NCBI GenBank assembly: GCA_963813335.1
Contig: CAWEYL010000001.1
Span: 686,529 to 750,528, forward strand
From: an uncultured Chloroflexia bacterium
GTDB taxonomy: Bacteria; Chloroflexota; Limnocylindria; Limnocylindrales; CSP1-4
Reading direction: 5' to 3'
DNA length: 64,000 nt
The notes beneath the pieces are model-generated. The model did not search any database. It saw only the letters and a list, made by a program, of their open reading frames with translations, and was not told the DNA's origin. Below, piece by piece: positions 1 to 64,000 of the stretch. Numbering within the stretch: position 1 is the first letter of the stretch; each line of letters starts with the position of its first letter. The translations under genes and the position numbers were made by a program.

Positions 1-1
1 C

Positions 2-1142
<1,141 letters not shown>

Positions 1143-1143
<1 letters not shown>

Positions 1144-1931
1144 TGGCTCGCGCACACCTCGACCCGCACGTCGCCGACCGGCCCACCGTGGCCGCGCGCG
1201 GCGCGTCCGAGGCGGATGCCGGCGCCGACGGGTTCGATATCGCCGAGGCCGACCTGCCGCGCCACGTCGCGATCATCATGGACGGCAACCGGCGCTGGGC
1301 CCGTGAGGCCGGCAAGGACGAGGCCGAGGGCCACGCCGCCGGTGTCGAGGCCATCCGGCCGATCGTCCGCCACGCGGTCCGGCGGCGGATCCGCGCCCTC
1401 TCGCTCTTCGCGTTCAGCAGCGAGAACTGGTCGCGCTCGCCCGAGGAGGTCGGCGTGCTCCTGGGTCTGCTCGAGATGGCCATCCGCGACGAGACCCCGG
1501 AGCTGCGCGAGCAGGGCGTCCAGATCCGCCTGCTCGGCCGGATGGACGAGCTCCCGACAGCCACCCGGGAGTCGATCGAATTGGCGCTCGCCGAGACCGC
1601 GGACGGCGACCAGCTGATGCTCAACGTCGCGTTCAACTACTCCGGCCGTCACGAGATCGTGGATGCCGCCCGACGCTGCGTGACCGACGGGCTGACCGCC
1701 GACGAGATCGACGAGGAGGCCATCGATTCGCGGCTCTATACCACCGGCCTGCCGCCGCTCGACTTGCTCATCCGGACCGGGCGAGAGCACCGCATCAGCA
1801 ACTTCCTGATCTGGCAGGCGCAGTACGCGGAGCTCTACTTCACGGACCTGCTCTGGCCGGATTTCGGGCCGGCCGCCCTGGACGCCGCGCTCGTCGAGTT
1901 CGCCACGCGCCACCGCCGGTTCGGGCGCTAG
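1143..1931 (+). CDS. uppS: isoprenyl transferase / undecaprenyl-diphosphate synthase
   Basis: PRHVAIIMDGNRRWA, FAFSSENWSR and IRTGREHRISNFLIWQAQYAELYF motifs. GTG 1143 overlaps the frr stop. The start is uncertain; an in-frame GTG lies about 45 nt downstream. Confidence 0.88.
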
Positions 1932-1951
1932 GGACGCGGGCGGGACAGCCG

Positions 1952-2779
1952 ATGCGTCAGCGCGCGATCACGGCCGCCATCCTCGTCCCCGTCCTGCTCG
2001 TGGTCCTCGCGATCGGCGGGCCGCTGCTCGCCGCCGGCGTCGCGGTCGTCACCGCCCTGGCCGCGCTGGAGGTCTTCCGCCTCCTGCGCAGCGCGGGCTA
2101 CCCGACCTTCGCCCTGCTCGGGACGGCGCTGGCGCTCGTCGTCGTCCTCGAAGCCGCGTTCCCGACCATCCTCGATGGGAGCGGGCTCCTCTTCGTCGCG
2201 GTCGGGATCGTTCTCGTAGCGGTCGCCGCCTTCAGCCGCACCGATCCCCGTGAGGGGCTCTCGACGTGGATGGCGACCGTCTACGGCGCGCTCTACGTCT
2301 CGCTGCTCTCGTTCGTGCTGCGGCTCGGCGATGCCGTCCCGGCCCTGCCCGGCAGCTCGCCGATCGCCGGTCTCGGCCCGGAGCGGGCGTGGATCCTGCT
2401 GCTGATCCTGTCGGTCTGGGCCTACGACACCGGCGCCTACCTCGTCGGCAAGCGGTTCGGGCGGGCCAAGTTCCTGACCCACATCTCGCCGTCGAAGACC
2501 TATGCCGGGCTCGTCGGCGGCATCGTCGCCACGACCGTCGTCGTCGCCCTCGGCCTGTGGGCGGTCGGCGTGACCCCGCTCCACGCTCTCGTGCTCGGGC
2601 CGCTGACCGCGCTGTCCGCGCAGGCCGGCGACCTCGCCGAATCCGTGCTCAAGCGCGCCGCCGGGGCCAAGGACTCCGGGACGCTCATCCCGGGGCACGG
2701 CGGGATGCTCGACCGCGTCGACTCGTTCCTCTTCGCGGCGCCCGTCGTCACCCTCTATGTCGTCGCCTTCATCGCCTGA
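1952..2779 (+). CDS. cdsA: phosphatidate cytidylyltransferase
   Basis: Polytopic membrane protein with the C-terminal CTP_transf_1 signature SVLKRAAGAKDSGTLIPGHGGMLDRVDS. Position after uppS fits. Confidence 0.9.
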   Translation: MRQRAITAAILVPVLLVVLAIGGPLLAAGVAVVTALAALEVFRLLRSAGYPTFALLGTALALVVVLEAAFPTILDGSGLLFVAVGIVLVAVAAFSRTDPREGLSTWMATVYGALYVSLLSFVLRLGDAVPALPGSSPIAGLGPERAWILLLILSVWAYDTGAYLVGKRFGRAKFLTHISPSKTYAGLVGGIVATTVVVALGLWAVGVTPLHALVLGPLTALSAQAGDLAESVLKRAAGAKDSGTLIPGHGGMLDRVDSFLFAAPVVTLYVVAFIA

Positions 2780-4007
2780 TCGCGGGGCCGACCCGCAGGC
2801 GCCCCTTCGCGTCGCCCTCATCGGCTCGACCGGCTCGATCGGCCGGCAGACGGTCGACGTCCTCGCCGGGCACCCTGAGGCGTTCGAGGTGGTCGCCCTG
2901 GCGGCCGGGACGGACGCCGCGACGCTCGCCGAGCAGGCCGCACGGCTGCAGCCGCGGGCGGTGACCCTGGCCGACCACGCGGCCCTGGCCGCCATGGACC
3001 TGCCCGGCGGCACCGAGCGCGTGGCGGGCGAGGATGCCCTCGAGATGCTCGCGGTCCGCGACGACGTGGACATGGTCGTCGTGGGGACGAGCGGGGTCGT
3101 GAGCCTGCGGCCGGTCCTCGCCGCGCTGCACGCCCGCAAGGTGGTCGCGACGGCGAACAAGGAGACGCTCGTGGCGGGCGGCCACCTCGTGATGCCGCTG
3201 GCCCGGGCCCACGCGACGGCCGTCGCGGCGATGGCGCCGCTCGACCCGTTCGCGAGCCCGCTGGCCTGGCTGCGGCCGATCGATTCCGAGCACTCCGCGA
3301 TCTGGCAGAGCCTCGTCGGCGAATCGATGGCCGACGTGGCTGCGCTGATCCTCACCGCCTCGGGCGGGCCGTTCCTCGACGCGAGCGTCGAGACGCTCGC
3401 GGCGGTCACGCCGCAACAGGCCCTCCGACACCCGACGTGGGCGATGGGCGCCAAGATCACGATCGACTCGGCGACGCTCGCGAACAAGGGCCTGGAGGTC
3501 ATCGAGGCACACTGGCTGTACGATGTCGGCTACGACGCCATCGAGGTCGTCATCCACCCGCAGAGCGTCGTCCACTCCGCCGTGCGGTTCCGCGACGGCT
3601 CCCTGAAGGCCCAGCTGGGTACCCCTGACATGCGACTCCCCATCCAGTACGCGCTGACGTACCCGCGCCGCCTGCCGTCGCCGGCGGCGGCCCCGGACCT
3701 CCCGGCCATCGGTCGGCTCGAGTTCCGCGCCCCCGACGAGGACCGGTTCCCGGCACTCCGCATCGCCCGCGAGGCGGGACGCCGCGGACCGCGCGCCTCT
3801 GCCGCGCTCATCGCGGCGGACGAGGTCGCCGTCTCGAGGTTCCTCGACGGCACCCTGTCGTTCACGGGCATCCCGGCGTTACTCGAGGCCGCGGTGTCGC
3901 GCTTCGGCGACGACGGCGATGCCGAGCCTGATGTCGAGGCCCTCGTCGAGCTCGATCTCGCCGTCCGGGCGGCCTTCGCGAGCGGCCCGGTGGGAGCCGG
4001 CGCATGA
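2757..4007 (+). CDS. dxr: 1-deoxy-D-xylulose 5-phosphate reductoisomerase
   Basis: VALIGSTGSIGRQT NADPH-binding motif, ANKE, PIDSEHSAIWQ and HPQSVVHS motifs. The only canonical start is ATG 2757, which overlaps cdsA by 23 nt. Confidence 0.92.
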   Translation: MSSPSSPDRGADPQAPLRVALIGSTGSIGRQTVDVLAGHPEAFEVVALAAGTDAATLAEQAARLQPRAVTLADHAALAAMDLPGGTERVAGEDALEMLAVRDDVDMVVVGTSGVVSLRPVLAALHARKVVATANKETLVAGGHLVMPLARAHATAVAAMAPLDPFASPLAWLRPIDSEHSAIWQSLVGESMADVAALILTASGGPFLDASVETLAAVTPQQALRHPTWAMGAKITIDSATLANKGLEVIEAHWLYDVGYDAIEVVIHPQSVVHSAVRFRDGSLKAQLGTPDMRLPIQYALTYPRRLPSPAAAPDLPAIGRLEFRAPDEDRFPALRIAREAGRRGPRASAALIAADEVAVSRFLDGTLSFTGIPALLEAAVSRFGDDGDAEPDVEALVELDLAVRAAFASGPVGAGA

Positions 4008-5104
4008 CCGGGTTCGTCCAGTCGGTCATCACGATCGTCCTGTTCGTCCTCATCCTCGGGGTGCTCGTGGTCATCCATGAGCTCGGCCACTTCGTGACCG
4101 CGCGCCTCGCCAACGTGCGCGTCCTGGAGTTCGGGATCGGCTTCCCGCCGCGGGCCAGGGTCCTGCGCTCGAAGGGGGAGACCCTCTACACGCTCAACTA
4201 CCTGCCGCTGGGCGGGTTCGTCAAGCTCGACGGCGAGGACGGCGACGCCGTCACCGACCCGCGCTCGTTCTCCTCGAAGTCGTTGCCGGTCCGGCTCTGG
4301 ATCCTGGTCGCGGGCGTGCTGATGAACGTGCTGCTGGCCTTCGTCATCTTCACGGCGCTGGCTTTCCACGGCGATCCCACCTTCGGTCTCCAGGTCGGCA
4401 CGGTCCAGCCGGACTCGCCCGCGCAGGCAGCCGGCGTCCAGAGCGGCGACGTGGTCGTCTCGGTCAACGGGGCGCCGTTCGGCGCGTTCGACACGGCCGG
4501 CCCGAGCGAATCGCTCGCGGCGCACGCGGGCGAGACGGTGGCCGTCGGGTTCGAGCGGCCGGGCGCCGCGGACTTCACGCTCGACGTCACCCTGCGCACC
4601 CCGGCGGAGATCGTCGCCCACCCGGGCGCCCTCGGCGTCAGCGACTCGAAGGTGGTCCTGACCGAGAACGTGATCTCCTACACGCCCGTCGAGGCCATCC
4701 AGGTCGGCGCCCAGCGGACGGTCGCCGCGCTCGGCCTGATCATCGGTGGGCTCGGCGCGCTGGTCCACTCGGTCGCGACGAACCCCACCGGAGCGCCGCC
4801 CGTCTCCGGTCCCGTCGGGATCGCCACGCAGATCGGTGACGTCTTCTGGCAGCTCGGCCCGCTCTTCACGCTCTATGTCGCCGCCGTGCTGTCCGCGAAT
4901 CTCGCGGTCGTCAACGTGCTGCCGTTCCCGCCGCTCGATGGCGGCCGGATGCTCATGATCACGCTCAAGCGCTTCTTCGGCGCACGGATCAGCCTCCGCG
5001 CCGAGCAGATGACCTACGTCGTCGGGTTCGTGTTCCTGTTCGGGTTCATCATCTGGGTCACCGGGTTCGACATCGCCAGGATCGTGACCGGCGGCCGGAC
5101 ATGA
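4004..5104 (+). CDS. rseP: M50 site-2 zinc metalloprotease (RseP/Rip1-like)
   Basis: HELGHF zinc motif, a central PDZ-like segment (PAQAAGVQSGDVVVSVNG) and the C-terminal NLAVVNVLPFPPLDGG motif. ATGA overlap with the dxr stop. Sits in dxr-rseP-ispG synteny. Confidence 0.9.
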   Translation: MTGFVQSVITIVLFVLILGVLVVIHELGHFVTARLANVRVLEFGIGFPPRARVLRSKGETLYTLNYLPLGGFVKLDGEDGDAVTDPRSFSSKSLPVRLWILVAGVLMNVLLAFVIFTALAFHGDPTFGLQVGTVQPDSPAQAAGVQSGDVVVSVNGAPFGAFDTAGPSESLAAHAGETVAVGFERPGAADFTLDVTLRTPAEIVAHPGALGVSDSKVVLTENVISYTPVEAIQVGAQRTVAALGLIIGGLGALVHSVATNPTGAPPVSGPVGIATQIGDVFWQLGPLFTLYVAAVLSANLAVVNVLPFPPLDGGRMLMITLKRFFGARISLRAEQMTYVVGFVFLFGFIIWVTGFDIARIVTGGRT

Positions 5105-5185
5105 CCTCGCCCGACCAGCTGCGTCCTCGGCGCCAATCCTCCGACCGATGCGCTCCACCGAGCGCGCTCGGACGTCGGAGCGGCC

Positions 5186-6418
5186 GTGGTCGGTAAGCCG
5201 ATCCGTCGGAGTTCCGTCAGCGTCGACGTCGGCGGGGTGCTGGTCGGCAGTGCGCACCCGGTCGTCGTCCAGTCGATGACCAACACCGACACCGCCGACG
5301 CGGACGGGACCGCGCTCCAGGTCGCCCGGCTGGCCCACGCCGGCTCGCAGCTCGTCCGCGTGACGGTCAACACGGAGGAGGCGGCCGCAGCGGTCCCCGA
5401 GATGGTCCGCAAGGTCCGCGGCCTCGGCGTGGACGTGCCGATCGTCGGCGACTTCCACTACAACGGCCACCAGCTGCTGGTGGCGTATCCGGAGACGGCC
5501 CGCCTGCTGGCGAAGTACCGGATCAACCCCGGCAACGTCGGCGGGAAGCGCCACGACGAGCACTTCGCGACGATCGTCAAGGTCGCCATCGACAACGACA
5601 AGCCGGTCCGCATCGGGGTGAACTGGGGCTCGCTCGACCAGGCCGTCCTGACCGAACTCATGGACGCCAACGCGACCGCCCCCGAGCCGCGCGACGCCCG
5701 CGACGTGATGATCGACGCCATGCTCGAGTCCGCGATGCGCTCGGCCGAGCTCGCCGAGGCGACCGGCATGCGCCACGACCGCATCATCCTCTCGGCGAAG
5801 GTGAGCGGCGTCCGCGACCTGGTCGATACGTACCGCCGGCTGGCCGCGCGCTCCGACTACCCGCTCCACCTCGGGCTGACCGAGGCCGGGATGGGCGACA
5901 AGGGCGTCATCGCCTCGACCGCGGGGCTGTCGATCCTGCTCAACGAGGGGATCGGCGACACGATCCGCGTCTCGCTCACGCCGGAGCCCGGCGCGCCGCG
6001 CGAGCGCGAGGTCGAGATCGCCCAGCAGGTGCTCCAGTCCATGGGGCTGCGCTCATTCCTGCCCCAGGTCAGCGCCTGCCCGGGCTGCGGCCGCACTACC
6101 AGCACGTTCTTCCAGGAGATGGCGCAGCAGATCCAGGGCTACCTCAAGGACCGGATGCCCGTCTGGCGCGAGACCCATCCCGGCGCCGAGGACCTGCGCG
6201 TGGCGGTCATGGGCTGTGTGGTCAACGGCCCGGGCGAATCGAAGCACGCGGACATCGGGATCTCCCTGCCGGGCACCTTCGAGGAACCGGTCGCGCCGGT
6301 CTTCATCGACGGCCGGCTCGACCGGACGCTGCGCGGCGACGGGCTGGTCGACGAGTTCATCGGGATCCTGGAGGCGTACGTCGCCGAGCGGTTCCCGACC
6401 CCGGTCACGACCCACTGA
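5186..6418 (+). CDS. ispG: 4-hydroxy-3-methylbut-2-en-1-yl diphosphate synthase (flavodoxin)
   Basis: GcpE family: [21 protein letters not shown], and C-terminal Fe-S cysteines in ACPGCGRT and [10 protein letters not shown]. Confidence 0.93.
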
Positions 6419-6426
6419 CGCGGCTC

Positions 6427-7968
6427 GTGTCCGCGACGTCCCGACGCCGCGACCGCGCGTGGCCGTGGCTCGCCCTCGCGCTGATCGTGCTGGTCGGCGT
6501 CGGCCTGCGGGCGATCCCGCTCCTCCGCTCCGGCGGGCTCTTCTCCGGCATCCAGTACGACGACGGTGTCCACCTCTGGGGTGCCGCCCTGCTCGCCGGC
6601 GGGCACCTGCCGTACGCCGATTTCACCTTCCTGCACCCGCCCGGCATCATGCTCGCCATGGCGCCGTTCGGGGCGCTCGTCGACGGCGGGGATCCGCGCA
6701 CGGCGCTGGTCCTCAGCCGCTGGCTCGTGGTGCTCGTCGCGGCCCTGAACATCCTCCTGATCGCGGACCTCGGGCGCCGCTGGCGCGGCTGGCCGACCGG
6801 CCTCCTCGCCGCGAGCCTGTATGCCGTGAGCCTGGGGGCGCTGATCGCCGATGCGACGATCCTCCTCGAGCCCTTCCTGAGCCTCGCCTGCCTTGCCGCG
6901 CTCGACGTCTGGCTCGCCGGCGAGCGCAGTCGCCAGACGGCGCTCCGCTGCGTGGTCGTCGGCGCGCTGCTGGCGATCGGGCTCGCCTTCAAGCTGTGGG
7001 CCGCGGCCTACATCGTCGTCATCGGCGGGGTCTTCCTGCTGCGCGGCTCGTGGCGCGAACTCGCATGGACGGCCGTCGGTGGCGTCGTGGCCGGGGCCGT
7101 GCTGATCCTGCCATTCGTGGCGGCGGCCCCGGCTGCCTTCGTCCAGCAGGTCCTCGCGGTGCAGGCTGCCCGGTCCGCCGACGGCATCGACGTCCCCGCG
7201 GACCGGCTGACCGCGATGTTCGCCTTCGGGCCGGTCGGGGTCGGCGGGCAGGCGGTGGTCGGCGTGGCCGCGGCGGTCCTCGTGCTCGCGCTGGCCGGCG
7301 TCGTCGCCTGGCGCGGCGGGATGTTCGGCGCGGTCCTGGCGGCGCTCCTGGCGCTCATGACCGCGATGTTCATCCTGTCGCCGAGCTTCTACGACCACTA
7401 CCCGGCGTTCCTCGTGCCGATCGCCGCGCTCGTGATCGCGGGCGCGACGACCCTTGCGCTGGAGGCGCTCGGCCGGCGCGCACCGCGGCCGGCGACGACC
7501 GCTGCCGCCCTGCTCGTCGTCGCCGTGCTGGTCGGGGTCGGCGGGGTCCGGGCCATCCGCCAGACCATGCTCGGTCCCGGCCCGGAGGACCTCGGCGCGC
7601 AGATCGCGCGACTCGTCCCGGCCGATGCCTGCATCACCGCGGATGACCCCACCTGGCTGCTCGTCGCCGGGAGGTCACCACGTCCCGCTGCCGGCCAGCG
7701 ACCGGTCGCCGACCTCTTCGGGGAGCGGGTCTTCCGCGCGACCGCCGGTGGCACGATCCGGTTCCCGACGACCGGCGAGCTGCTGCTGGACGATGCCAGC
7801 CAGGATGCCCTTGCGAGCTACCTCGAGAGCTGCCCGTACGTGGTGCTCGGGGACGTCAAGGACGACACGTGGGCGGAGGACCGCTGGGCGGCCTTCACGG
7901 CCAGTCATCGCCTGATCGCGGACTGGACGGCCACCGGCGGGCCGCAGGTCTGGCAGGCCGCGTCCTGA
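6427..7968 (+). CDS. polytopic membrane protein, putative GT-C type glycosyl/mannosyltransferase
   Basis: About 12 predicted hydrophobic helices. It has an early loop DDGVHLWGAALLAGGHLPYADFTFLHPPG, as in GT-C (PMT/ArnT/DUF2029-like) enzymes, and a soluble C-terminal tail. Family assignment is tentative. Confidence 0.5.
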   Translation: MSATSRRRDRAWPWLALALIVLVGVGLRAIPLLRSGGLFSGIQYDDGVHLWGAALLAGGHLPYADFTFLHPPGIMLAMAPFGALVDGGDPRTALVLSRWLVVLVAALNILLIADLGRRWRGWPTGLLAASLYAVSLGALIADATILLEPFLSLACLAALDVWLAGERSRQTALRCVVVGALLAIGLAFKLWAAAYIVVIGGVFLLRGSWRELAWTAVGGVVAGAVLILPFVAAAPAAFVQQVLAVQAARSADGIDVPADRLTAMFAFGPVGVGGQAVVGVAAAVLVLALAGVVAWRGGMFGAVLAALLALMTAMFILSPSFYDHYPAFLVPIAALVIAGATTLALEALGRRAPRPATTAAALLVVAVLVGVGGVRAIRQTMLGPGPEDLGAQIARLVPADACITADDPTWLLVAGRSPRPAAGQRPVADLFGERVFRATAGGTIRFPTTGELLLDDASQDALASYLESCPYVVLGDVKDDTWAEDRWAAFTASHRLIADWTATGGPQVWQAAS

Positions 7969-7993
7969 CGCGGTCCCGGGACCGGTCTCCCGA

Positions 7994-8022
7994 TTGAGCG
8001 TCCACCCATCCGGGTGTATACT
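7994..8022 (+). promoter_or_regulatory. sigma70-like promoter for nusA operon (TTGAGC-17 nt-TATACT)
   Basis: The -35 TTGAGC (7994-7999) and -10 TATACT (8017-8022) have a 17-nt spacer. They lie in a conspicuously AT-richer patch of a very GC-rich genome, about 100 nt upstream of the nusA start. Confidence 0.5.
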
Positions 8023-8050
8023 CCACGTCCAACTGAACGGCCGCTCCGTG

Positions 8051-8077
8051 ACGTGGGTGACCCCCACGTTTTGTTTT
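8051..8077 (+). terminator. intrinsic-terminator-like hairpin in nusA 5' leader (candidate attenuator)
   Basis: Stem ACGTGGG (8051-8057) pairs with CCCACGT (8063-8069) around loop TGACC. TTTGTTTT (8070-8077) follows directly. It sits between the promoter and the nusA SD (GGAGG at about 8111). Confidence 0.5.
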
Positions 8078-8119
8078 GAGCGGCGCGCGAATACCGACTA
8101 CAGCGAAACGGAGGCCATC

Positions 8120-9502
8120 GTGAGTCGAGACTTCGTCGGTGCCCTCCTGCAACTCAACGCCGAAAAGCAGATCTCCCGCGAACAGCTGATCGGCGCCGTC
8201 GAGGACGGCATCCAGTCCGCCTATCGCCGCGTCGCCGGTGACGAGGACATCCACGTCCGGATCGATGCCGAGACCGGCAAGATCCGGGTCTACCGCGCCC
8301 GCCGCGTCGTCGAGGAGATCGAGGACGAGTTCACGGAGATGACCGTCGACCAGGCGCAGGCCTTCGACAAGACCGCCAGCGTCGGCGATCTCGTCGAGAC
8401 CGAGCAGCTCGACGGCGACGTCTTCGGCCGGATCGGCGCCCAGACCGCCAAGCAGATCGTCCTGCAGCGCATCCGCGAGGTCGAGCGCGACCAGGTCTTC
8501 GACCAGTTCGCGAACCGCGAGGGCGAGCTGATCACCGGTACCGTCAACCGTGTCGAGCCGCGCGGCCTGATCCTCGACGTCGGCAAGGGCGTCGAAGCGG
8601 TGCTGCGACCGTCCGAGCAGAGCGCCCTCGAGCATTACCGCATCGGGCAGAACGTCAAGGCGTTCGTCCTCGAGGTCCGCCGTGCGACGCGCGGCCCCGA
8701 GATCCTCGTGAGCCGTACCCACAAGGGCTTCCTCAAGCGCCTGTTCGAGCTCGAGGTCCCGGAGATCCACAGCGGCACGGTCGAGATCAAGGCGATCGCC
8801 CGCGAGGCGGGCAGCCGCTCGAAGGTCGCCGTCGCGTCCCGGCAGGACGGCCTCGACCCGGTCGGGGCGACGGTCGGCCAGCGCGGCGCGCGCGTCCAGG
8901 CCGTGGTCGCCGAGCTGTCGGGCGAGAAGATCGACGTGATCCCCTGGAACGACGACGCCGGCGTCTTCGTCGCCAACGCCCTGAGCCCGGCGCAGGTGAT
9001 CTCCGTCGACATCGACGAGGAGCACCGCATCGCGAGCGTCACGGTCCCGGAGCGGATGCTGTCGCTGGCCATCGGCCGGGAGGGCCAGAACGCCCGGCTC
9101 GCGGCGCGGCTGACCGGCTGGCGCATCGATATCCGCAGCGACGTGTCCGTCGCCGAAGCCCGCGCGGCCGCTGACGCGGCCCCGGTCGTCGTGGACGAGG
9201 TTCCGGCCGTCGCGCCCGCCCCCGATGCCGTCGAGGCGCCGGCCAAGCCGAAGCGGGCCACCAGGAAGGTCGCCGTCGCGGCGGATGCCGCCGACGCTGC
9301 CCCGGCGGAGACGACCGTCGATGCGCCCGTGGCGCCCGAGACGCCAGCGGCACCCGCCAAGCCGAAGCGCGCCACCAAGAAGGCCGCCGAGACGACCGAA
9401 GCGGTCGCCGAGATCGCGGTCGCCGAGACCCCGGCCGCGGCACCCGCCAAGCCGAAGCGCACCACCAAGAAGGCGGCCGCAGCGGACGAGGTGACGTCGT
9501 AG
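8120..9502 (+). CDS. nusA: transcription termination/antitermination factor NusA with Lys-rich repeat tail
   Basis: NusA N-terminal domain (LLQLNAEKQISREQLIGAVEDGIQSAY), S1 (ELITGTVNRVEPRGLILDVG) and two KH domains (...AIGREGQNARLAARLTGWRIDIRS). GTG 8120 is preceded by GGAGG. The last ~110 aa are a low-complexity Ala/Pro/Lys tail. Confidence 0.92.
   Translation: MSRDFVGALLQLNAEKQISREQLIGAVEDGIQSAYRRVAGDEDIHVRIDAETGKIRVYRARRVVEEIEDEFTEMTVDQAQAFDKTASVGDLVETEQLDGDVFGRIGAQTAKQIVLQRIREVERDQVFDQFANREGELITGTVNRVEPRGLILDVGKGVEAVLRPSEQSALEHYRIGQNVKAFVLEVRRATRGPEILVSRTHKGFLKRLFELEVPEIHSGTVEIKAIAREAGSRSKVAVASRQDGLDPVGATVGQRGARVQAVVAELSGEKIDVIPWNDDAGVFVANALSPAQVISVDIDEEHRIASVTVPERMLSLAIGREGQNARLAARLTGWRIDIRSDVSVAEARAAADAAPVVVDEVPAVAPAPDAVEAPAKPKRATRKVAVAADAADAAPAETTVDAPVAPETPAAPAKPKRATKKAAETTEAVAEIAVAETPAAAPAKPKRTTKKAAAADEVTS
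9242..9472 (+). repeat. three near-identical 27-39 bp repeats encoding (A)PAKPKR(A/T)T(K/R)K
   Basis: GCCAAGCCGAAGCG(G/C)(G/A)CCACCA(G/A)GAAG occurs at 9242-9268, 9356-9382 and 9446-9472. Copies 2 and 3 match over about 39 bp with one mismatch. Confidence 0.85.
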
Positions 9503-9588
9503 GCGCGGCCGCCCGCGCGTCGGCTCCCCGGCGCGTCCCGAACCGCTCCTGCGTCGTCTGTCGGACGGTCTACCCGAAACGGGAGCTG

Positions 9589-9816
9589 TTGCGTATCGTT
9601 CGGACGCCGGACGGCTCGGTCGTGGCCGACCCGACCGGCCGACTGGCCGGGCGCGGCGCCTATGTCTGCCACCAGGAAGCCTGCCGTTCGCAGGCGATCA
9701 GCAAGGGTGCCCTGAGCCGGGCACTCCACACCGCCGTCCCGAGCGACGTCAAGGCGACGCTCGAGGCAGCCATCATCACCGACACCACCGAAGGAGGAGC
9801 CCGTGGCCAGGAGTAG
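9589..9816 (+). CDS. ylxR: YlxR/DUF448 family RNA-binding protein (true start probably upstream)
   Basis: [28 protein letters not shown] is the YlxR core. The conserved RSCVVCRTVYPKREL segment is encoded in frame upstream (about 9544-9588), but no ATG/GTG/TTG precedes it. Confidence 0.8.
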
Positions 9817-11708
9817 GAGCGGCACGCGCGGCCGGCGCGGGCCCCGCAAGCCACCGCGTCGAGACGGCGCATTCAATGGCGGGAACGTCCAGGTCGCCGA
9901 TCCGCGCGAGCGCGGCGCGATCGAGCTGCCGGGCACCATCACCGTCAAGGAGCTTGCCGAGCTCCTGTCGGTCAACCCGGCGGACGTCATCCGCGAGCTG
10001 ATCAAGAGCGGCATCTTCGCGACCATCAACCAGCTGATCGACCGCGACACCGCGTCGCTGGTCGCCGGCGAGCTCGGCTACGAAGTGGCCGAGACCGTCG
10101 CGGCGACCGCCGGCGTGGCCGACGCCGACGGCGAGGCCAAGGTGGACGCCGCGACCAAGGAGGTCCTCTTCGAGGAGGACGATCCCTCGGAGCTCCAGCC
10201 GCGAGCCCCGATCGTGACCGTCATGGGCCACGTCGACCACGGCAAGACCAGCCTGCTCGACGCGCTCCGCTCGACCGAGGTCGCCGCCGGCGAGCGTGGT
10301 GGCATCACCCAGCACATCGGGGCGAGCGAGGTCACCCACGACGGCAAGCGCGTGGTCTTCCTCGACACGCCGGGTCACGAGGCGTTCACGGCCATGCGCG
10401 CCCGCGGCGCGAAGGTCACCGACATCGCGATCGTCGTGGTCGCCGCGGACGACGGGGTCATGCCCCAGACGCTCGAGGCCATCAGCCACGCCAAGGCGGC
10501 CAAGGTGCCGATCATCATCGCGCTCAACAAGATCGACAAGCCGGATTCGAACCCGGACCGTGTGAAGACCGAGCTCACCGAGGCCGGCATCGTGGTCGAG
10601 GAGTACGGCGGCGACGTGCCGCTCGTGCCGGTCTCGGCCAAGAGCCGCCAGGGCCTCGACGAGCTGATCGAGATGGTCCTGCTGGTCGCCGACCTCCAGG
10701 AGCTCAAGGCGAACCCGAAGCGGAGCGCGGTCGGCACCATCGTGGAGGCGGAACTCGACAAGGGCCGCGGCCCCGTCGCGACCGCCCTCATCCAGACCGG
10801 CACGCTCAAGGTCGGCGACATCATCGTCGTCGGCGAGACCTTCGGCCGCGTCCGGGCGCTCGAGAACGACAAGGGCAAGCGCGTCACCAAGGCCGGACCC
10901 GCCTCGGCGGTGGTCGTCCTCGGCCTCGCCGACGTACCCCAGGCCGGCGACATCCTGCGCGTCGCCTCTGACGAGAAGGAAGCCCGCACGCTCGTCGAGA
11001 GCCGCAAGGCCGAAATCGGCGGCGCGGGCCGGCGACGGCAGCGGGCGCGCGACCCTCGAGGACCTCTACCGCCAGATCCAGGCCGGCCAGGCCAAGGAGC
11101 TGCGGATCATCCTCAAGGCCGACGTGTCCGGCTCGCTGGGTGCCATCACCCACGCGCTCGAGCAGCTCGACCAGGACGAGATCCGGGTCAACGTCCTGCT
11201 CGAGGGCGCCGGCGACATCACCGACAACGACATCATGCTGGCGACCGCGTCGGACGCGATCGTGGTCGGCTTCAACACCAAGATCACCGAAACGGCCCGC
11301 CGTTCCGCCGAGGCGGAGGGCGTCGACGTCCGGCTCTACGACATCATCTACAAGCTGACCGACGACATCGGGGCGGCCCTGAAGGGCCTGCTCGAGCCCG
11401 TCGTCGTCGAGGTGGTCGAGGGCCGCGCGGAGGTCCGCCAGATCTTCCGGGTCGGCAAGAGCACGGTCATCGCCGGCTGCTACGTCACCGACGGGCGGAT
11501 CGTCCGCGGCGGCGCGCGCGTCTGGCGCGGCGGCAAGATCGTGGCGACCGACAAGATCGAGTCCCTGCGCCGCTTCCGCGACGACGTCCGCGAGGTGCTC
11601 GCCAACTACGAGTGCGGCATCGGCCTCGCCGATTACCACGACCTCGAGGAAGGCGACATCATCGAGTGTTTCACCTCTCAGACCGTTAGCCGGGCTGTGA
11701 CCGGCTAA
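9803..11708 (+). CDS. infB: translation initiation factor IF-2, reading frame interrupted (+1 change needed between about 11017 and 11052)
   Basis: The N-terminal part, G domain ([26 protein letters not shown]) and domain II are in the 9803 frame up to ...[12 protein letters not shown]. The conserved C-terminal half ([25 protein letters not shown]...ECFTSQ) is in the frame of ORF 11124..11708. The 9803-frame continuation is Arg/Pro-rich out-of-frame translation. Confidence 0.9.
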
Positions 11709-11849
11709 CGGGGTCGCCGCCCCGAACGCCCACGCGTGCGTTGCCATCTGCGCTCCTCGCTCACGCACCTTGGGGTGCGCTCGCTCTGGTGCTCGATGGC
11801 GCCTTCGTGTGGACGCCCGGCATCGGCGACGGCTAGGTAAGGACCGTCG

Positions 11850-12338
11850 ATGACGCAACGCACGAACAAACTGGATCAGCTCCTGCGGGAAGAGATCGGG
11901 TCGATCGTGAGCCGCGATGTCGCGGATCCGCGCGTCGGGTTCGTCACCATCACTAGCGTCGAGACGACGCCGGACCTGCGGCATGCCAAGGTCTGGGTGA
12001 GCGTGATCGGGCAACCGGCGGAGCGGACCGCGGCCATCGCCGCGCTCGGTCGGGCCATGCCGTTCGTCCGCCGCGAGCTGGGCGTCCGGCTGCGCCTCAA
12101 GCGCATCCCGGACCTGCACGTCCACGAGGACGACACGGCGGAGCGGGGGACCCGCGTGCTGCAGCTGCTCAACGACCTCGAGCGCGGCGAGGAGCCCGCC
12201 GTCGACCTCGCGACCGGCGAATCGCTGCCGACCCCCGTCGCCCGCCTGCCGCACGACGGCGACCTCGGCGAGGAGCCGCCCTCGGCGGTGCGCCCGCCGG
12301 TCCGCCGGAAGCGGTCGACCTCGAAGGCGCGCCGGTGA
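11850..12338 (+). CDS. rbfA: ribosome-binding factor A
   Basis: LLREEIGSIVSRDVADPRVGFVTITSVETTPDLRHAKVWVSV is the RbfA signature. It lies downstream of infB and has a charged C-terminal extension. Confidence 0.9.
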   Translation: MTQRTNKLDQLLREEIGSIVSRDVADPRVGFVTITSVETTPDLRHAKVWVSVIGQPAERTAAIAALGRAMPFVRRELGVRLRLKRIPDLHVHEDDTAERGTRVLQLLNDLERGEEPAVDLATGESLPTPVARLPHDGDLGEEPPSAVRPPVRRKRSTSKARR

Positions 12339-13354
12339 CCGTCGATCTCTCGCCATATCTGGACGCGGTCCCGGACATCGTCGTCGAGCGGCTGCGCGCC
12401 GCGCGGCGCGTGCTGGCCGTGGGCCACGAGAACCCGGACGCCGACACGCTCGGGGCCAGCCTCGCGATCGTCCATCTCGTGGAGGCGCTCGGCGGCGCCG
12501 CCGACCCGGTCACGTCCGACCCGCCGCCCCCGCTGTACGACTTCCTGACCGGCGTGGACCGCGTCCGCCGTGACCCGGACCCGGCCGCCGACTACGACCT
12601 CGTCGTGATCTCGGACTGCGGCTCGCTCGAGCGGGTCGGGTCGGTCGGGGTCCGCCATGCGGACCTGTTCGCGCGGGTGCCGCGCATCGTCATCGACCAC
12701 CACGCGTCGAACCAGGTCGAGGGAGACGCCGACTGGGTGGACCCCGACGCCGCCGCGACCTGCGAGATGGTGACGCTGCTCGCGGTCCGTCTCGGCATCC
12801 CGCTCGACATCGACGGCGGGGCCATGGCGACCGCCTTGATGGGTGGCATCGTGATGGATACCGCGACCTTCGCCCACCCGAACGCCACCCCGCGCACCCT
12901 GGCCGTCTCGGCGGCCCTGGTGGCGGCCGGCGCCCCGCTCTCGGACATCTCGAGGCGCCTCTATCGGACCAAGCCGGACACCCAGCTCCGCCTGTTCGGG
13001 CTCGTGCTGGGACGCATGCAGAGCGTGGACGGCGGGCGGATCGTCTGGTCGACCCTCGAGGACGGGGACCTCGTCGAGACCGGCACCCAGCCGCCGCACT
13101 CCGAGGGCATCATCGACCTGCTCGCCCAGGCCGAGGACGCCGAGGTGGCCATCCTGTTCAAGGAGGACGCTCGCGGCACGCGGCTGAGCGTCCGGACCCG
13201 GCCCGGCGGCGTGGACGCGACCGTGCTCACCGGGACGTTCGGCGGGGGAGGGCACGCCCGCGCGGCGGGAGCCACGCTCGCGATGCCGATCGCCGAGGCG
13301 CAGCCGGTCGTCCTGGCCGAGGCGAAGCGGCTCGTGGCCGACGTCCGGCGCTGA
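12335..13354 (+). CDS. nrnA: DHH/DHHA1 phosphoesterase, NrnA-like nanoRNase / pAp phosphatase
   Basis: GHENPDADTLGASLA (DHH motifs I/II), VIDHH, and the DHHA1 GGGH near the C-terminus (FGGGGHARAAGA). GTGA overlap with rbfA. Synteny matches actinobacterial rbfA-cnpB/nrnA. Confidence 0.85.
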   Translation: MTVDLSPYLDAVPDIVVERLRAARRVLAVGHENPDADTLGASLAIVHLVEALGGAADPVTSDPPPPLYDFLTGVDRVRRDPDPAADYDLVVISDCGSLERVGSVGVRHADLFARVPRIVIDHHASNQVEGDADWVDPDAAATCEMVTLLAVRLGIPLDIDGGAMATALMGGIVMDTATFAHPNATPRTLAVSAALVAAGAPLSDISRRLYRTKPDTQLRLFGLVLGRMQSVDGGRIVWSTLEDGDLVETGTQPPHSEGIIDLLAQAEDAEVAILFKEDARGTRLSVRTRPGGVDATVLTGTFGGGGHARAAGATLAMPIAEAQPVVLAEAKRLVADVRR

Positions 13355-13356
13355 CG

Positions 13357-14310
13357 ATGGCCCACCGATCGCTCGGCCCGGGGCTCGACGGCATCCTCGT
13401 GATCGCCAAGCCTGGCGGACCCACCTCGCACGACGTGGTGGCCCTGGTGCGCCGTCTCGCCGCCACCAGGCGGGTCGGCCACGGCGGGACCCTCGACCCC
13501 TTCGCGTCGGGGGTGCTGCCGGTCTTCCTCGGCCACGGGACGCGGGTCGTGGAATACCACTCGGGCGACCGGAAAGGCTACCGCGCGACCGTCTGCTTCG
13601 GGGCCTCGTCGTCCACCGACGACCTCGAGGGCGAGCTCGTGCCATCGAGTGGGCCGGCGCCGACGCGCGAGACGGTCCAGGCGGCCCTGGCCGCGTTCAC
13701 CGGCGCGATCTCGCAGCGCCCACCGGCGTTCAGTGCCATCAAGGTCGGCGGGCGCCGCGCCTACGCGCTGGCTCGCGCGGGCGAGACCGTCGTGCTCGCC
13801 GAGCGCGAGGTCACCATCCACGAGCTGACGATGCTCGAGTGGGACGGCAGCGACCCCGATCGCCCGATCGCGATCCTCGACGTCAGCTGCTCCGCGGGCA
13901 CGTACATCCGGGCGCTCGCGCGCGACCTCGGCGATCGGCTGGGGACGGCCGCCTACCTGGGCTCGCTCGTGCGGACGGCATCGGGGCCGTTCCGGCTGGA
14001 TGCCGCCATCCCGCTCGACGCCGTGCGCGACGCGGCTGCGGGCGGTCCGGCGGGCCTCGTGCCGCTGCTCCAGCCGATCGACACCGGCCTCGAGGCCTTC
14101 CCCGAGGTCGCATTGACCGCCGAGGAGACCCGCAGCGTCGCCCGCGGCCAGTTCGTCTCGCCTGCGGCGGGCCTGCCCGGCCCGTCCGACCACTACCGGC
14201 TGCGCGGCCCGGACGGCGCGCTCGTCGCGATCGCGAGCTCGTCCGGCGGCCGCCTCGCCCCGGACAAGGTCTTCGCGAGCCCGGCGCCGGTCGTGGCCGC
14301 ACGGGCCTGA
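13357..14310 (+). CDS. truB: tRNA pseudouridine(55) synthase
   Basis: GILVIAKPGGPTSHDVV...VGHGGTLDPFASGVLPV (catalytic Asp motif) ...PPAFSAIKVGGRRAY. Confidence 0.92.
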   Translation: MAHRSLGPGLDGILVIAKPGGPTSHDVVALVRRLAATRRVGHGGTLDPFASGVLPVFLGHGTRVVEYHSGDRKGYRATVCFGASSSTDDLEGELVPSSGPAPTRETVQAALAAFTGAISQRPPAFSAIKVGGRRAYALARAGETVVLAEREVTIHELTMLEWDGSDPDRPIAILDVSCSAGTYIRALARDLGDRLGTAAYLGSLVRTASGPFRLDAAIPLDAVRDAAAGGPAGLVPLLQPIDTGLEAFPEVALTAEETRSVARGQFVSPAAGLPGPSDHYRLRGPDGALVAIASSSGGRLAPDKVFASPAPVVAARA

Positions 14311-14318
14311 CGAGCGAC

Positions 14319-15065
14319 ATGCGGGTCGTCAACGGCGTCGATGCGCTGCCGGCCGAGGTCAGTCCCGTCTTCGTCGTCGTCGGCGTCTTCGACGGGCTCC
14401 ATCTCGGCCATCGCTACCTGCTCGAGCACCTCGTCGCCGAGGCCGCCCGCCGCGACGCCACTCCGACCGTCATCACCTTCGACCACCACCCCGACGAGGT
14501 CCTGACCGGAAGCGCGCCGCCACTCCTGATCGACCCCGATGAGCGCCTCCAGCGGCTCGATGCGGCCGGGATCGCGGTGACTGTCGTCCAGCACTTCGAC
14601 GACGCCCTGCGGCACACCCCGTACGACGCGTTCGTCGAGCGCATCCGGGCCCGCGTCGCCCTGAGCGGGTTCCTGATGACGCCCGACGCGGCGTTCGGCT
14701 TCGAGCGACGCGGCACGCCGCAGGCGCTCGCCGAGCTGGGCGCGCGCGACGGCTTCGATGTCGTCGTCGTGCCGCCGTTCACGCTCGAGGGCCGGCCCGT
14801 CCGCAGCACCGATGTCCGCGCCGCGATCGCCGGGGGTGATCTCGACACGGCCGGACGCCTCCTGGGGCGGCCCGTGAGCCTGACCGGGGCTGTCGATGGG
14901 GCGGGTCACCTCCGGTTCGAGCTGCCGATAGCGCTCCCGCCCGACGGCACGTACCAGGCGGTCCTCGGCGGCGCGACAGCCACGATCGACATCCGAGACG
15001 GCGCCGTGCGCCTTGGCGATTTCATCACCGCCCCACGCGTCACCCTCGAGCTGCGCGAGCGCTAG
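14319..15065 (+). CDS. ribF: FMN adenylyltransferase (RibF-like) with short, degenerate C-terminal flavokinase region
   Basis: VVVGVFDGLHLGHRYLL nucleotidyltransferase motif, ITFDHHP and ST(D)VRAAIAGGDLDTAGRLLGRP. Only about 63 aa follow, and the GFPTAN / RPT / E-x-H kinase motifs are absent. Confidence 0.8.
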   Translation: MRVVNGVDALPAEVSPVFVVVGVFDGLHLGHRYLLEHLVAEAARRDATPTVITFDHHPDEVLTGSAPPLLIDPDERLQRLDAAGIAVTVVQHFDDALRHTPYDAFVERIRARVALSGFLMTPDAAFGFERRGTPQALAELGARDGFDVVVVPPFTLEGRPVRSTDVRAAIAGGDLDTAGRLLGRPVSLTGAVDGAGHLRFELPIALPPDGTYQAVLGGATATIDIRDGAVRLGDFITAPRVTLELRER

Positions 15066-15088
15066 GCGCGAGTCGGTATCCTCTGGTC

Positions 15089-15607
15089 ATGGCTCGATCG
15101 ATGGAACTCGCCCAGCTCAACGTCGGCCGCATGCTCGCCCCGCTGGACGCCCCGGAGATCGCGGGGTTCGTGGCGGAGCTCGAGCCCGTCAACCGACTCG
15201 CGGACGCAAGCCCCGGCTTCGTGTGGCGACTCCAGACCGATCAGGGGAACGCGACGGCGATGCGCCCGACCGATGACGCCCTGTTCCTCATCAACTTGAG
15301 CGTCTGGGCTTCGATCGAGGCCTTGCGCGCCTTCACGTATGACACGGCCCATATGCAGGTCCTGCGGCGGCGGCGCGAATGGTTCGAGCGGCTCGCGACG
15401 GCCCATCTCGTGTTGTGGTGGGTGCCCGTCGGTCACCGGCCGACGATCGAGGAGGCGCTTGCCCGCCTGGACCTCTTGCGGCGAGACGGCCCGACCCCGG
15501 CGGCGTTCACGTTCCGCACGCCGTTCGAGCCCGATGCGCTGGGGCCCGGCGATCCGCTCGTCGACGCGGAGTTCTGCTGGCCCGAGTTGGCGACGACCCC
15601 GGTCTAG
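15089..15607 (+). CDS. DUF3291 domain protein
   Basis: [43 protein letters not shown] resembles the DUF3291 family N-terminus. About 170 aa. Confidence 0.6.
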
Positions 15608-16167
15608 CCGCCCGGCCGCCAGAGTGGTTCGGCGACGCCGCGCTCGTGGTTCTCGTAGCGCGCCATGACGAAGAGCGCGTCCGAGAGCCGGTTGAGGTAC
15701 GCGAGCACGTGCTCGCCGATCGCCTCGTCGCGGCCCAGCCTGACGGCCTCGCGCTCGGCGCGTCGGCAGATGGTGCGCGCGACGTGCAGGTGCGCGGCGC
15801 CCGGCGCGCCGCCCGGCAGGATGAAGTTGGTGAGCGGCCCCACGACCTCGTTGAACTCGTCGATGAGGCGTTCGAGCTTCTCGACGTGTCGCGGTTCGAC
15901 GGTCGGGATCCGCGCGCGTCGAGGATCGTCAGATGGCCAGCACAGGTCCGAGCCCAGGTCGAACAGCTCGTTCTGGATCAACGTCAGCTCGATCGTCAGC
16001 CGCTCGCACAGACCAACGGCGATCGTCACGCCGATTTGCGAGTTGAGCTCGTCGACGGTGCCGTACGTGACGACCCGCCGGGCGTCCTTGGCGACCCGCT
16101 GGCCACCGCCGAGCCCGGTCATCCCCTCGTCGCCGGTCTTCGTGTAGATGCGATCCAGGTTGGGCAT
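15604..16167 (-). CDS. ATP:cob(I)alamin adenosyltransferase, PduO-type
   Basis: [32 protein letters not shown] and ...[23 protein letters not shown] are PduO-type signatures. The ATG at 16167 sits inside the longer listed ORF. Confidence 0.88.
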
Positions 16168-16229
16168 CGTCGCGCTCCGTGTGGTGGCAGGCACGACGTA
16201 GCGTACCGGTCCGAGGAGGACCTCCGCGC

Positions 16230-16802
16230 TCACGGCATGGCGGCGAGCACCGCCTTGGCCACCGCGACGGCGTCGTCGGTGCGGTCCGGACTCGACGGGT
16301 CGACGATCTCTACGTAGAGCGAGCCTTCGTCGGGCGTCAGCAGGACCGTCAGGTAGACCTCGCCGGGGTCGCCGCTGTTGAGGTGCTCGGCGTACGCGCC
16401 GGCGTCGAACCCTGACACCGTCGGCGCCCCGGTCGGGCGGCCCGTATCGTAGGCCCCGAGCGTGACTTCGAGCACCTGCGTGCCGTTGCTGATCGTGCAG
16501 CGGAACGGCGGGAAGGTCTGGGCCTGTGGTGCTGAGGCGTTCGGGACGATCGCGGCGGCGAGACCCGCCGGGATCAGCGGGCAGACCTCGGTGATGGCCT
16601 GCGCGGCTGCCAGCACGTCGCCTCCGCCGGCCGCACTGGAGGCGGCCCCGCTGGAGCCGGCCGCGCTGGAGCCGGCCGCGCTGGAGGCGACGCCATCGGT
16701 CGACCCGCCGGCCCCGGTCGCTTCGGGCGCGGTCGACGCTCCGCCGGCGGAACACGCTACGAGTGCGGTCACGACGGCCGCCATGCAGACCACCCGCTTC
16801 AT
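16230..16802 (-). CDS. lipoprotein, function unknown
   Basis: [21 protein letters not shown] provides a signal peptide and lipobox (LVAC). A Ser/Ala/Gly linker and a ~120 aa domain follow. The ATG at 16802 sits inside the longer listed ORF. Confidence 0.65.
16635..16694. repeat. tandem 15-bp repeat (GCTGGAGCCGGCCGC x about 3-4) encoding the SSAAG linker of the lipoprotein
   Basis: Direct tandem copies visible at 16650-16664 and 16665-16679, with degenerate flanking copies. Confidence 0.7.
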
Positions 16803-16855
16803 CTCTCCAGCCTCCCATCCACCGAACTTGCTGGGCACCCCAGCTTGCCGAGTCC

Positions 16856-17149
16856 TTACGCCGTGTCGAGGTCCGCGTCGGGCAGCCAGGACGCGATCAC
16901 GAGGTCGAGCTCGACGATCCGGTCCAACGGGAACCCGGCGTCGGCGTTGGCGACCGCGACCGCCGCCGGATCGGCAGCCTCGAACACCGACAGGCACGTC
17001 TCCTCGTCGGCGACGAGGATCGTGACGAGGTGGCGGGCGGGCACATCGACTGGCCCCACGAGACGTCGAGCAGCCGATGCCACCGACATCGAGCTGATCG
17101 ACGGAATGTAGCGCTCCACGAGGAAGAACCGCCGCCGACCCACCTGCAT
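16856..17149 (-). CDS. DUF4242-like small protein
   Basis: [19 protein letters not shown]...[21 protein letters not shown] resembles the DUF4242 (SCO4226-like) fold family. The internal ATG at 17149 was chosen over the longer ORF. Confidence 0.5.
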
Positions 17150-17234
17150 CGCCCGACCGTAGGAGGAGCGCCATCCGGCGGCATCCGTGGAACCACGGGA
17201 CTTTGCCCGAGGATTCGAAGTGCCGAGCTCGAGA

Positions 17235-20096
17235 TCAGCCGATGGACGGTTCGCTGGCGGCCGCCAGGGCGTCACGCAGCTGCGATCGCGAACGGATATC
17301 GAGCTTCCGGTAGACGGCCGACAGCTGGCTCTCGACGGTCCGGACGGAGACCACGAGTTCCGCTGCGATCTCGCGATTCGCGTGACCGGCGGCGGCGAGC
17401 TCCGCCACGGCGCGCTCGGACGCGGTCAGGCGGATGCCGTCGGAGGTCCGACCGCCGATCCGGCCAAGCTCGCGGGTCGCCCGGGCGGCCCAGGCGCGTG
17501 CGCCGAGCCCATCGAAGGTCGCCAGCGACGCACCGACGTCCGTGCGCGCCGCCCGGCGGTGTCCGGCCCGCCGCTGGACGGCGCCACGAGCCAGCGATAT
17601 CCGCGCTCGTTCGAAGGGCATCGGCAGTTCGGCGTCGAACACGCTGAGCGCGTCGCCGAATGACGCCACCGCACCGGCGAGATCTCCCCGAGCGGCCAGG
17701 AGGAAGCCGCGGCCGCGGGCCGCCATCGCGCGCACCCACGGCAGCGGCAGTCGGGCGCCCGGCTCCTCAAGGTCCTCGCGCAGCACCCGCTCGGCGAGAT
17801 CGAGTTCGCCGGCGAGCACCGCCGCCTCGACCAGGTCCCCGAGGAACCGGAACTGCGTCGGCAGGACGACGTGCATGGCCTCGGCGTGTTCCTGGGCCTG
17901 GCGGAGGTAGGCGAGTGCGGCTCCTGGATCGGGGACCGAGAGCTCGATGAATCCGAGCAGTGCGCAGAAGATCGCGCTTTCCCAGCGATCGCCCGCGGCT
18001 TCCTCGCGGCGGAGCCCGTCGACGGCGATCGCCCGCGCGGCATCGAGGTCGCCTGAATATGCCAGGATCCGGGCCCTCGCCGTGAGCGCCCGCTGTCGCC
18101 ACGTCTCCTCGCCCTGTTCGACGAGCTCCAGGCATTCGGCGGCATACCGGCGAGCGGCGTCCCAATCGCCGCTCATCAGGCAAAGGACGGAGAGCGACTG
18201 GTCGAGGGGCGGCAGGAGCCCGACCTGACCCAGCTCGGTGAGTCGGCGATGGTCCGCCTCGTCGAAGGCGATGGCCTCCGGCAGCCGGCCGAGATGGAAC
18301 AGGCACCGCTCGGCCAGCTCCTGGGCGCGCCGAGCGCCGAACGAGGTGCCACCGCCACGCATGAGGGCGATGCCCCGATCGATGTCGTCCCCCGCCACGC
18401 GGTCGCCGGCGAGGAGCCAATGGAACGCTCGGTCGAGCAGGGCGCAGGCGAGCTGGTCGGTGTCGGCTTCCAAGACCGCCCCTTCGAGGAGGTCGACCGC
18501 GGCCATGGCGCTGCGGTAGCCGGTCGGCGGGTCCATGTCGGCCATGCTCGTGATGTGGGCGTGGACGAGGGCCTCGAAGATCGGATCGCCGTCGGTGTGC
18601 TCGAGCGCCTCGAGGAGCTGCGGCAACGCGTCGTTGGGCCGCTCCACGTAGGTGATCTCACCAAGGGCCAGCAGGGCCTCCCCACGGCGCCGCCCGGCCG
18701 GCACGGTCGCGAGCACGGCATGCAGGCCGGCCTCACCGCGTCCCGGGTCGCCGGCGGCCACGGCCGCCTCGGCCGCCTCGACGAGGAAGCCGCTCCGGTC
18801 CGGCTCCACAGCCAGGCTCGCGGCTCGCTCGAGAAGGTCCGCGGCCACGCCGGGCGCGCCGCGGGCACCGGCGATCCGCGCCGCGCCGGCGAGGGCGGCG
18901 GCGACGCCAGCGTCGGGTCGCTCGACGGTCGCCGCGAGGTGGATGGCGCGCTCGACCGGGTCGTCGGCGGCGGTGGCGAGCGCGCCGCGCAGGGCTCGAC
19001 GTTCGCCCGGTGGCGCATCTGCGTAGGCCGTCGAGCTGAAGAGCGGATGGGTCGGCCGGATCCGTGACCCGTCGAGGGTGAGGACGCCGCGCTCGAAGGC
19101 CTCGTCGAGTGCCCGGTCGCCGGGCGCGCCGAGCACGCTGCGGATCAGGCTCGGGCTGGGCTCCCCGGACATCGCCACGATGACGACGGCACGGCGCGCG
19201 TCGCGGCTCAGCGTCGCGAGGTGGTCGCGCACGAGCGGACCCGCTTCGGGAGGCACGGGGAACGGTTCGCCCGGCGCGGGATCGAGACCCCGCCCCTTGA
19301 GCGAGCGGCTGATCTCGAGGCCGAGGAACGGGTTGCCCGAACACGCTTCGTGGAGCCGGGCGAGCAGCGGCCTGGGATGGGCCACGTCGAGGCGTTCGTG
19401 GATGAGCCGGCCGAGGGCGCCCACCGACAACGGGCCGACGACGATCCGCGTCCGGTGCTCGACGGCGGTATCCAGTGAGGCGATCGGCGCGAGGGTCGCG
19501 GACAGGTCTCGTCGGTCCGGCGGCCGTTCCGGCGACGCGTAGTCACCGGGTGTCGTCTCGTCCTGGTCGGCCTGGACCGGTCCGGTGCGTCGCGCGAGGA
19601 CGACCGCGACCGGCTCGGACCTGAGCCGCCGTACCGCGAAGGCGAGCGCGTCCTGGCTGGCCCGATCGGCCCACTGGATGTCGTCGATCGCCAGGACGAG
19701 TGGGCGATCGCGAGCGAGGTCCCGCAGGACGTCGGCGACGGCGAGGCCCACGAGCGACGGGTCCGAGTGGGTGCCGAGCGACGCACCTCGGCCCATGGCC
19801 GCCGAGATGGCCGCCCGCCGGGGGCTGTTCAGCAGCTCGATCGCGGCCTCGGCGGCAGGGTCGTCGAGGAGGGCGGTAAGGGTGGCGAACGCCAGGTCGC
19901 GCTCGGCGATGCTGGCGCGCCAGGCGAGGACGCGGTCCGCGCGCGTCCGGGCGACGGCGACGGCATGGAACCAGAGAGTGGTCTTGCCGATGCCGGCTTC
20001 GCCTTCGATGAGCAGGCAGGACGGCCGCGCCTCCTCGAGCCATCGCGCGATCGCCGATCGCTCCGCTTCCCGCCCGACGACGATCGTCCCCGGCAT
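17235..20096 (-). CDS. large ATP-binding LuxR-family regulator (LAL: AAA/STAND ATPase - TPR-like - LuxR HTH)
   Basis: Walker [15 protein letters not shown], Walker [13 protein letters not shown], a long helical repeat middle, and C-terminal [43 protein letters not shown]. The start is uncertain: ATG 20096, or upstream alternatives up to 20297. Confidence 0.88.
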
Positions 20097-20235
20097 CACG
20101 ACGTTCGCCAGATCCGGTGCATCGACCACGCCTCCGCGCCGATGGTACCGAAGCCGCGTCAGTATCTTTCGGTGGTCGCACGGATGCGATGACCCGACGG
20201 TTTCGGGCGACGCACGATCGTCGAGCGGCCCGCGT

Positions 20236-20264
20236 TTGCCGCAACCGGCCGAGCCTGCTACCAT
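20236..20264 (+). promoter_or_regulatory. candidate rpsO promoter (TTGCCG-17 nt-TACCAT)
   Basis: Hexamers at 20236-20241 and 20259-20264, about 55 nt upstream of the rpsO GTG, within the divergent region shared with the LAL regulator. Confidence 0.35.
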
Positions 20265-20317
20265 CCGCCGGTCATAGATCGGAAAGAAACAGCACATCGC
20301 CGTGTTCGGAGGAACGA

Positions 20318-20587
20318 GTGCCGCTCGCGCGGGAATTGAAGCAAGAGATCATCACCGGGTATGCCACCACTGAAGGTGACACCGGTTCGCCGGAAGTCCA
20401 GATCGCGCTCCTGACCGAGCGGATCAAGGACCTGACCGGGCATCTCCGAAGCTTTCCCAAGGACAATCATTCGCGCCGCGGCCTCCTCAAGCTCGTCGGC
20501 CAGCGCCGCCGCCTTCTCGCGTACCTGATGAAGAAGGACAGCGCGCGCTACCGCGTCGTCATCGGACGACTCGGACTCCGCCGCTAG
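20318..20587 (+). CDS. rpsO: 30S ribosomal protein S15
   Basis: [51 protein letters not shown] is canonical S15. GTG 20318 is preceded by GGAGGA. Confidence 0.95.
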
Positions 20588-20600
20588 CGACGCCGCTCCC

Positions 20601-20623
20601 GGACCCCGGTCATGCCGGGGTCC
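20601..20623 (+). promoter_or_regulatory. perfect 9-bp stem-loop in rpsO-pnp intergenic region (terminator/processing/autoregulatory hairpin)
   Basis: GGACCCCGG (20601-20609), loop TCATG, CCGGGGTCC (20615-20623). No clear U-tract follows. Confidence 0.55.
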
Positions 20624-20707
20624 TCTCGCGTTCGACGCCAGATGGCCGAGTCGGCCGACCTGCCGCAGGTCGCCAGCCTCCTCCACGGTCAAGGAGGATC
20701 GATTCCC

Positions 20708-23290
20708 TTGTCTCACACGTTCGAGACGCAGATCGGTGGTCGCACGCTGACCATCGAGACCGGCAAGCTCGCGCGCCTCGCCGGCGGCGCCGTCACCGTC
20801 CGCTACGGTGACACCCTGGTGCTCGGCACCGCCAACCGCTCGGATCCCCGCCCGGGCCTCGACTTCTTCCCGCTCACGGTCGAGTTCGAGGAGCGCATGT
20901 ACGCCGCGGGCAAGATCCCGGGCGGCTTCATCAAGCGCGAGGCGCGCGCGTCGGAGGCGGCCACCCTGGCCGCCCGCCTGACCGACCGCCCCATCCGCCC
21001 GCTCTTCCCCGAGGGCTACAAGGACGACATCCAGCTCGTCATCACCGTGCTCTCGACCGACCAGGAGAACGAGCCCGACGTGCTCGGCACGACGGCCGCC
21101 TCGGCCGCGCTGAGCATCAGCGAGATCCCGTTCGCGGGACCTGTCGGCGCCGTCCGCGTCGGCCGCATCAACGGCGAGTTCGTGGTCAACCCCACCTACA
21201 GCGAGCTCGCCGAGTCGGAGCTGGACCTGATCGTCTCCGGTACCCGCGACGCGATCATGATGGTCGAGGCGGGCGCCAAGCTCCTGCCCGAGGACGTGAT
21301 GGCCGAGGCCATCCTGTTCGGCCATCGCGCGCTGCAGCCGCTCATCGATATCCAGGAAGAGCTCCGCGCGGCCGTCGGCAAGGCGAAGAGCACCCCGTAC
21401 CTCGAGCCGGGCACCGGCTCGGTGCTCGACTACACGAAGGCCGTCGCCGCGGGCGATACGTTCGTCGTGGTCGACGTCGAGACCACCGGCACGGACCCGA
21501 AGATGGCCGACCTCGTCGAGATCGCCGCGGTGAAGGTCCAGGGCGGCAAGATCGTCGACCGCTGGTCGACGCTCGTGAACCCGGGCCGGCCGATCCTCGG
21601 CCACCAGATGCACGGCATCACCGACGCGGACGTCAAGAAGGCCCCCAAGCCGGCCGACGCCGCGAAGGACGCCCTCAAGTTCATCGGCGACTCGCTGGTC
21701 GTGGGGCACTCGGTCGGGTTCGACCTCGGCTTCATCGAGGCCGCGCTCGGCGACGGGACGCACTTCGAGCAGGGCCGCTACCTCGACACCCTGGTCCTCG
21801 CCCGCGAGGGCTACCCGGACCTCGAGAACTACAAGCTCGGGACGCTGTCGAACTTCTTCGGTATCGAGCTCGCCCAGTCGCACCGGGCCGGCCCCGACGC
21901 CGAGGCGACCGCCAACCTGCTGATCTGGTTCGGGAACGACCTGCCGGGCCGCATCGCGGCCCTCAAGGCGGGGATCGCGGATTCGGTCCGGGCCAACCGG
22001 ACCGGCGGCGACCCGAAGGCGATCCTCGAGGCCGCCCGCCGCGAGGCCCGCGTCTCGAAGGGCCTCTACAACCTGCTCTTCAAGAAGACCTGCCGCGAGC
22101 TGGCCCTCGACGAGGGCATCCGGATGGACGGCCGCGGCCTGACGGAGCTCCGCCAGATCTCGGTCGAGGTGGGCCTCCTCCCGCGGGCGCACGGCTCCGG
22201 CCTCTTCACCCGCGGCGAGACCCAGGTCATGACGATCGCGACGCTCGGCGCGTCCTCGGACGTGCAGCGCATCGACACGATCAGCCCCAAGACCGAGAAG
22301 CGCTACATCCACCACTACAACTTCCCGCCCTATTCGACGGGTGAGAACAAGCCGATGCGCGGCCCCAGCCGGCGCGACATCGGGCACGGCAACCTCGCCG
22401 AGCGGGCGCTCGTCCCGGTCCTCCCGGACCACGACGAGTTCCCGTACGTCATCCGCCTCGTGTCGGAGTGCATGTCGTCCAACGGCAGCACCTCGATGGC
22501 CTCGACCTGCGGCTCCACCCTCGCCCTCATGGACGCGGGCGTGCCGATCAAGGCACCGGTCGCCGGTGCGGCGATGGGCCTCATCAGCGAGCCGGACGGC
22601 CGCTTCGTCGTCCTGACCGACATCCTCGGCAAGGAGGACTCGGTGGGTGACATGGACTTCAAGGTGACCGGCACGCGGGACGGCATCACCGCCCTGCAGA
22701 TGGACATCAAGGTCCAGGGCATCAACGAGGCGATCATCCGCAACGGCCTCAAGCAGGCCCTCGCGGCGCGCCTCGAGATCCTCGACAAGATGACCTCGGT
22801 CATGCCCGAGGCCCGTGTGGAGATGAGCGACTTCGCGCCGCGCATCATCACCATCAAGATCAACCCGGAGAAGATCCGCGAGATCATCGGCAAGGGCGGA
22901 TCGATGATCCGCAAGATCCAGGAAGAGACCCAGACCGAGATCAACGTCGAGGACGACGGCACCGTGGAGATCGCGGCCGTCTCCGGCGAGAACTCGCGCA
23001 AGGCGATCGACTGGATCAACAGCCTGACCCGTGAGGTCGAGGTGGGCGCGCTCTACATGGGCAAGGTCACCCGCATCATGGGCTTCGGCGCCTTCGTCGA
23101 GATCATGCCCGGCAAGGAAGGCCTGGTCCGCATCGGCGAGCTCGCCGACTACCACGTTCCCACCGTCGAGGACGTCGTGTCCGTCGGCGACGAGATCATG
23201 GTCGTCGTGATGGAGATCGACCGCCAGGGCCGCGTCAACCTCTCCCGCCGCGCCGCGATGCAGCGCCACCTGGCGAAGGATCCCGCCTAG
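20708..23290 (+). CDS. pnp: polyribonucleotide nucleotidyltransferase (PNPase) carrying an inserted DEDDh exonuclease domain
   Basis: RNase PH core 1 (FFPLTVEFEERMYAAGKIPGGFIKREARAS), core 2 (RMDGRGLTELRQISVEVGLLPRAHGSGLFTRGETQ...SNGSTSMASTCGSTLALMDAGVP...DMDFKVTGT), KH (GKGGSMIRKIQEE) and S1 (GKVTRIMGFGAFVEI). TTG 20708 lies 10 nt after AAGGAGG; ORF-track start is 20612. Confidence 0.93.
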   Translation: MSHTFETQIGGRTLTIETGKLARLAGGAVTVRYGDTLVLGTANRSDPRPGLDFFPLTVEFEERMYAAGKIPGGFIKREARASEAATLAARLTDRPIRPLFPEGYKDDIQLVITVLSTDQENEPDVLGTTAASAALSISEIPFAGPVGAVRVGRINGEFVVNPTYSELAESELDLIVSGTRDAIMMVEAGAKLLPEDVMAEAILFGHRALQPLIDIQEELRAAVGKAKSTPYLEPGTGSVLDYTKAVAAGDTFVVVDVETTGTDPKMADLVEIAAVKVQGGKIVDRWSTLVNPGRPILGHQMHGITDADVKKAPKPADAAKDALKFIGDSLVVGHSVGFDLGFIEAALGDGTHFEQGRYLDTLVLAREGYPDLENYKLGTLSNFFGIELAQSHRAGPDAEATANLLIWFGNDLPGRIAALKAGIADSVRANRTGGDPKAILEAARREARVSKGLYNLLFKKTCRELALDEGIRMDGRGLTELRQISVEVGLLPRAHGSGLFTRGETQVMTIATLGASSDVQRIDTISPKTEKRYIHHYNFPPYSTGENKPMRGPSRRDIGHGNLAERALVPVLPDHDEFPYVIRLVSECMSSNGSTSMASTCGSTLALMDAGVPIKAPVAGAAMGLISEPDGRFVVLTDILGKEDSVGDMDFKVTGTRDGITALQMDIKVQGINEAIIRNGLKQALAARLEILDKMTSVMPEARVEMSDFAPRIITIKINPEKIREIIGKGGSMIRKIQEETQTEINVEDDGTVEIAAVSGENSRKAIDWINSLTREVEVGALYMGKVTRIMGFGAFVEIMPGKEGLVRIGELADYHVPTVEDVVSVGDEIMVVVMEIDRQGRVNLSRRAAMQRHLAKDPA
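21455..21949 (+). other. DEDDh (DnaQ/RNase T-like) 3'-5' exonuclease domain inserted in the PNPase alpha-helical linker
   Basis: ExoI FVVVDVETTG, NPGRPI..HQMHGITDADV, ExoII LVVGHSVGFDLGFI and ExoIII SHRAGPDAEATANL. In frame, with host-like GC3 codon usage and no intein-type junction residues. Confidence 0.85.
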
Positions 23291-23318
23291 CCAGCAGGGC
23301 TCGGCTCCGGATCGCATC

Positions 23319-23344
23319 GAAGGGCCGTCCACGGACGGCCCTTC
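23319..23344 (+). terminator. GC-rich hairpin after pnp (11-bp perfect stem)
   Basis: GAAGGGCCGTC / loop CACG / GACGGCCCTTC, 29 nt after the pnp stop. No T-tract, as is common in high-GC genomes. Confidence 0.55.
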
Positions 23345-23406
23345 ACCATGTCCGGACACGATCGACCCCCGGGTCGAGGCCCTGACGCGCGCGCTATCCT
23401 CCGCTG

Positions 23407-26361
23407 GTGCTCCCCCGGCTCCGGGCGGACCATCCGCGGGGTGACCGAGTGACCGAGCGATCACGCGGGATCGTGAGTTCGCGTCTCAGTCCGGTCATGG
23501 TCGGGCGAGACGCATTCGTCGACCAGGCCGAGCACCTCCTCGGGAGTGTCCTCGCCGGTGACGGCCGCTTCCTGCTCCTCGCGGGCGAGGCTGGCATCGG
23601 CAAGACACGCCTGGTCGATGCGATCGAGCGGCAGGCTGCCGCGATGGGCTTCCGCCACATCCGCGGCCAGTCGTTCCTGGAGGATCGGGAGGTACCGGGG
23701 GCGCCGTTCCTCGACCTGGCCGGTGCGATGTCCCGCGACGCGGGATTCGCCGGCACGGGCGCTGACCTGGCGGCCCACCTCCGGCTGATCGAGGCGGACG
23801 AGGACCTCACCGGCCCGCGTCGTCGTCGTCAGCTCGTCCTCGACGTCGTCGACGTGCTCGTGTCGGTCGCACCGCCGCCTACCGTGATCGCCATCGAGAA
23901 CCTGACGGACGCCGATGAGCTGAGTCTTGAGATCCTCGCCCGCCTCGCGCGGCAACTCCCCGGTCGCCCGCTCCTGGTCGTCGGCACCTATCGAAGCGAC
24001 GAACTCTATCCGCGCGTCCCGCTGCGCGATTGGCGGGCGAGGCTCCTCACTGGTCGTCTCGTCGAGGAGATCCAACTCGGGCGGCTGTCGCGCGCGGAGA
24101 CCGCCCAGATGACCAGCGTGATCCTCGACCAGGCTGCGGCCCCCTCGAGCGACATGCTCGACGCGGTGTACGAGCGGACCGACGGCATCCCGTTACACGT
24201 GGAGGAGTTGCTCGGGGTCATCCTCGAACAGCATCGTGCCGACCACGATGCCGTCCTGGCCGCAGACGTCCCGGACACGCTCGACGAGGTCGCACGACAG
24301 CGCATCGACGCCCTGTCGGTCGACGCCCAGCGCCTCGTCCGGGCCGCGTCCGTCATCGGGCACGACTTCGACCTCGATCTCCTGGCCGCGCTGGTACGGT
24401 CGACGGTCGACGAGGTCTGGCCAGCCGTCGCCGAGCTGCTCGACCAATTCATCCTCATCTCGGCCGGCGCGCAGGACCGCTATGGGTTCCGCCACGCATT
24501 GATCCGGGACGCCATCTACCAGGAGGTTCCCGTCCCGGACAAGGTGCGGCTCCATCGCCTCGTCGCAGAGCTGCTCGACGAACGAGGCGATGCGTCCGAT
24601 GCCTTCCTGTCACATCACTACGAACAGGCTGGCGTGCGCGAGGAGGCATTCCACGCCGCCATGCGCGGAGCCAGGGCCGCCGCGGCGATCTCGTCCCACC
24701 GTGCGGCGTTCGCGCTCTATCAACGTGCCCGTCGTCAGCTGCCGAATGACCTGCCGCTGCCAGAACAGGCGGCGATCCACGCCGCCCTCGCCGCCGAGGC
24801 GGCGGCGAGCGATGACAACGCGGTGTCGTCGGAGGCCTATGCCGCGGCGCGCGAGCGATACGTCGACGCGGGCGCGATCCTCGAAGCGGCGAGCTTGATC
24901 AGCCCGATGGTCGCGGTCCGACACCTCCTCGGCGACAGCCTCGATGTTCGGCTCGAGATGCTCCGCCAGGCGATCGCCGACGTGGAAGAGCTGCCGTCCG
25001 ACGTCGAGACGACGCGCGTCCGGGGGCGTCTGCTCGCCAGTCTGGCCAACACCCACATGTACGACCTCCGCGTCGTGGAGGCTCGGCGGTACGCGGAGGA
25101 AGCTCGGGCGCTTGCGGATGGGGCCGCTGACGCCGCGACCGGCCTCGATGCGCGAATCACCATCGCGAATGCGCTGTTGTTCGAAGGGCGGGTCGGCGAA
25201 GGAACGGAGTTGGGATGGTCCACCATCCGTGACGCTCGTTCGGCCCAGCTCGAGGTCGAGGCCTCGCGCTGCTATCGGATGCTTGGCTCGTCATCCTCGG
25301 AGGTCGTCGAATACGAGCGCGGCGAGCGGCTCTTCCGTGAGGGGATCGAATACGCGGAACGAGTCGAGCGCTGGAACGACCGCCACTACATGGCTGCCCA
25401 CCTCGGACTCATCCTGTGGGCGACCGGTCGCTGGCGCGAGGGCTGGGACCTCGCCGAGCGGGCCCTCGTCGATGGACGGCCGGGCATCACCACGCGGATC
25501 ACGGCGTCGTATGTCCTCGGGTACATCGCCATGGGGCGGGGCGACTGGGAGCGGGCCAGGCAGCTGCTGCAGGGATCGCTGGAACTCGGCGAGCCGATGG
25601 GCGAGATCCTGCGGACCTCGCTGGCACGCTGGGGTCTCGCAGAGACCGCGCTGCTGACCGGCGATGCACGAGCGGCCCTCGAGCTCGCACGACGAGGCCG
25701 CGCGGCGTCAGAGGCCGTCGGGGATGCCGCGCTCCTGTTTCCGTTCCTCGTGACCGGGACACGGGCTCACCTTGCCGTCGCGGATCCGGCCGGTGCCGAA
25801 CGATGGGTCGATGAGCTTGAGAGCGAACTCCGTCGGACAGCCATCTCGGGCACGCTCCCGGCGATCGACCATGCCCGAGGGCTGGTCCTGGCGGCGGCGG
25901 GCGCGACGACCCTGGCGCGAGAGGCGCTCGAGGTCGCGGTTCGCGGATGGGACACGGCAGGTCGCGTCTGGGAGGGGACCTGGGTCAAGCTCGACCTCGC
26001 GTCCGTCCTGTTCCGGATCAACCGGGTCGCCGCCGCGGTCGCATTGGTGGAGGATGTCCGCTCCATCGGTGACCGCCTGGGCAGCCGCCCGCTGGTCGAG
26101 CGGGCGTCGGAGTTGCTGCGCGCGACCCGAGCGCGCCGGGGCGCCGAGGAGCCGTGGCGTCCCCTGACGGCTCGGGAGTTCGAGGTCGCCAAGCTGATCG
26201 TCGCGGGGCGGACGAACGCCGAGATCGCCGTCGAGCTGGACATCTCCCCGAGAACGGCGAGCTCCCACGTCGAGCACATCCTCACCAAGCTCGGCGTCGC
26301 GCGCCGTACCGAGATCGCGGTCTGGGCGTCGGCCGTGTTGCGGCAGGACGGAGGACCGTGA
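23407..26361 (+). CDS. large ATP-binding LuxR-family regulator (LAL)
   Basis: Walker [15 protein letters not shown], Walker B-like VIAIENLTDADE, a helical repeat region, and C-terminal LTAREFEVAKLIVAGRTNAEIAVELDISPRTASSHVEHILTKLG. The start is uncertain (GTG 23407, GTG 23449 or ATG ~23497). Confidence 0.88.
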   Translation: MLPRLRADHPRGDRVTERSRGIVSSRLSPVMVGRDAFVDQAEHLLGSVLAGDGRFLLLAGEAGIGKTRLVDAIERQAAAMGFRHIRGQSFLEDREVPGAPFLDLAGAMSRDAGFAGTGADLAAHLRLIEADEDLTGPRRRRQLVLDVVDVLVSVAPPPTVIAIENLTDADELSLEILARLARQLPGRPLLVVGTYRSDELYPRVPLRDWRARLLTGRLVEEIQLGRLSRAETAQMTSVILDQAAAPSSDMLDAVYERTDGIPLHVEELLGVILEQHRADHDAVLAADVPDTLDEVARQRIDALSVDAQRLVRAASVIGHDFDLDLLAALVRSTVDEVWPAVAELLDQFILISAGAQDRYGFRHALIRDAIYQEVPVPDKVRLHRLVAELLDERGDASDAFLSHHYEQAGVREEAFHAAMRGARAAAAISSHRAAFALYQRARRQLPNDLPLPEQAAIHAALAAEAAASDDNAVSSEAYAAARERYVDAGAILEAASLISPMVAVRHLLGDSLDVRLEMLRQAIADVEELPSDVETTRVRGRLLASLANTHMYDLRVVEARRYAEEARALADGAADAATGLDARITIANALLFEGRVGEGTELGWSTIRDARSAQLEVEASRCYRMLGSSSSEVVEYERGERLFREGIEYAERVERWNDRHYMAAHLGLILWATGRWREGWDLAERALVDGRPGITTRITASYVLGYIAMGRGDWERARQLLQGSLELGEPMGEILRTSLARWGLAETALLTGDARAALELARRGRAASEAVGDAALLFPFLVTGTRAHLAVADPAGAERWVDELESELRRTAISGTLPAIDHARGLVLAAAGATTLAREALEVAVRGWDTAGRVWEGTWVKLDLASVLFRINRVAAAVALVEDVRSIGDRLGSRPLVERASELLRATRARRGAEEPWRPLTAREFEVAKLIVAGRTNAEIAVELDISPRTASSHVEHILTKLGVARRTEIAVWASAVLRQDGGP

Positions 26362-26525
26362 GCCGGCCCACGGTCTTCGGTGCGGGGCAGGGGACGACGC
26401 GCCTTGGCGTTCGTGGTGACCGCTTGCACCGGTACGTCGACGCGCTTGCATGACCGGGCCGGCCGGAAAAGGCCCGCTGGTATACTTCCCCCGTGCCCTG
26501 ACCGAATGACCGTCCCTGCGGAGCC

Positions 26526-27635
26526 ATGTCCTCGATGAACCCGAACGCCCTCACCGTCGCCGTCGTCGGCGCCACCGGCGTCGTCGGCCGGACGATGATC
26601 ACCGTCCTCGGCGAGCGCGAGTTTCCCGTCGGGGAGCTGCGCCTCCTCGCGTCGGGCCGCTCGGCCGGACGCACCGTGTCGGTCGACGGCCGGACCATCG
26701 AGATCGGCGAGGCCGTGCCCGACGCCTTCGACGGCGTCGACATCGCGCTCTTCTCGGCCGGCGCCGACGTCTCGCGCGAGCTCGCGCCGGCCGCCGCCGC
26801 ACGAGGCGCCACCGTCATCGACAACTCGTCGGCATGGCGCATGGACCCATCGATCCCGCTGGTCGTCTCGCAGGTGAACCCCGACGACCTCGAGGGGCAC
26901 CAGGGCATCATCGCCAACCCCAACTGCTCGACGATGCAGCTCGCGCCGGTGCTCATGGCCCTGCGCGACAGCGTCGGGCTGGAGCGGGTCGTCGTCGACA
27001 CCTACCAGTCGGTCTCCGGCACCGGCGCGGAGGCCATCGCCGAGCTGGAATCCCAGATCCGCGCCCATGTGACCGGGGAGCCGCTCCGGGCCGAGGTCTA
27101 CCCGCACCCGATCGCCTTCAACGCGCTGCCCGAGATCGACGTCTTCCTCCCCAACGGCTACACGAAGGAGGAGTGGAAGGTCGTCAGCGAGGACCGCAAG
27201 ATCCTGGGACTGCCGGACCTGCGGATCTCGTGCACGGCGGTGCGCATCCCCGTATTCGTGAGCCACTCCGAGGCGGTCCACGTCGAGACGCGCGACCCGA
27301 TCTCCCCGGAGCGCGCCCGCGCGCTGTTCGCCGCCGTCCCGGGCGTGGTGGTCCAGGACGAGCCGGCCACCCACGACTACCCGCTCGCGACGGGCGCCGC
27401 GGGGCGCGACGAGATCTTCGTCGGGCGCGTCCGCCGCGACCCCTCGATCCCGCACGACCGCGGGCTCGCGCTGTGGATCGTCTCCGACAACCTGCGCAAG
27501 GGCGCGGCCACGAACGCGGTCGAGATCGCCGAGATCCTGGTCGCGCGGCACTGGGTCGAGCACGCGTCGGCACGAGGCGCCCGTCCGTACCGGGCGCTCG
27601 AGCCGGTGGGGGTCTCCGGGGGGAGCGGAGGGTGA
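26526..27635 (+). CDS. asd: aspartate-semialdehyde dehydrogenase
   Basis: VAVVGATGVVGRTM, the active-site NPNCSTMQL and SGTGAEAI motifs, and SDNLRKGAATNAVEIAE. Confidence 0.93.
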   Translation: MSSMNPNALTVAVVGATGVVGRTMITVLGEREFPVGELRLLASGRSAGRTVSVDGRTIEIGEAVPDAFDGVDIALFSAGADVSRELAPAAAARGATVIDNSSAWRMDPSIPLVVSQVNPDDLEGHQGIIANPNCSTMQLAPVLMALRDSVGLERVVVDTYQSVSGTGAEAIAELESQIRAHVTGEPLRAEVYPHPIAFNALPEIDVFLPNGYTKEEWKVVSEDRKILGLPDLRISCTAVRIPVFVSHSEAVHVETRDPISPERARALFAAVPGVVVQDEPATHDYPLATGAAGRDEIFVGRVRRDPSIPHDRGLALWIVSDNLRKGAATNAVEIAEILVARHWVEHASARGARPYRALEPVGVSGGSGG

Positions 27636-28373
27636 CCGACGCCGAGCGCCAGGCGGCGCTCGAGGCCATCGCGGCCGAGGTCCGCGACTGCACGCGCTGC
27701 CGGCTCCATGTCGGCCGGACGCGGTCCGTGCCAGGGGAGGGGAACCCCTCCACGGAGGTCGTGTTCGTCGGCGAGGGCCCGGGCTTCAACGAGGACCGCC
27801 AGGGCCGGCCCTTCGTCGGGCGGGCCGGCGACCTGCTGGTCAAGCTCCTCGGCTCGATCGGCTGGCGTCGCGAGGACGTCTTCATCACCAACATCGTCAA
27901 GTGCCGCCCGCCCGACAACCGCGACCCGGAGCCCGACGAGATCGCGGCCTGCGCGCCGTACCTGGTCCGCCAGCTGGAGATCCTCGATCCGGCGATGGTC
28001 GTGACCCTGGGCCGCCACTCGATGGGCCGGTTCATGCCCGGCGCGCGCATCTCGCAGGCGCACGGGACGGTCCGACCGGCCGATCCCGGGACCGGCGCCC
28101 GGGACGCGCTGGTCGTTGCGATGTACCACCCGGCGGCGGCGCTCCGGACCCCGGCCATCGAGCGCGACGAGCTACGCCGACGCCGCCACGATCCCGGCCG
28201 TCCTGCTGGACGCGCGGGCGCGCAGGGCGGACCATGCGAGAAACGCCCGTCAGGAGCCCATCACCGAGCCGGTGCCGACCGGCCCGCTCGACGAGACGAC
28301 CACGGTCGTCGCCCCGCCGCCGCCCGATCCCGCGACCGCGACCGCCGACGCCGACCAGTTGACCTTGTTCTAA
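27632..28373 (+). CDS. family 4 uracil-DNA glycosylase, frame interrupted (+1 change needed at about 28160-28175); C-terminal tail ends QLTLF
   Basis: CTRCRLH...VPGEGNP..EVVFVGEGPGFNEDRQGRPFVGRAGDLL...ITNIVKCRPP.NRDP...C..YL...HPAAALR are family-4 UDG motifs in the 27632 frame. The plausible C-terminus YADAATIPAVLLDAR...DQLTLF* is in the frame of ORF 28116..28373. The original frame runs on as Arg-rich out-of-frame translation into rnj. Confidence 0.85.
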
Positions 28374-28440
28374 CCCGCTACAGGAACCGAATGCCACCAC
28401 CACCGACGAGAATCCGCTCCGCATCATCCCGCTCGGCGGG

Positions 28441-30063
28441 GTGGGCGAGATCGGCAAGAACATGTACGTGTTCGAGTACCGCGACGAGATCGTGGTCATC
28501 GACTGCGGCCTGATGTTCCCCGACGAGGAGATGTTCGGCATCGACCTCGTCATCCCCGATATCAGCTACCTCAAGGAACGCCGCCACATGGTCAAGGCGT
28601 TCCTCATCACCCACGCCCACGAGGACCACGTCGGCGGCCTGCCGTACGTGCTCCCCGAGTTCCCGGGCGTGCCGGTCTACGCCTCGACGCTCGCCCGCGG
28701 CCTGCTCGGCAACAAGATCAAGGAGCACAAGCTCCACAACAACCCGGTCCTCGCCCTCGACCCCGGCGAGGAGCTGGACATCGGCGCGTTCCACGTGATC
28801 CCGTTCCGGGTCGGCCATTCCATCCCGGACGCGATGGGCATCGCCCTGCGCACGCCGGTCGGGACCATCGTCCACACCGGGGACTTCAAGTTCGACCACA
28901 CCCCCGTCGACGGCAAGCTGTCGGACTTCGCGATCCTGGCCCGGCTGGGGCAGGAGGGGGTCATCTGCCTCCTGTCGGACTCGACCCGTGCCGAGAACCC
29001 GGGCTACACGCCGTCCGAGCGGACGGTCGGCGACGCGTTCCGCGAGATCATGGAGCCGCTCGAGGGGCGCGTGATCGTCGCCACGTTCGCGAGCAACATC
29101 GCCCGCGTCCAGCAGGTCCTCGACGCCGCCAGCGACATGGGCCGGAGCGTCTCGGTCATCGGCCGCTCGATGGAGCAGAACTTCAAGATCGCGACGGACC
29201 TGGGCTACCTCAAGTACGACGCGTCGATGATCGTCTCGAAGGACAAGATCAAGGACCACCCCGACGCCCAGCTCGTGATCGCCACGACCGGCGCCCAGGG
29301 CGAGCCGATGGCCGGCCTGGCGCGGATGGCCAACCGCGACCACCGCTTCGTGGAGATCCAGCCCGGCGACACCGTCATCGTCAGCGCGAGCCCGATCCCC
29401 GGCAACGAGGAGTACGTCTCGCGGACCATCGACAACCTGTTCAAGGCCGGGGCGAACGTCTACTACCACACGATCAAGCGCGCGCACGTCTCCGGGCACG
29501 CCAGCCAGGAGGAGCTCAAGCTGATGCTCGGGCTGACCAAGCCCAAGCACTTCATCCCCATGCACGGCGAATTCCGGATGCAGGTCCAGCACGGGCGCCT
29601 GGCGATCGAGACCGGGGTCAAGCCGGAGGACGTGTTCATCATCGAGAACGGGACGCCGATCGAGCTCTTCGCCGACGGGTCCGCCCGGCGCGGGAGCCCG
29701 GTCACGGCCGGGTACGTCTTCGTCGACGGCCTCTCGGTCGGCGAGGTCGGCGAGATCGTCCTGCGCGACCGCCGGTCGCTCGCGAACGACGGGATGTTCA
29801 TGATCGTGGTGACCGTCGACAAGCAGACGGGCTCGGTCGTCGGGCGGCCCGAGATCGTGACCCGCGGCTTCGTCCACCTCAACGAGAAGGACCCGATCAT
29901 GGCCGAGGCCGTCGAACGCGTGATGAGCGCCATCGACACGCCCGGCGACCACATCAGTGAGATCGCCCTGCTCAAGACCCAGGTCAAGGACGCCGTCTCG
30001 CGCTACCTGTACGAGCAGACCAAGCGGCGGCCGATGGTCTTCCCCGTCGTGGTGGAGGTCTAG
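28441..30063 (+). CDS. rnj: ribonuclease J (start probably upstream, see findings)
   Basis: GEIGKNMYVFEY, the MBL motif THAHEDHVGGLPY, beta-CASP and C-terminal domains. The conserved NPLRIIPLGG strand is encoded in frame just upstream of GTG 28441 without a canonical start. Confidence 0.9.
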   Translation: MGEIGKNMYVFEYRDEIVVIDCGLMFPDEEMFGIDLVIPDISYLKERRHMVKAFLITHAHEDHVGGLPYVLPEFPGVPVYASTLARGLLGNKIKEHKLHNNPVLALDPGEELDIGAFHVIPFRVGHSIPDAMGIALRTPVGTIVHTGDFKFDHTPVDGKLSDFAILARLGQEGVICLLSDSTRAENPGYTPSERTVGDAFREIMEPLEGRVIVATFASNIARVQQVLDAASDMGRSVSVIGRSMEQNFKIATDLGYLKYDASMIVSKDKIKDHPDAQLVIATTGAQGEPMAGLARMANRDHRFVEIQPGDTVIVSASPIPGNEEYVSRTIDNLFKAGANVYYHTIKRAHVSGHASQEELKLMLGLTKPKHFIPMHGEFRMQVQHGRLAIETGVKPEDVFIIENGTPIELFADGSARRGSPVTAGYVFVDGLSVGEVGEIVLRDRRSLANDGMFMIVVTVDKQTGSVVGRPEIVTRGFVHLNEKDPIMAEAVERVMSAIDTPGDHISEIALLKTQVKDAVSRYLYEQTKRRPMVFPVVVEV

Positions 30064-30066
30064 GCG

Positions 30067-32379
30067 TTGGCCACGCGCAAGCGCGCCCCCAGCCGCAACA
30101 CGACCGGCTCGCGCAGCCGTCGCCGCAGCGGCGGCGGGCTCGGGAAGCAATTCACGCCCGACGTCGTCCGCTCGATCATCGGGATCACGTTGCTGGTGCT
30201 GGGGGCGATGACGCTGATCGCACTGCTGCTGCCCGGCAAGGGCGCGCTCACGAGCTGGTGGACGGGCGTGTTCGCCCCGTGGTTCGGGGCGATGCGCTGG
30301 CTGCTGCCGTTCCTCCTGCTGGCGGCCGGCGGCTACCTCGAGTGGCGCCGTCCGAAGGGCTGGGGCCTCACCCTGCTCGGGATCGCGATCATGTACGCCG
30401 GGCTGCTGGGCATCGTCCAGGTCGTCTTCGCCAGCCCCACCTTCGCCGGCGGCGGCCGGGTCGGCCGGTTCCTGGCCAACATCCTCGAGCCGCTCCTGAC
30501 CGCGCCGGGCGCCATCGTCGTCCTGCTCGCGATGGTCGTCATCGGGTTGATGCTCGCCTTCGGCCTGCACCTCGACGAGATCTTCCGCCCGTTCGTCTCG
30601 GCCGGGAAGTGGTCGAAGACGACCGTGGCCGCGTCGCTCGCGCGCCCGCCGGCGACCGGGGCCGCAGCCAGGCCGGCAGCGGCCAAGGCCGGGGCGAAGT
30701 CGCCGGTCGCGGTCCCGATCCAGCCCGGCTCGGGCGACCCGGCCGTGCCGAGCATCCTCGACGGGCCGCCCGCGCCCGCCACCAGCCAGGCGCCGATCAG
30801 CCGGACGGTGTGGACCGGCGAGGGCGCCGCGCCCATGCCGGCCGCGAGCGCCGCCGTCGCCGTCGCCGCCCGCGCCGCCGTCGCCGTGGAGGAGGCGGAC
30901 GGGCTCGAGTCGATCGCCTGGACGCTGCCCTCGATCGACCTGCTCCAGGCGCCCGTCCCGACTCGCGATGCCGGCCAGATCGACCACGCCGCGAACATCC
31001 GCCGGATCGAGGAGAAGCTCCAGCACTTCGCGATCCCGGCCAAGGTCGTCCACTACAACACCGGGCCGGTCGTCACGCAGTACGAGGTCCGGCCGGCTAA
31101 CGGCGTCAAGCTGTCGCGCATCGAGGCGCTCAGCGACGACCTCGCGATGGCCCTCGCCGCCCGCTCGATCCGCATCGAGGCGCCGATCCCCGGCAAGGAC
31201 CTCGTCGGCATCGAGATCCCCAACACGGTGGGCGAGGTGGTCGCGTTCCGGCCACTCGTCGAGGACAGCAACATGCTCGGCGCCACGAGCCCGCTGACCT
31301 TCGCCCTCGGGCGCGACGTGTCGGGCAAGGCGTGGGCGGTCGACCTCGCCAAGATGCCGCACCTGCTGATCGCGGGCGCCACCGGCTCGGGCAAGAGCGT
31401 CTGCGTCAATGCGGTCATCACGAGCCTGCTGATGCGGGCCAAGCCGGACGAGGTCCGCCTGATCCTGGTCGACCTCAAGCGGGTCGAGCTGGCGCCCTAC
31501 GACAAGCTGCCGCACCTGCTCCAGCACGTGATCGTCGAGGCCAACGAGGCGAAGGCGATCCTCAACTGGGCGGTCCACGAGATGGAGGACCGCTACAAGG
31601 CCCTCGCCTCGCGGACCGTGCGCAACATCGAGGGCTTCAACGCCCTGCCCGAGGAGGTCCGCGGGGAGCGGCTGCCGTACATCGTGCTGATCATCGACGA
31701 GCTGGCCGACCTGATCATGCGCGAGGGCCGCAAGGTCGAGGACCCGGTCGTCAAGATCGCCCAGAAGGCCCGCGCGGTCGGGATCCACCTGGTCCTCGCC
31801 ACGCAGCGGCCGTCGGTGAACGTCGTCACGGGGCTCATCAAGGCCAACGTGCCGTCGCGCATCGCGTTCGCGATGGCCTCGATGGTCGACTCGCGGACCG
31901 TCCTCGATTCACCAGGCGCGGAGGACCTCATCGGCCGCGGCGACATGCTCTACCAGCCGGTCGACCTGCCGCGCCCGGCCCGCCTGCAGGGCGTGTTCGT
32001 CAGTGACGCCGAGGTCAACGCCGTCACCCACCACTGGCTCGCCCAGGCCGAGGGCCGGACCTTCTACGAGGAGGCCATCCTCGAGTTCAGCGACGGCGAG
32101 GGGAACGGCAATGGCGAGTTCGCCTGGCTGGCCGCGCTCGACGTCGACGAGATGACCCCGCACGCGGCGGAGCTCGTGATGCGCGAGCAGAAGGCGAGCA
32201 CCTCGCGCCTGCAGACGAAGCTCAAGCTCGGCTTCTCGCGGGCGAGTCGGGTGATGGACGAGCTGGAGCGTTACGGCATCGTCGGTCCACAGGACCCGCG
32301 CAACCCGGCGACCCCGCGGATCATCTACGGGCCTGACAACTGGCTGCGCTCGACAGACGACGTCGACCGGGACGATTGA
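30067..32379 (+). CDS. ftsK: DNA translocase FtsK
   Basis: N-terminal TM helices, a Pro/Ala-rich linker, the motor domain with Walker A IAGATGSGKSV and Walker B IVLIIDELADL, and the gamma winged-helix (STSRLQTKLKLGFSRASRVMDELE). Confidence 0.93.
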   Translation: MATRKRAPSRNTTGSRSRRRSGGGLGKQFTPDVVRSIIGITLLVLGAMTLIALLLPGKGALTSWWTGVFAPWFGAMRWLLPFLLLAAGGYLEWRRPKGWGLTLLGIAIMYAGLLGIVQVVFASPTFAGGGRVGRFLANILEPLLTAPGAIVVLLAMVVIGLMLAFGLHLDEIFRPFVSAGKWSKTTVAASLARPPATGAAARPAAAKAGAKSPVAVPIQPGSGDPAVPSILDGPPAPATSQAPISRTVWTGEGAAPMPAASAAVAVAARAAVAVEEADGLESIAWTLPSIDLLQAPVPTRDAGQIDHAANIRRIEEKLQHFAIPAKVVHYNTGPVVTQYEVRPANGVKLSRIEALSDDLAMALAARSIRIEAPIPGKDLVGIEIPNTVGEVVAFRPLVEDSNMLGATSPLTFALGRDVSGKAWAVDLAKMPHLLIAGATGSGKSVCVNAVITSLLMRAKPDEVRLILVDLKRVELAPYDKLPHLLQHVIVEANEAKAILNWAVHEMEDRYKALASRTVRNIEGFNALPEEVRGERLPYIVLIIDELADLIMREGRKVEDPVVKIAQKARAVGIHLVLATQRPSVNVVTGLIKANVPSRIAFAMASMVDSRTVLDSPGAEDLIGRGDMLYQPVDLPRPARLQGVFVSDAEVNAVTHHWLAQAEGRTFYEEAILEFSDGEGNGNGEFAWLAALDVDEMTPHAAELVMREQKASTSRLQTKLKLGFSRASRVMDELERYGIVGPQDPRNPATPRIIYGPDNWLRSTDDVDRDD

Positions 32380-32485
32380 GGGTGTCCGCTCGCCGTCGGC
32401 CGGCCGTTCGGGACGCGTGGGGTATGCTGACCGGCCTGAGGCGAACCCGGATGGCCGCCTCGCGATCGACGCCGACGGACCACCG

Positions 32486-33853
32486 ATGACGACACAGGAC
32501 CGAACGAGGCGGACGACGTCGGGAGACCGCCCCGACGCGCCCAAGCCGGCCCCGGACGCCGCCACGAGCCTGCCGGAGCGCCTCTACGAGGCGCGCGAGC
32601 GCAAGGGCGTCGACCTGTACCGCGCCGAGCGCGACACGAAGATCCGGGCGCGCTACCTCGACGCCCTGGAGCGGGGTGACTACAAGGAGCTCCCCGGCGC
32701 GGTGTACACGAAGGGGTTCCTGCGCAACTACGCGCTCTACCTCGGCCTCGACGCCGACGAGATCCTCGAGCAGTGGCGGCGCGAGCGCGGTGAGCCCAAG
32801 GATGCGCCGGCGGTCATCTCGGTGCCGCGCCCCCTGGCCGCCCCGCGCCAGGGCCTGACCTTCTCGCCGTTCATCGTCGTCCTCGCCCTCATGACCATCG
32901 GCGTGCTGGCGTTCGGGGCCTACCTGGGCGTCCAGCTCCTGCGCTTCGCGAAACCGCCGACGATCTCGGTCACGGACCCGGCGACGGCGGTGGTCCAGGT
33001 CGACGACACCGCCACGTCGTACACGCTGCGCGGCGTGACCCTGCCGAACGCGACCGTCAACATCGACGACGGGACGCCCGGTCGCGACCCCTACCAGGTG
33101 ACCGCCGAGGCGACCGGGCTGTGGTCGGCGAGCGTCGACCTGCGCCGCGGTCGCAACCAGTTCGATATCAGCGCCATCGACCCGGACACCGGCAAGCACT
33201 CCGAGGACACCATCCCGATCTACATCACCGTGCCGTTCCCGACGGTCGAGGCCCCGACGCTCACCGTCGACCAGCCGGCGGAGGGAGCCACGTACGAGAA
33301 CGGGGCGATCCCGGTCCAGGGGATGACCACGAACGCGACCTCCGTGGTGATCACGGCGGCCTACACCGGTCCGGTCCAGCCGACCGGGGCAGGGAAGCCC
33401 ACGCCGCCGCCGCAGAAGGCGCCGGCCCCGCAACCGGCGACGATCGCGGACGACGGGACCTTCGCCTCACCGCTCGAGCTGACGGGCGGTCACTGGGCGA
33501 TCACCATCACCGCGTCGAGCGCGGAGGGCAAGAAGACCGCCCTGACGCGGAACGTGACCGTCGCCTACCAGGGCGTGAACGTCGTGGTGTCGATCCAGAA
33601 CGGGCGCGCCTGGGTCAAGGTCTGGGTCGACGGCAAGGTGTCCGACGTCACCGGGTCGGCGGGTCGCGTCTTCGCCCCGGGCAAGGTCCTGACCTTCAAC
33701 GCCGAGCAGTCGGTGGAGGTCCGGACCGGCAAGTCCAACGCCACGTACTTCACGGTCAACGGGATCGACCTGGGCCATATGTCCGCCTTGGGCAACCCCG
33801 AGACCTGGCTGTTCGCGCCGCCCGACGACCCGAAGCAGACCGACCGGCGCTGA
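32486..33853 (+). CDS. RodZ-like HTH (XRE) membrane protein with DUF4115 C-terminal domain
   Basis: LPERLYEARERKGVDLYRAERDTKIRARYLDALERGDYKELPGAVYTKGFLRNYALYLGLD, one TM helix (FIVVLALMTIGVLAFGAYLGV), Ig-like repeats and a DUF4115-like end (VKVWVDGK...VEVRTGKSNATYFTVNG). An alternative GTG start lies at 32417. Confidence 0.75.
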   Translation: MTTQDRTRRTTSGDRPDAPKPAPDAATSLPERLYEARERKGVDLYRAERDTKIRARYLDALERGDYKELPGAVYTKGFLRNYALYLGLDADEILEQWRRERGEPKDAPAVISVPRPLAAPRQGLTFSPFIVVLALMTIGVLAFGAYLGVQLLRFAKPPTISVTDPATAVVQVDDTATSYTLRGVTLPNATVNIDDGTPGRDPYQVTAEATGLWSASVDLRRGRNQFDISAIDPDTGKHSEDTIPIYITVPFPTVEAPTLTVDQPAEGATYENGAIPVQGMTTNATSVVITAAYTGPVQPTGAGKPTPPPQKAPAPQPATIADDGTFASPLELTGGHWAITITASSAEGKKTALTRNVTVAYQGVNVVVSIQNGRAWVKVWVDGKVSDVTGSAGRVFAPGKVLTFNAEQSVEVRTGKSNATYFTVNGIDLGHMSALGNPETWLFAPPDDPKQTDRR

Positions 33854-33860
33854 CCGGTCG

Positions 33861-34385
33861 ATGGATACGCCGCCCACCTCGCACGCGGACCTCACGGACC
33901 TCGCCAGCCGGCTCCAGGCGGCGTGCCTTGCCCACGGCCAGACCGTCGCGACCGCCGAATCGTGCACCGGCGGCCTGGTCGCCCACGCCATCACCGCGAT
34001 CCCCGGCGCGTCCGGTTACTTCCTCGGCTCGGTGGTCAGCTACAGCGACGCGGTCAAGCGGGACCTGCTGGACGTGCCCGCCGAGCTGATCCGCACCCAC
34101 GGGGCGGTCAGCGCGCAGGTCGCGCTCGCGATGGCCGCCGGCGCCCGGTCCCGCGTGGGGTCCGACCTCGGGGTCGGCATCACCGGCGTCGCGGGACCCG
34201 ACGGCGGCACGGACGAGAAGCCGGTCGGGCTCGTCTACGTGGCGGTCGCCGACGCGGAGGGCGCCGAGGTCCGGCGCTACCTGTGGACCCGGGACCGGAC
34301 GGGCAACATCGTGGAGAGTGCGGCGGCGGCGCTGCGGGCGCTCGTCGAACGGGCCGAACGACCCAGCGAGGTCGCCAGCCGGTGA
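33861..34385 (+). CDS. cinA: CinA C-terminal domain protein / nicotinamide-nucleotide amidohydrolase (PncC-like)
   Basis: TVATAESCTGGLVAHAIT.IPGAS.YF.GSVVSYS...K...L.V......HGAVS...A..MA......GVGITGVAGP.GG...KPVGLVYVAV. Confidence 0.88.
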   Translation: MDTPPTSHADLTDLASRLQAACLAHGQTVATAESCTGGLVAHAITAIPGASGYFLGSVVSYSDAVKRDLLDVPAELIRTHGAVSAQVALAMAAGARSRVGSDLGVGITGVAGPDGGTDEKPVGLVYVAVADAEGAEVRRYLWTRDRTGNIVESAAAALRALVERAERPSEVASR

Positions 34386-35926
34386 CGCGCACCTCCGAGG
34401 AGATCGGACGCGGTCTGGCGGCGCCGCGGCCGGGTCGGCCCATCGTGCCCGGCACCAGGATCCATGTGGTCGGCGTCGGGGGCGCGGCGTCGTCGGGGGC
34501 GGCCCTCCACGCCGCCGCGGCGGGAGCGGTCGTCAGCGCGTGCGACACGGGCGGGCCGGACCCGCTGACCGCGGCCGTGACCGCGGCCGGGATCCCGATC
34601 GCCTGGGAGCACGACGCAGCCCACGTCCGCGCGCCCGACGGCTCGCGGCTGGTCGACCGCGTCGCGGTCACGAAAGCCATCACGTCGGTCGATCCCGACC
34701 ACCCTGAGCTGGTCGCCGCACGCGAGCTCGGGATCGAGCCCGAGAGCGTCCAGCAGGTGATCGCCGATGCCGCCGCGACCGGAGGTCGACGCCTGGTGGC
34801 CGTCACCGGCACCCACGGCAAGTCGACGACCTCCGGCTGGATCCTGGACATCCTCGCCGAGGCGGGCGCGGACCCCTCGGGCTTCGTCGGGGCGATGCTG
34901 CCGGCCGCGATCGCCGGCCCGCAGCGCGGCGCGGCGCGGATCGGGGCCGGCCGCGACTTCGTCGTCGAGGCGGACGAGTACGCCGGGAACTTCGACCCGT
35001 ACCGCCCCGACATCACGGTCCTGATCTCCGCGGAGTGGGATCACCCCGACGTCTTCGCGGACGAGGCGGCCGTGGTCTCGGCCTTCGCCGCCTGGATCGG
35101 CCGGGCCGGACCGGCGACGGGTGGGACGCCCACGCTCGTCGCCAACGTCGGCGATCGCGGCGTGCGCGCGGTGCTCGCCGCGCTGGAGGACTGGCCGGGC
35201 CGGCGCATCGGCGTCCAGCTCGTCGCCGATGCCGGCGAGGTCGCGCCCGGCGCCGCGATCGTCGGGACGATCGTCGGCGAGGACGGCGACGGAACGGACC
35301 TCTCGGTGACCGGCCTGCGCGGCCCGGGAGCGGCACCCGACCGCGTCCGCCTGCGGCTCATCGGCCGGCACATGGCGATCGACGGCCTGATGGCCGCCGG
35401 CGGCGCGTACGCGACCGGCCTCGATGCCGACGCGATCCTGGCTGGCCTGGCGTCGTTCGAGGGCGTGGGCCGCCGCTTCGAGCTGAAGGGTGAGATCGGC
35501 GGCGTCACGGTCCTCGACGACTACGCGCACCACCCGACCGCGATGCGCATGACCTTCGCCGCCGCGCGGCGGCGCTACCCCGGCCGCCGGCTGTGGGCGG
35601 TCTACGAGCCGCTGACGTACCACCGCACCGCGGCGATGCTGGACGAGTTCGCGGCAGTCCTCGCCGAGGCCGACCGGGCGGCCGTCATCGATATCTGGGC
35701 CGTGCGCGACCCCGACCTGACGATCACCTCGGCCGCGGCGCTCGCCGCGGCCACCAGCGCGCGCAGCGCGGTCCCGGTCGAGGCGATCGGCAGCCCCGAA
35801 GCCGCGGCGGCCTGGCTGGCCGATGCCGTGGTACCTGGTGACGTGGTGCTGATCATGGGCGGCGGCCGGTCGTACGTGGCCGCCGAGCAGCTGGTCGAGC
35901 GACTGCGCGCCCGCGCCGGCGCCTAG
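34382..35926 (+). CDS. murC: Mur ligase family protein, UDP-N-acetylmuramate--L-alanine ligase-like (MurC/Mpl)
   Basis: IHVVGVGGAASSGAALHAAAAGAVVSACD, the P-loop VTGTHGKSTTSGWI, DEYAGNF and DDYAHHPT. GTGA overlap with cinA. Not in a dcw cluster, so MurC versus Mpl is unresolved. Confidence 0.75.
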   Translation: MTRTSEEIGRGLAAPRPGRPIVPGTRIHVVGVGGAASSGAALHAAAAGAVVSACDTGGPDPLTAAVTAAGIPIAWEHDAAHVRAPDGSRLVDRVAVTKAITSVDPDHPELVAARELGIEPESVQQVIADAAATGGRRLVAVTGTHGKSTTSGWILDILAEAGADPSGFVGAMLPAAIAGPQRGAARIGAGRDFVVEADEYAGNFDPYRPDITVLISAEWDHPDVFADEAAVVSAFAAWIGRAGPATGGTPTLVANVGDRGVRAVLAALEDWPGRRIGVQLVADAGEVAPGAAIVGTIVGEDGDGTDLSVTGLRGPGAAPDRVRLRLIGRHMAIDGLMAAGGAYATGLDADAILAGLASFEGVGRRFELKGEIGGVTVLDDYAHHPTAMRMTFAAARRRYPGRRLWAVYEPLTYHRTAAMLDEFAAVLAEADRAAVIDIWAVRDPDLTITSAAALAAATSARSAVPVEAIGSPEAAAAWLADAVVPGDVVLIMGGGRSYVAAEQLVERLRARAGA

Positions 35927-37500
35927 CCGGCCGCGGTCGCCGCCTCCCCCTCCGCGGCACGGTCTGCGTCCTCGGCGCGGGCGCCGACCGGGCGCGCGTA
36001 GAGCGGGTGCCCGTCCGAGGTGATGCAGGCGCCGGTCGCGAGCTCCCATTGCCAGCCGTGCAGCGCGCAGGTCATCACGCCGTCCTCCTCGGACGCGAAC
36101 CGGGTCAGGTCGGCCTTCATGTGGGGGCAGCGCCGCTGGACGTCGTAGCCGGCGAACTCGAAGGTGCCCTGGGTCGGCCCGTGCTCGGCGTAGAAGCCCT
36201 CCGCGTACTGCAGGCGCTCGACGTTGAGGCACTTGAACCAGGTGTAGACGTAGTCGTTGTACGGGCCGCGCCGGCGCGCCCGGAAGCGCATCGAGAGGAA
36301 CAGCTCGTTGACCCAGTCCTCGACGTGCTCGCGGACGAGGTGGTCGACGAGCTCGCGCTCGATGAAGAACTGGTAGCGCGGGTCCTCGTCCTCGAGCGGC
36401 CGGCGGACCTCCCGGGTCGCGAAATCGATCACGAGCCGCTCGTCGCCGACGTCGAGGAGGACCGGCTGGTCGATGCCGGCGCAGATCATGTCGGCCTGCT
36501 CGAGGAGCGGGTCCCACCACGCCTTCAGCTCCGGCAGCAGGTCGACCCGCGCACCCTTCCACGCGGCGCGCTCCGCCGCGATGACGGGTGCCTTGCGCGC
36601 CTGGTAGGCCTCGAGGTAGGCGCGCTTGTCGGCGAAGATCGCGGCCGGATCCACCGGGTGGGTGACATCGAACCGGCCCTTGCCGACGTCCGCGACGCTG
36701 CCCGGCAGCATCAGCCGGCCGCCGTGCCGGCCGTGCTCGGCCAGGTAGTCGAGGAAGGTCGGCTGGTCCGGGAACGTGTTCCACTCGTTGCCGTGGAGGT
36801 CGTTGAACTCGAACAGGTCCGGGTCGAGGAAGCATGGTGGCCCCGCGGACGGGACCACGAACGCCGGGTCGAGCACCTCGACATAGCGGAGCGCCCGCGC
36901 CGACTGGGCGACGCGCTTCTTGTGACCGAGCACCTGCTGCGCGTTGTCGGGGTAGTCGTAGACCATCGGATACCAGATCGCGCCCGAGAACTGGAGGAAC
37001 GCGGCGTCCAGGGGCCCGCCCGCCAGCAGCAGGTCCGGCTCGGGCGGCCGCGAGTCGTTCATGTTCAGGACGCGGACCTCGCCGTCGTCGATGAGCAGCG
37101 CGGAATCGCCGATCGGGCCGTCGGTCGGGGCCACCAGCGCGTGGATCGTCAGGGTCAGCGGCCCGGCCTCGAACGGCTCCAGGTCCACGCTCTCGATGAA
37201 GCGCTCGAAGCCCAGACCGCGGAGCGCCTTCTTGAGGTCGTCGAGCGGGTAGGCGGGCAGCAGCACGGTCGTGCCCTTGTCGACATGGTCGCGCAGGAAG
37301 CGCGGGTCGAAGTGGTCGTGGTGCAGGTGCGAGACGTACAGGAACGTCGGATGGCCGATCTGCTCGGGATCGATGCCGTCATTGGCCGGGAACGGGTACC
37401 ACGACCCGAAGAACGAGGGGTTGAACCACGGGTCGCACAGGATGCTGACGCCCCTGGTCTCGACGAACAACCCGGCCTGGCCGAGGAAGGTGATCTGCAC
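35923..37500 (-). CDS. MBL-fold hydrolase domain fused to C-terminal Rieske [2Fe-2S] domain
   Basis: N-terminus MQITFLGQAGLFVE...LCDPWF...YVSHLHHDHFD (UlaG-like MBL fold). C-terminus CPHMKADL...CALHGWQWEL (Rieske CxH...CxxH). Confidence 0.75.
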   Translation of the reverse strand: MQITFLGQAGLFVETRGVSILCDPWFNPSFFGSWYPFPANDGIDPEQIGHPTFLYVSHLHHDHFDPRFLRDHVDKGTTVLLPAYPLDDLKKALRGLGFERFIESVDLEPFEAGPLTLTIHALVAPTDGPIGDSALLIDDGEVRVLNMNDSRPPEPDLLLAGGPLDAAFLQFSGAIWYPMVYDYPDNAQQVLGHKKRVAQSARALRYVEVLDPAFVVPSAGPPCFLDPDLFEFNDLHGNEWNTFPDQPTFLDYLAEHGRHGGRLMLPGSVADVGKGRFDVTHPVDPAAIFADKRAYLEAYQARKAPVIAAERAAWKGARVDLLPELKAWWDPLLEQADMICAGIDQPVLLDVGDERLVIDFATREVRRPLEDEDPRYQFFIERELVDHLVREHVEDWVNELFLSMRFRARRRGPYNDYVYTWFKCLNVERLQYAEGFYAEHGPTQGTFEFAGYDVQRRCPHMKADLTRFASEEDGVMTCALHGWQWELATGACITSDGHPLYARPVGARAEDADRAAEGEAATAAG

Positions 37501-37601
37501 GGGGGAAGGATACCGGCGGGGGAGGCCCGGCCGCCGACGGGCGCCCCGCGGGATGGTGGCCTACCATTGGTGGACCGCAGCACGAGGAGCACGGCTCGCC
37601 C

Positions 37602-38021
37602 ATGTCCGTCGACTACGCCACCGCCGGGACGATGCTCGAGACCTTCGGTCGCGCGTGGGCGACCTTCGATGGCGACCTGATCGTCTCGATGTTCACCGAC
37701 GATGCCGAGTATCACGCCGACCTCTTCGCGCCGCCGATGGTCGGGCACAACGCGATCCGGGCGTACTGGCTCGACGGCTCGACCACGACCGGGGATGTCG
37801 AGTTCGTCCCGGAGCGGCACTGGGTCGCGGGCGACACCGTCCTGACCGCGTGGCATGCGAGCTACCAGGAGCTGGCCACCAGGGCGCGCGTGCACCTCGT
37901 GGGCTTCATGACCTGGGAGCTGGCGCCGGACGGACGCATCGCGAAGCTGCGCGAATGGACGCTCCAGGCCCCGTCGGGCGGCGCCGCTGGCCTGGGCAGA
38001 GGAGGATCGGATGGCCGGTGA
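37602..38021 (+). CDS. SnoaL/NTF2-like domain protein
   Basis: ~139 aa with TMLETFGRAWATFDGDLIVSMFTDDAEYH...GHNAIRAYW, typical of NTF2-like folds. Confidence 0.6.
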   Translation: MSVDYATAGTMLETFGRAWATFDGDLIVSMFTDDAEYHADLFAPPMVGHNAIRAYWLDGSTTTGDVEFVPERHWVAGDTVLTAWHASYQELATRARVHLVGFMTWELAPDGRIAKLREWTLQAPSGGAAGLGRGGSDGR

Positions 38022-38502
38022 AGTCTCATTCGACGTCGTGAGCGATTTCGACGAGCAGGAGCTGCGCAACGCGCTCGACCAGGTGCGCCGCGAGGTCCAG
38101 CAGCGCTACGACTTCAAGGGCGTGACGGTGGACCTGACGCAGGCCAAGGACGAGCTCGTCCTGGTGACCGACGACGAGTACCGAGCCGCCGCGGTGAAGG
38201 ACCTGATCGAGTCGAAGGCGATCCGGCGCAACCTGTCCCTGAAGATCTTCGACTGGGGGACCGTCGAGCCCGCCGGCGGGAACAAGGTCCGCCAGGCGAT
38301 CAAGCTCCGGCGCGGCCTCGGCGAGGTCGTCGCCAAGCGGATCACGAAGCTGATCCGCGACGAGTTCCCGAAGGTCAAGTCGCAGATCCAGGGCGATGCC
38401 GTGCGCGTATCGGCCAAGAGCAAGGACGACCTCCAACGGGTCATCGCGCGCCTCCGCGAGCTCGACGAGCCGGTCCCGCTCCAGTTCGAGAACTACCGGT
38501 AG
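38011..38502 (+). CDS. yajQ: YajQ family nucleotide (cyclic di-GMP)-binding protein
   Basis: SFDVVSDFDEQELRNALDQVRREVQQRYDFKG...VRVSAKSKDDLQ matches UPF0234/YajQ. 163 aa. Confidence 0.88.
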   Translation: MAGEVSFDVVSDFDEQELRNALDQVRREVQQRYDFKGVTVDLTQAKDELVLVTDDEYRAAAVKDLIESKAIRRNLSLKIFDWGTVEPAGGNKVRQAIKLRRGLGEVVAKRITKLIRDEFPKVKSQIQGDAVRVSAKSKDDLQRVIARLRELDEPVPLQFENYR

Positions 38503-38509
38503 GTCCGGG

Positions 38510-38611
38510 ATGCCAGGAACGCGCCTCGCCCAGGCGGTGATGCTCCTCGTGGCGCTCGTGATGGTGCTGGGGCTGGTGCTCTCCGCCATCGCCGTCCCGC
38601 TGGCATACTGA
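38510..38611 (+). CDS. possible 33-aa single-TM peptide
   Basis: ATG 38510; MPGTRLAQAVMLLVALVMVLGLVLSAIAVPLAY. No homology argument, so weak. Confidence 0.25.
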   Translation: MPGTRLAQAVMLLVALVMVLGLVLSAIAVPLAY

Positions 38612-38741
38612 CCCGCCGCACGAAAGACGACCCGACCATGACCGAGCCCGATCCCGTCCTGCCGCTCGACGCCGAGCCGGCCGGCGATACCGCGGCGGTG
38701 GACGCCCCCACGGCAGCGCCGGCTGAGGCACCCACGCCCGG

Positions 38742-38873
38742 CCCGAGCCCGAGCCCGCGCCCGAGTCCGCGCCGGAGCCGGACGCTCCGGAGCCCGCCCC
38801 CGAGCCGGAGCCCGCGGAGTCCGCACCCGAGCCGGAGCCCGCACCCGAGCCGGAGCCCGCGCCCGAGGAACCG
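38742..38873 (+). repeat. tandem Pro/Glu-coding repeats (18-bp unit GCACCCGAGCCGGAGCCC and variants; APEPEP)
   Basis: Exact 18-bp copies at 38823-38840 and 38841-38858, with degenerate copies upstream. In the frame of the downstream TPP enzyme they read PEPEPAPESAPEPDAPEPAPEPEPAESAPEPEPAPEPEPAPEE. Confidence 0.8.
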
Positions 38874-38927
38874 GCAGGACCGCGCACGGTCGGGCGGTTC
38901 ATCGCGGACAGCCTGCGCGCGGCCGGC

Positions 38928-40535
38928 GTGCGCTACGCGTTCACCGTGCCCGGGGAGTCGTTCCTCGGGCTCCTCGACGCGTTCGCCGACGCCGGGATCC
39001 GGGTCGTCGCCACCCGCCACGAGGGCGGCGCCGCGTTCATGGCCGAGGCGCACGGGCAGCTGACCGGCCGCCCCGCCGCCAGCCTCGGGACCCGCGCGGT
39101 CGGCAGCGCGAACCTGGCGATCGGCATCCACACCGCCCGCCAGGACTCGAGTCCGATGTTCGCCCTGGTCGGCCAGGTCGAGCGCGCGTTCCAGGGCCGT
39201 GAGGCATTCCAGGAGATCGACCAGGTGGCCACCATCGGCGGCCTCGCCAAGTGGGCGGCCGAGCCGCGCCAGGCCGCCGATGTGCCGGGCGTGATGGCAC
39301 AGGCGGTCCGCGAGGCGCTGTCCGGGCGGCCCGGGCCGGTGCTCCTCTCGCTCCCCGAAGACCTGCTCGACGAGGTCGTCCTCCTCGAGCGGGCCGAGGC
39401 GGACCGTCCGGGGGTGCCCCGACCCACGCCGGAGGAGCTGCGGACCGTCATCGACCTGCTGGCCAGCTCCCGCCGTCCGGTCATCCTCGCCGGCGGCGGC
39501 GTCCTGCGGGCCCGGACCTCGACCGAGCTGCTCCGGTTCGCCGAGCTGCTCCACGTGCCGGTCATCGCCGCGTGGCGCCGCGCCGACGTGATCTCCAACG
39601 ACCACCCGCTGTACCTCGGCATGGCCGGGCTCGGGGCACCGCAGGCCGTGCGTCGGCGGCTCGACACGGCCGACGCCATCCTCGTCATCGGCTCGCGGCT
39701 CAATGAGGCGACCAGCTACGGCTACACCGTGCCCGCCGAGGGGATCCCGTGGGCGTACGTGGACATCGAGCCGGGGCACGTCGCCGGGCCGGCACCCGCG
39801 ACGGTGCGCGTGGTCTCGGATGCCCGGTCGTTCCTGAAGGCCGCCAACGAGCGGCTCCTCGCCGGCGCGGTGCTCGACGCCGAGCGGGTCGCGACCCGGG
39901 ACGCGAACAACGCGGAGGACCGCGCCGCGTGGGAAGCCGCGACGATCGTGGACGCCACGCCGTGGGACGGCCCGGGCGTCCACCCGGGCCGCGTCATCAC
40001 CACGCTCCGGCGGGTCCTCGCCGACGACGCCATCCTGACCACCGATGCCGGCAACTTCGGCGGCTGGGTGGCCCGCGGGTTCCGCTTCCGCCGGCCCGGG
40101 ACCTTCCTCGGGCCGACGTCGGGGGCGATGGGCTACGGGCTGCCGGCCGCGATCACCGCGGCGCTCGTCCATCGGGACCGCCAGGTCGTCGCGATGGTCG
40201 GCGACGGCGGACTGGCGATGACGATGGGCGAGCTCGAGACCGCGGTCCGCGAGGGCGCGCGGGTCGTCGTGGTCTGCTTCGACAACGAGCGCTACGGCAC
40301 GATCCGCATGTGGCAGGAGCGGCGCGGCACGGGCCAGGGCGTCGCCACCGAGCTCGGGCCGTTCGATTTCGCGGCAGTCGCCCGGGCGGCCGGCGCGCGT
40401 GGGGTCCGGGTCGATGCGGACGCGGAGTTCGAAGGGGCGCTGCGGACGGCGCTGGCCGCCGATCGACCGACGGTCATCCAGCTCGCGCTCGACCGTCGTT
40501 GGGTGTCGGTGGACGACCCCGCGACGCCCGAGTGA
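38928..40535 (+). CDS. thiamine pyrophosphate-dependent enzyme (acetolactate synthase large-subunit-like); true N-terminus upstream
   Basis: TVPGESFLGLLDA, RHEGGAAFMAEAHG and the TPP-binding GAMGYGLPAAI...VGDGGLAMTMGELETAV...NNERYG motif. The conserved RTVGRFIADSLRAAG is in frame upstream of GTG 38928 without a canonical start. ATG 38638 is one frame off. Confidence 0.85.
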   Translation: MRYAFTVPGESFLGLLDAFADAGIRVVATRHEGGAAFMAEAHGQLTGRPAASLGTRAVGSANLAIGIHTARQDSSPMFALVGQVERAFQGREAFQEIDQVATIGGLAKWAAEPRQAADVPGVMAQAVREALSGRPGPVLLSLPEDLLDEVVLLERAEADRPGVPRPTPEELRTVIDLLASSRRPVILAGGGVLRARTSTELLRFAELLHVPVIAAWRRADVISNDHPLYLGMAGLGAPQAVRRRLDTADAILVIGSRLNEATSYGYTVPAEGIPWAYVDIEPGHVAGPAPATVRVVSDARSFLKAANERLLAGAVLDAERVATRDANNAEDRAAWEAATIVDATPWDGPGVHPGRVITTLRRVLADDAILTTDAGNFGGWVARGFRFRRPGTFLGPTSGAMGYGLPAAITAALVHRDRQVVAMVGDGGLAMTMGELETAVREGARVVVVCFDNERYGTIRMWQERRGTGQGVATELGPFDFAAVARAAGARGVRVDADAEFEGALRTALAADRPTVIQLALDRRWVSVDDPATPE

Positions 40536-40891
40536 CCCGCCGGACGTTCCACCTTGCCCCGGTCGAGGCCTGGACGGCTGCGGTCGCCGGGTTCGCCGAC
40601 GGCCGGGGCTACGAGGCGGCATCCCTTGCGACCGAGGGATTCATCCACTGCACCGATGGCGTCGAGGCGCTCGGGGCGACCTTCGACCGCTACTACGCCG
40701 TCGATCCGCGCGCGTTCGTCGCCTTGACCGTCGACCTCGACGCGCTCGACGTCCCGTGGCGCTACGACGTCGCGGATTCGCCGTACCCGCACATCTACGG
40801 CCCGATCCCGGTCGGCGCGGTCCTGCGCGTCCAGGCCGTCGAGCGAGCCGCCGACGGGCGGTTCGACGGCCTCGGGGAGACCGTCGCCTAG
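40532..40891 (+). CDS. DUF952 domain protein
   Basis: FHLAPVEAW......Y...SLATEGFIHCT.........RYY........LTVD...L..PWRYD.....YPHIYGPI. GTGA overlap with the upstream gene. Confidence 0.7.
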   Translation: MTRRTFHLAPVEAWTAAVAGFADGRGYEAASLATEGFIHCTDGVEALGATFDRYYAVDPRAFVALTVDLDALDVPWRYDVADSPYPHIYGPIPVGAVLRVQAVERAADGRFDGLGETVA

Positions 40892-40902
40892 CGACGACGC
40901 CG

Positions 40903-41196
40903 TCAGCGGCTGACGGGCAGGTCCGTCTTCTCGCGCAGGTGGAACGACACCCCGTACACCTGGCCGGTCTCGGGATCGACGCGCGGGGCCGCGGTCATCC
41001 GCCACGCCTCGTCGTCGCGGTCGATCCAGCGCGCCAGCGGCTTGCCGCCGACGAAGACCGCGTCCAGCAGCTCGAACGCCGCCGCCGGGAGGCCCAGGAT
41101 GCCCTCGCGGGCCGGCAGGCCGACGGAGACGTCCCCGAACGCCGCGCGCAGCGCCGGGTTGCCGTACACCACCATGTGACCAGCGCCGACGCACAT
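40903..41196 (-). CDS. small PAS-like domain protein
   Basis: VVYGNPALRAAFG...GLPAREG......FELLDAVFVGGKPLA......EAWRMTAAPRVDPETGQVYGVSFHL has a PAS-like pattern. The start is uncertain (ATG 41196 or 41175). Confidence 0.4.
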   Translation of the reverse strand: MCVGAGHMVVYGNPALRAAFGDVSVGLPAREGILGLPAAAFELLDAVFVGGKPLARWIDRDDEAWRMTAAPRVDPETGQVYGVSFHLREKTDLPVSR

Positions 41197-41240
41197 GCCG
41201 GCCGGTCGCTGCGGCTCGGACGCGCCGCGGCGGGCCCCCG

Positions 41241-42104
41241 TCACCGCTCGCCCCTGGTCGCGACGACCGAGAACGAGAGGGGGATGCGGCCGCGATCCTC
41301 GTCGCGGACGTCGCCGTGGCCGCCCCACCAGTCGACGGGATGCTCGGCGACCGCCTCCAGGCGCAGTCCGGCACGCAGCATCGCCGTGATGACCTCGCCG
41401 AGCGTCCAGGCCCGGGCGAACTTCCAGCTCTGGTCGTCATCGTCGATCGAGAGGTGGTCGATGTAGCCGGGTGCCCAGCCCTTGGACGCCTCGGGCCCGG
41501 CGAAGTAGTCGTAGTCGGTGGCGATCCAGCGCCCCTCGTCGTCGACGTCGAACAGCCACTCGGCCGGGTGTCCCTCGAACAGCACGAGACGGCCCGCCGG
41601 GGCGAGCAGCCGGACCAGCACCGCCGCCCACGCGTCGAGGTCCTGGAGCCAGATCAGCGAGCCACGCCCCGTGTAGAGCAGGTCGGCCGTGCCGTCCAGC
41701 TCGTGCGGGGTGTGCAGGACGTCCGCCTCGAGCCAGCGCGCCGGCGCGCCGACCGCGCTCGACAGCCGCGTCGCGAGCTCGAGCATCCTGGGGCTGATGT
41801 CGACGCCGACGACCTCCTCGGCACCGAGGTTCCAGAGCGAGAGGCTGTCGCGCCCGCCGGCGCACTGGAGGTGGATCGCCCGGCGGCAGCGGCCGTGCAG
41901 GTCGCCGATGAGCTCCTCCTCGACCGGGAACAGGTTCGAGCCGCCCGAGCGGATCAGCTCGATCGCCTCGGGCAGCCAGCCCTCGTAGCGTTCGGCTGCC
42001 TCGTCCCACGCCGCGCGGTTGGCGGCGTGCATCAGCGCGACATCGGCCCGCTCCTCGGGCGTCGCTGGACGGACATGGTCGTGCTCGCGGTCGTCGGCGG
42101 TCAT
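41241..42104 (-). CDS. class I SAM-dependent methyltransferase
   Basis: Motif I region AIHLQCAGGRDSLSLWNLGAEEVVGVDISPRMLELA. 287 aa. Confidence 0.75.
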   Translation of the reverse strand: MTADDREHDHVRPATPEERADVALMHAANRAAWDEAAERYEGWLPEAIELIRSGGSNLFPVEEELIGDLHGRCRRAIHLQCAGGRDSLSLWNLGAEEVVGVDISPRMLELATRLSSAVGAPARWLEADVLHTPHELDGTADLLYTGRGSLIWLQDLDAWAAVLVRLLAPAGRLVLFEGHPAEWLFDVDDEGRWIATDYDYFAGPEASKGWAPGYIDHLSIDDDDQSWKFARAWTLGEVITAMLRAGLRLEAVAEHPVDWWGGHGDVRDEDRGRIPLSFSVVATRGER

Positions 42105-42157
42105 GCCCCGGCATCCTAGCCGGTCGGCGCGGGGTGCCGGATGCTATCGTCGAGGCG

Positions 42158-43390
42158 ATGGCCATCGAGATCCGCCGGGTCCGCCCGGACGAGCTGGGCG
42201 AGAGCGTCGAGGCGCTGACGGCGGCCTTCCTCGAGCGCCCGCGCATCGACGACGTCGTCGCGGAGCTGAGCCCCCACTGGGACCTCGACCGCGTCTGGAT
42301 CGCCCGCGACGAGACGCGCGTGTGCGGCACGTTCCGCTCCTGGGCGACCGAGATCACCGTCCCCGGCGGTGCGCGCCTGCCGGCGGCGGCCGTCTCCGGC
42401 GTGACGGTGCTCCCGACCCACCGACGACGCGGGATCCTGCGCTCGATGGTGGCCGCGGAGCACGCTGCGATCCGCGAGCGCGGCGAGGTGATGGGCTTGC
42501 TCCACGCGGCCGAGTACCCCATCTACGGCCGCTTCGGCTACGGCCCCGGCACGCTCGAGGCGACGTGGACGCTCGACACGCGGACCGCGACGGTCGTCCG
42601 CCCGGCGACGGGGCGGGTGGCGTACGTGAAGCCCGGGCCGGAGAGCCTGGCGGCGATCCGCGACGTCTACGAGCGATACCGCGAGGGGCAGCCCGGCGAG
42701 ATCCGCCGGCTCGACTACCGCTGGGAGGGCGAGCTCGGGCTGACGCCGGCCGTCTGGGGACCGACGTGGAACGGGTTCCTGGTCCTCCATCACGACGAGG
42801 CCGACGCGGTCGACGGCTACGCCCGGTTCACCCGGAGCGAGGACCGCTGGGACGGGAACCGTCCGAACAACGTCCTCACCCTCGACGAGCTGCACGCGCT
42901 CACGACCGACGCCTACGCCACGCTCTGGCGGTTCCTCGCCGAGATGGACTGGGTCGGCAGCGTGAAGGCGCCGCGCCGGGCGCGTGAGGAGCGGCTGCCA
43001 TGGCTGCTGGGGGACGCGCGCGACGCCCAGCTGACCGACCTGACCGACGGGATGTGGGTGCGCCTCTTCGACGTCGCGGCGGCGCTCGGTGCGCGGACGT
43101 ATGCGCATGAAGGACGCCTGGTCATCGAGGTCGTCGACGCGGAGCGTGCGGCGGGGCGCTACCGCGTCCGCCTGGATGCCGGCCCGGACGGCGCCACCTG
43201 CGTCGAGACGACCGAGGCAGCCGACCTGACCGTCCCGATCGAGGCGCTCGGGGCCGCGTACCTCGGCGGCGCGAGCCTTCGCAGCGCGGTCCTCGCCGGC
43301 GGCGCCGACGAGCACCGCTCGGGCGCGCTCGCGTCGCTCGATCGTCTCCTGCGCACGCTCGACGAACCGTGGAGCTCGACCTTCTTCTAG
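42158..43390 (+). CDS. Eis-like GNAT N-acetyltransferase with SCP2-like C-terminal domain (UPF0256)
   Basis: GVTVLPTHRRRGILRSMV acetyl-CoA motif, a second degenerate GNAT, and a C-terminal sterol-carrier-like region ending ...DEPWSSTFF (the terminal Phe carboxylate is typical of Eis). Confidence 0.75.
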   Translation: MAIEIRRVRPDELGESVEALTAAFLERPRIDDVVAELSPHWDLDRVWIARDETRVCGTFRSWATEITVPGGARLPAAAVSGVTVLPTHRRRGILRSMVAAEHAAIRERGEVMGLLHAAEYPIYGRFGYGPGTLEATWTLDTRTATVVRPATGRVAYVKPGPESLAAIRDVYERYREGQPGEIRRLDYRWEGELGLTPAVWGPTWNGFLVLHHDEADAVDGYARFTRSEDRWDGNRPNNVLTLDELHALTTDAYATLWRFLAEMDWVGSVKAPRRAREERLPWLLGDARDAQLTDLTDGMWVRLFDVAAALGARTYAHEGRLVIEVVDAERAAGRYRVRLDAGPDGATCVETTEAADLTVPIEALGAAYLGGASLRSAVLAGGADEHRSGALASLDRLLRTLDEPWSSTFF

Positions 43391-43402
43391 GAGCCGCGGT
43401 TC

Positions 43403-43876
43403 ATGCCACGTTCCGACCGGACCGCGCGCGATGATGGCCGCATGGACACGATCCCACCTGAGGCGCTGCTCGCCTTCTATCCGGCCCCGATCCGCTTGGT
43501 CGCCGAGACGCTGCGCACGGTCGTCCGCCGCGCCCTGCCCGATTCCATCGAGGCGGTCCGGCCCGGTTGGCGGCTGATCGGATACGACATCCCGTCCGGG
43601 CGCAAGACCGCGTTCTGCGCGTTCGTGTGGGCGGAGCAGGAGCACGTCCACCTCGGCTTCCAGTACGGCGTCTTCATGCACGACCCGGACCGCGACCTCG
43701 AAGGGGAGGGCATCACCCAGCGTGCCCGCTGGCTCACCTTCGAGCCCGGCGACCCGATCGACGAGCTGCGGATCGCGACCCTGGTCCGCGAGGCGGCCCG
43801 CATCACGCGCCTGTCCCGCGAGCAGCGATTCGCGGCACTCCTCGACCAGCCGGACCCGATAGCATCGGGCGGGTGA
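43403..43876 (+). CDS. DUF1801 (YdhG-like) domain protein
   Basis: ~150 aa; LRTVVRRALPDSIEAVRPGW..IGY......FCAF......HVHLGF pattern. Confidence 0.55.
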   Translation: MPRSDRTARDDGRMDTIPPEALLAFYPAPIRLVAETLRTVVRRALPDSIEAVRPGWRLIGYDIPSGRKTAFCAFVWAEQEHVHLGFQYGVFMHDPDRDLEGEGITQRARWLTFEPGDPIDELRIATLVREAARITRLSREQRFAALLDQPDPIASGG

Positions 43877-45078
43877 CCGACTCACCTCGTCGATGGCCGC
43901 CCGCGGCCGGTTTCCTCGGTGCCGCGTCGTACCTGCTCATCGGCTGGAGCGGCCTGCTGATCCCGTCGCTGATCCGCTCGGTGAAGGAGGGCTTCGACCA
44001 GTCCGACGCGGGGATCGGCCTCTTCTACTTCGTCTACGCCCTGGTCTACGCCGCGGGCGCGCTCGGCGGCGGGCTGCTCACCGAGCGCGTCGGACGGCGG
44101 ACCGTGCTGTCGCTCGGAGCCGTCCTCCACGGGGTCGGGCTGATCGCGCTGGGCGTCGCTCCGTCTTGGGCCGTCTTCCTGCTGGCTGCGCTGCCCGCGG
44201 GCCTCGGGGTCGGCGTGCTCGACGGCGGCGGCAATGGCCTGTTCCTCGACCTGTTCAGGACCGAGCGCGGCCGCGCCCTGAACCTCCTCCACCTGTGCTT
44301 CAGCCTCGGGGCCCTGACGGCACCCCTCGTGGTCGGCAGACTCATCGAGGGCGGCGCGGCGTGGCAGGCCATCCTCGTCGGGACTGGCGTGGCGGCGATC
44401 GCCGTGGGGGTCTTGTTCGCGATCGTGTCGATGCCGTCCGGGCGCCGCAGCGCGGGAGCGGGAGCCACGGCTGTCGACGCGGATGGCGCCCCGCTGGCAC
44501 AGGGGCGCCGCCGCGTGCCGACGCCGCTGCTCCTGCTCGGGGTCGCGATCGCCTGCTACGTGGCCTCGGAGGTCGGCGTCTCCAACTGGCTGGTCCGGTT
44601 CCTCGAGCCAGCGCCGCTGACGCAGGCTACGACGGCGCTCGCGCTCTTCTGGGGCGGGCTCGCGCTCGGACGGCTGACCGCGGCGCGCTTGGCCGACCGC
44701 TACGACCACACCCGGTTCGCGATCGCCTCGGCCGCCGCGACCGGGGTCGTGCTCATCGGCGCGATCCTCATCCCGTCGCTGTCGGTCTCGATCGCCCTCT
44801 TCGCGCTCGCCGGGTTCGTGACCGGGCCGGTGTTCCCGATGATCATCGTCATCGGCGGCGACCGCTACCCGCAGCGCTCGTCGGCCGTGTCCGGCTTCCT
44901 CGGCGGGTCCGCGGTGGTGGGCTCGATCGTCTACCCCCCGGTCATGGGCTTCCTGTCGGTGGCCGTGGGCCTCACAGCGGCGATGCTCGGCACCGTCGTC
45001 CTCGCGTTCGCCTGCGCCGGCGCCCTGCTGCTGGTGAGCCGGCAACCGGCCGACGAGCCGGTACCCGCGGGCGGGTAG
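43873..45078 (+). CDS. MFS transporter
   Basis: 12 hydrophobic segments with the MFS loop motif GGLLTERVGRRTVL. GTGA overlap with the upstream gene. Confidence 0.8.
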   Translation: MTDSPRRWPPAAGFLGAASYLLIGWSGLLIPSLIRSVKEGFDQSDAGIGLFYFVYALVYAAGALGGGLLTERVGRRTVLSLGAVLHGVGLIALGVAPSWAVFLLAALPAGLGVGVLDGGGNGLFLDLFRTERGRALNLLHLCFSLGALTAPLVVGRLIEGGAAWQAILVGTGVAAIAVGVLFAIVSMPSGRRSAGAGATAVDADGAPLAQGRRRVPTPLLLLGVAIACYVASEVGVSNWLVRFLEPAPLTQATTALALFWGGLALGRLTAARLADRYDHTRFAIASAAATGVVLIGAILIPSLSVSIALFALAGFVTGPVFPMIIVIGGDRYPQRSSAVSGFLGGSAVVGSIVYPPVMGFLSVAVGLTAAMLGTVVLAFACAGALLLVSRQPADEPVPAGG

Positions 45079-45088
45079 ACTCGGCGCG

Positions 45089-45538
45089 ATGCGGTTTCGA
45101 ACGACGATCCTGGGCACCGGCAAGAACGCCGCCGGCATCGAGATCCCGGACGAGGTCGTCGTCGCGCTCGGCAAGGGCAAGCGGCCCCCGGTCCGGATCA
45201 CCATCAACGGCTACAGCTACCGCAACACGGTCGCGGTGATGGGCGGCGTCTTCATGGTCGGCGTGAGCGCCGAGCATCGCGCCGCAGCAGGCCTGGCCGC
45301 CGGCGACGAGGTCGACGTGGACATCGAGCTCGACACCGCGCCCCGCGAGCTCGCCGTGCCCGAGGACTTCGCCATGGCGCTCGACGCGGACCCCGAGGCC
45401 AGGCGCACCTTCGATGCCTTGTCATACAGCAATCGCTCCTGGCACGTCCTCTCGATCGAGGGTGCCAAGACCGCGGAGACCCGCCAGCGGCGGATCGAGA
45501 AGTCCATCGCCACCCTGCACGAGGGACGACCCCGATGA
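45089..45538 (+). CDS. DUF1905 / YdeI-like domain protein
   Basis: N-terminal DUF1905-like barrel (IEIPDEVVVALGKGKRPPVRITINGYSYRNTVAVMGG) plus a YdeI/OmpD-associated tail (F.ALSYSNRSWHVLSIEGAKT.ETRQRRIEKSI). Confidence 0.65.
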   Translation: MRFRTTILGTGKNAAGIEIPDEVVVALGKGKRPPVRITINGYSYRNTVAVMGGVFMVGVSAEHRAAAGLAAGDEVDVDIELDTAPRELAVPEDFAMALDADPEARRTFDALSYSNRSWHVLSIEGAKTAETRQRRIEKSIATLHEGRPR

Positions 45539-46896
45539 TCACGACCGATGAGGCCCGGGCCGCCTTCCCGGGTGGCTGGATCCTGCCCGGCGACGCCGAC
45601 TACGACGAGGCGCGCTCCACCTTCAACGGCACGATCGACCGGCGCCCGGCGGTCGTGATCCGCCCGACCACCACCGAGGAGGTGTCCGCGGCGGTCCGCT
45701 GGGCCCGGAGCGAGGAGCTTGCCATCGCGATACGCGGCGGCGGCCACAACGTCGCGGGTCACGCCACCGCGGACGACGCGGCCGTGATCGACCTGCGCCA
45801 CATGCGGGAGGTCGTCGTGGACCCGGAGCGCCGTCGCGCGCGGGTGGGCGGGGGCGCGATCTGGAACGACGTGGACGCGGCCACGGTGCCCCACGGGCTC
45901 GCGATGACCGGCGGCACCTTCGGCGACACCGGTGTCGGAGGGCTGGCCCTTAACGGCGGCCTGGGGTTCCTGATGGGCACGAACGGGTTCACCTGCGACC
46001 ACCTGATGCGCGCCGAGGTGGTGACGGCCGATGGATCGATCGTCATCGCCGGCGAGGGTGGCGATCCGGACCTGCTCTGGGCGCTCCGTGGCGGTGGCGG
46101 CAACTTCGGGATCGTGACGACGTTCGAGTTCGCCCTGCATCCCGTCGGCCTGCTCCACTCCGGGTACCTGACCTATCCGATCGAGGCGGCACGCGACGTC
46201 CTGGAAGGCGTGGCCGCGCTGGCCGCGGTGATGCCGCGCGAGATGGTCCTGTTCGTGACGGGCCCGCACCTGCCGGACGACGACCCCACGCCCGGCGGTC
46301 CGCTGACCATGAGCGTCACGGTCGTCTTCCAGGGATCGGCGGAGGACGGCGACGCGCTGTGCGCGCCGTTGCGCGCCATCGGACCCGTCGAGGACGACAT
46401 CGGCCCGAAGAGCTATCTCGACGTCCAGGCCGCCAGCGGCCAGCTGCCGTTCGGCCTGCGGCACTACTGGAAGGGCCACTTCGTCCGCGGGCTGGACGCC
46501 GAGGTGATCGATGCGACGCTCGACGCGATGGCGTCGCGGCCGGGCGTGGTCTCCTTCGTGCTCATCGAGGCCATCAGCGGCCGGGCACACGACGAGCCGC
46601 CAGGTGGCGCGGCGTTCGGCCAGCGCGCGGCGGGCTGGAACATCAGCGGGATCGCGATCTGGGAGGACCCGGCCGAGGACGCCGAGCAGATCGCCTGGAC
46701 GCGGCGCTACGCGGACGCCCTGCTGCCGGCGTCGTTCAGCGGGGCGGGCTACGCGAACTACGCCCCCGTGGACGAGACACCCGACCGGGTGCGCGCGGCC
46801 TTCGGTGACGAGCGCTACCGCCGGCTCGAGGCGATCAAGCGCCGCTACGACCCGGACAACGTCTTCCGCTACAACCTGAACATCAAGCCGGGCTAG
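45535..46896 (+). CDS. FAD-binding oxidoreductase (FAD_binding_4 + BBE-like C-terminus)
   Basis: P.VVIRP....EV.AAVRWA......IAIRGGGHNVAGHA, and the C-terminal YANY...RL..IKRRYDPDNVFRYNLNI. Confidence 0.82.
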   Translation: MITTDEARAAFPGGWILPGDADYDEARSTFNGTIDRRPAVVIRPTTTEEVSAAVRWARSEELAIAIRGGGHNVAGHATADDAAVIDLRHMREVVVDPERRRARVGGGAIWNDVDAATVPHGLAMTGGTFGDTGVGGLALNGGLGFLMGTNGFTCDHLMRAEVVTADGSIVIAGEGGDPDLLWALRGGGGNFGIVTTFEFALHPVGLLHSGYLTYPIEAARDVLEGVAALAAVMPREMVLFVTGPHLPDDDPTPGGPLTMSVTVVFQGSAEDGDALCAPLRAIGPVEDDIGPKSYLDVQAASGQLPFGLRHYWKGHFVRGLDAEVIDATLDAMASRPGVVSFVLIEAISGRAHDEPPGGAAFGQRAAGWNISGIAIWEDPAEDAEQIAWTRRYADALLPASFSGAGYANYAPVDETPDRVRAAFGDERYRRLEAIKRRYDPDNVFRYNLNIKPG

Positions 46897-47324
46897 CCGG
46901 CGTCCGGGGTCCTCGTCTCCGGCTTCCTCGCGTCGGTCCCCGGGATGCCGCGCTCGGTCAGGGCCGCGCCGAGGCCCTCGAGGTCGTCGACGGTGACGTA
47001 CAGCGCCGGGATCCGGAAGGGTCCGAAATGGACCTGCTCCCGGAAGTCCAGTCGCACGCCGCCATGCGGCGATCCGCCGAAGGTCACGTCGCCGTGGCGG
47101 ATGCTGCGGCGCACGCCGATGGCCGTGACCCACCGCCACGGACCCTCGATCCGCCACGAGGAGATGTTGGTGATCGAGGTCCGGATGGACGAGGCGCCGA
47201 ACCGCGCGTCCAGCACGCCGCCGTCGATGTCGACATAGGCCGTCTCCGGGCCGGTGACCCCGAACAGCCGCAGGAGCGGCTTCGAGCGGGCGCCGAGCCG
47301 GATCGGGAACGTCTGAGGGGTCAC
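46893..47324 (-). CDS. hypothetical protein
   Basis: 143-aa ORF with coding-like composition, convergent with the FAD oxidoreductase. No recognisable motif. Confidence 0.4.
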   Translation of the reverse strand: MTPQTFPIRLGARSKPLLRLFGVTGPETAYVDIDGGVLDARFGASSIRTSITNISSWRIEGPWRWVTAIGVRRSIRHGDVTFGGSPHGGVRLDFREQVHFGPFRIPALYVTVDDLEGLGAALTERGIPGTDARKPETRTPDAG

Positions 47325-47382
47325 CCGCGGAGCCTAGCGCGGCCGGCTTGGCGGCGTCGGGGAGGTACGATGGCCCGACCCC

Positions 47383-47772
47383 ATGTTCGAGCAGCTGGAC
47401 TACGTGTACATGCCGAGCCGCGACGTCGCTGCCGACGTCGCCTGGTTCACCGAGGTCCTGGGCGGGCGGCTGGTCTTCGCGATCGACGGGATGGGGACCC
47501 GGGTCGCGATGCTCGAGCTCAGCGATGGCCCGCCGCAGCTCTTGCTGGCCGGCCATCTCGAGGGCGACGTGCCGGTCCTCGTCTATCGCGTGGGCGACCT
47601 CGATGCCGCCGCCCGCGACCTCGCCTCGCGCGGCTGGGCAGAGGATCACGCCCTCGAGATCCCGCAGGGACCCGTGCGCGCGTTCGTCGGGCCCGGCGGC
47701 CATCGCCTCGCGATCTACCAGCTCACCCGGCCGGGCGTCGTCGAGACGTTCGCCGGGCGCCGCGACTTCTGA
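47383..47772 (+). CDS. VOC (glyoxalase/bleomycin-resistance) family protein
   Basis: 129 aa; LDYVYMPSRDVAADVAWFTEVLGG......G.RVAML.........H..IYQL has the VOC beta-alpha-beta pattern. Confidence 0.65.
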   Translation: MFEQLDYVYMPSRDVAADVAWFTEVLGGRLVFAIDGMGTRVAMLELSDGPPQLLLAGHLEGDVPVLVYRVGDLDAAARDLASRGWAEDHALEIPQGPVRAFVGPGGHRLAIYQLTRPGVVETFAGRRDF

Positions 47773-47786
47773 GCACGGACCGCCCT

Positions 47787-49079
47787 ATGAGCGCGGCGCA
47801 CGGCGGCGGCACGGCCACCGGCCTGACCAACTGGGCGGGCAACCACGCCTACGTCGCGCGGGCGCTCCACGAGCCGGGCTCGGTGGACGAGCTCCGCGAG
47901 ATCGTGCGCCGCGGACGCTCGCTTCGGGTGCTGGGCTCGCGACATTCGTTCAACGACATCGCCGACACGACGGGCGAGCTGATCTCGCTCGCCCATCTCC
48001 CGCGGGTGTTCGAGCTCGACCGGGCGGCGAGCACGGTCACGGTCGATGGCGGCGTGCGCTACGGCGAGCTGTGCGGACCGCTGCACGCCGCCGGCTTCGC
48101 GCTCCACAACCTCGCCTCGCTCCCGCACATCTCGGTCGCCGGCGCCTGTGCGACGGCGACCCACGGATCGGGCGACCGGAACGGCAATCTCGCCACCGCG
48201 GTCACGGCCCTCGAGCTCGTGACCGCCGACGGGGGACTGGTGGCCGTGTCGCGGGCCGGCGACCCGGACACGTTCGCGGGGACCGTCGTGGGGCTGGGGT
48301 CCCTCGGGGCCGTGACGCGAGTGACCCTCCGGCTCCAGCCGACGTTCCAGGTCCGCCAGGACCTGTATGAGGACCTGCCGCTGAGCGCGGTCGCCGACCA
48401 CTTCGACGAGATCACCGCGCTGGCCGACAGCGTCAGCCTGTTCACCGAGTGGAAAGGCCCGGTCTTCGAGGAGGTCTGGCTCAAGCGCCGCGTCGAGCCG
48501 GGCGACGCCGTCGAGACGCCGCCGACGCGGTACGGGGCGAGGCGCGCGACCGTCCCGATCCACCCCATCCGGCGCATGGCGGCGGACGCCTGCACGGAGC
48601 AGCTCGGCGTCCCCGGGCCGTGGCACGAGCGCCTCCCGCACTTCCGGATGGACCACACGCCGAGCGCCGGCGCGGAGCTCCAGACCGAGTACCTCATGCC
48701 CAGGGGCTCCGCCGTCGACGCGCTGATCGCCGTCGACGGCCTGCGCGACCGGATCGCCCCGCTCCTGCAGGTCTCCGAGGTCCGCACCGTCGCCGCCGAC
48801 GACCTGTGGATGAGCACGGCGGTCGGGCGCGAGTCGGTCGCCCTGCACTTCACCTGGCAGCCGGACTGGGCGGGCGTGCGCGAGCTCCTGCCGGCGCTCG
48901 AGGCCGCCCTCGCGCCGTTCGAGCCACGGCCGCACTGGGGCAAGCTCTTCACGATGGCCCCGGACGCGGTCCGGGCCACGTACTCGAGACTGCCGACCTT
49001 CGTCGCGCTGGTCGACCAGTTCGATCCCGGGGGCACGTTCCAGAACGACTATCTGCGCCGGGTGGTGCTCGGGCGATGA
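47787..49079 (+). CDS. FAD-dependent alditol / D-arabinono-1,4-lactone oxidase family protein
   Basis: NWAGNH, LRVLGSRHSFNDIA, LASLPHISVAGACATATHGSG and the C-terminal RPHWGKLF. The ATG at 47787 sits inside the longer listed ORF. Confidence 0.82.
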   Translation: MSAAHGGGTATGLTNWAGNHAYVARALHEPGSVDELREIVRRGRSLRVLGSRHSFNDIADTTGELISLAHLPRVFELDRAASTVTVDGGVRYGELCGPLHAAGFALHNLASLPHISVAGACATATHGSGDRNGNLATAVTALELVTADGGLVAVSRAGDPDTFAGTVVGLGSLGAVTRVTLRLQPTFQVRQDLYEDLPLSAVADHFDEITALADSVSLFTEWKGPVFEEVWLKRRVEPGDAVETPPTRYGARRATVPIHPIRRMAADACTEQLGVPGPWHERLPHFRMDHTPSAGAELQTEYLMPRGSAVDALIAVDGLRDRIAPLLQVSEVRTVAADDLWMSTAVGRESVALHFTWQPDWAGVRELLPALEAALAPFEPRPHWGKLFTMAPDAVRATYSRLPTFVALVDQFDPGGTFQNDYLRRVVLGR

Positions 49080-49636
49080 GCGCGCCGGCGGACCTCCGCA
49101 TCCGACGGCTGTCGACCGCGGACGTCGGCCGCGCGGACCTGCTCGCCGCCCGCAACCTCCTCGTCTCGGCGTTCGGGCCGGGTCTGGAGGAGCGCTTCAC
49201 GACAACGGATTGGGACCACTCGCTCGGCGGGATGCACTTCCTGGCCGACATGGGCGGGTCGATCGTGGCGCACGCCTCGGTCGTCGAACGCTCGATCGAG
49301 ATCGGCGAGCTGCCGCTCCGCACCGGCTATGTCGAGGCGGTCGCGGTCGCGCCCGATCGCCAGGGCCAGGGGATCGGGTCCAGGCTGATGGAGGAGGTCG
49401 GCGCGTTCATCGACGAGCGGTTCGAGTTCGGTGTCCTGGGGACCGGCCGGCACGCGTTCTACGAGCGACTCGGCTGGACGACGTGGACGGGCCAGGCGTT
49501 CGTGCGTACCCCGTCCGGTCCGAAACGGACCCCGGACGAGGAGGGGTTCATCCTCGTCCGCTCGACCGCGTCCACGCCATCACTGGATCGAAATGCGCCC
49601 ATCAGCTGCGACTGGCGCCCGGGCGATGTCTGGTAG
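49076..49636 (+). CDS. AAC(2')-I-like aminoglycoside 2'-N-acetyltransferase family GNAT
   Basis: Colinear with my recollection of mycobacterial AAC(2')-Ic: TDWDHSLGGMH, GYVEAVAVAPDRQGQGIGSRLM, YERLGW..W.G, RTPDEEG, and the C-terminal ISCDWRPGDVW. ATGA overlap with the upstream gene. Confidence 0.8.
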   Translation: MSAPADLRIRRLSTADVGRADLLAARNLLVSAFGPGLEERFTTTDWDHSLGGMHFLADMGGSIVAHASVVERSIEIGELPLRTGYVEAVAVAPDRQGQGIGSRLMEEVGAFIDERFEFGVLGTGRHAFYERLGWTTWTGQAFVRTPSGPKRTPDEEGFILVRSTASTPSLDRNAPISCDWRPGDVW

Positions 49637-49648
49637 CAGGAGAGGATC

Positions 49649-50278
49649 GTGACCGTGTTCGTGCCCGACCTTCCGCGGCGCATCGGGGCCATCGCCGTGC
49701 CCCAGGACGATGTCTCGGCCGCCACCTGGCGGTGGGCGCACCGCGCCCTCCCGGACTACCTGCTGACGCACTCCGTGCGCGCTTACTGCTGGGGAGCGGC
49801 GATCGCGGCGGGCGAGGGCTGGGCGTTCGACGCCCAGGTCCTGTGGACGGCGTCGCTGATGCACGACTACGGGCTGACCCGGATCCCCAGGAACACGATG
49901 TGTTTCGAGGTCGAGGGGGCAGAGATCGCGCGCCGGTTCCTCGAGAAGGCCGGGATGGACCCGGAGGCTGCCGACCGCGCCGCGATCGCGATCATCCTCC
50001 ACATGGCGCCGGGCGTCGACCTGTCGGACGGCGTGGAGGCGGTCCTGCTCGACCGCTCGACGGGACTGGACGTCCGGGGCGACGGATACGACCTGGTCGA
50101 CGCGGTACGCGAGGGGGTCATGCGCGAGTTCCCGCGACGCGCGTTCGATCGCCGCTTCCTCGCGGCCATCCGGCGCGAGGCCGCGCTCCGCCCGACCTGC
50201 CAGAGCGCGCGACTGCTGCACCAGGCCGATCTCGCCGGCTGGATGGCCCGCTCTCCCTGGGCGGCCGAACGGCGCTAG
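49649..50278 (+). CDS. HD domain protein
   Basis: THSVRAYCWG....(H)...LWTASLMHDYGL (HD motif); 209 aa. GTG follows AGGAGAGG. Confidence 0.7.
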   Translation: MTVFVPDLPRRIGAIAVPQDDVSAATWRWAHRALPDYLLTHSVRAYCWGAAIAAGEGWAFDAQVLWTASLMHDYGLTRIPRNTMCFEVEGAEIARRFLEKAGMDPEAADRAAIAIILHMAPGVDLSDGVEAVLLDRSTGLDVRGDGYDLVDAVREGVMREFPRRAFDRRFLAAIRREAALRPTCQSARLLHQADLAGWMARSPWAAERR

Positions 50279-50306
50279 CCCACCGACCGGTGCACAATGG
50301 CGCGCG

Positions 50307-52280
50307 ATGAGCGAGGCCACCTCTCCCGTGGACGACGCGACCGGTGATCTGCTGAAGGCCGGACGGGACGCGCTGGTTCGGCACGAATGGGCCGAGGCAT
50401 ACGACCGGCTGACCGAAGCGGACGCCGCCGGCGCGCTGTCCGGCGAGGACCTGGAGCGCCTCGGCCAGGCCGCGTTCTTCGTCGCCAAGGCCGACATCGA
50501 GCGCGAGGTCAAGGAGCGTGCCTTCAAGGTCTACGAGGGGGCGGGCAACCAGATCCGCGCGGCCTACATCGCCCTCGATCTCGCCCGTGACTATGCGTTC
50601 TCGGGCAACCACGCCATCTCGACGGTCTGGGTCCGGCGGGCCGAGCGGATCCTCGGGCCGGACGGGGACACCTACGCCCACGGCTACCTGGCCCTGATCA
50701 AGAGCCTCGGCGCGGGCAGCAGTGGCGACATGGACGCCGCCGTCGCCCTCGCCGAGCGGGCGATCGAGATCGGTGAAGGCGCCGCCGACGCCGACCTCAA
50801 GGCGTTCGGGCTGATCAACATGGGGTCGCTCAAGATCGCCAACGGGGATACGAGCGATGGCATCGCCCTCATGGAGGAAGCATCCATCGCCGCGGTGAAC
50901 GGCGAGCTGTCGCCCTTCACGACCGGGGTCACGGCCTGCTCGATGATCAGCGCCTGCCGCGACCTCAACGACTACCGGCGGGCGAACGAGTGGATCGAGG
51001 CGACCGAGCGCTACTGCCATCGCCAAGCGCTCTCCGGCTTCCCGGGCATCTGCAAGATCCATCGCGCCGAGATCGCGGCCGTCGGGGGCGCCTGGGAGCG
51101 GGCGGAGCAGGACCTCGAGAAGGCCACCAGCGAGCTCGGCGCCTTCAACGCCACGCCGCCGCAGGCGGACGGCTTCTACGCGATCGGCGACATCCGCCGG
51201 CTGCGTGGCGACTTCGCGGGCGCCGAGGCGGCGCTTCGTGAGGCGCATGCCCGGGGCCGCTCGCCGCAGCCCGCCCTCGCGCTGATCCGCCTGGCCGAGG
51301 GCAAGGTCAAGGCGGCGATGACCGCCATCGATGCCGCGGTCGCCGAGCGCGGCTGGGACCGCTGGGCGAAGGCGCGCCTCTACCCCGCGCAGGCCGAGAT
51401 CGCGATCGCGGCCGGCGACCTCGCCGTCGCACGGGTCGCGGTCGATGCCCTCAACGAGACCGTGGCCTCGTATCCGTCGCCCGCGCTCGAGGCCGGGCGG
51501 CAGGCGACGCTGGGTCGCGTGCTGCTGGCGGAGGGCGACGCCGCGGGGGCCGCCGAGGCGCTGCGCAGCTCGATCCGCGGCTGGCGCGAGGTCGGCTCGC
51601 CGTACGAGGTCGCCCGCGCCCGGGCGGTCCTGTCGCGGGCGCTGCGGACCGTCGGCGACGACGACGATGCGGAGCTCGAGCTCGATGCCGCGCTGGACGA
51701 CTTCCGCCGGCTCGGGGCCCGCGTCGACATCGAGACCGCGGAGCGCGAGCTGCGCGATGCCGAGGACCGGCGCAGCGGCCCGGTCTCGGCGCGGATGACG
51801 TTCATGTTCACCGACATCGTCGGGTCGACGAACCTGGCAGAGGCGCTCGGCGACCAGGCCTGGGAGCGGCTCCTGCGCTGGCACGACGACATGCTCCGCA
51901 AGGTGATCACGGCCGGGGGAGGGGTCATCGTCAACTCGACCGGCGACGGGTTCTTCGCGGCGTTCACCTCGGCCAGGGCCGCGGTCGATGCCGGGATCGC
52001 CATCCAGCGCGCCCTTCGCGAGCAGCGCGACGCCAGCGGCTTCGCCATCGCCGTCCGCATCGGGCTCCATACCGCCGACGCCAACCGTCGCGGCGACGAC
52101 TACAGCGGCAAGGGCGTCCATGTGGCCGCGAGGGTCGCGGGGGAAGCCACGGGCGGCGAGATCATCGCCACGACCGACACGCTCGACGAGGCGGGCGACG
52201 TCCGCGCCGGGCCGCCGACGCCGACCGCCCTGAAGGGCGTCACCGAGCCGGTCTCGCTCGCCCGCATCGACTGGAGCTGA
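50307..52280 (+). CDS. class III adenylate/guanylate cyclase with N-terminal TPR-like helical repeat domain
   Basis: C-terminal catalytic domain RMTFMFTDIVGSTNLAE...NSTGDGFFAAF...IRIGLHTA.......DYSGKGVHVAARV. The N-terminal ~480 aa is helical-repeat rich. Confidence 0.85.
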   Translation: MSEATSPVDDATGDLLKAGRDALVRHEWAEAYDRLTEADAAGALSGEDLERLGQAAFFVAKADIEREVKERAFKVYEGAGNQIRAAYIALDLARDYAFSGNHAISTVWVRRAERILGPDGDTYAHGYLALIKSLGAGSSGDMDAAVALAERAIEIGEGAADADLKAFGLINMGSLKIANGDTSDGIALMEEASIAAVNGELSPFTTGVTACSMISACRDLNDYRRANEWIEATERYCHRQALSGFPGICKIHRAEIAAVGGAWERAEQDLEKATSELGAFNATPPQADGFYAIGDIRRLRGDFAGAEAALREAHARGRSPQPALALIRLAEGKVKAAMTAIDAAVAERGWDRWAKARLYPAQAEIAIAAGDLAVARVAVDALNETVASYPSPALEAGRQATLGRVLLAEGDAAGAAEALRSSIRGWREVGSPYEVARARAVLSRALRTVGDDDDAELELDAALDDFRRLGARVDIETAERELRDAEDRRSGPVSARMTFMFTDIVGSTNLAEALGDQAWERLLRWHDDMLRKVITAGGGVIVNSTGDGFFAAFTSARAAVDAGIAIQRALREQRDASGFAIAVRIGLHTADANRRGDDYSGKGVHVAARVAGEATGGEIIATTDTLDEAGDVRAGPPTPTALKGVTEPVSLARIDWS

Positions 52281-52289
52281 CCGGTCCGC

Positions 52290-53477
52290 ATGCGCGCGGG
52301 CCGGTCGCGGGCGATCGCCATCGCCTCCATCGCCGTCGCCGTCGCCGTCGGCTGCGCGCCGGTGGACCCGAGCCCGGCGCCATCCGCGCCATACGCGCCA
52401 TCCGCGATCCCTAGTACCCGTCCGTCGCCGTCTGCCGCGCTCGCATCGCCGTCGCCGTCACCGAGCGCCCGGTCCACCGCGCCGACCGTGGCCCAGCTGA
52501 TCGGTCAGAAGCTGGTGATCCGGATCGGCGGCACGACCGCGTCGCCGGCGGTCCTCCAGCGGATCCAGCGCGGCGAGGTGGGCGGGGTGATCCTCTTCGG
52601 GCCGAACATCGGCACCCCGGCCGCGCTGCGGGCGCTCACGGACGCCCTCCAGGCGGCAGCCGCCAAGGGCCGCCAGCCGCCCCTCCTGATCGCGGTCGAC
52701 CAGGAGGGTGGCGAGATCACCCGGATCCCGTGGGCTCCGCCGACCCTCACGCCCGCCGAGATGGGACGCGACGGCCGTCCCTCGGTCGCGCACGACCAGG
52801 GGCTCGCGACGGCGACGGCGCTCCACGACCTCGGCATCAACGTGGACTTCGCGCCGGTGGCCGACGTCCCGACCGGTCCGACCTCGTTCATGGAGGCGGC
52901 CGGCCGCACGTTCTCGATGTCGTCGGCGACCGTCTCGGACCTCGCCGACGCCTTCGCCGCAGGTCTCGAGGAGGGCGGCGTCCTCCCGTCCATGAAGCAC
53001 TTCCCGGGGATCGGCCCGGCGACGCGGAACACCGACGATGCCGTGGTCGTGATCGATGCCTCGGCGGAGGAGCTGGACGCCGGCCTGCTGCCGTACCAGA
53101 CCGCCATCGGCGAGCGGATCCCGCTGGTCATGCTCTCGAACGCCACCTATCCCGCGTACGACGCGGATGACGCCGCTGGCTGGTCGCGCGCCATCGGCAT
53201 CACCCTCCTGCGCGACGAGATGGGCTTCGCGGGCGTGACCATCACGGACTCGCTCGACGGCACCGCCAAGGCGCGCGGCCTCGCCAGCGCGGACCTGGCC
53301 GAGCAGGCCGCCCGTGCCGGCACGGACCTGTTGCTGCTGACCGGATCGGAGGCGACGTCGGCCGGCACCTTCCAGCGGCTCGTCCGCGAGGCGACCGCCG
53401 GCGACATCGACCAGGCGACCCTGCTGGCGTCGTACGACCGGATCCTCGCGCTGAAGGCGGGGCTGTCGCCCGCCTAG
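52290..53477 (+). CDS. glycoside hydrolase family 3 N-terminal domain lipoprotein (NagZ-like beta-N-acetylhexosaminidase)
   Basis: Lipobox AVAVGCAP; GGVILFGPNI, IAVDQEGG.ITRI, NVDFAPVADV and KHFPGIG motifs. Confidence 0.82.
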   Translation: MRAGRSRAIAIASIAVAVAVGCAPVDPSPAPSAPYAPSAIPSTRPSPSAALASPSPSPSARSTAPTVAQLIGQKLVIRIGGTTASPAVLQRIQRGEVGGVILFGPNIGTPAALRALTDALQAAAAKGRQPPLLIAVDQEGGEITRIPWAPPTLTPAEMGRDGRPSVAHDQGLATATALHDLGINVDFAPVADVPTGPTSFMEAAGRTFSMSSATVSDLADAFAAGLEEGGVLPSMKHFPGIGPATRNTDDAVVVIDASAEELDAGLLPYQTAIGERIPLVMLSNATYPAYDADDAAGWSRAIGITLLRDEMGFAGVTITDSLDGTAKARGLASADLAEQAARAGTDLLLLTGSEATSAGTFQRLVREATAGDIDQATLLASYDRILALKAGLSPA

Positions 53478-53502
53478 CTCGAGCGGAGCGGGTCCGCGAC
53501 CG
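53421..53502. repeat. direct repeat copy 1 (3' end of GH3 gene plus relic 3' end of a minus-strand gene)
   Basis: About 82 nt matching 53774-53855 with about 5 mismatches; the first 51 nt are identical. Confidence 0.9.
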
Positions 53503-53773
53503 TATCCCGGGCGATCCGCACGACCGCCCTCGACATGCGGCTCATCCATAGCCCACGCTCAAGCGCGCCGACATGCCCACGATGACGCGTCTTGGGAACG
53601 GCCGCGACCAGCGTCTCCCGCACGAGTCACCGTTGATCGGCCGTCGGGCGGGTCGGATCGAAGGCTTATCGGATCCGTTCGCCAGATCTCATGAATGGCA
53701 GTCATATCCGTCGAGCGAAGGGATGTCCAGGCCCGCGGATGACCCCGGGCATCCGCCGCTGACTGGCCGGGCG

Positions 53774-53855
53774 CTGCTGGCGTCGTACGACCGGATCCTC
53801 GCGCTGAAGGCGGGGCTGTCGCCCGGCTAGCTGGAGCGGAGCAGGTCCTCGAACG
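53774..53855. repeat. direct repeat copy 2 (relic 3' end of GH3 gene plus true 3' end of FMN reductase gene)
   Basis: Same as copy 1, offset by 353 bp. It encodes ...LLASYDRILALKAGLSPG* on the plus strand and ...PFEDLLRSS* on the minus strand. Confidence 0.9.
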
Positions 53856-54456
53856 GCACCGGGTCCGTGAACGGGTCGCGCGGCGCGCCGGGCACCGTCG
53901 CGGCCATCGCCGCGGCCAGCTCGCGTGCCGCGCGCTCGATGCGGTCGACGAGGCGACCGTCGGCGGCCACGGCGCCTTCCCCCCAGTCCTCGGTCGCGGC
54001 GTAGACCGCCGTCGGGACCGTGGCGGCGTTGAGGTACGCGAACAGCGGTCGCACGGCGTGCTCGAGGGCCAGCGAATGGCGGGCCGTGCCGCCGGTCGCG
54101 GCGATCAGGACGGGCTTCCCGGCGAACCCGCCCCGCTCGATCACGTCGAAGAACATCTTGAACAGGCCGCTGTACGAGGCGCTGAAGATGGGTGTCACGG
54201 CCACCAGCCCGTCTGCCGCCAGGACGGCGTCGGTCGCCGCCCGCAGGCTCGGGCTCGAGAAGCCGGTCAGCAGGTGATCGGTCAGGTCGTGCGCATGGGC
54301 GCGCAGCTCGACCACCTCGACCACGGGCTCGATGCCCGCGGCACGCAGGTCCCGCTCGGTCGCGGCCGCGATCCGGTCGGCGAGCAGCCGGGTCGAGGAC
54401 GGCTGTCCGAGCCCGGCGCTGACGACGACCAGCGAGCGGTGCCGACCGTCGCTCAT
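53827..54456 (-). CDS. NAD(P)H-dependent FMN reductase
   Basis: LVVVSAGLGQPSSTRLLA...DGLVAVTPIFSASYSGLFKMFFD.....F.GKPVLIAATGGTARH is the flavodoxin-like FMN_red pattern. ATGA-coupled to the upstream LLM gene. Confidence 0.85.
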   Translation of the reverse strand: MSDGRHRSLVVVSAGLGQPSSTRLLADRIAAATERDLRAAGIEPVVEVVELRAHAHDLTDHLLTGFSSPSLRAATDAVLAADGLVAVTPIFSASYSGLFKMFFDVIERGGFAGKPVLIAATGGTARHSLALEHAVRPLFAYLNAATVPTAVYAATEDWGEGAVAADGRLVDRIERAARELAAAMAATVPGAPRDPFTDPVPFEDLLRSS

Positions 54457-55577
54457 GCCGGGACCGGCTCCGCGAGACGGTCCGCCGCATCGGCCCCGAC
54501 GACGGGGGCCGCGACGCGCGGATGCAGCGGCGCGTCGGGGACGTGCGCGGGGCGTCCGATCGCGAACTCCCGGCGCAGGACGGGGACCACGAGCTCGCCC
54601 AGCATCTCCAGCTGGTGGAGGGCCTCCTCGAGCGGCAAGCCCGCGTGATCCACCAGGAAGAGCTGGCGCTGGTAGTCGCCCACGACGTCGCGGAACGCGA
54701 GCGTGCGGTCGATGACCTCCTGCGGGCTCCCGACGGTCAACGGTGTCTGGGCCATGTAGTCCTCGAGCGAGGGTCCGCCGCCGTAGACCGGGGCGTGGTC
54801 GAAGTATGGCCGGAACGTCCGGATCGCCTCCTGGGAGTCCGCGCGCATGAAGACCTGGCCCCCGAGGCCCACGATCGCCTGGTCGGCCGGCCCATGCTCG
54901 TAGTGCTCGTAGCGCTGGCGGTACAGCGCCACCATGCGCTGGACGTGCTCCTTCGGCCAGAAGATGTTGTTGTGGAAGAACCCGTCGCCGTAGTAGGCCG
55001 CCTGCTCGGCGATCTCCGGACTGCGGATCGAGCCGTGCCAGACGAACGGCGGGACGCCGTCGAGCGGCCGTGGCGTCGCGGTAAATCCGGTCAGCGGCGT
55101 GCGGAACTTGCCCTGCCAGTCCACGACGTCCTCGCGCCACAGGCGGTGGAGCAGGGCGTAGTTCTCGTAGGCCAGCGCGATCCCGTCGCGGATGTCCTGG
55201 CCGAACCACGGGTAGACCGGGCCCATGTTGCCGCGACCCAGCATCAGGTCGACCCGGCCGCCGGCCAGGTGCTGGAGCATCGCGTAGTCCTCGGCGATCT
55301 TCACCGGGTCGTTGGTGGTGATCAGGGTCGTCGCGGTCGAGAGGACCAGCCGCTCGGTCTTCGCGGCGATGTAGCCCAGCATCGTCGTGGGTGAGGAGGG
55401 GACGAACGGCGGGTTGTGGTGCTCGCCGGTCGCGAACACGTCGAGCCCGACCTCCTCCGCCTTGAGCGCGATGGCGACCATCGCCTGGACGCGCTCCGCA
55501 TCCGTCGGCGTTCGACCCGTGAGCGGGTCCATCGTCACGTCGCCGACCGTGAAGACCCCGAATTGCATCTGTGCCAT
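54453..55577 (-). CDS. LLM-class (luciferase-like) flavin-dependent oxidoreductase
   Basis: MQFGVFTVGDV.......ER....V..A...EE.GLDVFATGEHH......SSP...L.YIAAKTERL.LSTA.T...TNDPVKIAEDYA.L.HL..GR.DLMLGRGN. The ATG at 55577 sits inside the listed ORF. Confidence 0.85.
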   Translation of the reverse strand: MAQMQFGVFTVGDVTMDPLTGRTPTDAERVQAMVAIALKAEEVGLDVFATGEHHNPPFVPSSPTTMLGYIAAKTERLVLSTATTLITTNDPVKIAEDYAMLQHLAGGRVDLMLGRGNMGPVYPWFGQDIRDGIALAYENYALLHRLWREDVVDWQGKFRTPLTGFTATPRPLDGVPPFVWHGSIRSPEIAEQAAYYGDGFFHNNIFWPKEHVQRMVALYRQRYEHYEHGPADQAIVGLGGQVFMRADSQEAIRTFRPYFDHAPVYGGGPSLEDYMAQTPLTVGSPQEVIDRTLAFRDVVGDYQRQLFLVDHAGLPLEEALHQLEMLGELVVPVLRREFAIGRPAHVPDAPLHPRVAAPVVGADAADRLAEPVPA

Positions 55578-55583
55578 GCCCGG

Positions 55584-55616
55584 AGTGTACACGATTGATA
55601 GTTGCATGTGCAACTA
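55584..55616 (-). promoter_or_regulatory. promoter (TTGCAC-18 nt-TACACT) overlapped by perfect palindromic operator TAGTTGCA-TG-TGCAACTA; leaderless geometry
   Basis: On the minus strand the -35 is at 55613-55608 and the -10 at 55589-55584. The -10 ends 6 nt before the LLM ATG (55577) and no SD is present. The palindrome at 55599-55616 covers the -35. The patch is AT-rich. Confidence 0.5.
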
Positions 55617-55736
55617 CTTGCGTCCGACCACGACCCGGGGTGGTCCGAAGGTCCGGCTGGTCAACGGGACCGGCGACGCGCGACCATGACAGCCCGCCGC
55701 TGCGACCCCCATCCCTGTCTGCTGGAGGAACCCCCG

Positions 55737-55916
55737 ATGATCCGAGGACCACGGAGCCTGGGTGACCCGTTCGAAGGCCGAGGGGCGCAGCGCACGCGCG
55801 TCCGCCTGCGCATCGAGGGCGTCATCGCGTTGACCCTCGCGGTCGCCGCGTTCAGCATCGCCCTGGCCCTCTGGGTCGGCACGCTCGCGCCGTTCGTGGT
55901 CCGCCTCGCGCACTGA
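55737..55916 (+). CDS. possible 59-aa single-TM protein
   Basis: ATG 55737 lies 7 nt after GGAGGA. There is a C-terminal hydrophobic helix (VIALTLAVAAFSIALALWVGTLAPFVV). No homology support. Confidence 0.35.
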   Translation: MIRGPRSLGDPFEGRGAQRTRVRLRIEGVIALTLAVAAFSIALALWVGTLAPFVVRLAH

Positions 55917-56055
55917 CGGCCGTCGGGCGCGGCGCCCACGCCGGCCCGCGTCAGACCCGTGCGAGATGGCGAGGCGTGCCCGAGACGCGCCATGACGCCG
56001 CCGTCGTACCGTGGAGCGGACCGGGACGGACCGGATCGCTCGCGGAGGGGAGACG

Positions 56056-57771
56056 ATGGCTGGTGAATTCGACATCGTTGGCTCGAACGCGGCCGCGCGC
56101 TTCAGTCTGCGGGTGCACCGCGGCGAGGGGATGGCCCTGCTCGCCATGGACTGGCGGAACGGCCAGCCGCCGGCCGACTTCGTCGGGTTCTCGATCGAGT
56201 ATCGACCGCCCAGCAGCCTGTCCTTCTTCGCCCTGAGCAACCGGTTGGCCTTCACGACCGCACCGGCCAACGTCGGCCCGAACCCGAAGTCCACGCTGTT
56301 CGCCCCGATCCAGAAGTTCCGCTGGGTCCATTTCCCGTATGACCCCGAGCAGACGGGCGCGTATCGCTACCGGGTCCGCCCGGCATTCATGGACGCCGGG
56401 CGCACGATCACCTGGGGCGACGCCCAGGAGGTCGACATCGAGCTGCGTCGGGAGACCTACCCGGGGGTGCTGAACGTCGCCTTCGCCCGGGGCTTCGTCT
56501 CGTCGCAGGCGTTCGTCGACCGCTACGAGAGCGCCGGCAAGATCTCGACCCTGCTGCCGTCGACCGCGGCCAAGGGGCTGACGTTCCAGCCGACGCATCC
56601 GAAGACCGCCGACGCGCTCGCATGGATGGGGTTCGAGGCGCGGAGCGCGATCCTGCAGGTGCTCGACGAGGCGATCGCCGACGTCAGCGCCGAGGTGCGG
56701 GTCGTGGCGTACGACCTGAACGAGCCGGAGATCGTCGGCCGGCTCGAGCAGCTCGGCGCGCGGCTCAAGGTCATCATCGACGACGACGGCGACCACGGCG
56801 CCGCGGGGTCGGCCGAGGACCAGGCGGAGGCGAGGCTGAAGGTCAGCGCCGGATCGACCCACGTCAAGCGCCAGCACATGGGCAAGCTGCAGCACAACAA
56901 GACGATCGTGGTCCAGGGCGACAGCGTCCAGGCCGTCGTCTGCGGCTCGACGAACTTCTCCTGGCGCGGCCTGTACGTCCAGGCCAACAACGCGATCGTC
57001 CTGCGCGGCATCAAGCCGGCCAAGGTCTTCCGGACGGCGTTCGACGGCTACTGGGCGAAGGGCGTGCCCGCCACGTTCGGGGTGACCCTCTCGACGAGCT
57101 GGCGCGACCTGGGGCTGCCCGGCATCGACGCGAAGGTCTCGTTCTCCCCACACGCCTCGTCCAATGCCCGGCTCAAGGCGGTGTCGGACGACATCGGGCT
57201 CGCCTCGTCGAGCGTCCTCTACTCGCTGGCGTTCCTGTACATGACGACCAAGGGGCCCGTGTTCGACGCCATCAAGAAGGTCACGGACGACCCCGACATC
57301 TTCGTCTACGGCATGTCCGACAAGAAGGTCGGCGGCGGGATCGACATGCAGCTCCCCGACGGCAAGGTCGCGCCGCTGAGCCCCCAGGCGCTCACCGAGC
57401 ACGTCCCGCAGCCGTTCAAGCGCGAGCCGAGCGCGGCCGGCGGGGTGCGGATGCATCACAAGTTCGTGGTCATCGATTTCGACAAGCCGACCGCCCGGGT
57501 GTACACGGGCTCGTACAACTTCTCCGGCGCCGCGGATCTCGACAACGGCGAGAACCTGGTCCGCATCCGCGACCGGCGGATCGCCGTCGCGTACATGGTC
57601 GAGGCGCTGCGCCTGTTCGACCACTACCACTTCCGCGTGAAGCAGCTCGACGCGGCGACGGCGGCGACGACCCTTGAGCTCAAGGAGCCGCCGACCGCCG
57701 GGAACGCCGCGTGGTGGCTGGAGGACTACACGGACCCGGTCAAGATCCGCGACCGGAAGACGTTCGCGTGA
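56056..57771 (+). CDS. phospholipase D-family protein with two HKD motifs and an N-terminal beta-rich domain
   Basis: HKD-1 is LQHNKTIVVQG....CGSTNFS (the Asp position is Gln). HKD-2 is MHHKFVVIDF......TGSYNFSGAADLDNGENL. ATG 56056 follows GGAGGGG. Confidence 0.8.
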   Translation: MAGEFDIVGSNAAARFSLRVHRGEGMALLAMDWRNGQPPADFVGFSIEYRPPSSLSFFALSNRLAFTTAPANVGPNPKSTLFAPIQKFRWVHFPYDPEQTGAYRYRVRPAFMDAGRTITWGDAQEVDIELRRETYPGVLNVAFARGFVSSQAFVDRYESAGKISTLLPSTAAKGLTFQPTHPKTADALAWMGFEARSAILQVLDEAIADVSAEVRVVAYDLNEPEIVGRLEQLGARLKVIIDDDGDHGAAGSAEDQAEARLKVSAGSTHVKRQHMGKLQHNKTIVVQGDSVQAVVCGSTNFSWRGLYVQANNAIVLRGIKPAKVFRTAFDGYWAKGVPATFGVTLSTSWRDLGLPGIDAKVSFSPHASSNARLKAVSDDIGLASSSVLYSLAFLYMTTKGPVFDAIKKVTDDPDIFVYGMSDKKVGGGIDMQLPDGKVAPLSPQALTEHVPQPFKREPSAAGGVRMHHKFVVIDFDKPTARVYTGSYNFSGAADLDNGENLVRIRDRRIAVAYMVEALRLFDHYHFRVKQLDAATAATTLELKEPPTAGNAAWWLEDYTDPVKIRDRKTFA

Positions 57772-58609
57772 CGGCGTCGCTACCCTGCGGGCGCATGACG
57801 ATCACGGCTTCGAGGTACTCGCTCGACACGACCATCGTGCCGTCCTCCGCGCGGTTGAACTGGGCGATGAGGTCGACGATATCGGCCTCGAGGCCGGCGT
57901 AGCCCACCACGCCGACCGCCTCGAACGCCTTGAGCGTCGGTCCGTAGTAGCGGCGCCAGTAGTCGACGAACGCCGCGGGCGACCGATCGCGGAAGGTGAG
58001 CGTGCGCGTCTCGGCGCGCAGCTCGGCGATGCTGTCGCCGAACAGCTCCTGGAGCCGCTCCTCGGTGCCCCACTGGATCGGCGAGCGCAGGCCCGCCGGC
58101 GGCGGGACGTGCCGGCCGATGGTCTTGAAGAGCTGGCCGATGAACCCCGACGGCGTGTGGGCGACGAGGCCGATCCGGCCGCCGGGCCGGGTCACCCGCA
58201 CGAGTTCGTTCGCGGTCTGCTCCTGGTCGGGTGCGAACATCGCCCCGAAGACGGAGCTCACGACATCGACGCTCTGGTCGGCGACGGGGAGCGCCTCGGC
58301 GTCGCCCTCGAGGAACTCGATCTCGAGGCCCTCGGCGGCGGTCCGCCGCCGCGCCCGGTCGAGGAGGGACGGCACGTAGTCGACGCCGACGACGTCACAG
58401 CCACGCCGCGCGGCCGCGAGCGCGGCGTTGCCGCTCCCGGTCGCCACGTCGAGGACGCGCTCGGTCGAGCGGACGTCCAGCGTCTCGATCAACAGCTCCG
58501 CCACGATCAGGATCTGCGTCCCGACCATGTGGTAGTCGCCGCTGGACCACGTCGCCTGCTGGCGCTGCTTGATGGCGGCCAGGTCGGGCCGCGCTGTCAT
58601 GACGGTCAT
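57740..58609 (-). CDS. class I SAM-dependent methyltransferase (Methyltransf_11/UbiE-like)
   Basis: VLDVATGSGNAALAAARRGCDVVGVDYVPSLLDRA...DAEALPVADQSVDVVSSVFG. ATG 58609 lies 6 nt after AAGGAG. Confidence 0.8.
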   Translation of the reverse strand: MTVMTARPDLAAIKQRQQATWSSGDYHMVGTQILIVAELLIETLDVRSTERVLDVATGSGNAALAAARRGCDVVGVDYVPSLLDRARRRTAAEGLEIEFLEGDAEALPVADQSVDVVSSVFGAMFAPDQEQTANELVRVTRPGGRIGLVAHTPSGFIGQLFKTIGRHVPPPAGLRSPIQWGTEERLQELFGDSIAELRAETRTLTFRDRSPAAFVDYWRRYYGPTLKAFEAVGVVGYAGLEADIVDLIAQFNRAEDGTMVVSSEYLEAVIVMRPQGSDAVTRTSSGRGS

Positions 58610-58674
58610 GTGTCGCTCCTTGTTCGGAAGGGTCGGTGTGGATGTCGCTGTCGGGCATGCGCGGGCTCGGCGGC

Positions 58675-58767
58675 CTACCGCCGGAACCCGTCCCGCGTGT
58701 CGACCCCGAGGACGACGGCGAAGATGCCGAGGACCGCGAGGGCGACGAGGACTGCGAAGAGGACCAT
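58675..58767 (-). CDS. possible 30-aa hydrophobic peptide upstream of the methyltransferase
   Basis: MVLFAVLVALAVLGIFAVVLGVDTRDGFRR. The ATG is preceded by GAGGAG. Not in the ORF track because it is too short. No homology support. Confidence 0.3.
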   Translation of the reverse strand: MVLFAVLVALAVLGIFAVVLGVDTRDGFRR

Positions 58768-58932
58768 GAGAAGACTCCTCTGACCTGGGTCAGTGCTGGC
58801 TGGTATGCCCACAGCCTCGGGTCTTTAGGGGCAGTGGCACATCGGGAGGAGTGGCTATTTCTCCGGTCCGCACCCTTTAGGGCCGCCGTGGCGTGCCATC
58901 ATCGCGATGACCCGTGGACTGAAGGAGACGCC

Positions 58933-59301
58933 TTGGCCGGACCCGCGACCGTCGACGACTACCTGGCCGCACTCCCGCCCGAGCGGCGGGTCGGCGTCGA
59001 GGAGCTGCGCCGCGCGGTCAGGACCGCCGCTCCCGAGGCCACCGAGACCATCGCCTACCAGATGCCCGCGCTGCGCGGCCGCGGCGGGCAGTTCCTGGTG
59101 TCGTACGCCGCGTTCAAGCGGCACTACAGCCTCTTCCCGGCCAGCGGCGCGGTCATCGAGGCGCTGGGCGACGAGCTGACGCCCTACCTGGCGGGGAAGG
59201 GGACCATCCGGTTCCCGGCCTCGGAGCCGATCCCGACGGACCTCGTGACGCGGATCGTCAAGGTGCGGCTGACCGAGAACGCCGAGCACGCACCGCGGTG
59301 A
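58933..59301 (+). CDS. DUF1801 (YdhG-like) domain protein
   Basis: ATVDDYLAALPPERRVGVEELRRAVRTAAPEATETIAYQMPA......FLVSYAAFKRHYSLFP. TTG 58933 lies 5 nt after GAAGGAG. Confidence 0.7.
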   Translation: MAGPATVDDYLAALPPERRVGVEELRRAVRTAAPEATETIAYQMPALRGRGGQFLVSYAAFKRHYSLFPASGAVIEALGDELTPYLAGKGTIRFPASEPIPTDLVTRIVKVRLTENAEHAPR

Positions 59302-59690
59302 GCTCCGTCCTCCTCGTGATGTACCTCTTCGTCTGGGTGTGGACGATGGGGTTCCTGATCACGGCGATGTATCTCGGCGCCGGGATGGCATCGATCCGCC
59401 GGCAGCTCCCGATGCTCGCCCTGGTCGCGGTCGGGACGCTGGTCACGATCGCTGCGGTCGCGATCCTGCCCGGGATCGTCGGCGAAGGCGGCATCTTCCT
59501 GCTGCTCATCGCAGCGAACGTGATGTTCTTCGTCTGGAGCCGGTCCCGCCGGAGCAGGCCGGTCCCCGCGGATCCGGAACGCCTGGCGCGGGCGAGGCCG
59601 GCCCTGCGCGGACTCGCGATCGTCTACGTCATCGGCCTCGCGGCGGCCATGGTGATCGTGATCGTCGAGACGTCCAGGCCGGTCGGCTAG
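59298..59690 (+). CDS. small integral membrane protein
   Basis: Four hydrophobic segments. GTGA overlap with the upstream gene. Confidence 0.5.
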   Translation: MSSVLLVMYLFVWVWTMGFLITAMYLGAGMASIRRQLPMLALVAVGTLVTIAAVAILPGIVGEGGIFLLLIAANVMFFVWSRSRRSRPVPADPERLARARPALRGLAIVYVIGLAAAMVIVIVETSRPVG

Positions 59691-60301
59691 CCCACCCGCA
59701 GGCCGAGCGCCTCGGCGATCGCCACCGCCTGCTCGATATCGATCTTCGCGCCGACGATGTCCACGTTGAGCGGGTCGAGCGAGGAGAGGTCGCTGCCGCG
59801 CAGGTCCGAGCCGTGGAACGACGCCCGATGCAGCCGGGCGCCCGACAGGTCCACGTCGCGGACGGTCGCGCCATCGAACCGCGCTCCGGACAGGTCCGCC
59901 TCGCGCATCCGGACCGTGCGGAAGGTCGCCTCGGCCAGGTCGGCCCCCGGCAGGCCGACGAGGGACCAGTCACCGCCCTCGACAGCCATCAGCTTGTGGT
60001 CGCAGCGGTCGAACTGGCTGCCGACGAGCTTGCAGGTCGTGAACGCGACATCGAAGAACGAGCAGTGGACGAACGTGCAGTTGGTGAAGGCCGTGTCGAT
60101 CAGCTTCGACGCGTTGAAGCGGACCTCGCGGAACGTGCAGTCGGCGAAGAGGGCGCCGCGCACGACCACGTCCGACAGGTCGACCCCGTCGAACAGGACG
60201 GCGTCGTGGTGCGAGCCCGACAGCGGCGCCTCGCCCCATGCCGCCGCATCGAACGTCGAGGTCGTCGGCGGGCGCGGGTCGCCAGTCGAGTGATCGGCCA
60301 T
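59687..60301 (-). CDS. pentapeptide repeat protein (MfpA/Qnr-like size and repeat pattern)
   Basis: About 204 aa of A(D/N)LXX-type repeats (DLSDVVVRGALFADCTFREVRFNASKLIDTAFTNCTFVHCSFFDVAFTTCKLVGSQF...ADLSGARFDGATVRDVDLSGARLHRASFHGSDLRGSDL). The ATG at 60301 sits inside the longer ORF. Confidence 0.8.
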   Translation of the reverse strand: MADHSTGDPRPPTTSTFDAAAWGEAPLSGSHHDAVLFDGVDLSDVVVRGALFADCTFREVRFNASKLIDTAFTNCTFVHCSFFDVAFTTCKLVGSQFDRCDHKLMAVEGGDWSLVGLPGADLAEATFRTVRMREADLSGARFDGATVRDVDLSGARLHRASFHGSDLRGSDLSSLDPLNVDIVGAKIDIEQAVAIAEALGLRVG

Positions 60302-60431
60302 CTGCCAATCAAACCATGCGGCGGTGCCAGTCGTAGGCACCGACGAGGGATTCGTGCCATCGTCTCCCTGACGACCCGCGGCGTGCCCAGTCCGCCGGCC
60401 TATCACCGCGACCCCGCGAAGGAGCTCCCCC

Positions 60432-60860
60432 TTGACGGACACTGCCGCACCGACCTTCGAAGACCGCGTCATCGCCGACATGCGCGCCCACGATGGGAAC
60501 GTCACCAGCGGACCGCTGGCCGGACATCCGCTGCTGATCATGACGGCCGTCGGCGCGGTGTCCGGGCTCCCTCGTCGCTCGCTCCTCACATGGTCCCGCG
60601 ACGGCGACGACTACATGGTGGCGGGCACGAATGGCGGGTCGCGGACGGATCCCGCGTGGGCCCGCAACATCGTCGCCAACCCCGACGTGACGATCGAGGT
60701 CGGCAACCGCGAGTTCGCGGCGGCCGCGGCCATCGTCGACGAGACCGATCGCCCCCGCCTCTGGGACGCGCACGTGGCCGCCCTGCCGTGGTTCGCCGAC
60801 TATCCCGCCAAGTCCGGCCGCGCTATCCCGATGGCGCGCATCTCGCTGAAGGCCCGCTGA
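60432..60860 (+). CDS. deazaflavin(F420)-dependent nitroreductase family protein (DUF385/Ddn-like)
   Basis: N..VI.....GN.....GHPLLI.T.VGA.SG..R...L....DGDDY.V.G.NGGS...P.W..N..ANPDVTIEVG...F...A......DR.RLW. TTG follows AAGGAG. Confidence 0.75.
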   Translation: MTDTAAPTFEDRVIADMRAHDGNVTSGPLAGHPLLIMTAVGAVSGLPRRSLLTWSRDGDDYMVAGTNGGSRTDPAWARNIVANPDVTIEVGNREFAAAAAIVDETDRPRLWDAHVAALPWFADYPAKSGRAIPMARISLKAR

Positions 60861-60891
60861 CCGCCCGCCGCGGTCCTGTCACGCTGCGACG

Positions 60892-61599
60892 ATGCGAACG
60901 GAACGCGTCTTCGGGATCGTCGGTGGGACCGGTCCGGAATCGACCATCGACTACTACCGGTCGCTCGGCTCGACCTGGCGGCGGCGCCGCCCCGACGGCA
61001 CGCACCCGCGGGTGATCATCGACAGCGTCGATGGCGGCACGGTGATCCGCCTCCTCGGCGAGGGCGAGTACGCCACGGTCGGCCGCGCGTTCGGCGCTGC
61101 CGTCGCGGAGCTGGCGGCCGCCGGCTGCGGTGCGGCGCTGATCGCCTCGAACCTCGGTCACATGGCGTTCGAGCACCTCGATCCGCCCCCGGCCATCCCG
61201 CTGATCCACATCGTGGACGCGGCGCTCGCGGCCGCAGTCGCCGGCGGCTATCGGCGGGTCGGCATCATCGGTACGCGGTTCGTGGTCGAGTCGCGGCTCT
61301 ACCCGGACCGCTTCGACCCTGCCGGCATCCGGATCGTCCAGCCGACGGCCGCCGAGGAGGACGTCGTCCACGGCATCTACTACGGCGAGCTGCTCGATGG
61401 CGTGATCCGCGACGAGAGCCGTGAGCGGATCGTGGCCGTCATCGCGGCGATGCGCGACCGCGACCGCATCGACGCCCTGCTCCTCGGCGGCACGGAGCTC
61501 GCGCTGATCCTGACCGAGCCGTCCTATGCCGGCGTCCCGGTCCTGAATACCGCCCAGATCCAGGTCGACGCGGCCGTCGACTGGCTGCTCGGGGAGTAG
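60892..61599 (+). CDS. aspartate/glutamate racemase family protein
   Basis: GIVGGTGPESTIDYYR......, IASN..H and LLGGTELALIL motifs. Confidence 0.75.
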   Translation: MRTERVFGIVGGTGPESTIDYYRSLGSTWRRRRPDGTHPRVIIDSVDGGTVIRLLGEGEYATVGRAFGAAVAELAAAGCGAALIASNLGHMAFEHLDPPPAIPLIHIVDAALAAAVAGGYRRVGIIGTRFVVESRLYPDRFDPAGIRIVQPTAAEEDVVHGIYYGELLDGVIRDESRERIVAVIAAMRDRDRIDALLLGGTELALILTEPSYAGVPVLNTAQIQVDAAVDWLLGE

Positions 61600-61633
61600 C
61601 GCGGGACCGGCGCCGAACCCCTACTCTCGACGC

Positions 61634-62572
61634 ATGACTGACGAACCCCTCGACTCCCCCCTCTACCGGTTCACCGACAGCGCGCTCGCCCGGCCGCTGC
61701 ATCCGGCGCTCGCGGGCGCCCGGGCCGATGTCGTCGCCGCCGCGCGCGACCTGCTGGCCATCCCCGAAGCCGCCCTGACCCGCCCATGGGCCTGGATCGG
61801 CGGCAGCGAGGAGGAGGTCCGCTACGGCGCCTACCGCGCCGCCGAGGCGCTCGAGCTGGCCGAGATCGAGGCACGCTCAGCCGCGTCCGCCGTCGATCCG
61901 GACGAACGGCGGGCGGCCAGGCTCATCGGTCCGACCACGGCGGCGCGCTGGGACCTCCACGGCCTGCTCCTGCCCCTCGACGACACGCTGCTCGACGCCG
62001 ATCCCGGGGGAGGGGAGTGGTCGATCCGTCTCACCATGGGTCACATCATCGGCGGCCAGCGCGGGTACGGCGGCGGATCGGCCTGGTGGCTCGCCCAGGG
62101 GTTCGCGGCCGGCGACCCGGCGATGCCGGGTGGCGCTCCCGACTCGCTGTGGGCCGACCAGCCCGACGAAGCAACGACCGAGGCCGCGGGCACGGTCGAC
62201 GAGCTCCTCGCTCGGCTCGACGGCATCACGGACCTCACCACGGAGCGGCTGGCCGGCATGACGGACGAGCAGGCCGCGCTGGGCGCCACCTGGGCCGGCT
62301 TCCGGGTCACGCTGGCCTTCCGGTTCGGGCGCTGGTCGTCGCACATCCGCGAGCACGCCATCCAGATCGAGAAGACCTTCGCGATGGTCGGGCACACGCC
62401 CGACGAGCGGGCGCGGCTGGTGCGCAACCTGCTCGCGGCCTACGGACGCGCCGAGTCCGTCGTCTTCGGCCGGGTCGGCGTCGATGCCGCCGTCGAGCGC
62501 ATCGTCGCGGGCGCCGCCGAGGCCAGGGCGGCCGTCGCATCGGCGAGGGCCGCGGCGGGCGGCACCGGCTGA
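61634..62572 (+). CDS. DinB-family / mycothiol maleylpyruvate isomerase N-terminal-like protein
   Basis: Helical protein with spaced His residues (LTMGHIIGGQRGY ... SSHIREHAIQIEKT), as in the DinB fold. Assignment is tentative. Confidence 0.45.
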   Translation: MTDEPLDSPLYRFTDSALARPLHPALAGARADVVAAARDLLAIPEAALTRPWAWIGGSEEEVRYGAYRAAEALELAEIEARSAASAVDPDERRAARLIGPTTAARWDLHGLLLPLDDTLLDADPGGGEWSIRLTMGHIIGGQRGYGGGSAWWLAQGFAAGDPAMPGGAPDSLWADQPDEATTEAAGTVDELLARLDGITDLTTERLAGMTDEQAALGATWAGFRVTLAFRFGRWSSHIREHAIQIEKTFAMVGHTPDERARLVRNLLAAYGRAESVVFGRVGVDAAVERIVAGAAEARAAVASARAAAGGTG

Positions 62573-63552
62573 CGCCTGGACGCCGATGGCGCAAGGTCCT
62601 GCTGATCGACCCGGCGCTCGCCACGTTCCGCGAGCGGTTCGGCGCCCGCCTCCCGGACGGGGTCGAGGTCGTCGCGGTCTCGAGCTTCGATGCCGACGAG
62701 TTCGCCCGGCTCGCCCTGGACGCCGAGATCTTCGTGAACGCCCGCCGCCCGGTCGATGCGGCGCTCCTGGCCATGGCGCCGGACGTCCGCTTCATCCAGC
62801 AGATCGGGGTGGGGACGGACCCGATCGACCTGGCGGCCGTCGAGTCGCGTGGCCTCCTCGTGGCGTATAACCCGGGCGTCAACAAGACCGGGGCCGCCGA
62901 GCACGTGGTGATGCTCATGCTGGCCTTGCTCAAGCGACTGCCGGACACGGAGCGTGCGACACGCGCCGGACGCTTCGAGCCGTCCGAGGTCATCGCGGCC
63001 GGGATCGACGACATGGCGGACGCGACCGTCGGGCTCATCGGGCTCGGGCAGATCGGGCAGTCCGTCGCCGAACGCCTGGTCCCGTTCGGGCCGCGGATCG
63101 TCTACTCCGCGCGTCACGCGGTGCCGGAGGCCGAGGAAGGCCTCGGCGTCGAGCGGCTGGCCATCCCCGAGCTCCTGGCGGCATCGACGATCGTCAGCCT
63201 GCATTTGCCGCTGTCGTCCGAGACGCGCAACCTGATCGGCGCGCCCGAGCTCGCGCGGATGCCGCGCGGCAGCTACCTCGTCAACACCGGCCGCGGCGGC
63301 CTGGTCGACGAGGGTGCGCTCCGCGAGGCGATCGAGACCGGCCACCTGGCCGGCGCCGCGCTGGACGTCATCGAGCGCGAGAACGAGGGCGTGAACCCGT
63401 TCGCGGACCTGCCGAACGTGCTCGTGACGCCGCACATCGGCGGCGGCAGCCGGAACAGCATGTCGAACGTCGTCGAGCGCTGTACGGCGAACATCCGCCG
63501 CTACCTCGCCGGGGAGCCCGTCCTCGACGCCGTCGTCACTTCGGCGGGGTGA
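62569..63552 (+). CDS. D-isomer specific 2-hydroxyacid dehydrogenase family protein (start unresolved)
   Basis: KVLLIDP..., the NAD motif VGLIGLGQIGQSVAERL, LVNTGRGGLVDE and the catalytic ...TPHIGGGS. The only in-frame candidate start near the N-terminus is CTG 62569 (CTGA overlap with the upstream stop). ATG 62586 is one frame off. Confidence 0.82.
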   Translation: MTPGRRWRKVLLIDPALATFRERFGARLPDGVEVVAVSSFDADEFARLALDAEIFVNARRPVDAALLAMAPDVRFIQQIGVGTDPIDLAAVESRGLLVAYNPGVNKTGAAEHVVMLMLALLKRLPDTERATRAGRFEPSEVIAAGIDDMADATVGLIGLGQIGQSVAERLVPFGPRIVYSARHAVPEAEEGLGVERLAIPELLAASTIVSLHLPLSSETRNLIGAPELARMPRGSYLVNTGRGGLVDEGALREAIETGHLAGAALDVIERENEGVNPFADLPNVLVTPHIGGGSRNSMSNVVERCTANIRRYLAGEPVLDAVVTSAG

Positions 63553-64000
63553 CGGCGACGCCCTTGACCGTGACGTCGAAGACCGTCTTCGACACGCCGA
63601 CCGGGACGGTCTTCTTGATCTTGAGCGTGCCGCCATCGCCGTCGATGGTCATCACCCCCAGCAGATCGATGAAGTCTCCTGTGAACCCGTTCGGGCCTGA
63701 CTGGGCGACCTGCTCCAGGGGGATGCCATAACAGTCGCCAGAGGTCGTGAACTTGCTGCCAGGCGCGAGCGTGATGAGCCATTTCGGCGGGGTCGCCGGG
63801 TCTTCGGCCGCTCCGCGCGTGGCCCGCAGCATCACCGTCCCCTTCTCCTTGAATGCGGCTGGGCACGGGATGTCCCCGAGCAGCTGGATCGACGTCGTCG
63901 CCGGCGCCGAACCCAGGTATGACCCGTCGGGCTGCCTCGCGAGCCGGAGCTTGGTGACCTTGACCGTCGTCCGATAGGAGGCACCGAGCGCGCTCGTCGT
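63536..64000 (-). CDS. hypothetical protein (5' end beyond window)
   Basis: The minus-strand frame is open from 64000 to the stop at 63536 (...YRTTVKVTKLRLARQPDGSYLGSAPATTSIQLLGDIPCPAAFKEKGTVMLRATRG...TVKGVAVTPPK). Beta-rich, with no recognisable motif. Confidence 0.45.
   Translation of the reverse strand, partial: TTSALGASYRTTVKVTKLRLARQPDGSYLGSAPATTSIQLLGDIPCPAAFKEKGTVMLRATRGAAEDPATPPKWLITLAPGSKFTTSGDCYGIPLEQVAQSGPNGFTGDFIDLLGVMTIDGDGGTLKIKKTVPVGVSKTVFDVTVKGVAVTPPK

Follow-up and report, generated by a model that had tools for sequence, protein, structure and literature searches.

On the forward strand of the window, the whole 64-kb stretch of DNA that was analysed, the gene for ribosomal protein S15 (rpsO) lies directly 5' of pnp. 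The rpsO gene, at 20318..20587 (+), encodes 89 aa of S15-like translation and starts with a GTG at 20318, which has a GGAGG sequence 5 nt before it. In the relatives, the gene 5' of pnp belongs to PF00312 (Ribosomal_S15) and encodes 89-98 aa. The pnp gene, at 20708..23290 (+), is contained in an open reading frame that spans 20612..23290 (+), and its stop codon is at 23288-23290. A strong Shine-Dalgarno sequence, AAGGAGG, is located about 8 nt 5' of TTG 20708, and the homologous fusion proteins are 860-866 aa long. These two observations support the 860-aa form of the protein, starting at this TTG, that a first-pass annotation of the sequence had proposed.

The rpsO-pnp leader (20588..20707, +) is predicted by RNA folding to form two hairpins, with a minimum free energy of -58.2 kcal/mol (z = -2.3 against shuffled sequences). 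The first is a 10-bp hairpin of G+C pairs at 20601-20623, right behind the rpsO stop codon. In the second, at about 20679-20698, the sequence CCUCCUCC pairs with the GGAGG of the pnp Shine-Dalgarno sequence. The leader may have a regulatory role.

The gene order nusA-infB-rbfA-DHH-truB-ribF-rpsO-pnp is kept in the window and in the relatives. An NrnA-like gene had been noticed nearby earlier, and a DHH/DHHA1 gene is indeed present at 12335-13351, in the same gene array as pnp. The 64-kb window contains no second PNPase core. A weak second DEDD-like tblastn match at 57175-57582 on the minus strand (26% identity, E 8e-4) was taken as a chance match, because the open reading frame that encloses it has no Pfam family.

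Domain organization of the fusion protein

The Pfam scan of the fusion protein gives two RNase_PH and two RNase_PH_C domains, KH_1, S1 and RNase_T (PF00929). The protein passes the equivalog cut-off of the NCBIfam PNPase model TIGR03591 (936.5 bits against 525) and scores 934 with NF008805, the cut-off of which is 471. The TIGR03591 match consists of two stretches with the insert between them. The domains follow each other as in PNPase (RNase PH1, helical linker, RNase PH2, KH and S1), with the linker interrupted. Residues 8-234 of the fusion correspond to residues 10-237 of E. coli PNPase and residues 457-853 to residues 300-695, so that the net gain of about 160 aa is within the linker.

The first RNase PH-like core comprises residues 1-235 (20708..21412, +), as defined by Pfam RNase_PH and RNase_PH_C and by the E. 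coli alignment. Its FIKR channel loop (residues 74-77) is kept in 129-130 of 130 sequences. The core is followed by the N-terminal junction, residues 236-249 (21413..21454, +), which in the secondary structure of the sub-model described below contains the first short linker helix, H237-247. Nowhere is the protein less conserved than in this junction, the mean identity of which to the window sequence is 0.59 over 130 sequences. The inserted DEDDh (DnaQ-like) domain then occupies residues 250-408 (21455..21931, +), as supported by PF00929, TIGR00573, a PDB sequence match and the fold. The rest of the all-alpha linker, residues 409-470 (21932..22117, +), was assigned from the sub-model and the alignment with solved PNPases, and from residues 430-457 on it aligns with the last linker helices of these structures. 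The insert had been described as splitting the all-alpha domain, which it does; its position, however, is near the N-terminal end of that domain, past the first short helix, and not in the middle.

The second RNase PH-like core, which carries the phosphorolytic site, spans residues 471-700 (22118..22807, +) according to Pfam RNase_PH and the alignment with the E. coli and staphylococcal PNPases. Its phosphate loop, SNGSTSMAS (nt 22478-22504), and its metal-binding segment, DILGKEDSVGDMDFKV (nt 22619-22666), both align with the motifs of these two enzymes. The KH_1 (E 5.9e-11) and S1 (E 4.9e-17) domains complete the protein at 22808..23287 (+).

Identity and fold of the inserted domain

The insert matches PF00929 along the whole profile (positions 1-164 of 164) with an E-value of 6.5e-26 and 92-94 bits against a cut-off of 24. 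The match covers residues 253-405 in the 860-aa numbering, or nt 21464-21922, and so falls inside the interval 21455-21949 to which the insert had been assigned. The insert alone exceeds the cut-off of the subfamily-domain model TIGR00573 (dnaq; 84.7 against 71.5), and its PDB sequence match is the PolC exonuclease 2p1j (E 1e-23). All four exonuclease motifs quoted in the first-pass annotation were located. Exo I, FVVVDVETTG, starts at residue 252 (nt 21461-21490) and carries D256 and E258; MHGITDADV begins at residue 301; Exo II, VVGHSVGFDLGF, starts at residue 331 (nt 21698-21733) and carries D339; and Exo III, SHRAGPDAEA, starts at residue 391 (nt 21878-21907) and carries H392 and D397.

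The insert does not reach an equivalog-level score with the model of any named DEDDh enzyme. Its best NCBIfam match is NF005906 (152.8 against a cut-off of 495), and it scores 134 with the DinG model (cut-off 789) and 132 with the PolC model (cut-off 873). Neither RNase T nor Orn is represented by a model among the NCBIfam families listed for it.

A sub-model of residues 225-475 (pLDDT 87.8, pTM 0.84) was used for the secondary structure and for the fold search. With this sub-model, Foldseek matched the DinG exonuclease with an E-value of 3e-12. Superposition on the PolC, DnaQ and epsilon domains gave TM scores of 0.72-0.79, with an rmsd of about 2.4-2.5 Å for most of them, and RNase T, REXO2 and Orn ranked below the DnaQ-type domains. 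The closest kin of the insert, at no more than 47% identity, are the DinG, PolC, DnaQ and Cho-type DNA exonuclease modules rather than RNase T or Orn. The original claim of a complete DEDDh domain in the linker of a PNPase is borne out by Pfam, NCBIfam, the PDB matches, the sub-model and the DnaQ-like folds, but of the description "DnaQ/RNase T-like" only the first half holds.

In the sub-model, the Exo III helix runs on as one long helix from residue 394 to 432, after which come helices 436-447 and 451-469. It is confidently predicted that the exonuclease fold forms one rigid unit with the linker helices, to which a continuous helix connects it. A full-length AlphaFold2 monomer model was calculated with an alignment of 25 sequences that are 84-91% identical. 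The pLDDT of its PH cores was only about 22-30, for which reason the matches of the full-length fold search were all PNPases, with TM scores of about 0.2, and the model was set aside for placing the exonuclease on the ring.

Distribution and conservation

The colinear fusion protein is present in more than 120 protein clusters at 84-91% identity, and 15 or more GTDB species representatives encode it. Where the carriers are named, they are Chloroflexota or Ca. Limnocylindrales. The Limnocylindria are an abundant, uncultivated class of soil and freshwater. A relative that is 70% identical and lies on a contig of 61% GC has the same insertion point.

The residues of both active sites are retained throughout. 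D256, E258, D339, H392 and D397 of the insert are invariant in 129-130 of the 130 fusion proteins, as are its QMHGI, GH..GFD and HRA..DAE motifs, the 70%-identical relative included. G593-S599, D638, D644, D648, D650 and K652 of PH2 are invariant in all 130. Segment 236-471 is fixed in length at 234-239 aa (130 sequences). Both the insert and the linker evolve quicker than the PH cores, and the insert diverges in parallel with the host gene. The omega values of the insert, 0.17-0.58, indicate purifying selection; these values are approximate and probably inflated, because the extreme GC3 (about 0.95-1.0) compresses dS. The breadth of distribution, the divergent relative of lower GC, the rpsO-pnp synteny, the purifying selection and the invariance of both sites all agree with the earlier view of an old and functional fusion.

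Among the 150 best representatives, no independent PNPase-DEDDh fusion was found elsewhere. The junction-spanning matches in this set are all at least 39% identical and are apparently members of the same clade or frameshifted copies; the other matches contain the exonuclease domain alone. The divergent representatives from the 50%-cluster search were set aside, since most of them turned out to be versions of this gene with frameshifts or truncations. Matches with two or three stretches were unrelated tandem-DEDD proteins of the GIY-YIG, BRCT and DinG types.

PNPase is one of the most conserved RNA-decay enzymes. The canonical bacterial enzyme (E. coli 3CDI/7OGK, S. antibioticus 1E3H, C. crescentus 4AM3) shares with the fusion the PH cores, the linker, the KH and S1 domains, the phosphate- and metal-binding residues of PH2 and the rpsO-pnp operon, but lacks the DEDDh domain of about 160 residues behind the first linker helix. 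According to a 2022 review (PMC8836086), the five-domain plan is common to the PNPases of all organisms. Since reviews call this plan universal, a hydrolytic DEDDh nuclease in the PNPase ring is unexpected. Full-text literature searches found no description of the PNPase-DEDDh architecture, in line with the initial statement that none was known, although proteins with this architecture already sit in public databases.

The DnaQ-family modules (the DinG N-terminal exonuclease 8ZEF, the PolC exonuclease 2P1J/9QPC, PRK07883, Cas2-DEDDh 8FY9 and Pol III epsilon 1J53) have the same fold as the insert, with TM scores of 0.76-0.79 and an rmsd of about 2.4 Å, the same Exo I, II and III motifs and a histidine as the fifth residue. 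Like the insert, they are portable 3'-trimming units fused to a larger nucleic-acid enzyme. Their hosts, however, are a polymerase, helicase, nuclease or integrase, whereas the host of the insert is a phosphorolytic RNase ring, and they are terminal, whereas the insert is internal.

Proposed function and rival readings

The residues for phosphorolysis at PH2 and for two-metal hydrolysis (D-E-D-D plus H) are all retained. On its sequence, the Limnocylindria fusion is best read as a predicted bifunctional 3'-5' exonuclease, both phosphorolytic and hydrolytic. It appears moderately probable that the protein is a housekeeping PNPase with a catalytically competent DnaQ-type DEDDh module in its linker, and that the trimer would act as a 3'-5' exonuclease of two chemistries. 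This PNPase would be the single housekeeping copy of the cell, and the DEDDh module would have been acquired permanently.

In solved PNPases, the helical domain occupies the face opposite KH and S1 and forms a lateral pore that leads to the PH2 active site (PMC2723993). Given this position, three hydrolytic sites would be expected at the exit face, remote from the cap where RNA enters. The module most likely would trim 3'-terminal nucleotides hydrolytically, in a phosphate-independent and irreversible manner, and its targets would be single-stranded 3' ends that are released or left unfinished by the phosphorolytic site. Among its substrates may be short limit oligonucleotides and the tails that PNPase makes from NDPs at low phosphate, and net decay would then be maintained at any ratio of Pi to NDP. 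PNPase is reported to leave a short oligonucleotide as product (PMC11572968). The module probably takes single-stranded DNA 3' ends as well, because DNA and the RNA strand in hybrids are substrates of its relatives.

Several observations are at odds with a role in RNA decay: the closest kin of the insert belong to DNA metabolism, the characterised DinG exonuclease prefers ssDNA and cleaves free ssRNA only with Mn2+ (PMC12525004), and the nearby NrnA-like gene may already supply a nanoRNase. If anything, this gene weakens the nanoRNase hypothesis, since the function already has a candidate. The faster evolution of the insert relative to the PH cores was counted against the bifunctional reading.

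A clearly less probable, though still serious, reading is that the DEDDh module serves the DNA role of PNPase, by trimming ssDNA 3' ends for recombination, for double-strand-break repair or for clearing R-loops and RNA:DNA hybrids. PNPase would then be a nucleic-acid-binding platform with its KH and S1 domains, and the module would perform Mg2+-dependent cleavage of DNA or hybrids. Whether by family, sequence or fold, the insert finds its best matches exclusively in DEDDh modules of DNA metabolism, including the PRK07883 DnaQ-GIY-YIG type, DinG, PolC, DnaQ/epsilon, Cas2-DEDDh and VRR-NUC fusions. The DinG exonuclease digests ssDNA as well as the RNA strand in hybrids (PMC12525004), and the PNPases of B. 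subtilis and E. coli have 3'-5' ssDNA exonuclease activity and roles in repair (PMC2709576, PMC3241651, PMC5379764). However, the fusion is encoded by the housekeeping pnp next to rpsO, in which the RNA-binding and phosphorolytic elements are intact, and the conserved array around it has no DNA-repair neighbours. The identity of the insert to any DNA exonuclease is 47% at most, DEDDh enzymes are often lax with respect to the sugar, and the RNase T structures that the fold search listed have DNA bound to them. A chiefly structural or regulatory role of the insert, either as a bulky pore lid gating the traffic of NDP and Pi or as a docking site for partners, with weak or irrelevant nuclease activity, is quite improbable. 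In favour of such a role are the dynamic nature of the helical domain, which is believed to govern how NDP and phosphate reach the active site (PMC2723993), the rigid coupling between insert and linker helices in the sub-model, and the faster change of both relative to the cores. Nevertheless, a domain with a purely structural role would not be expected to keep the catalytic five and the family-typical motifs almost wholly invariant.

An assembly chimera, an intein or a recent mobile element is effectively refuted. Many database representatives of the gene are frameshifted fragments, but these reflect the quality of assembly rather than the architecture and lend no support to an artefact. Independent JGI, ENA, NCBI and Logan assemblies have the same junctions, on contigs of up to 2.8 Mb such as ERZ25039533:contig_12346, and the reading frame is unbroken and conserved across the clade. 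The Pfam scan of the fusion contains no Hint/intein family, in accordance with the earlier judgement that the insert is not intein-like. The insert was also said to use the same GC3-rich codons as its host; its GC3 is 0.987, compared with 0.95-0.98 in the remainder of pnp, and the codon preferences of the two correlate with r = 0.95. Finally, the insert is under purifying selection and diverges in step with the host gene.

Rrp6 of the eukaryotic exosome is an enzyme of the DEDD superfamily. Like the fusion, the exosome (Exo-9, Rrp44, Rrp6) combines an RNase PH-type ring, an S1/KH cap and hydrolytic nucleases (PMC2807030, PMC2723993), and those of the nucleases that sit opposite the cap take the face equivalent to the helical domain of PNPase (PMC2807030, PMC2723993). 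The exosome ring, however, is catalytically dead and its nucleases, of the RNB/PIN and DEDDy types, are separate subunits, whereas the fusion keeps the phosphorolytic residues in its ring and has a covalently inserted DEDDh nuclease. The likeness is one of analogy only; the arrangements are not homologous. That the fusion might be a single-polypeptide bacterial counterpart of the exosome arrangement, in which the ring performs phosphorolysis but can also hand the threaded or released 3' end over to a hydrolytic DEDD nuclease on the exit face, is unlikely. Were it so, phosphate and NDP levels could switch the machine between energy-conserving phosphorolysis and irreversible hydrolysis, and the arrangement would be convergent with the presumed step from PNPase-like rings to the hydrolytic exosome. 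In E. coli with Orn, and in human mitochondria with PNPase and REXO2, a phosphorolytic or processive exonuclease acts and a DEDDh enzyme then clears the short oligonucleotides (PMC6613908, PMC3669425). These pathways use separate proteins, and the insert is unlike Orn and REXO2 in sequence.

The fusion can be regarded as a natural experiment in which phosphorolytic and hydrolytic 3'-5' decay would be coupled in one machine. Such coupling is otherwise known from the eukaryotic exosome, with its separate nuclease subunits. The fusion could explain RNA turnover or DNA 3'-end processing under varying phosphate in Limnocylindria, and it offers a ready-made scaffold for PNPase engineering. Annotation pipelines name the fusion proteins plain PNPase or, wrongly, "DNA polymerase III epsilon subunit family exonuclease".

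Gene, domains and predicted fold

The open reading frame of pnp is present at 20612..23290 (+). A consensus AAGGAGG lies about 8 nt 5' of TTG 20708, and every close homologue is 860-866 aa long. The protein is therefore 860 aa long from this TTG, as the first-pass annotation proposed, and residues are numbered in this frame. Pfam recovers two RNase_PH and two RNase_PH_C domains, KH_1, S1, and, between the PH cores, the RNase_T/DEDD family PF00929, matched over its whole profile (1-164/164, E 6.5e-26, 92 bits vs a gathering score of 24). The NCBIfam PNPase model TIGR03591 scores 936 bits against an equivalog cut-off of 525, with the match split in two stretches. In alignment with the E. coli PNPase structure, residues 8-234 correspond to 10-237 and residues 457-853 to 300-695, so that the linker of 62 residues in E. 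coli becomes 222 in the fusion. These comparisons bear out the claim that the PH cores, KH and S1 are colinear with those of canonical PNPase.

Residues ~250-408 match the exonuclease domain of PolC (2p1j, E 1e-23) and also the DinG exonuclease and DnaQ. The four exonuclease motifs originally quoted are found at residues 252, 301, 331 and 391. In NCBIfam, the insert clears the TIGR00573 "dnaq" domain cut-off (84.7 vs 71.5); it comes near no equivalog cut-off there and counts as an equivalog of none of the named DEDDh enzymes. By every feature of sequence and fold tested, the protein belongs both to the PNPase family and to the DEDDh/DnaQ-like superfamily.

Built on a shallow alignment, the full-length AlphaFold2 model came out poor in the PH cores for that reason, and searching with its fold gave no information. 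The model restricted to residues 225-475 is confident (mean pLDDT 87.8, pTM 0.84). It consists of a short helix (237-247), an alpha/beta exonuclease fold running from strand 252-259 to helix 377-384, an unbroken 39-residue helix that carries Exo III (394-432), and further linker helices (436-447 and 451-469), the second of which aligns with the last helix of the E. coli linker. This order of elements puts the insertion point behind the short helix that opens the all-alpha domain, with the remainder of which the insert is predicted to form one rigid unit. The nearest Foldseek matches of the exonuclease part are S. aureus DinG (E 3e-12), PolC, a CRISPR-associated DnaQ domain and Pol III epsilon (target TM 0.72-0.79, rmsd ~2.4-2.5 A for most). 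RNase T, ExoX, REXO2 and Orn rank lower. Of the initial description of the insert as DnaQ/RNase T-like, the DnaQ part thus stands on TIGR00573, 2p1j and Foldseek, whereas the likeness to RNase T is the weaker one by fold.

Conservation, spread and genomic setting

The best 120 database clusters (84-91% identity) all contain proteins of 845-866 aa with PF00929 and the PNPase domains, and derive from JGI, ENA, NCBI and Logan assemblies with contigs of up to 2.8 Mb. When the GTDB species-representative genomes were scanned with an alignment of junctions plus insert, at least 15 loci matched across both junctions at 57-89% identity; below these, among the matches listed, identity falls sharply to 47% or less and only the exonuclease domain is covered. 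The loci are titled Chloroflexota, Ca. Limnocylindrales (class Ca. Limnocylindria, phylum Chloroflexota) or generic Chloroflexia/Anaerolineae MAGs; two discordant taxon labels, on 2.2-kb and 16-kb contigs, are probably binning errors. The most divergent full-length fusion, P0123, is 70% identical overall and colinear, with an identical insertion point, intact motifs and a gene 3' of rpsO, on a contig of 61% GC compared with 72% in the window. An assembly artefact is effectively excluded by the same architecture in independent assemblies with contigs of up to 2.8 Mb.

In an alignment of 130 fusion proteins (the window, the 120 clusters, P0123 and eight loci), D256, E258, H392 and D397 of the DEDDh site are invariant and D339 is present in 129, so the catalytic set is complete, as had been read from one sequence. 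In PH2, G593-S599 of the phosphate loop SNGSTSMAS and D638, D644, D648, D650 and K652 are likewise invariant, and segment 236-471 measures 234-239 aa throughout. By Nei-Gojobori estimates against eight species-level relatives, omega is 0.17-0.58 in the insert, compared with 0.05-0.37 in the PH cores and 0.18-0.75 in the linker helices; the values are rough, as extreme GC3 compresses dS. The insert is constrained, but it changes faster than the PH cores and about as fast as the linker. Its identity is 90% vs 94-97% for the host gene in locus L001 and 55% vs 82-83% in L014, a divergence that tracks the host gene as expected under vertical co-inheritance. The host-like codon usage of the insert noted earlier is confirmed (GC3 0.987, r = 0.95 with the remainder of the gene), and the Pfam scan of the fusion contains no intein or Hint family. 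Together with the shared architecture of the 120 clusters, the loci and P0123, this upholds the view of an old fusion that is not a mobile element.

The window carries nusA, infB, rbfA, a DHH/DHHA1 gene, truB and ribF in this order; two inserted genes and a LuxR-type regulator separate ribF from rpsO-pnp. On the 2.8-Mb contig of a relative the array nusA-infB-rbfA-DHH-truB-ribF-rpsO-pnp(fusion)-asd-RNase J-ftsK is unbroken. No second PNPase core is encoded within the 64-kb window. The fusion gene is the housekeeping pnp.

Two AAA_16 and LuxR/GerE regulators of ~1000 aa flank rpsO-pnp (17235-20294, - and 23407-26358, +); with a DUF3291 gene (15089-15604) and unassigned ORFs they break the ribF-rpsO-pnp-asd synteny of the relative L081.

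Origin and possible function of the insert

Outside the fusion clade the best matches of the insert are DEDDh modules at 35-47% identity, from which no donor can be named. They lie in DinG-like helicases (L016, L046), DnaQ-GIY-YIG, Cho-like proteins (L017, L040, L044, L051), putative VRR-NUC-DEDDh proteins (L018, L022, L028), PolC (L049) and small stand-alone proteins (L032, L037), in agreement with the NCBIfam ranking. By these affinities the insert is a promiscuous DnaQ-type 3'-trimming domain, of a kind repeatedly fused to enzymes of DNA metabolism. L018, L022 and L028, of 730-790 aa from Verrucomicrobiales and Gammaproteobacteria, carry the domain at the C-terminal end, after motifs that resemble a VRR-NUC/FAN1-like nuclease region, and are a further fusion of the same portable module. 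Searched with a 315-aa junction-plus-insert query, a database of 1.84 billion cluster representatives yielded 73 proteins at E < 1e-30. All junction-spanning matches examined belong to this clade, many as frameshifted fragments, and the others cover the exonuclease part only; no independent PNPase-DEDDh fusion outside the clade was found in this search.

At the level of sequence, the analysis establishes how the protein is built, that this architecture is conserved and that both catalytic centres are intact. The fusion joins two well-known modules, whose joint function we infer; the hypotheses are open to test. The helical domain of E. coli PNPase is a dynamic element on the face of the torus that points away from KH/S1; it contributes to a pore through which the PH2 active site can be reached by another path, probably one for NDP and phosphate (PMC2723993). 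The fusion trimer would bear three hydrolytic sites on this exit face. The protein is probably, if far from certainly, a bifunctional exonuclease in which the DEDDh module hydrolyses 3'-terminal nucleotides of those single-stranded ends that are let go by the phosphorolytic site or that it is unable to complete. Its substrates might be short limit oligonucleotides or tails made by PNPase, and hydrolysis would render decay irreversible and phosphate-independent. As claimed initially, an NrnA-like gene is encoded near pnp, namely DHH/DHHA1 at 12335-13351 (+), a candidate nanoRNase or phosphodiesterase between rbfA and truB whose position is also conserved in L081. It bears on the need for the insert as an oligoribonuclease and speaks mildly against a pure nanoRNase role.

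The main rival, a DNA or hybrid role of the DEDDh module, is rather unlikely by our estimate. It draws on the relatives of the insert, on the preference of DinG for ssDNA and the RNA strand of hybrids (PMC12525004), and on the known ssDNA-end and repair functions of PNPase (PMC2709576, PMC3241651, PMC5379764), and it is compatible with the bifunctional RNA exonuclease rather than exclusive of it. A purely structural or gating insert fits poorly with the invariant catalytic residues and is very improbable.

The nearest functional analogue is the eukaryotic exosome, in which hydrolytic nucleases dock onto an RNase PH ring, on its side away from the S1/KH cap (PMC2807030); there, the ring has no activity and the nucleases form subunits of their own. 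The sequential action of PNPase and then Orn or REXO2 is a second analogue.

Literature, annotation and minor observations

A 2022 review describes the RPH1-AAHD-RPH2-KH-S1 plan as common to PNPases of all organisms (PMC8836086). The full-text literature searched, with subscription journals thinly covered, describes no PNPase into which a DEDD/DnaQ/RNase T domain has been inserted, in line with the first-pass annotation, which knew of none. A 2026 comparative genomics study of 236 Limnocylindria MAGs mentions neither PNPase nor exonucleases (PMC13212565). In a central RNA-decay enzyme the fusion is a clean and conserved architecture that is apparently undescribed. Its sequences are already public; their labels read plain PNPase or, for JGI entries, "DNA polymerase III epsilon subunit family exonuclease". 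The latter name, given to many 860-aa fusions (e.g. P0001, P0009, P0011), is an error that stems from the inserted domain. Among the 50%-identity cluster representatives of the gene many are frameshifted, so that family diversity looks inflated; P0128, P0136, P0150, P0156, P0157, P0178 and P0191 contain long P/R/S-rich wrong-frame stretches. Such representatives would mislead automated surveys.

The rpsO-pnp leader (20588-20707, +) has a predicted RNA fold with an MFE of -58.2 kcal/mol (z = -2.3). A 10-bp G+C hairpin (20601-20623) directly follows the rpsO stop codon, and in a second (~20679-20698) a CCUCCUCC stretch pairs with the pnp Shine-Dalgarno GGAGG. The leader may be an attenuator or an element of translational autoregulation, comparable to the E. 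coli pnp leader.

A weak tblastn match to the insert at 57175-57582 (-) (26% identity, E 8e-4), within an ORF of 558 aa to which Pfam assigns no family, is probably chance similarity in high-GC sequence. In the 559-aa protein at 26834-28510 (+), a UDG-superfamily domain is confined to residues 300-446; its ~300-aa N-terminal part and C-terminal tail match no Pfam family, and its length is unusual for the uracil-DNA glycosylase family.
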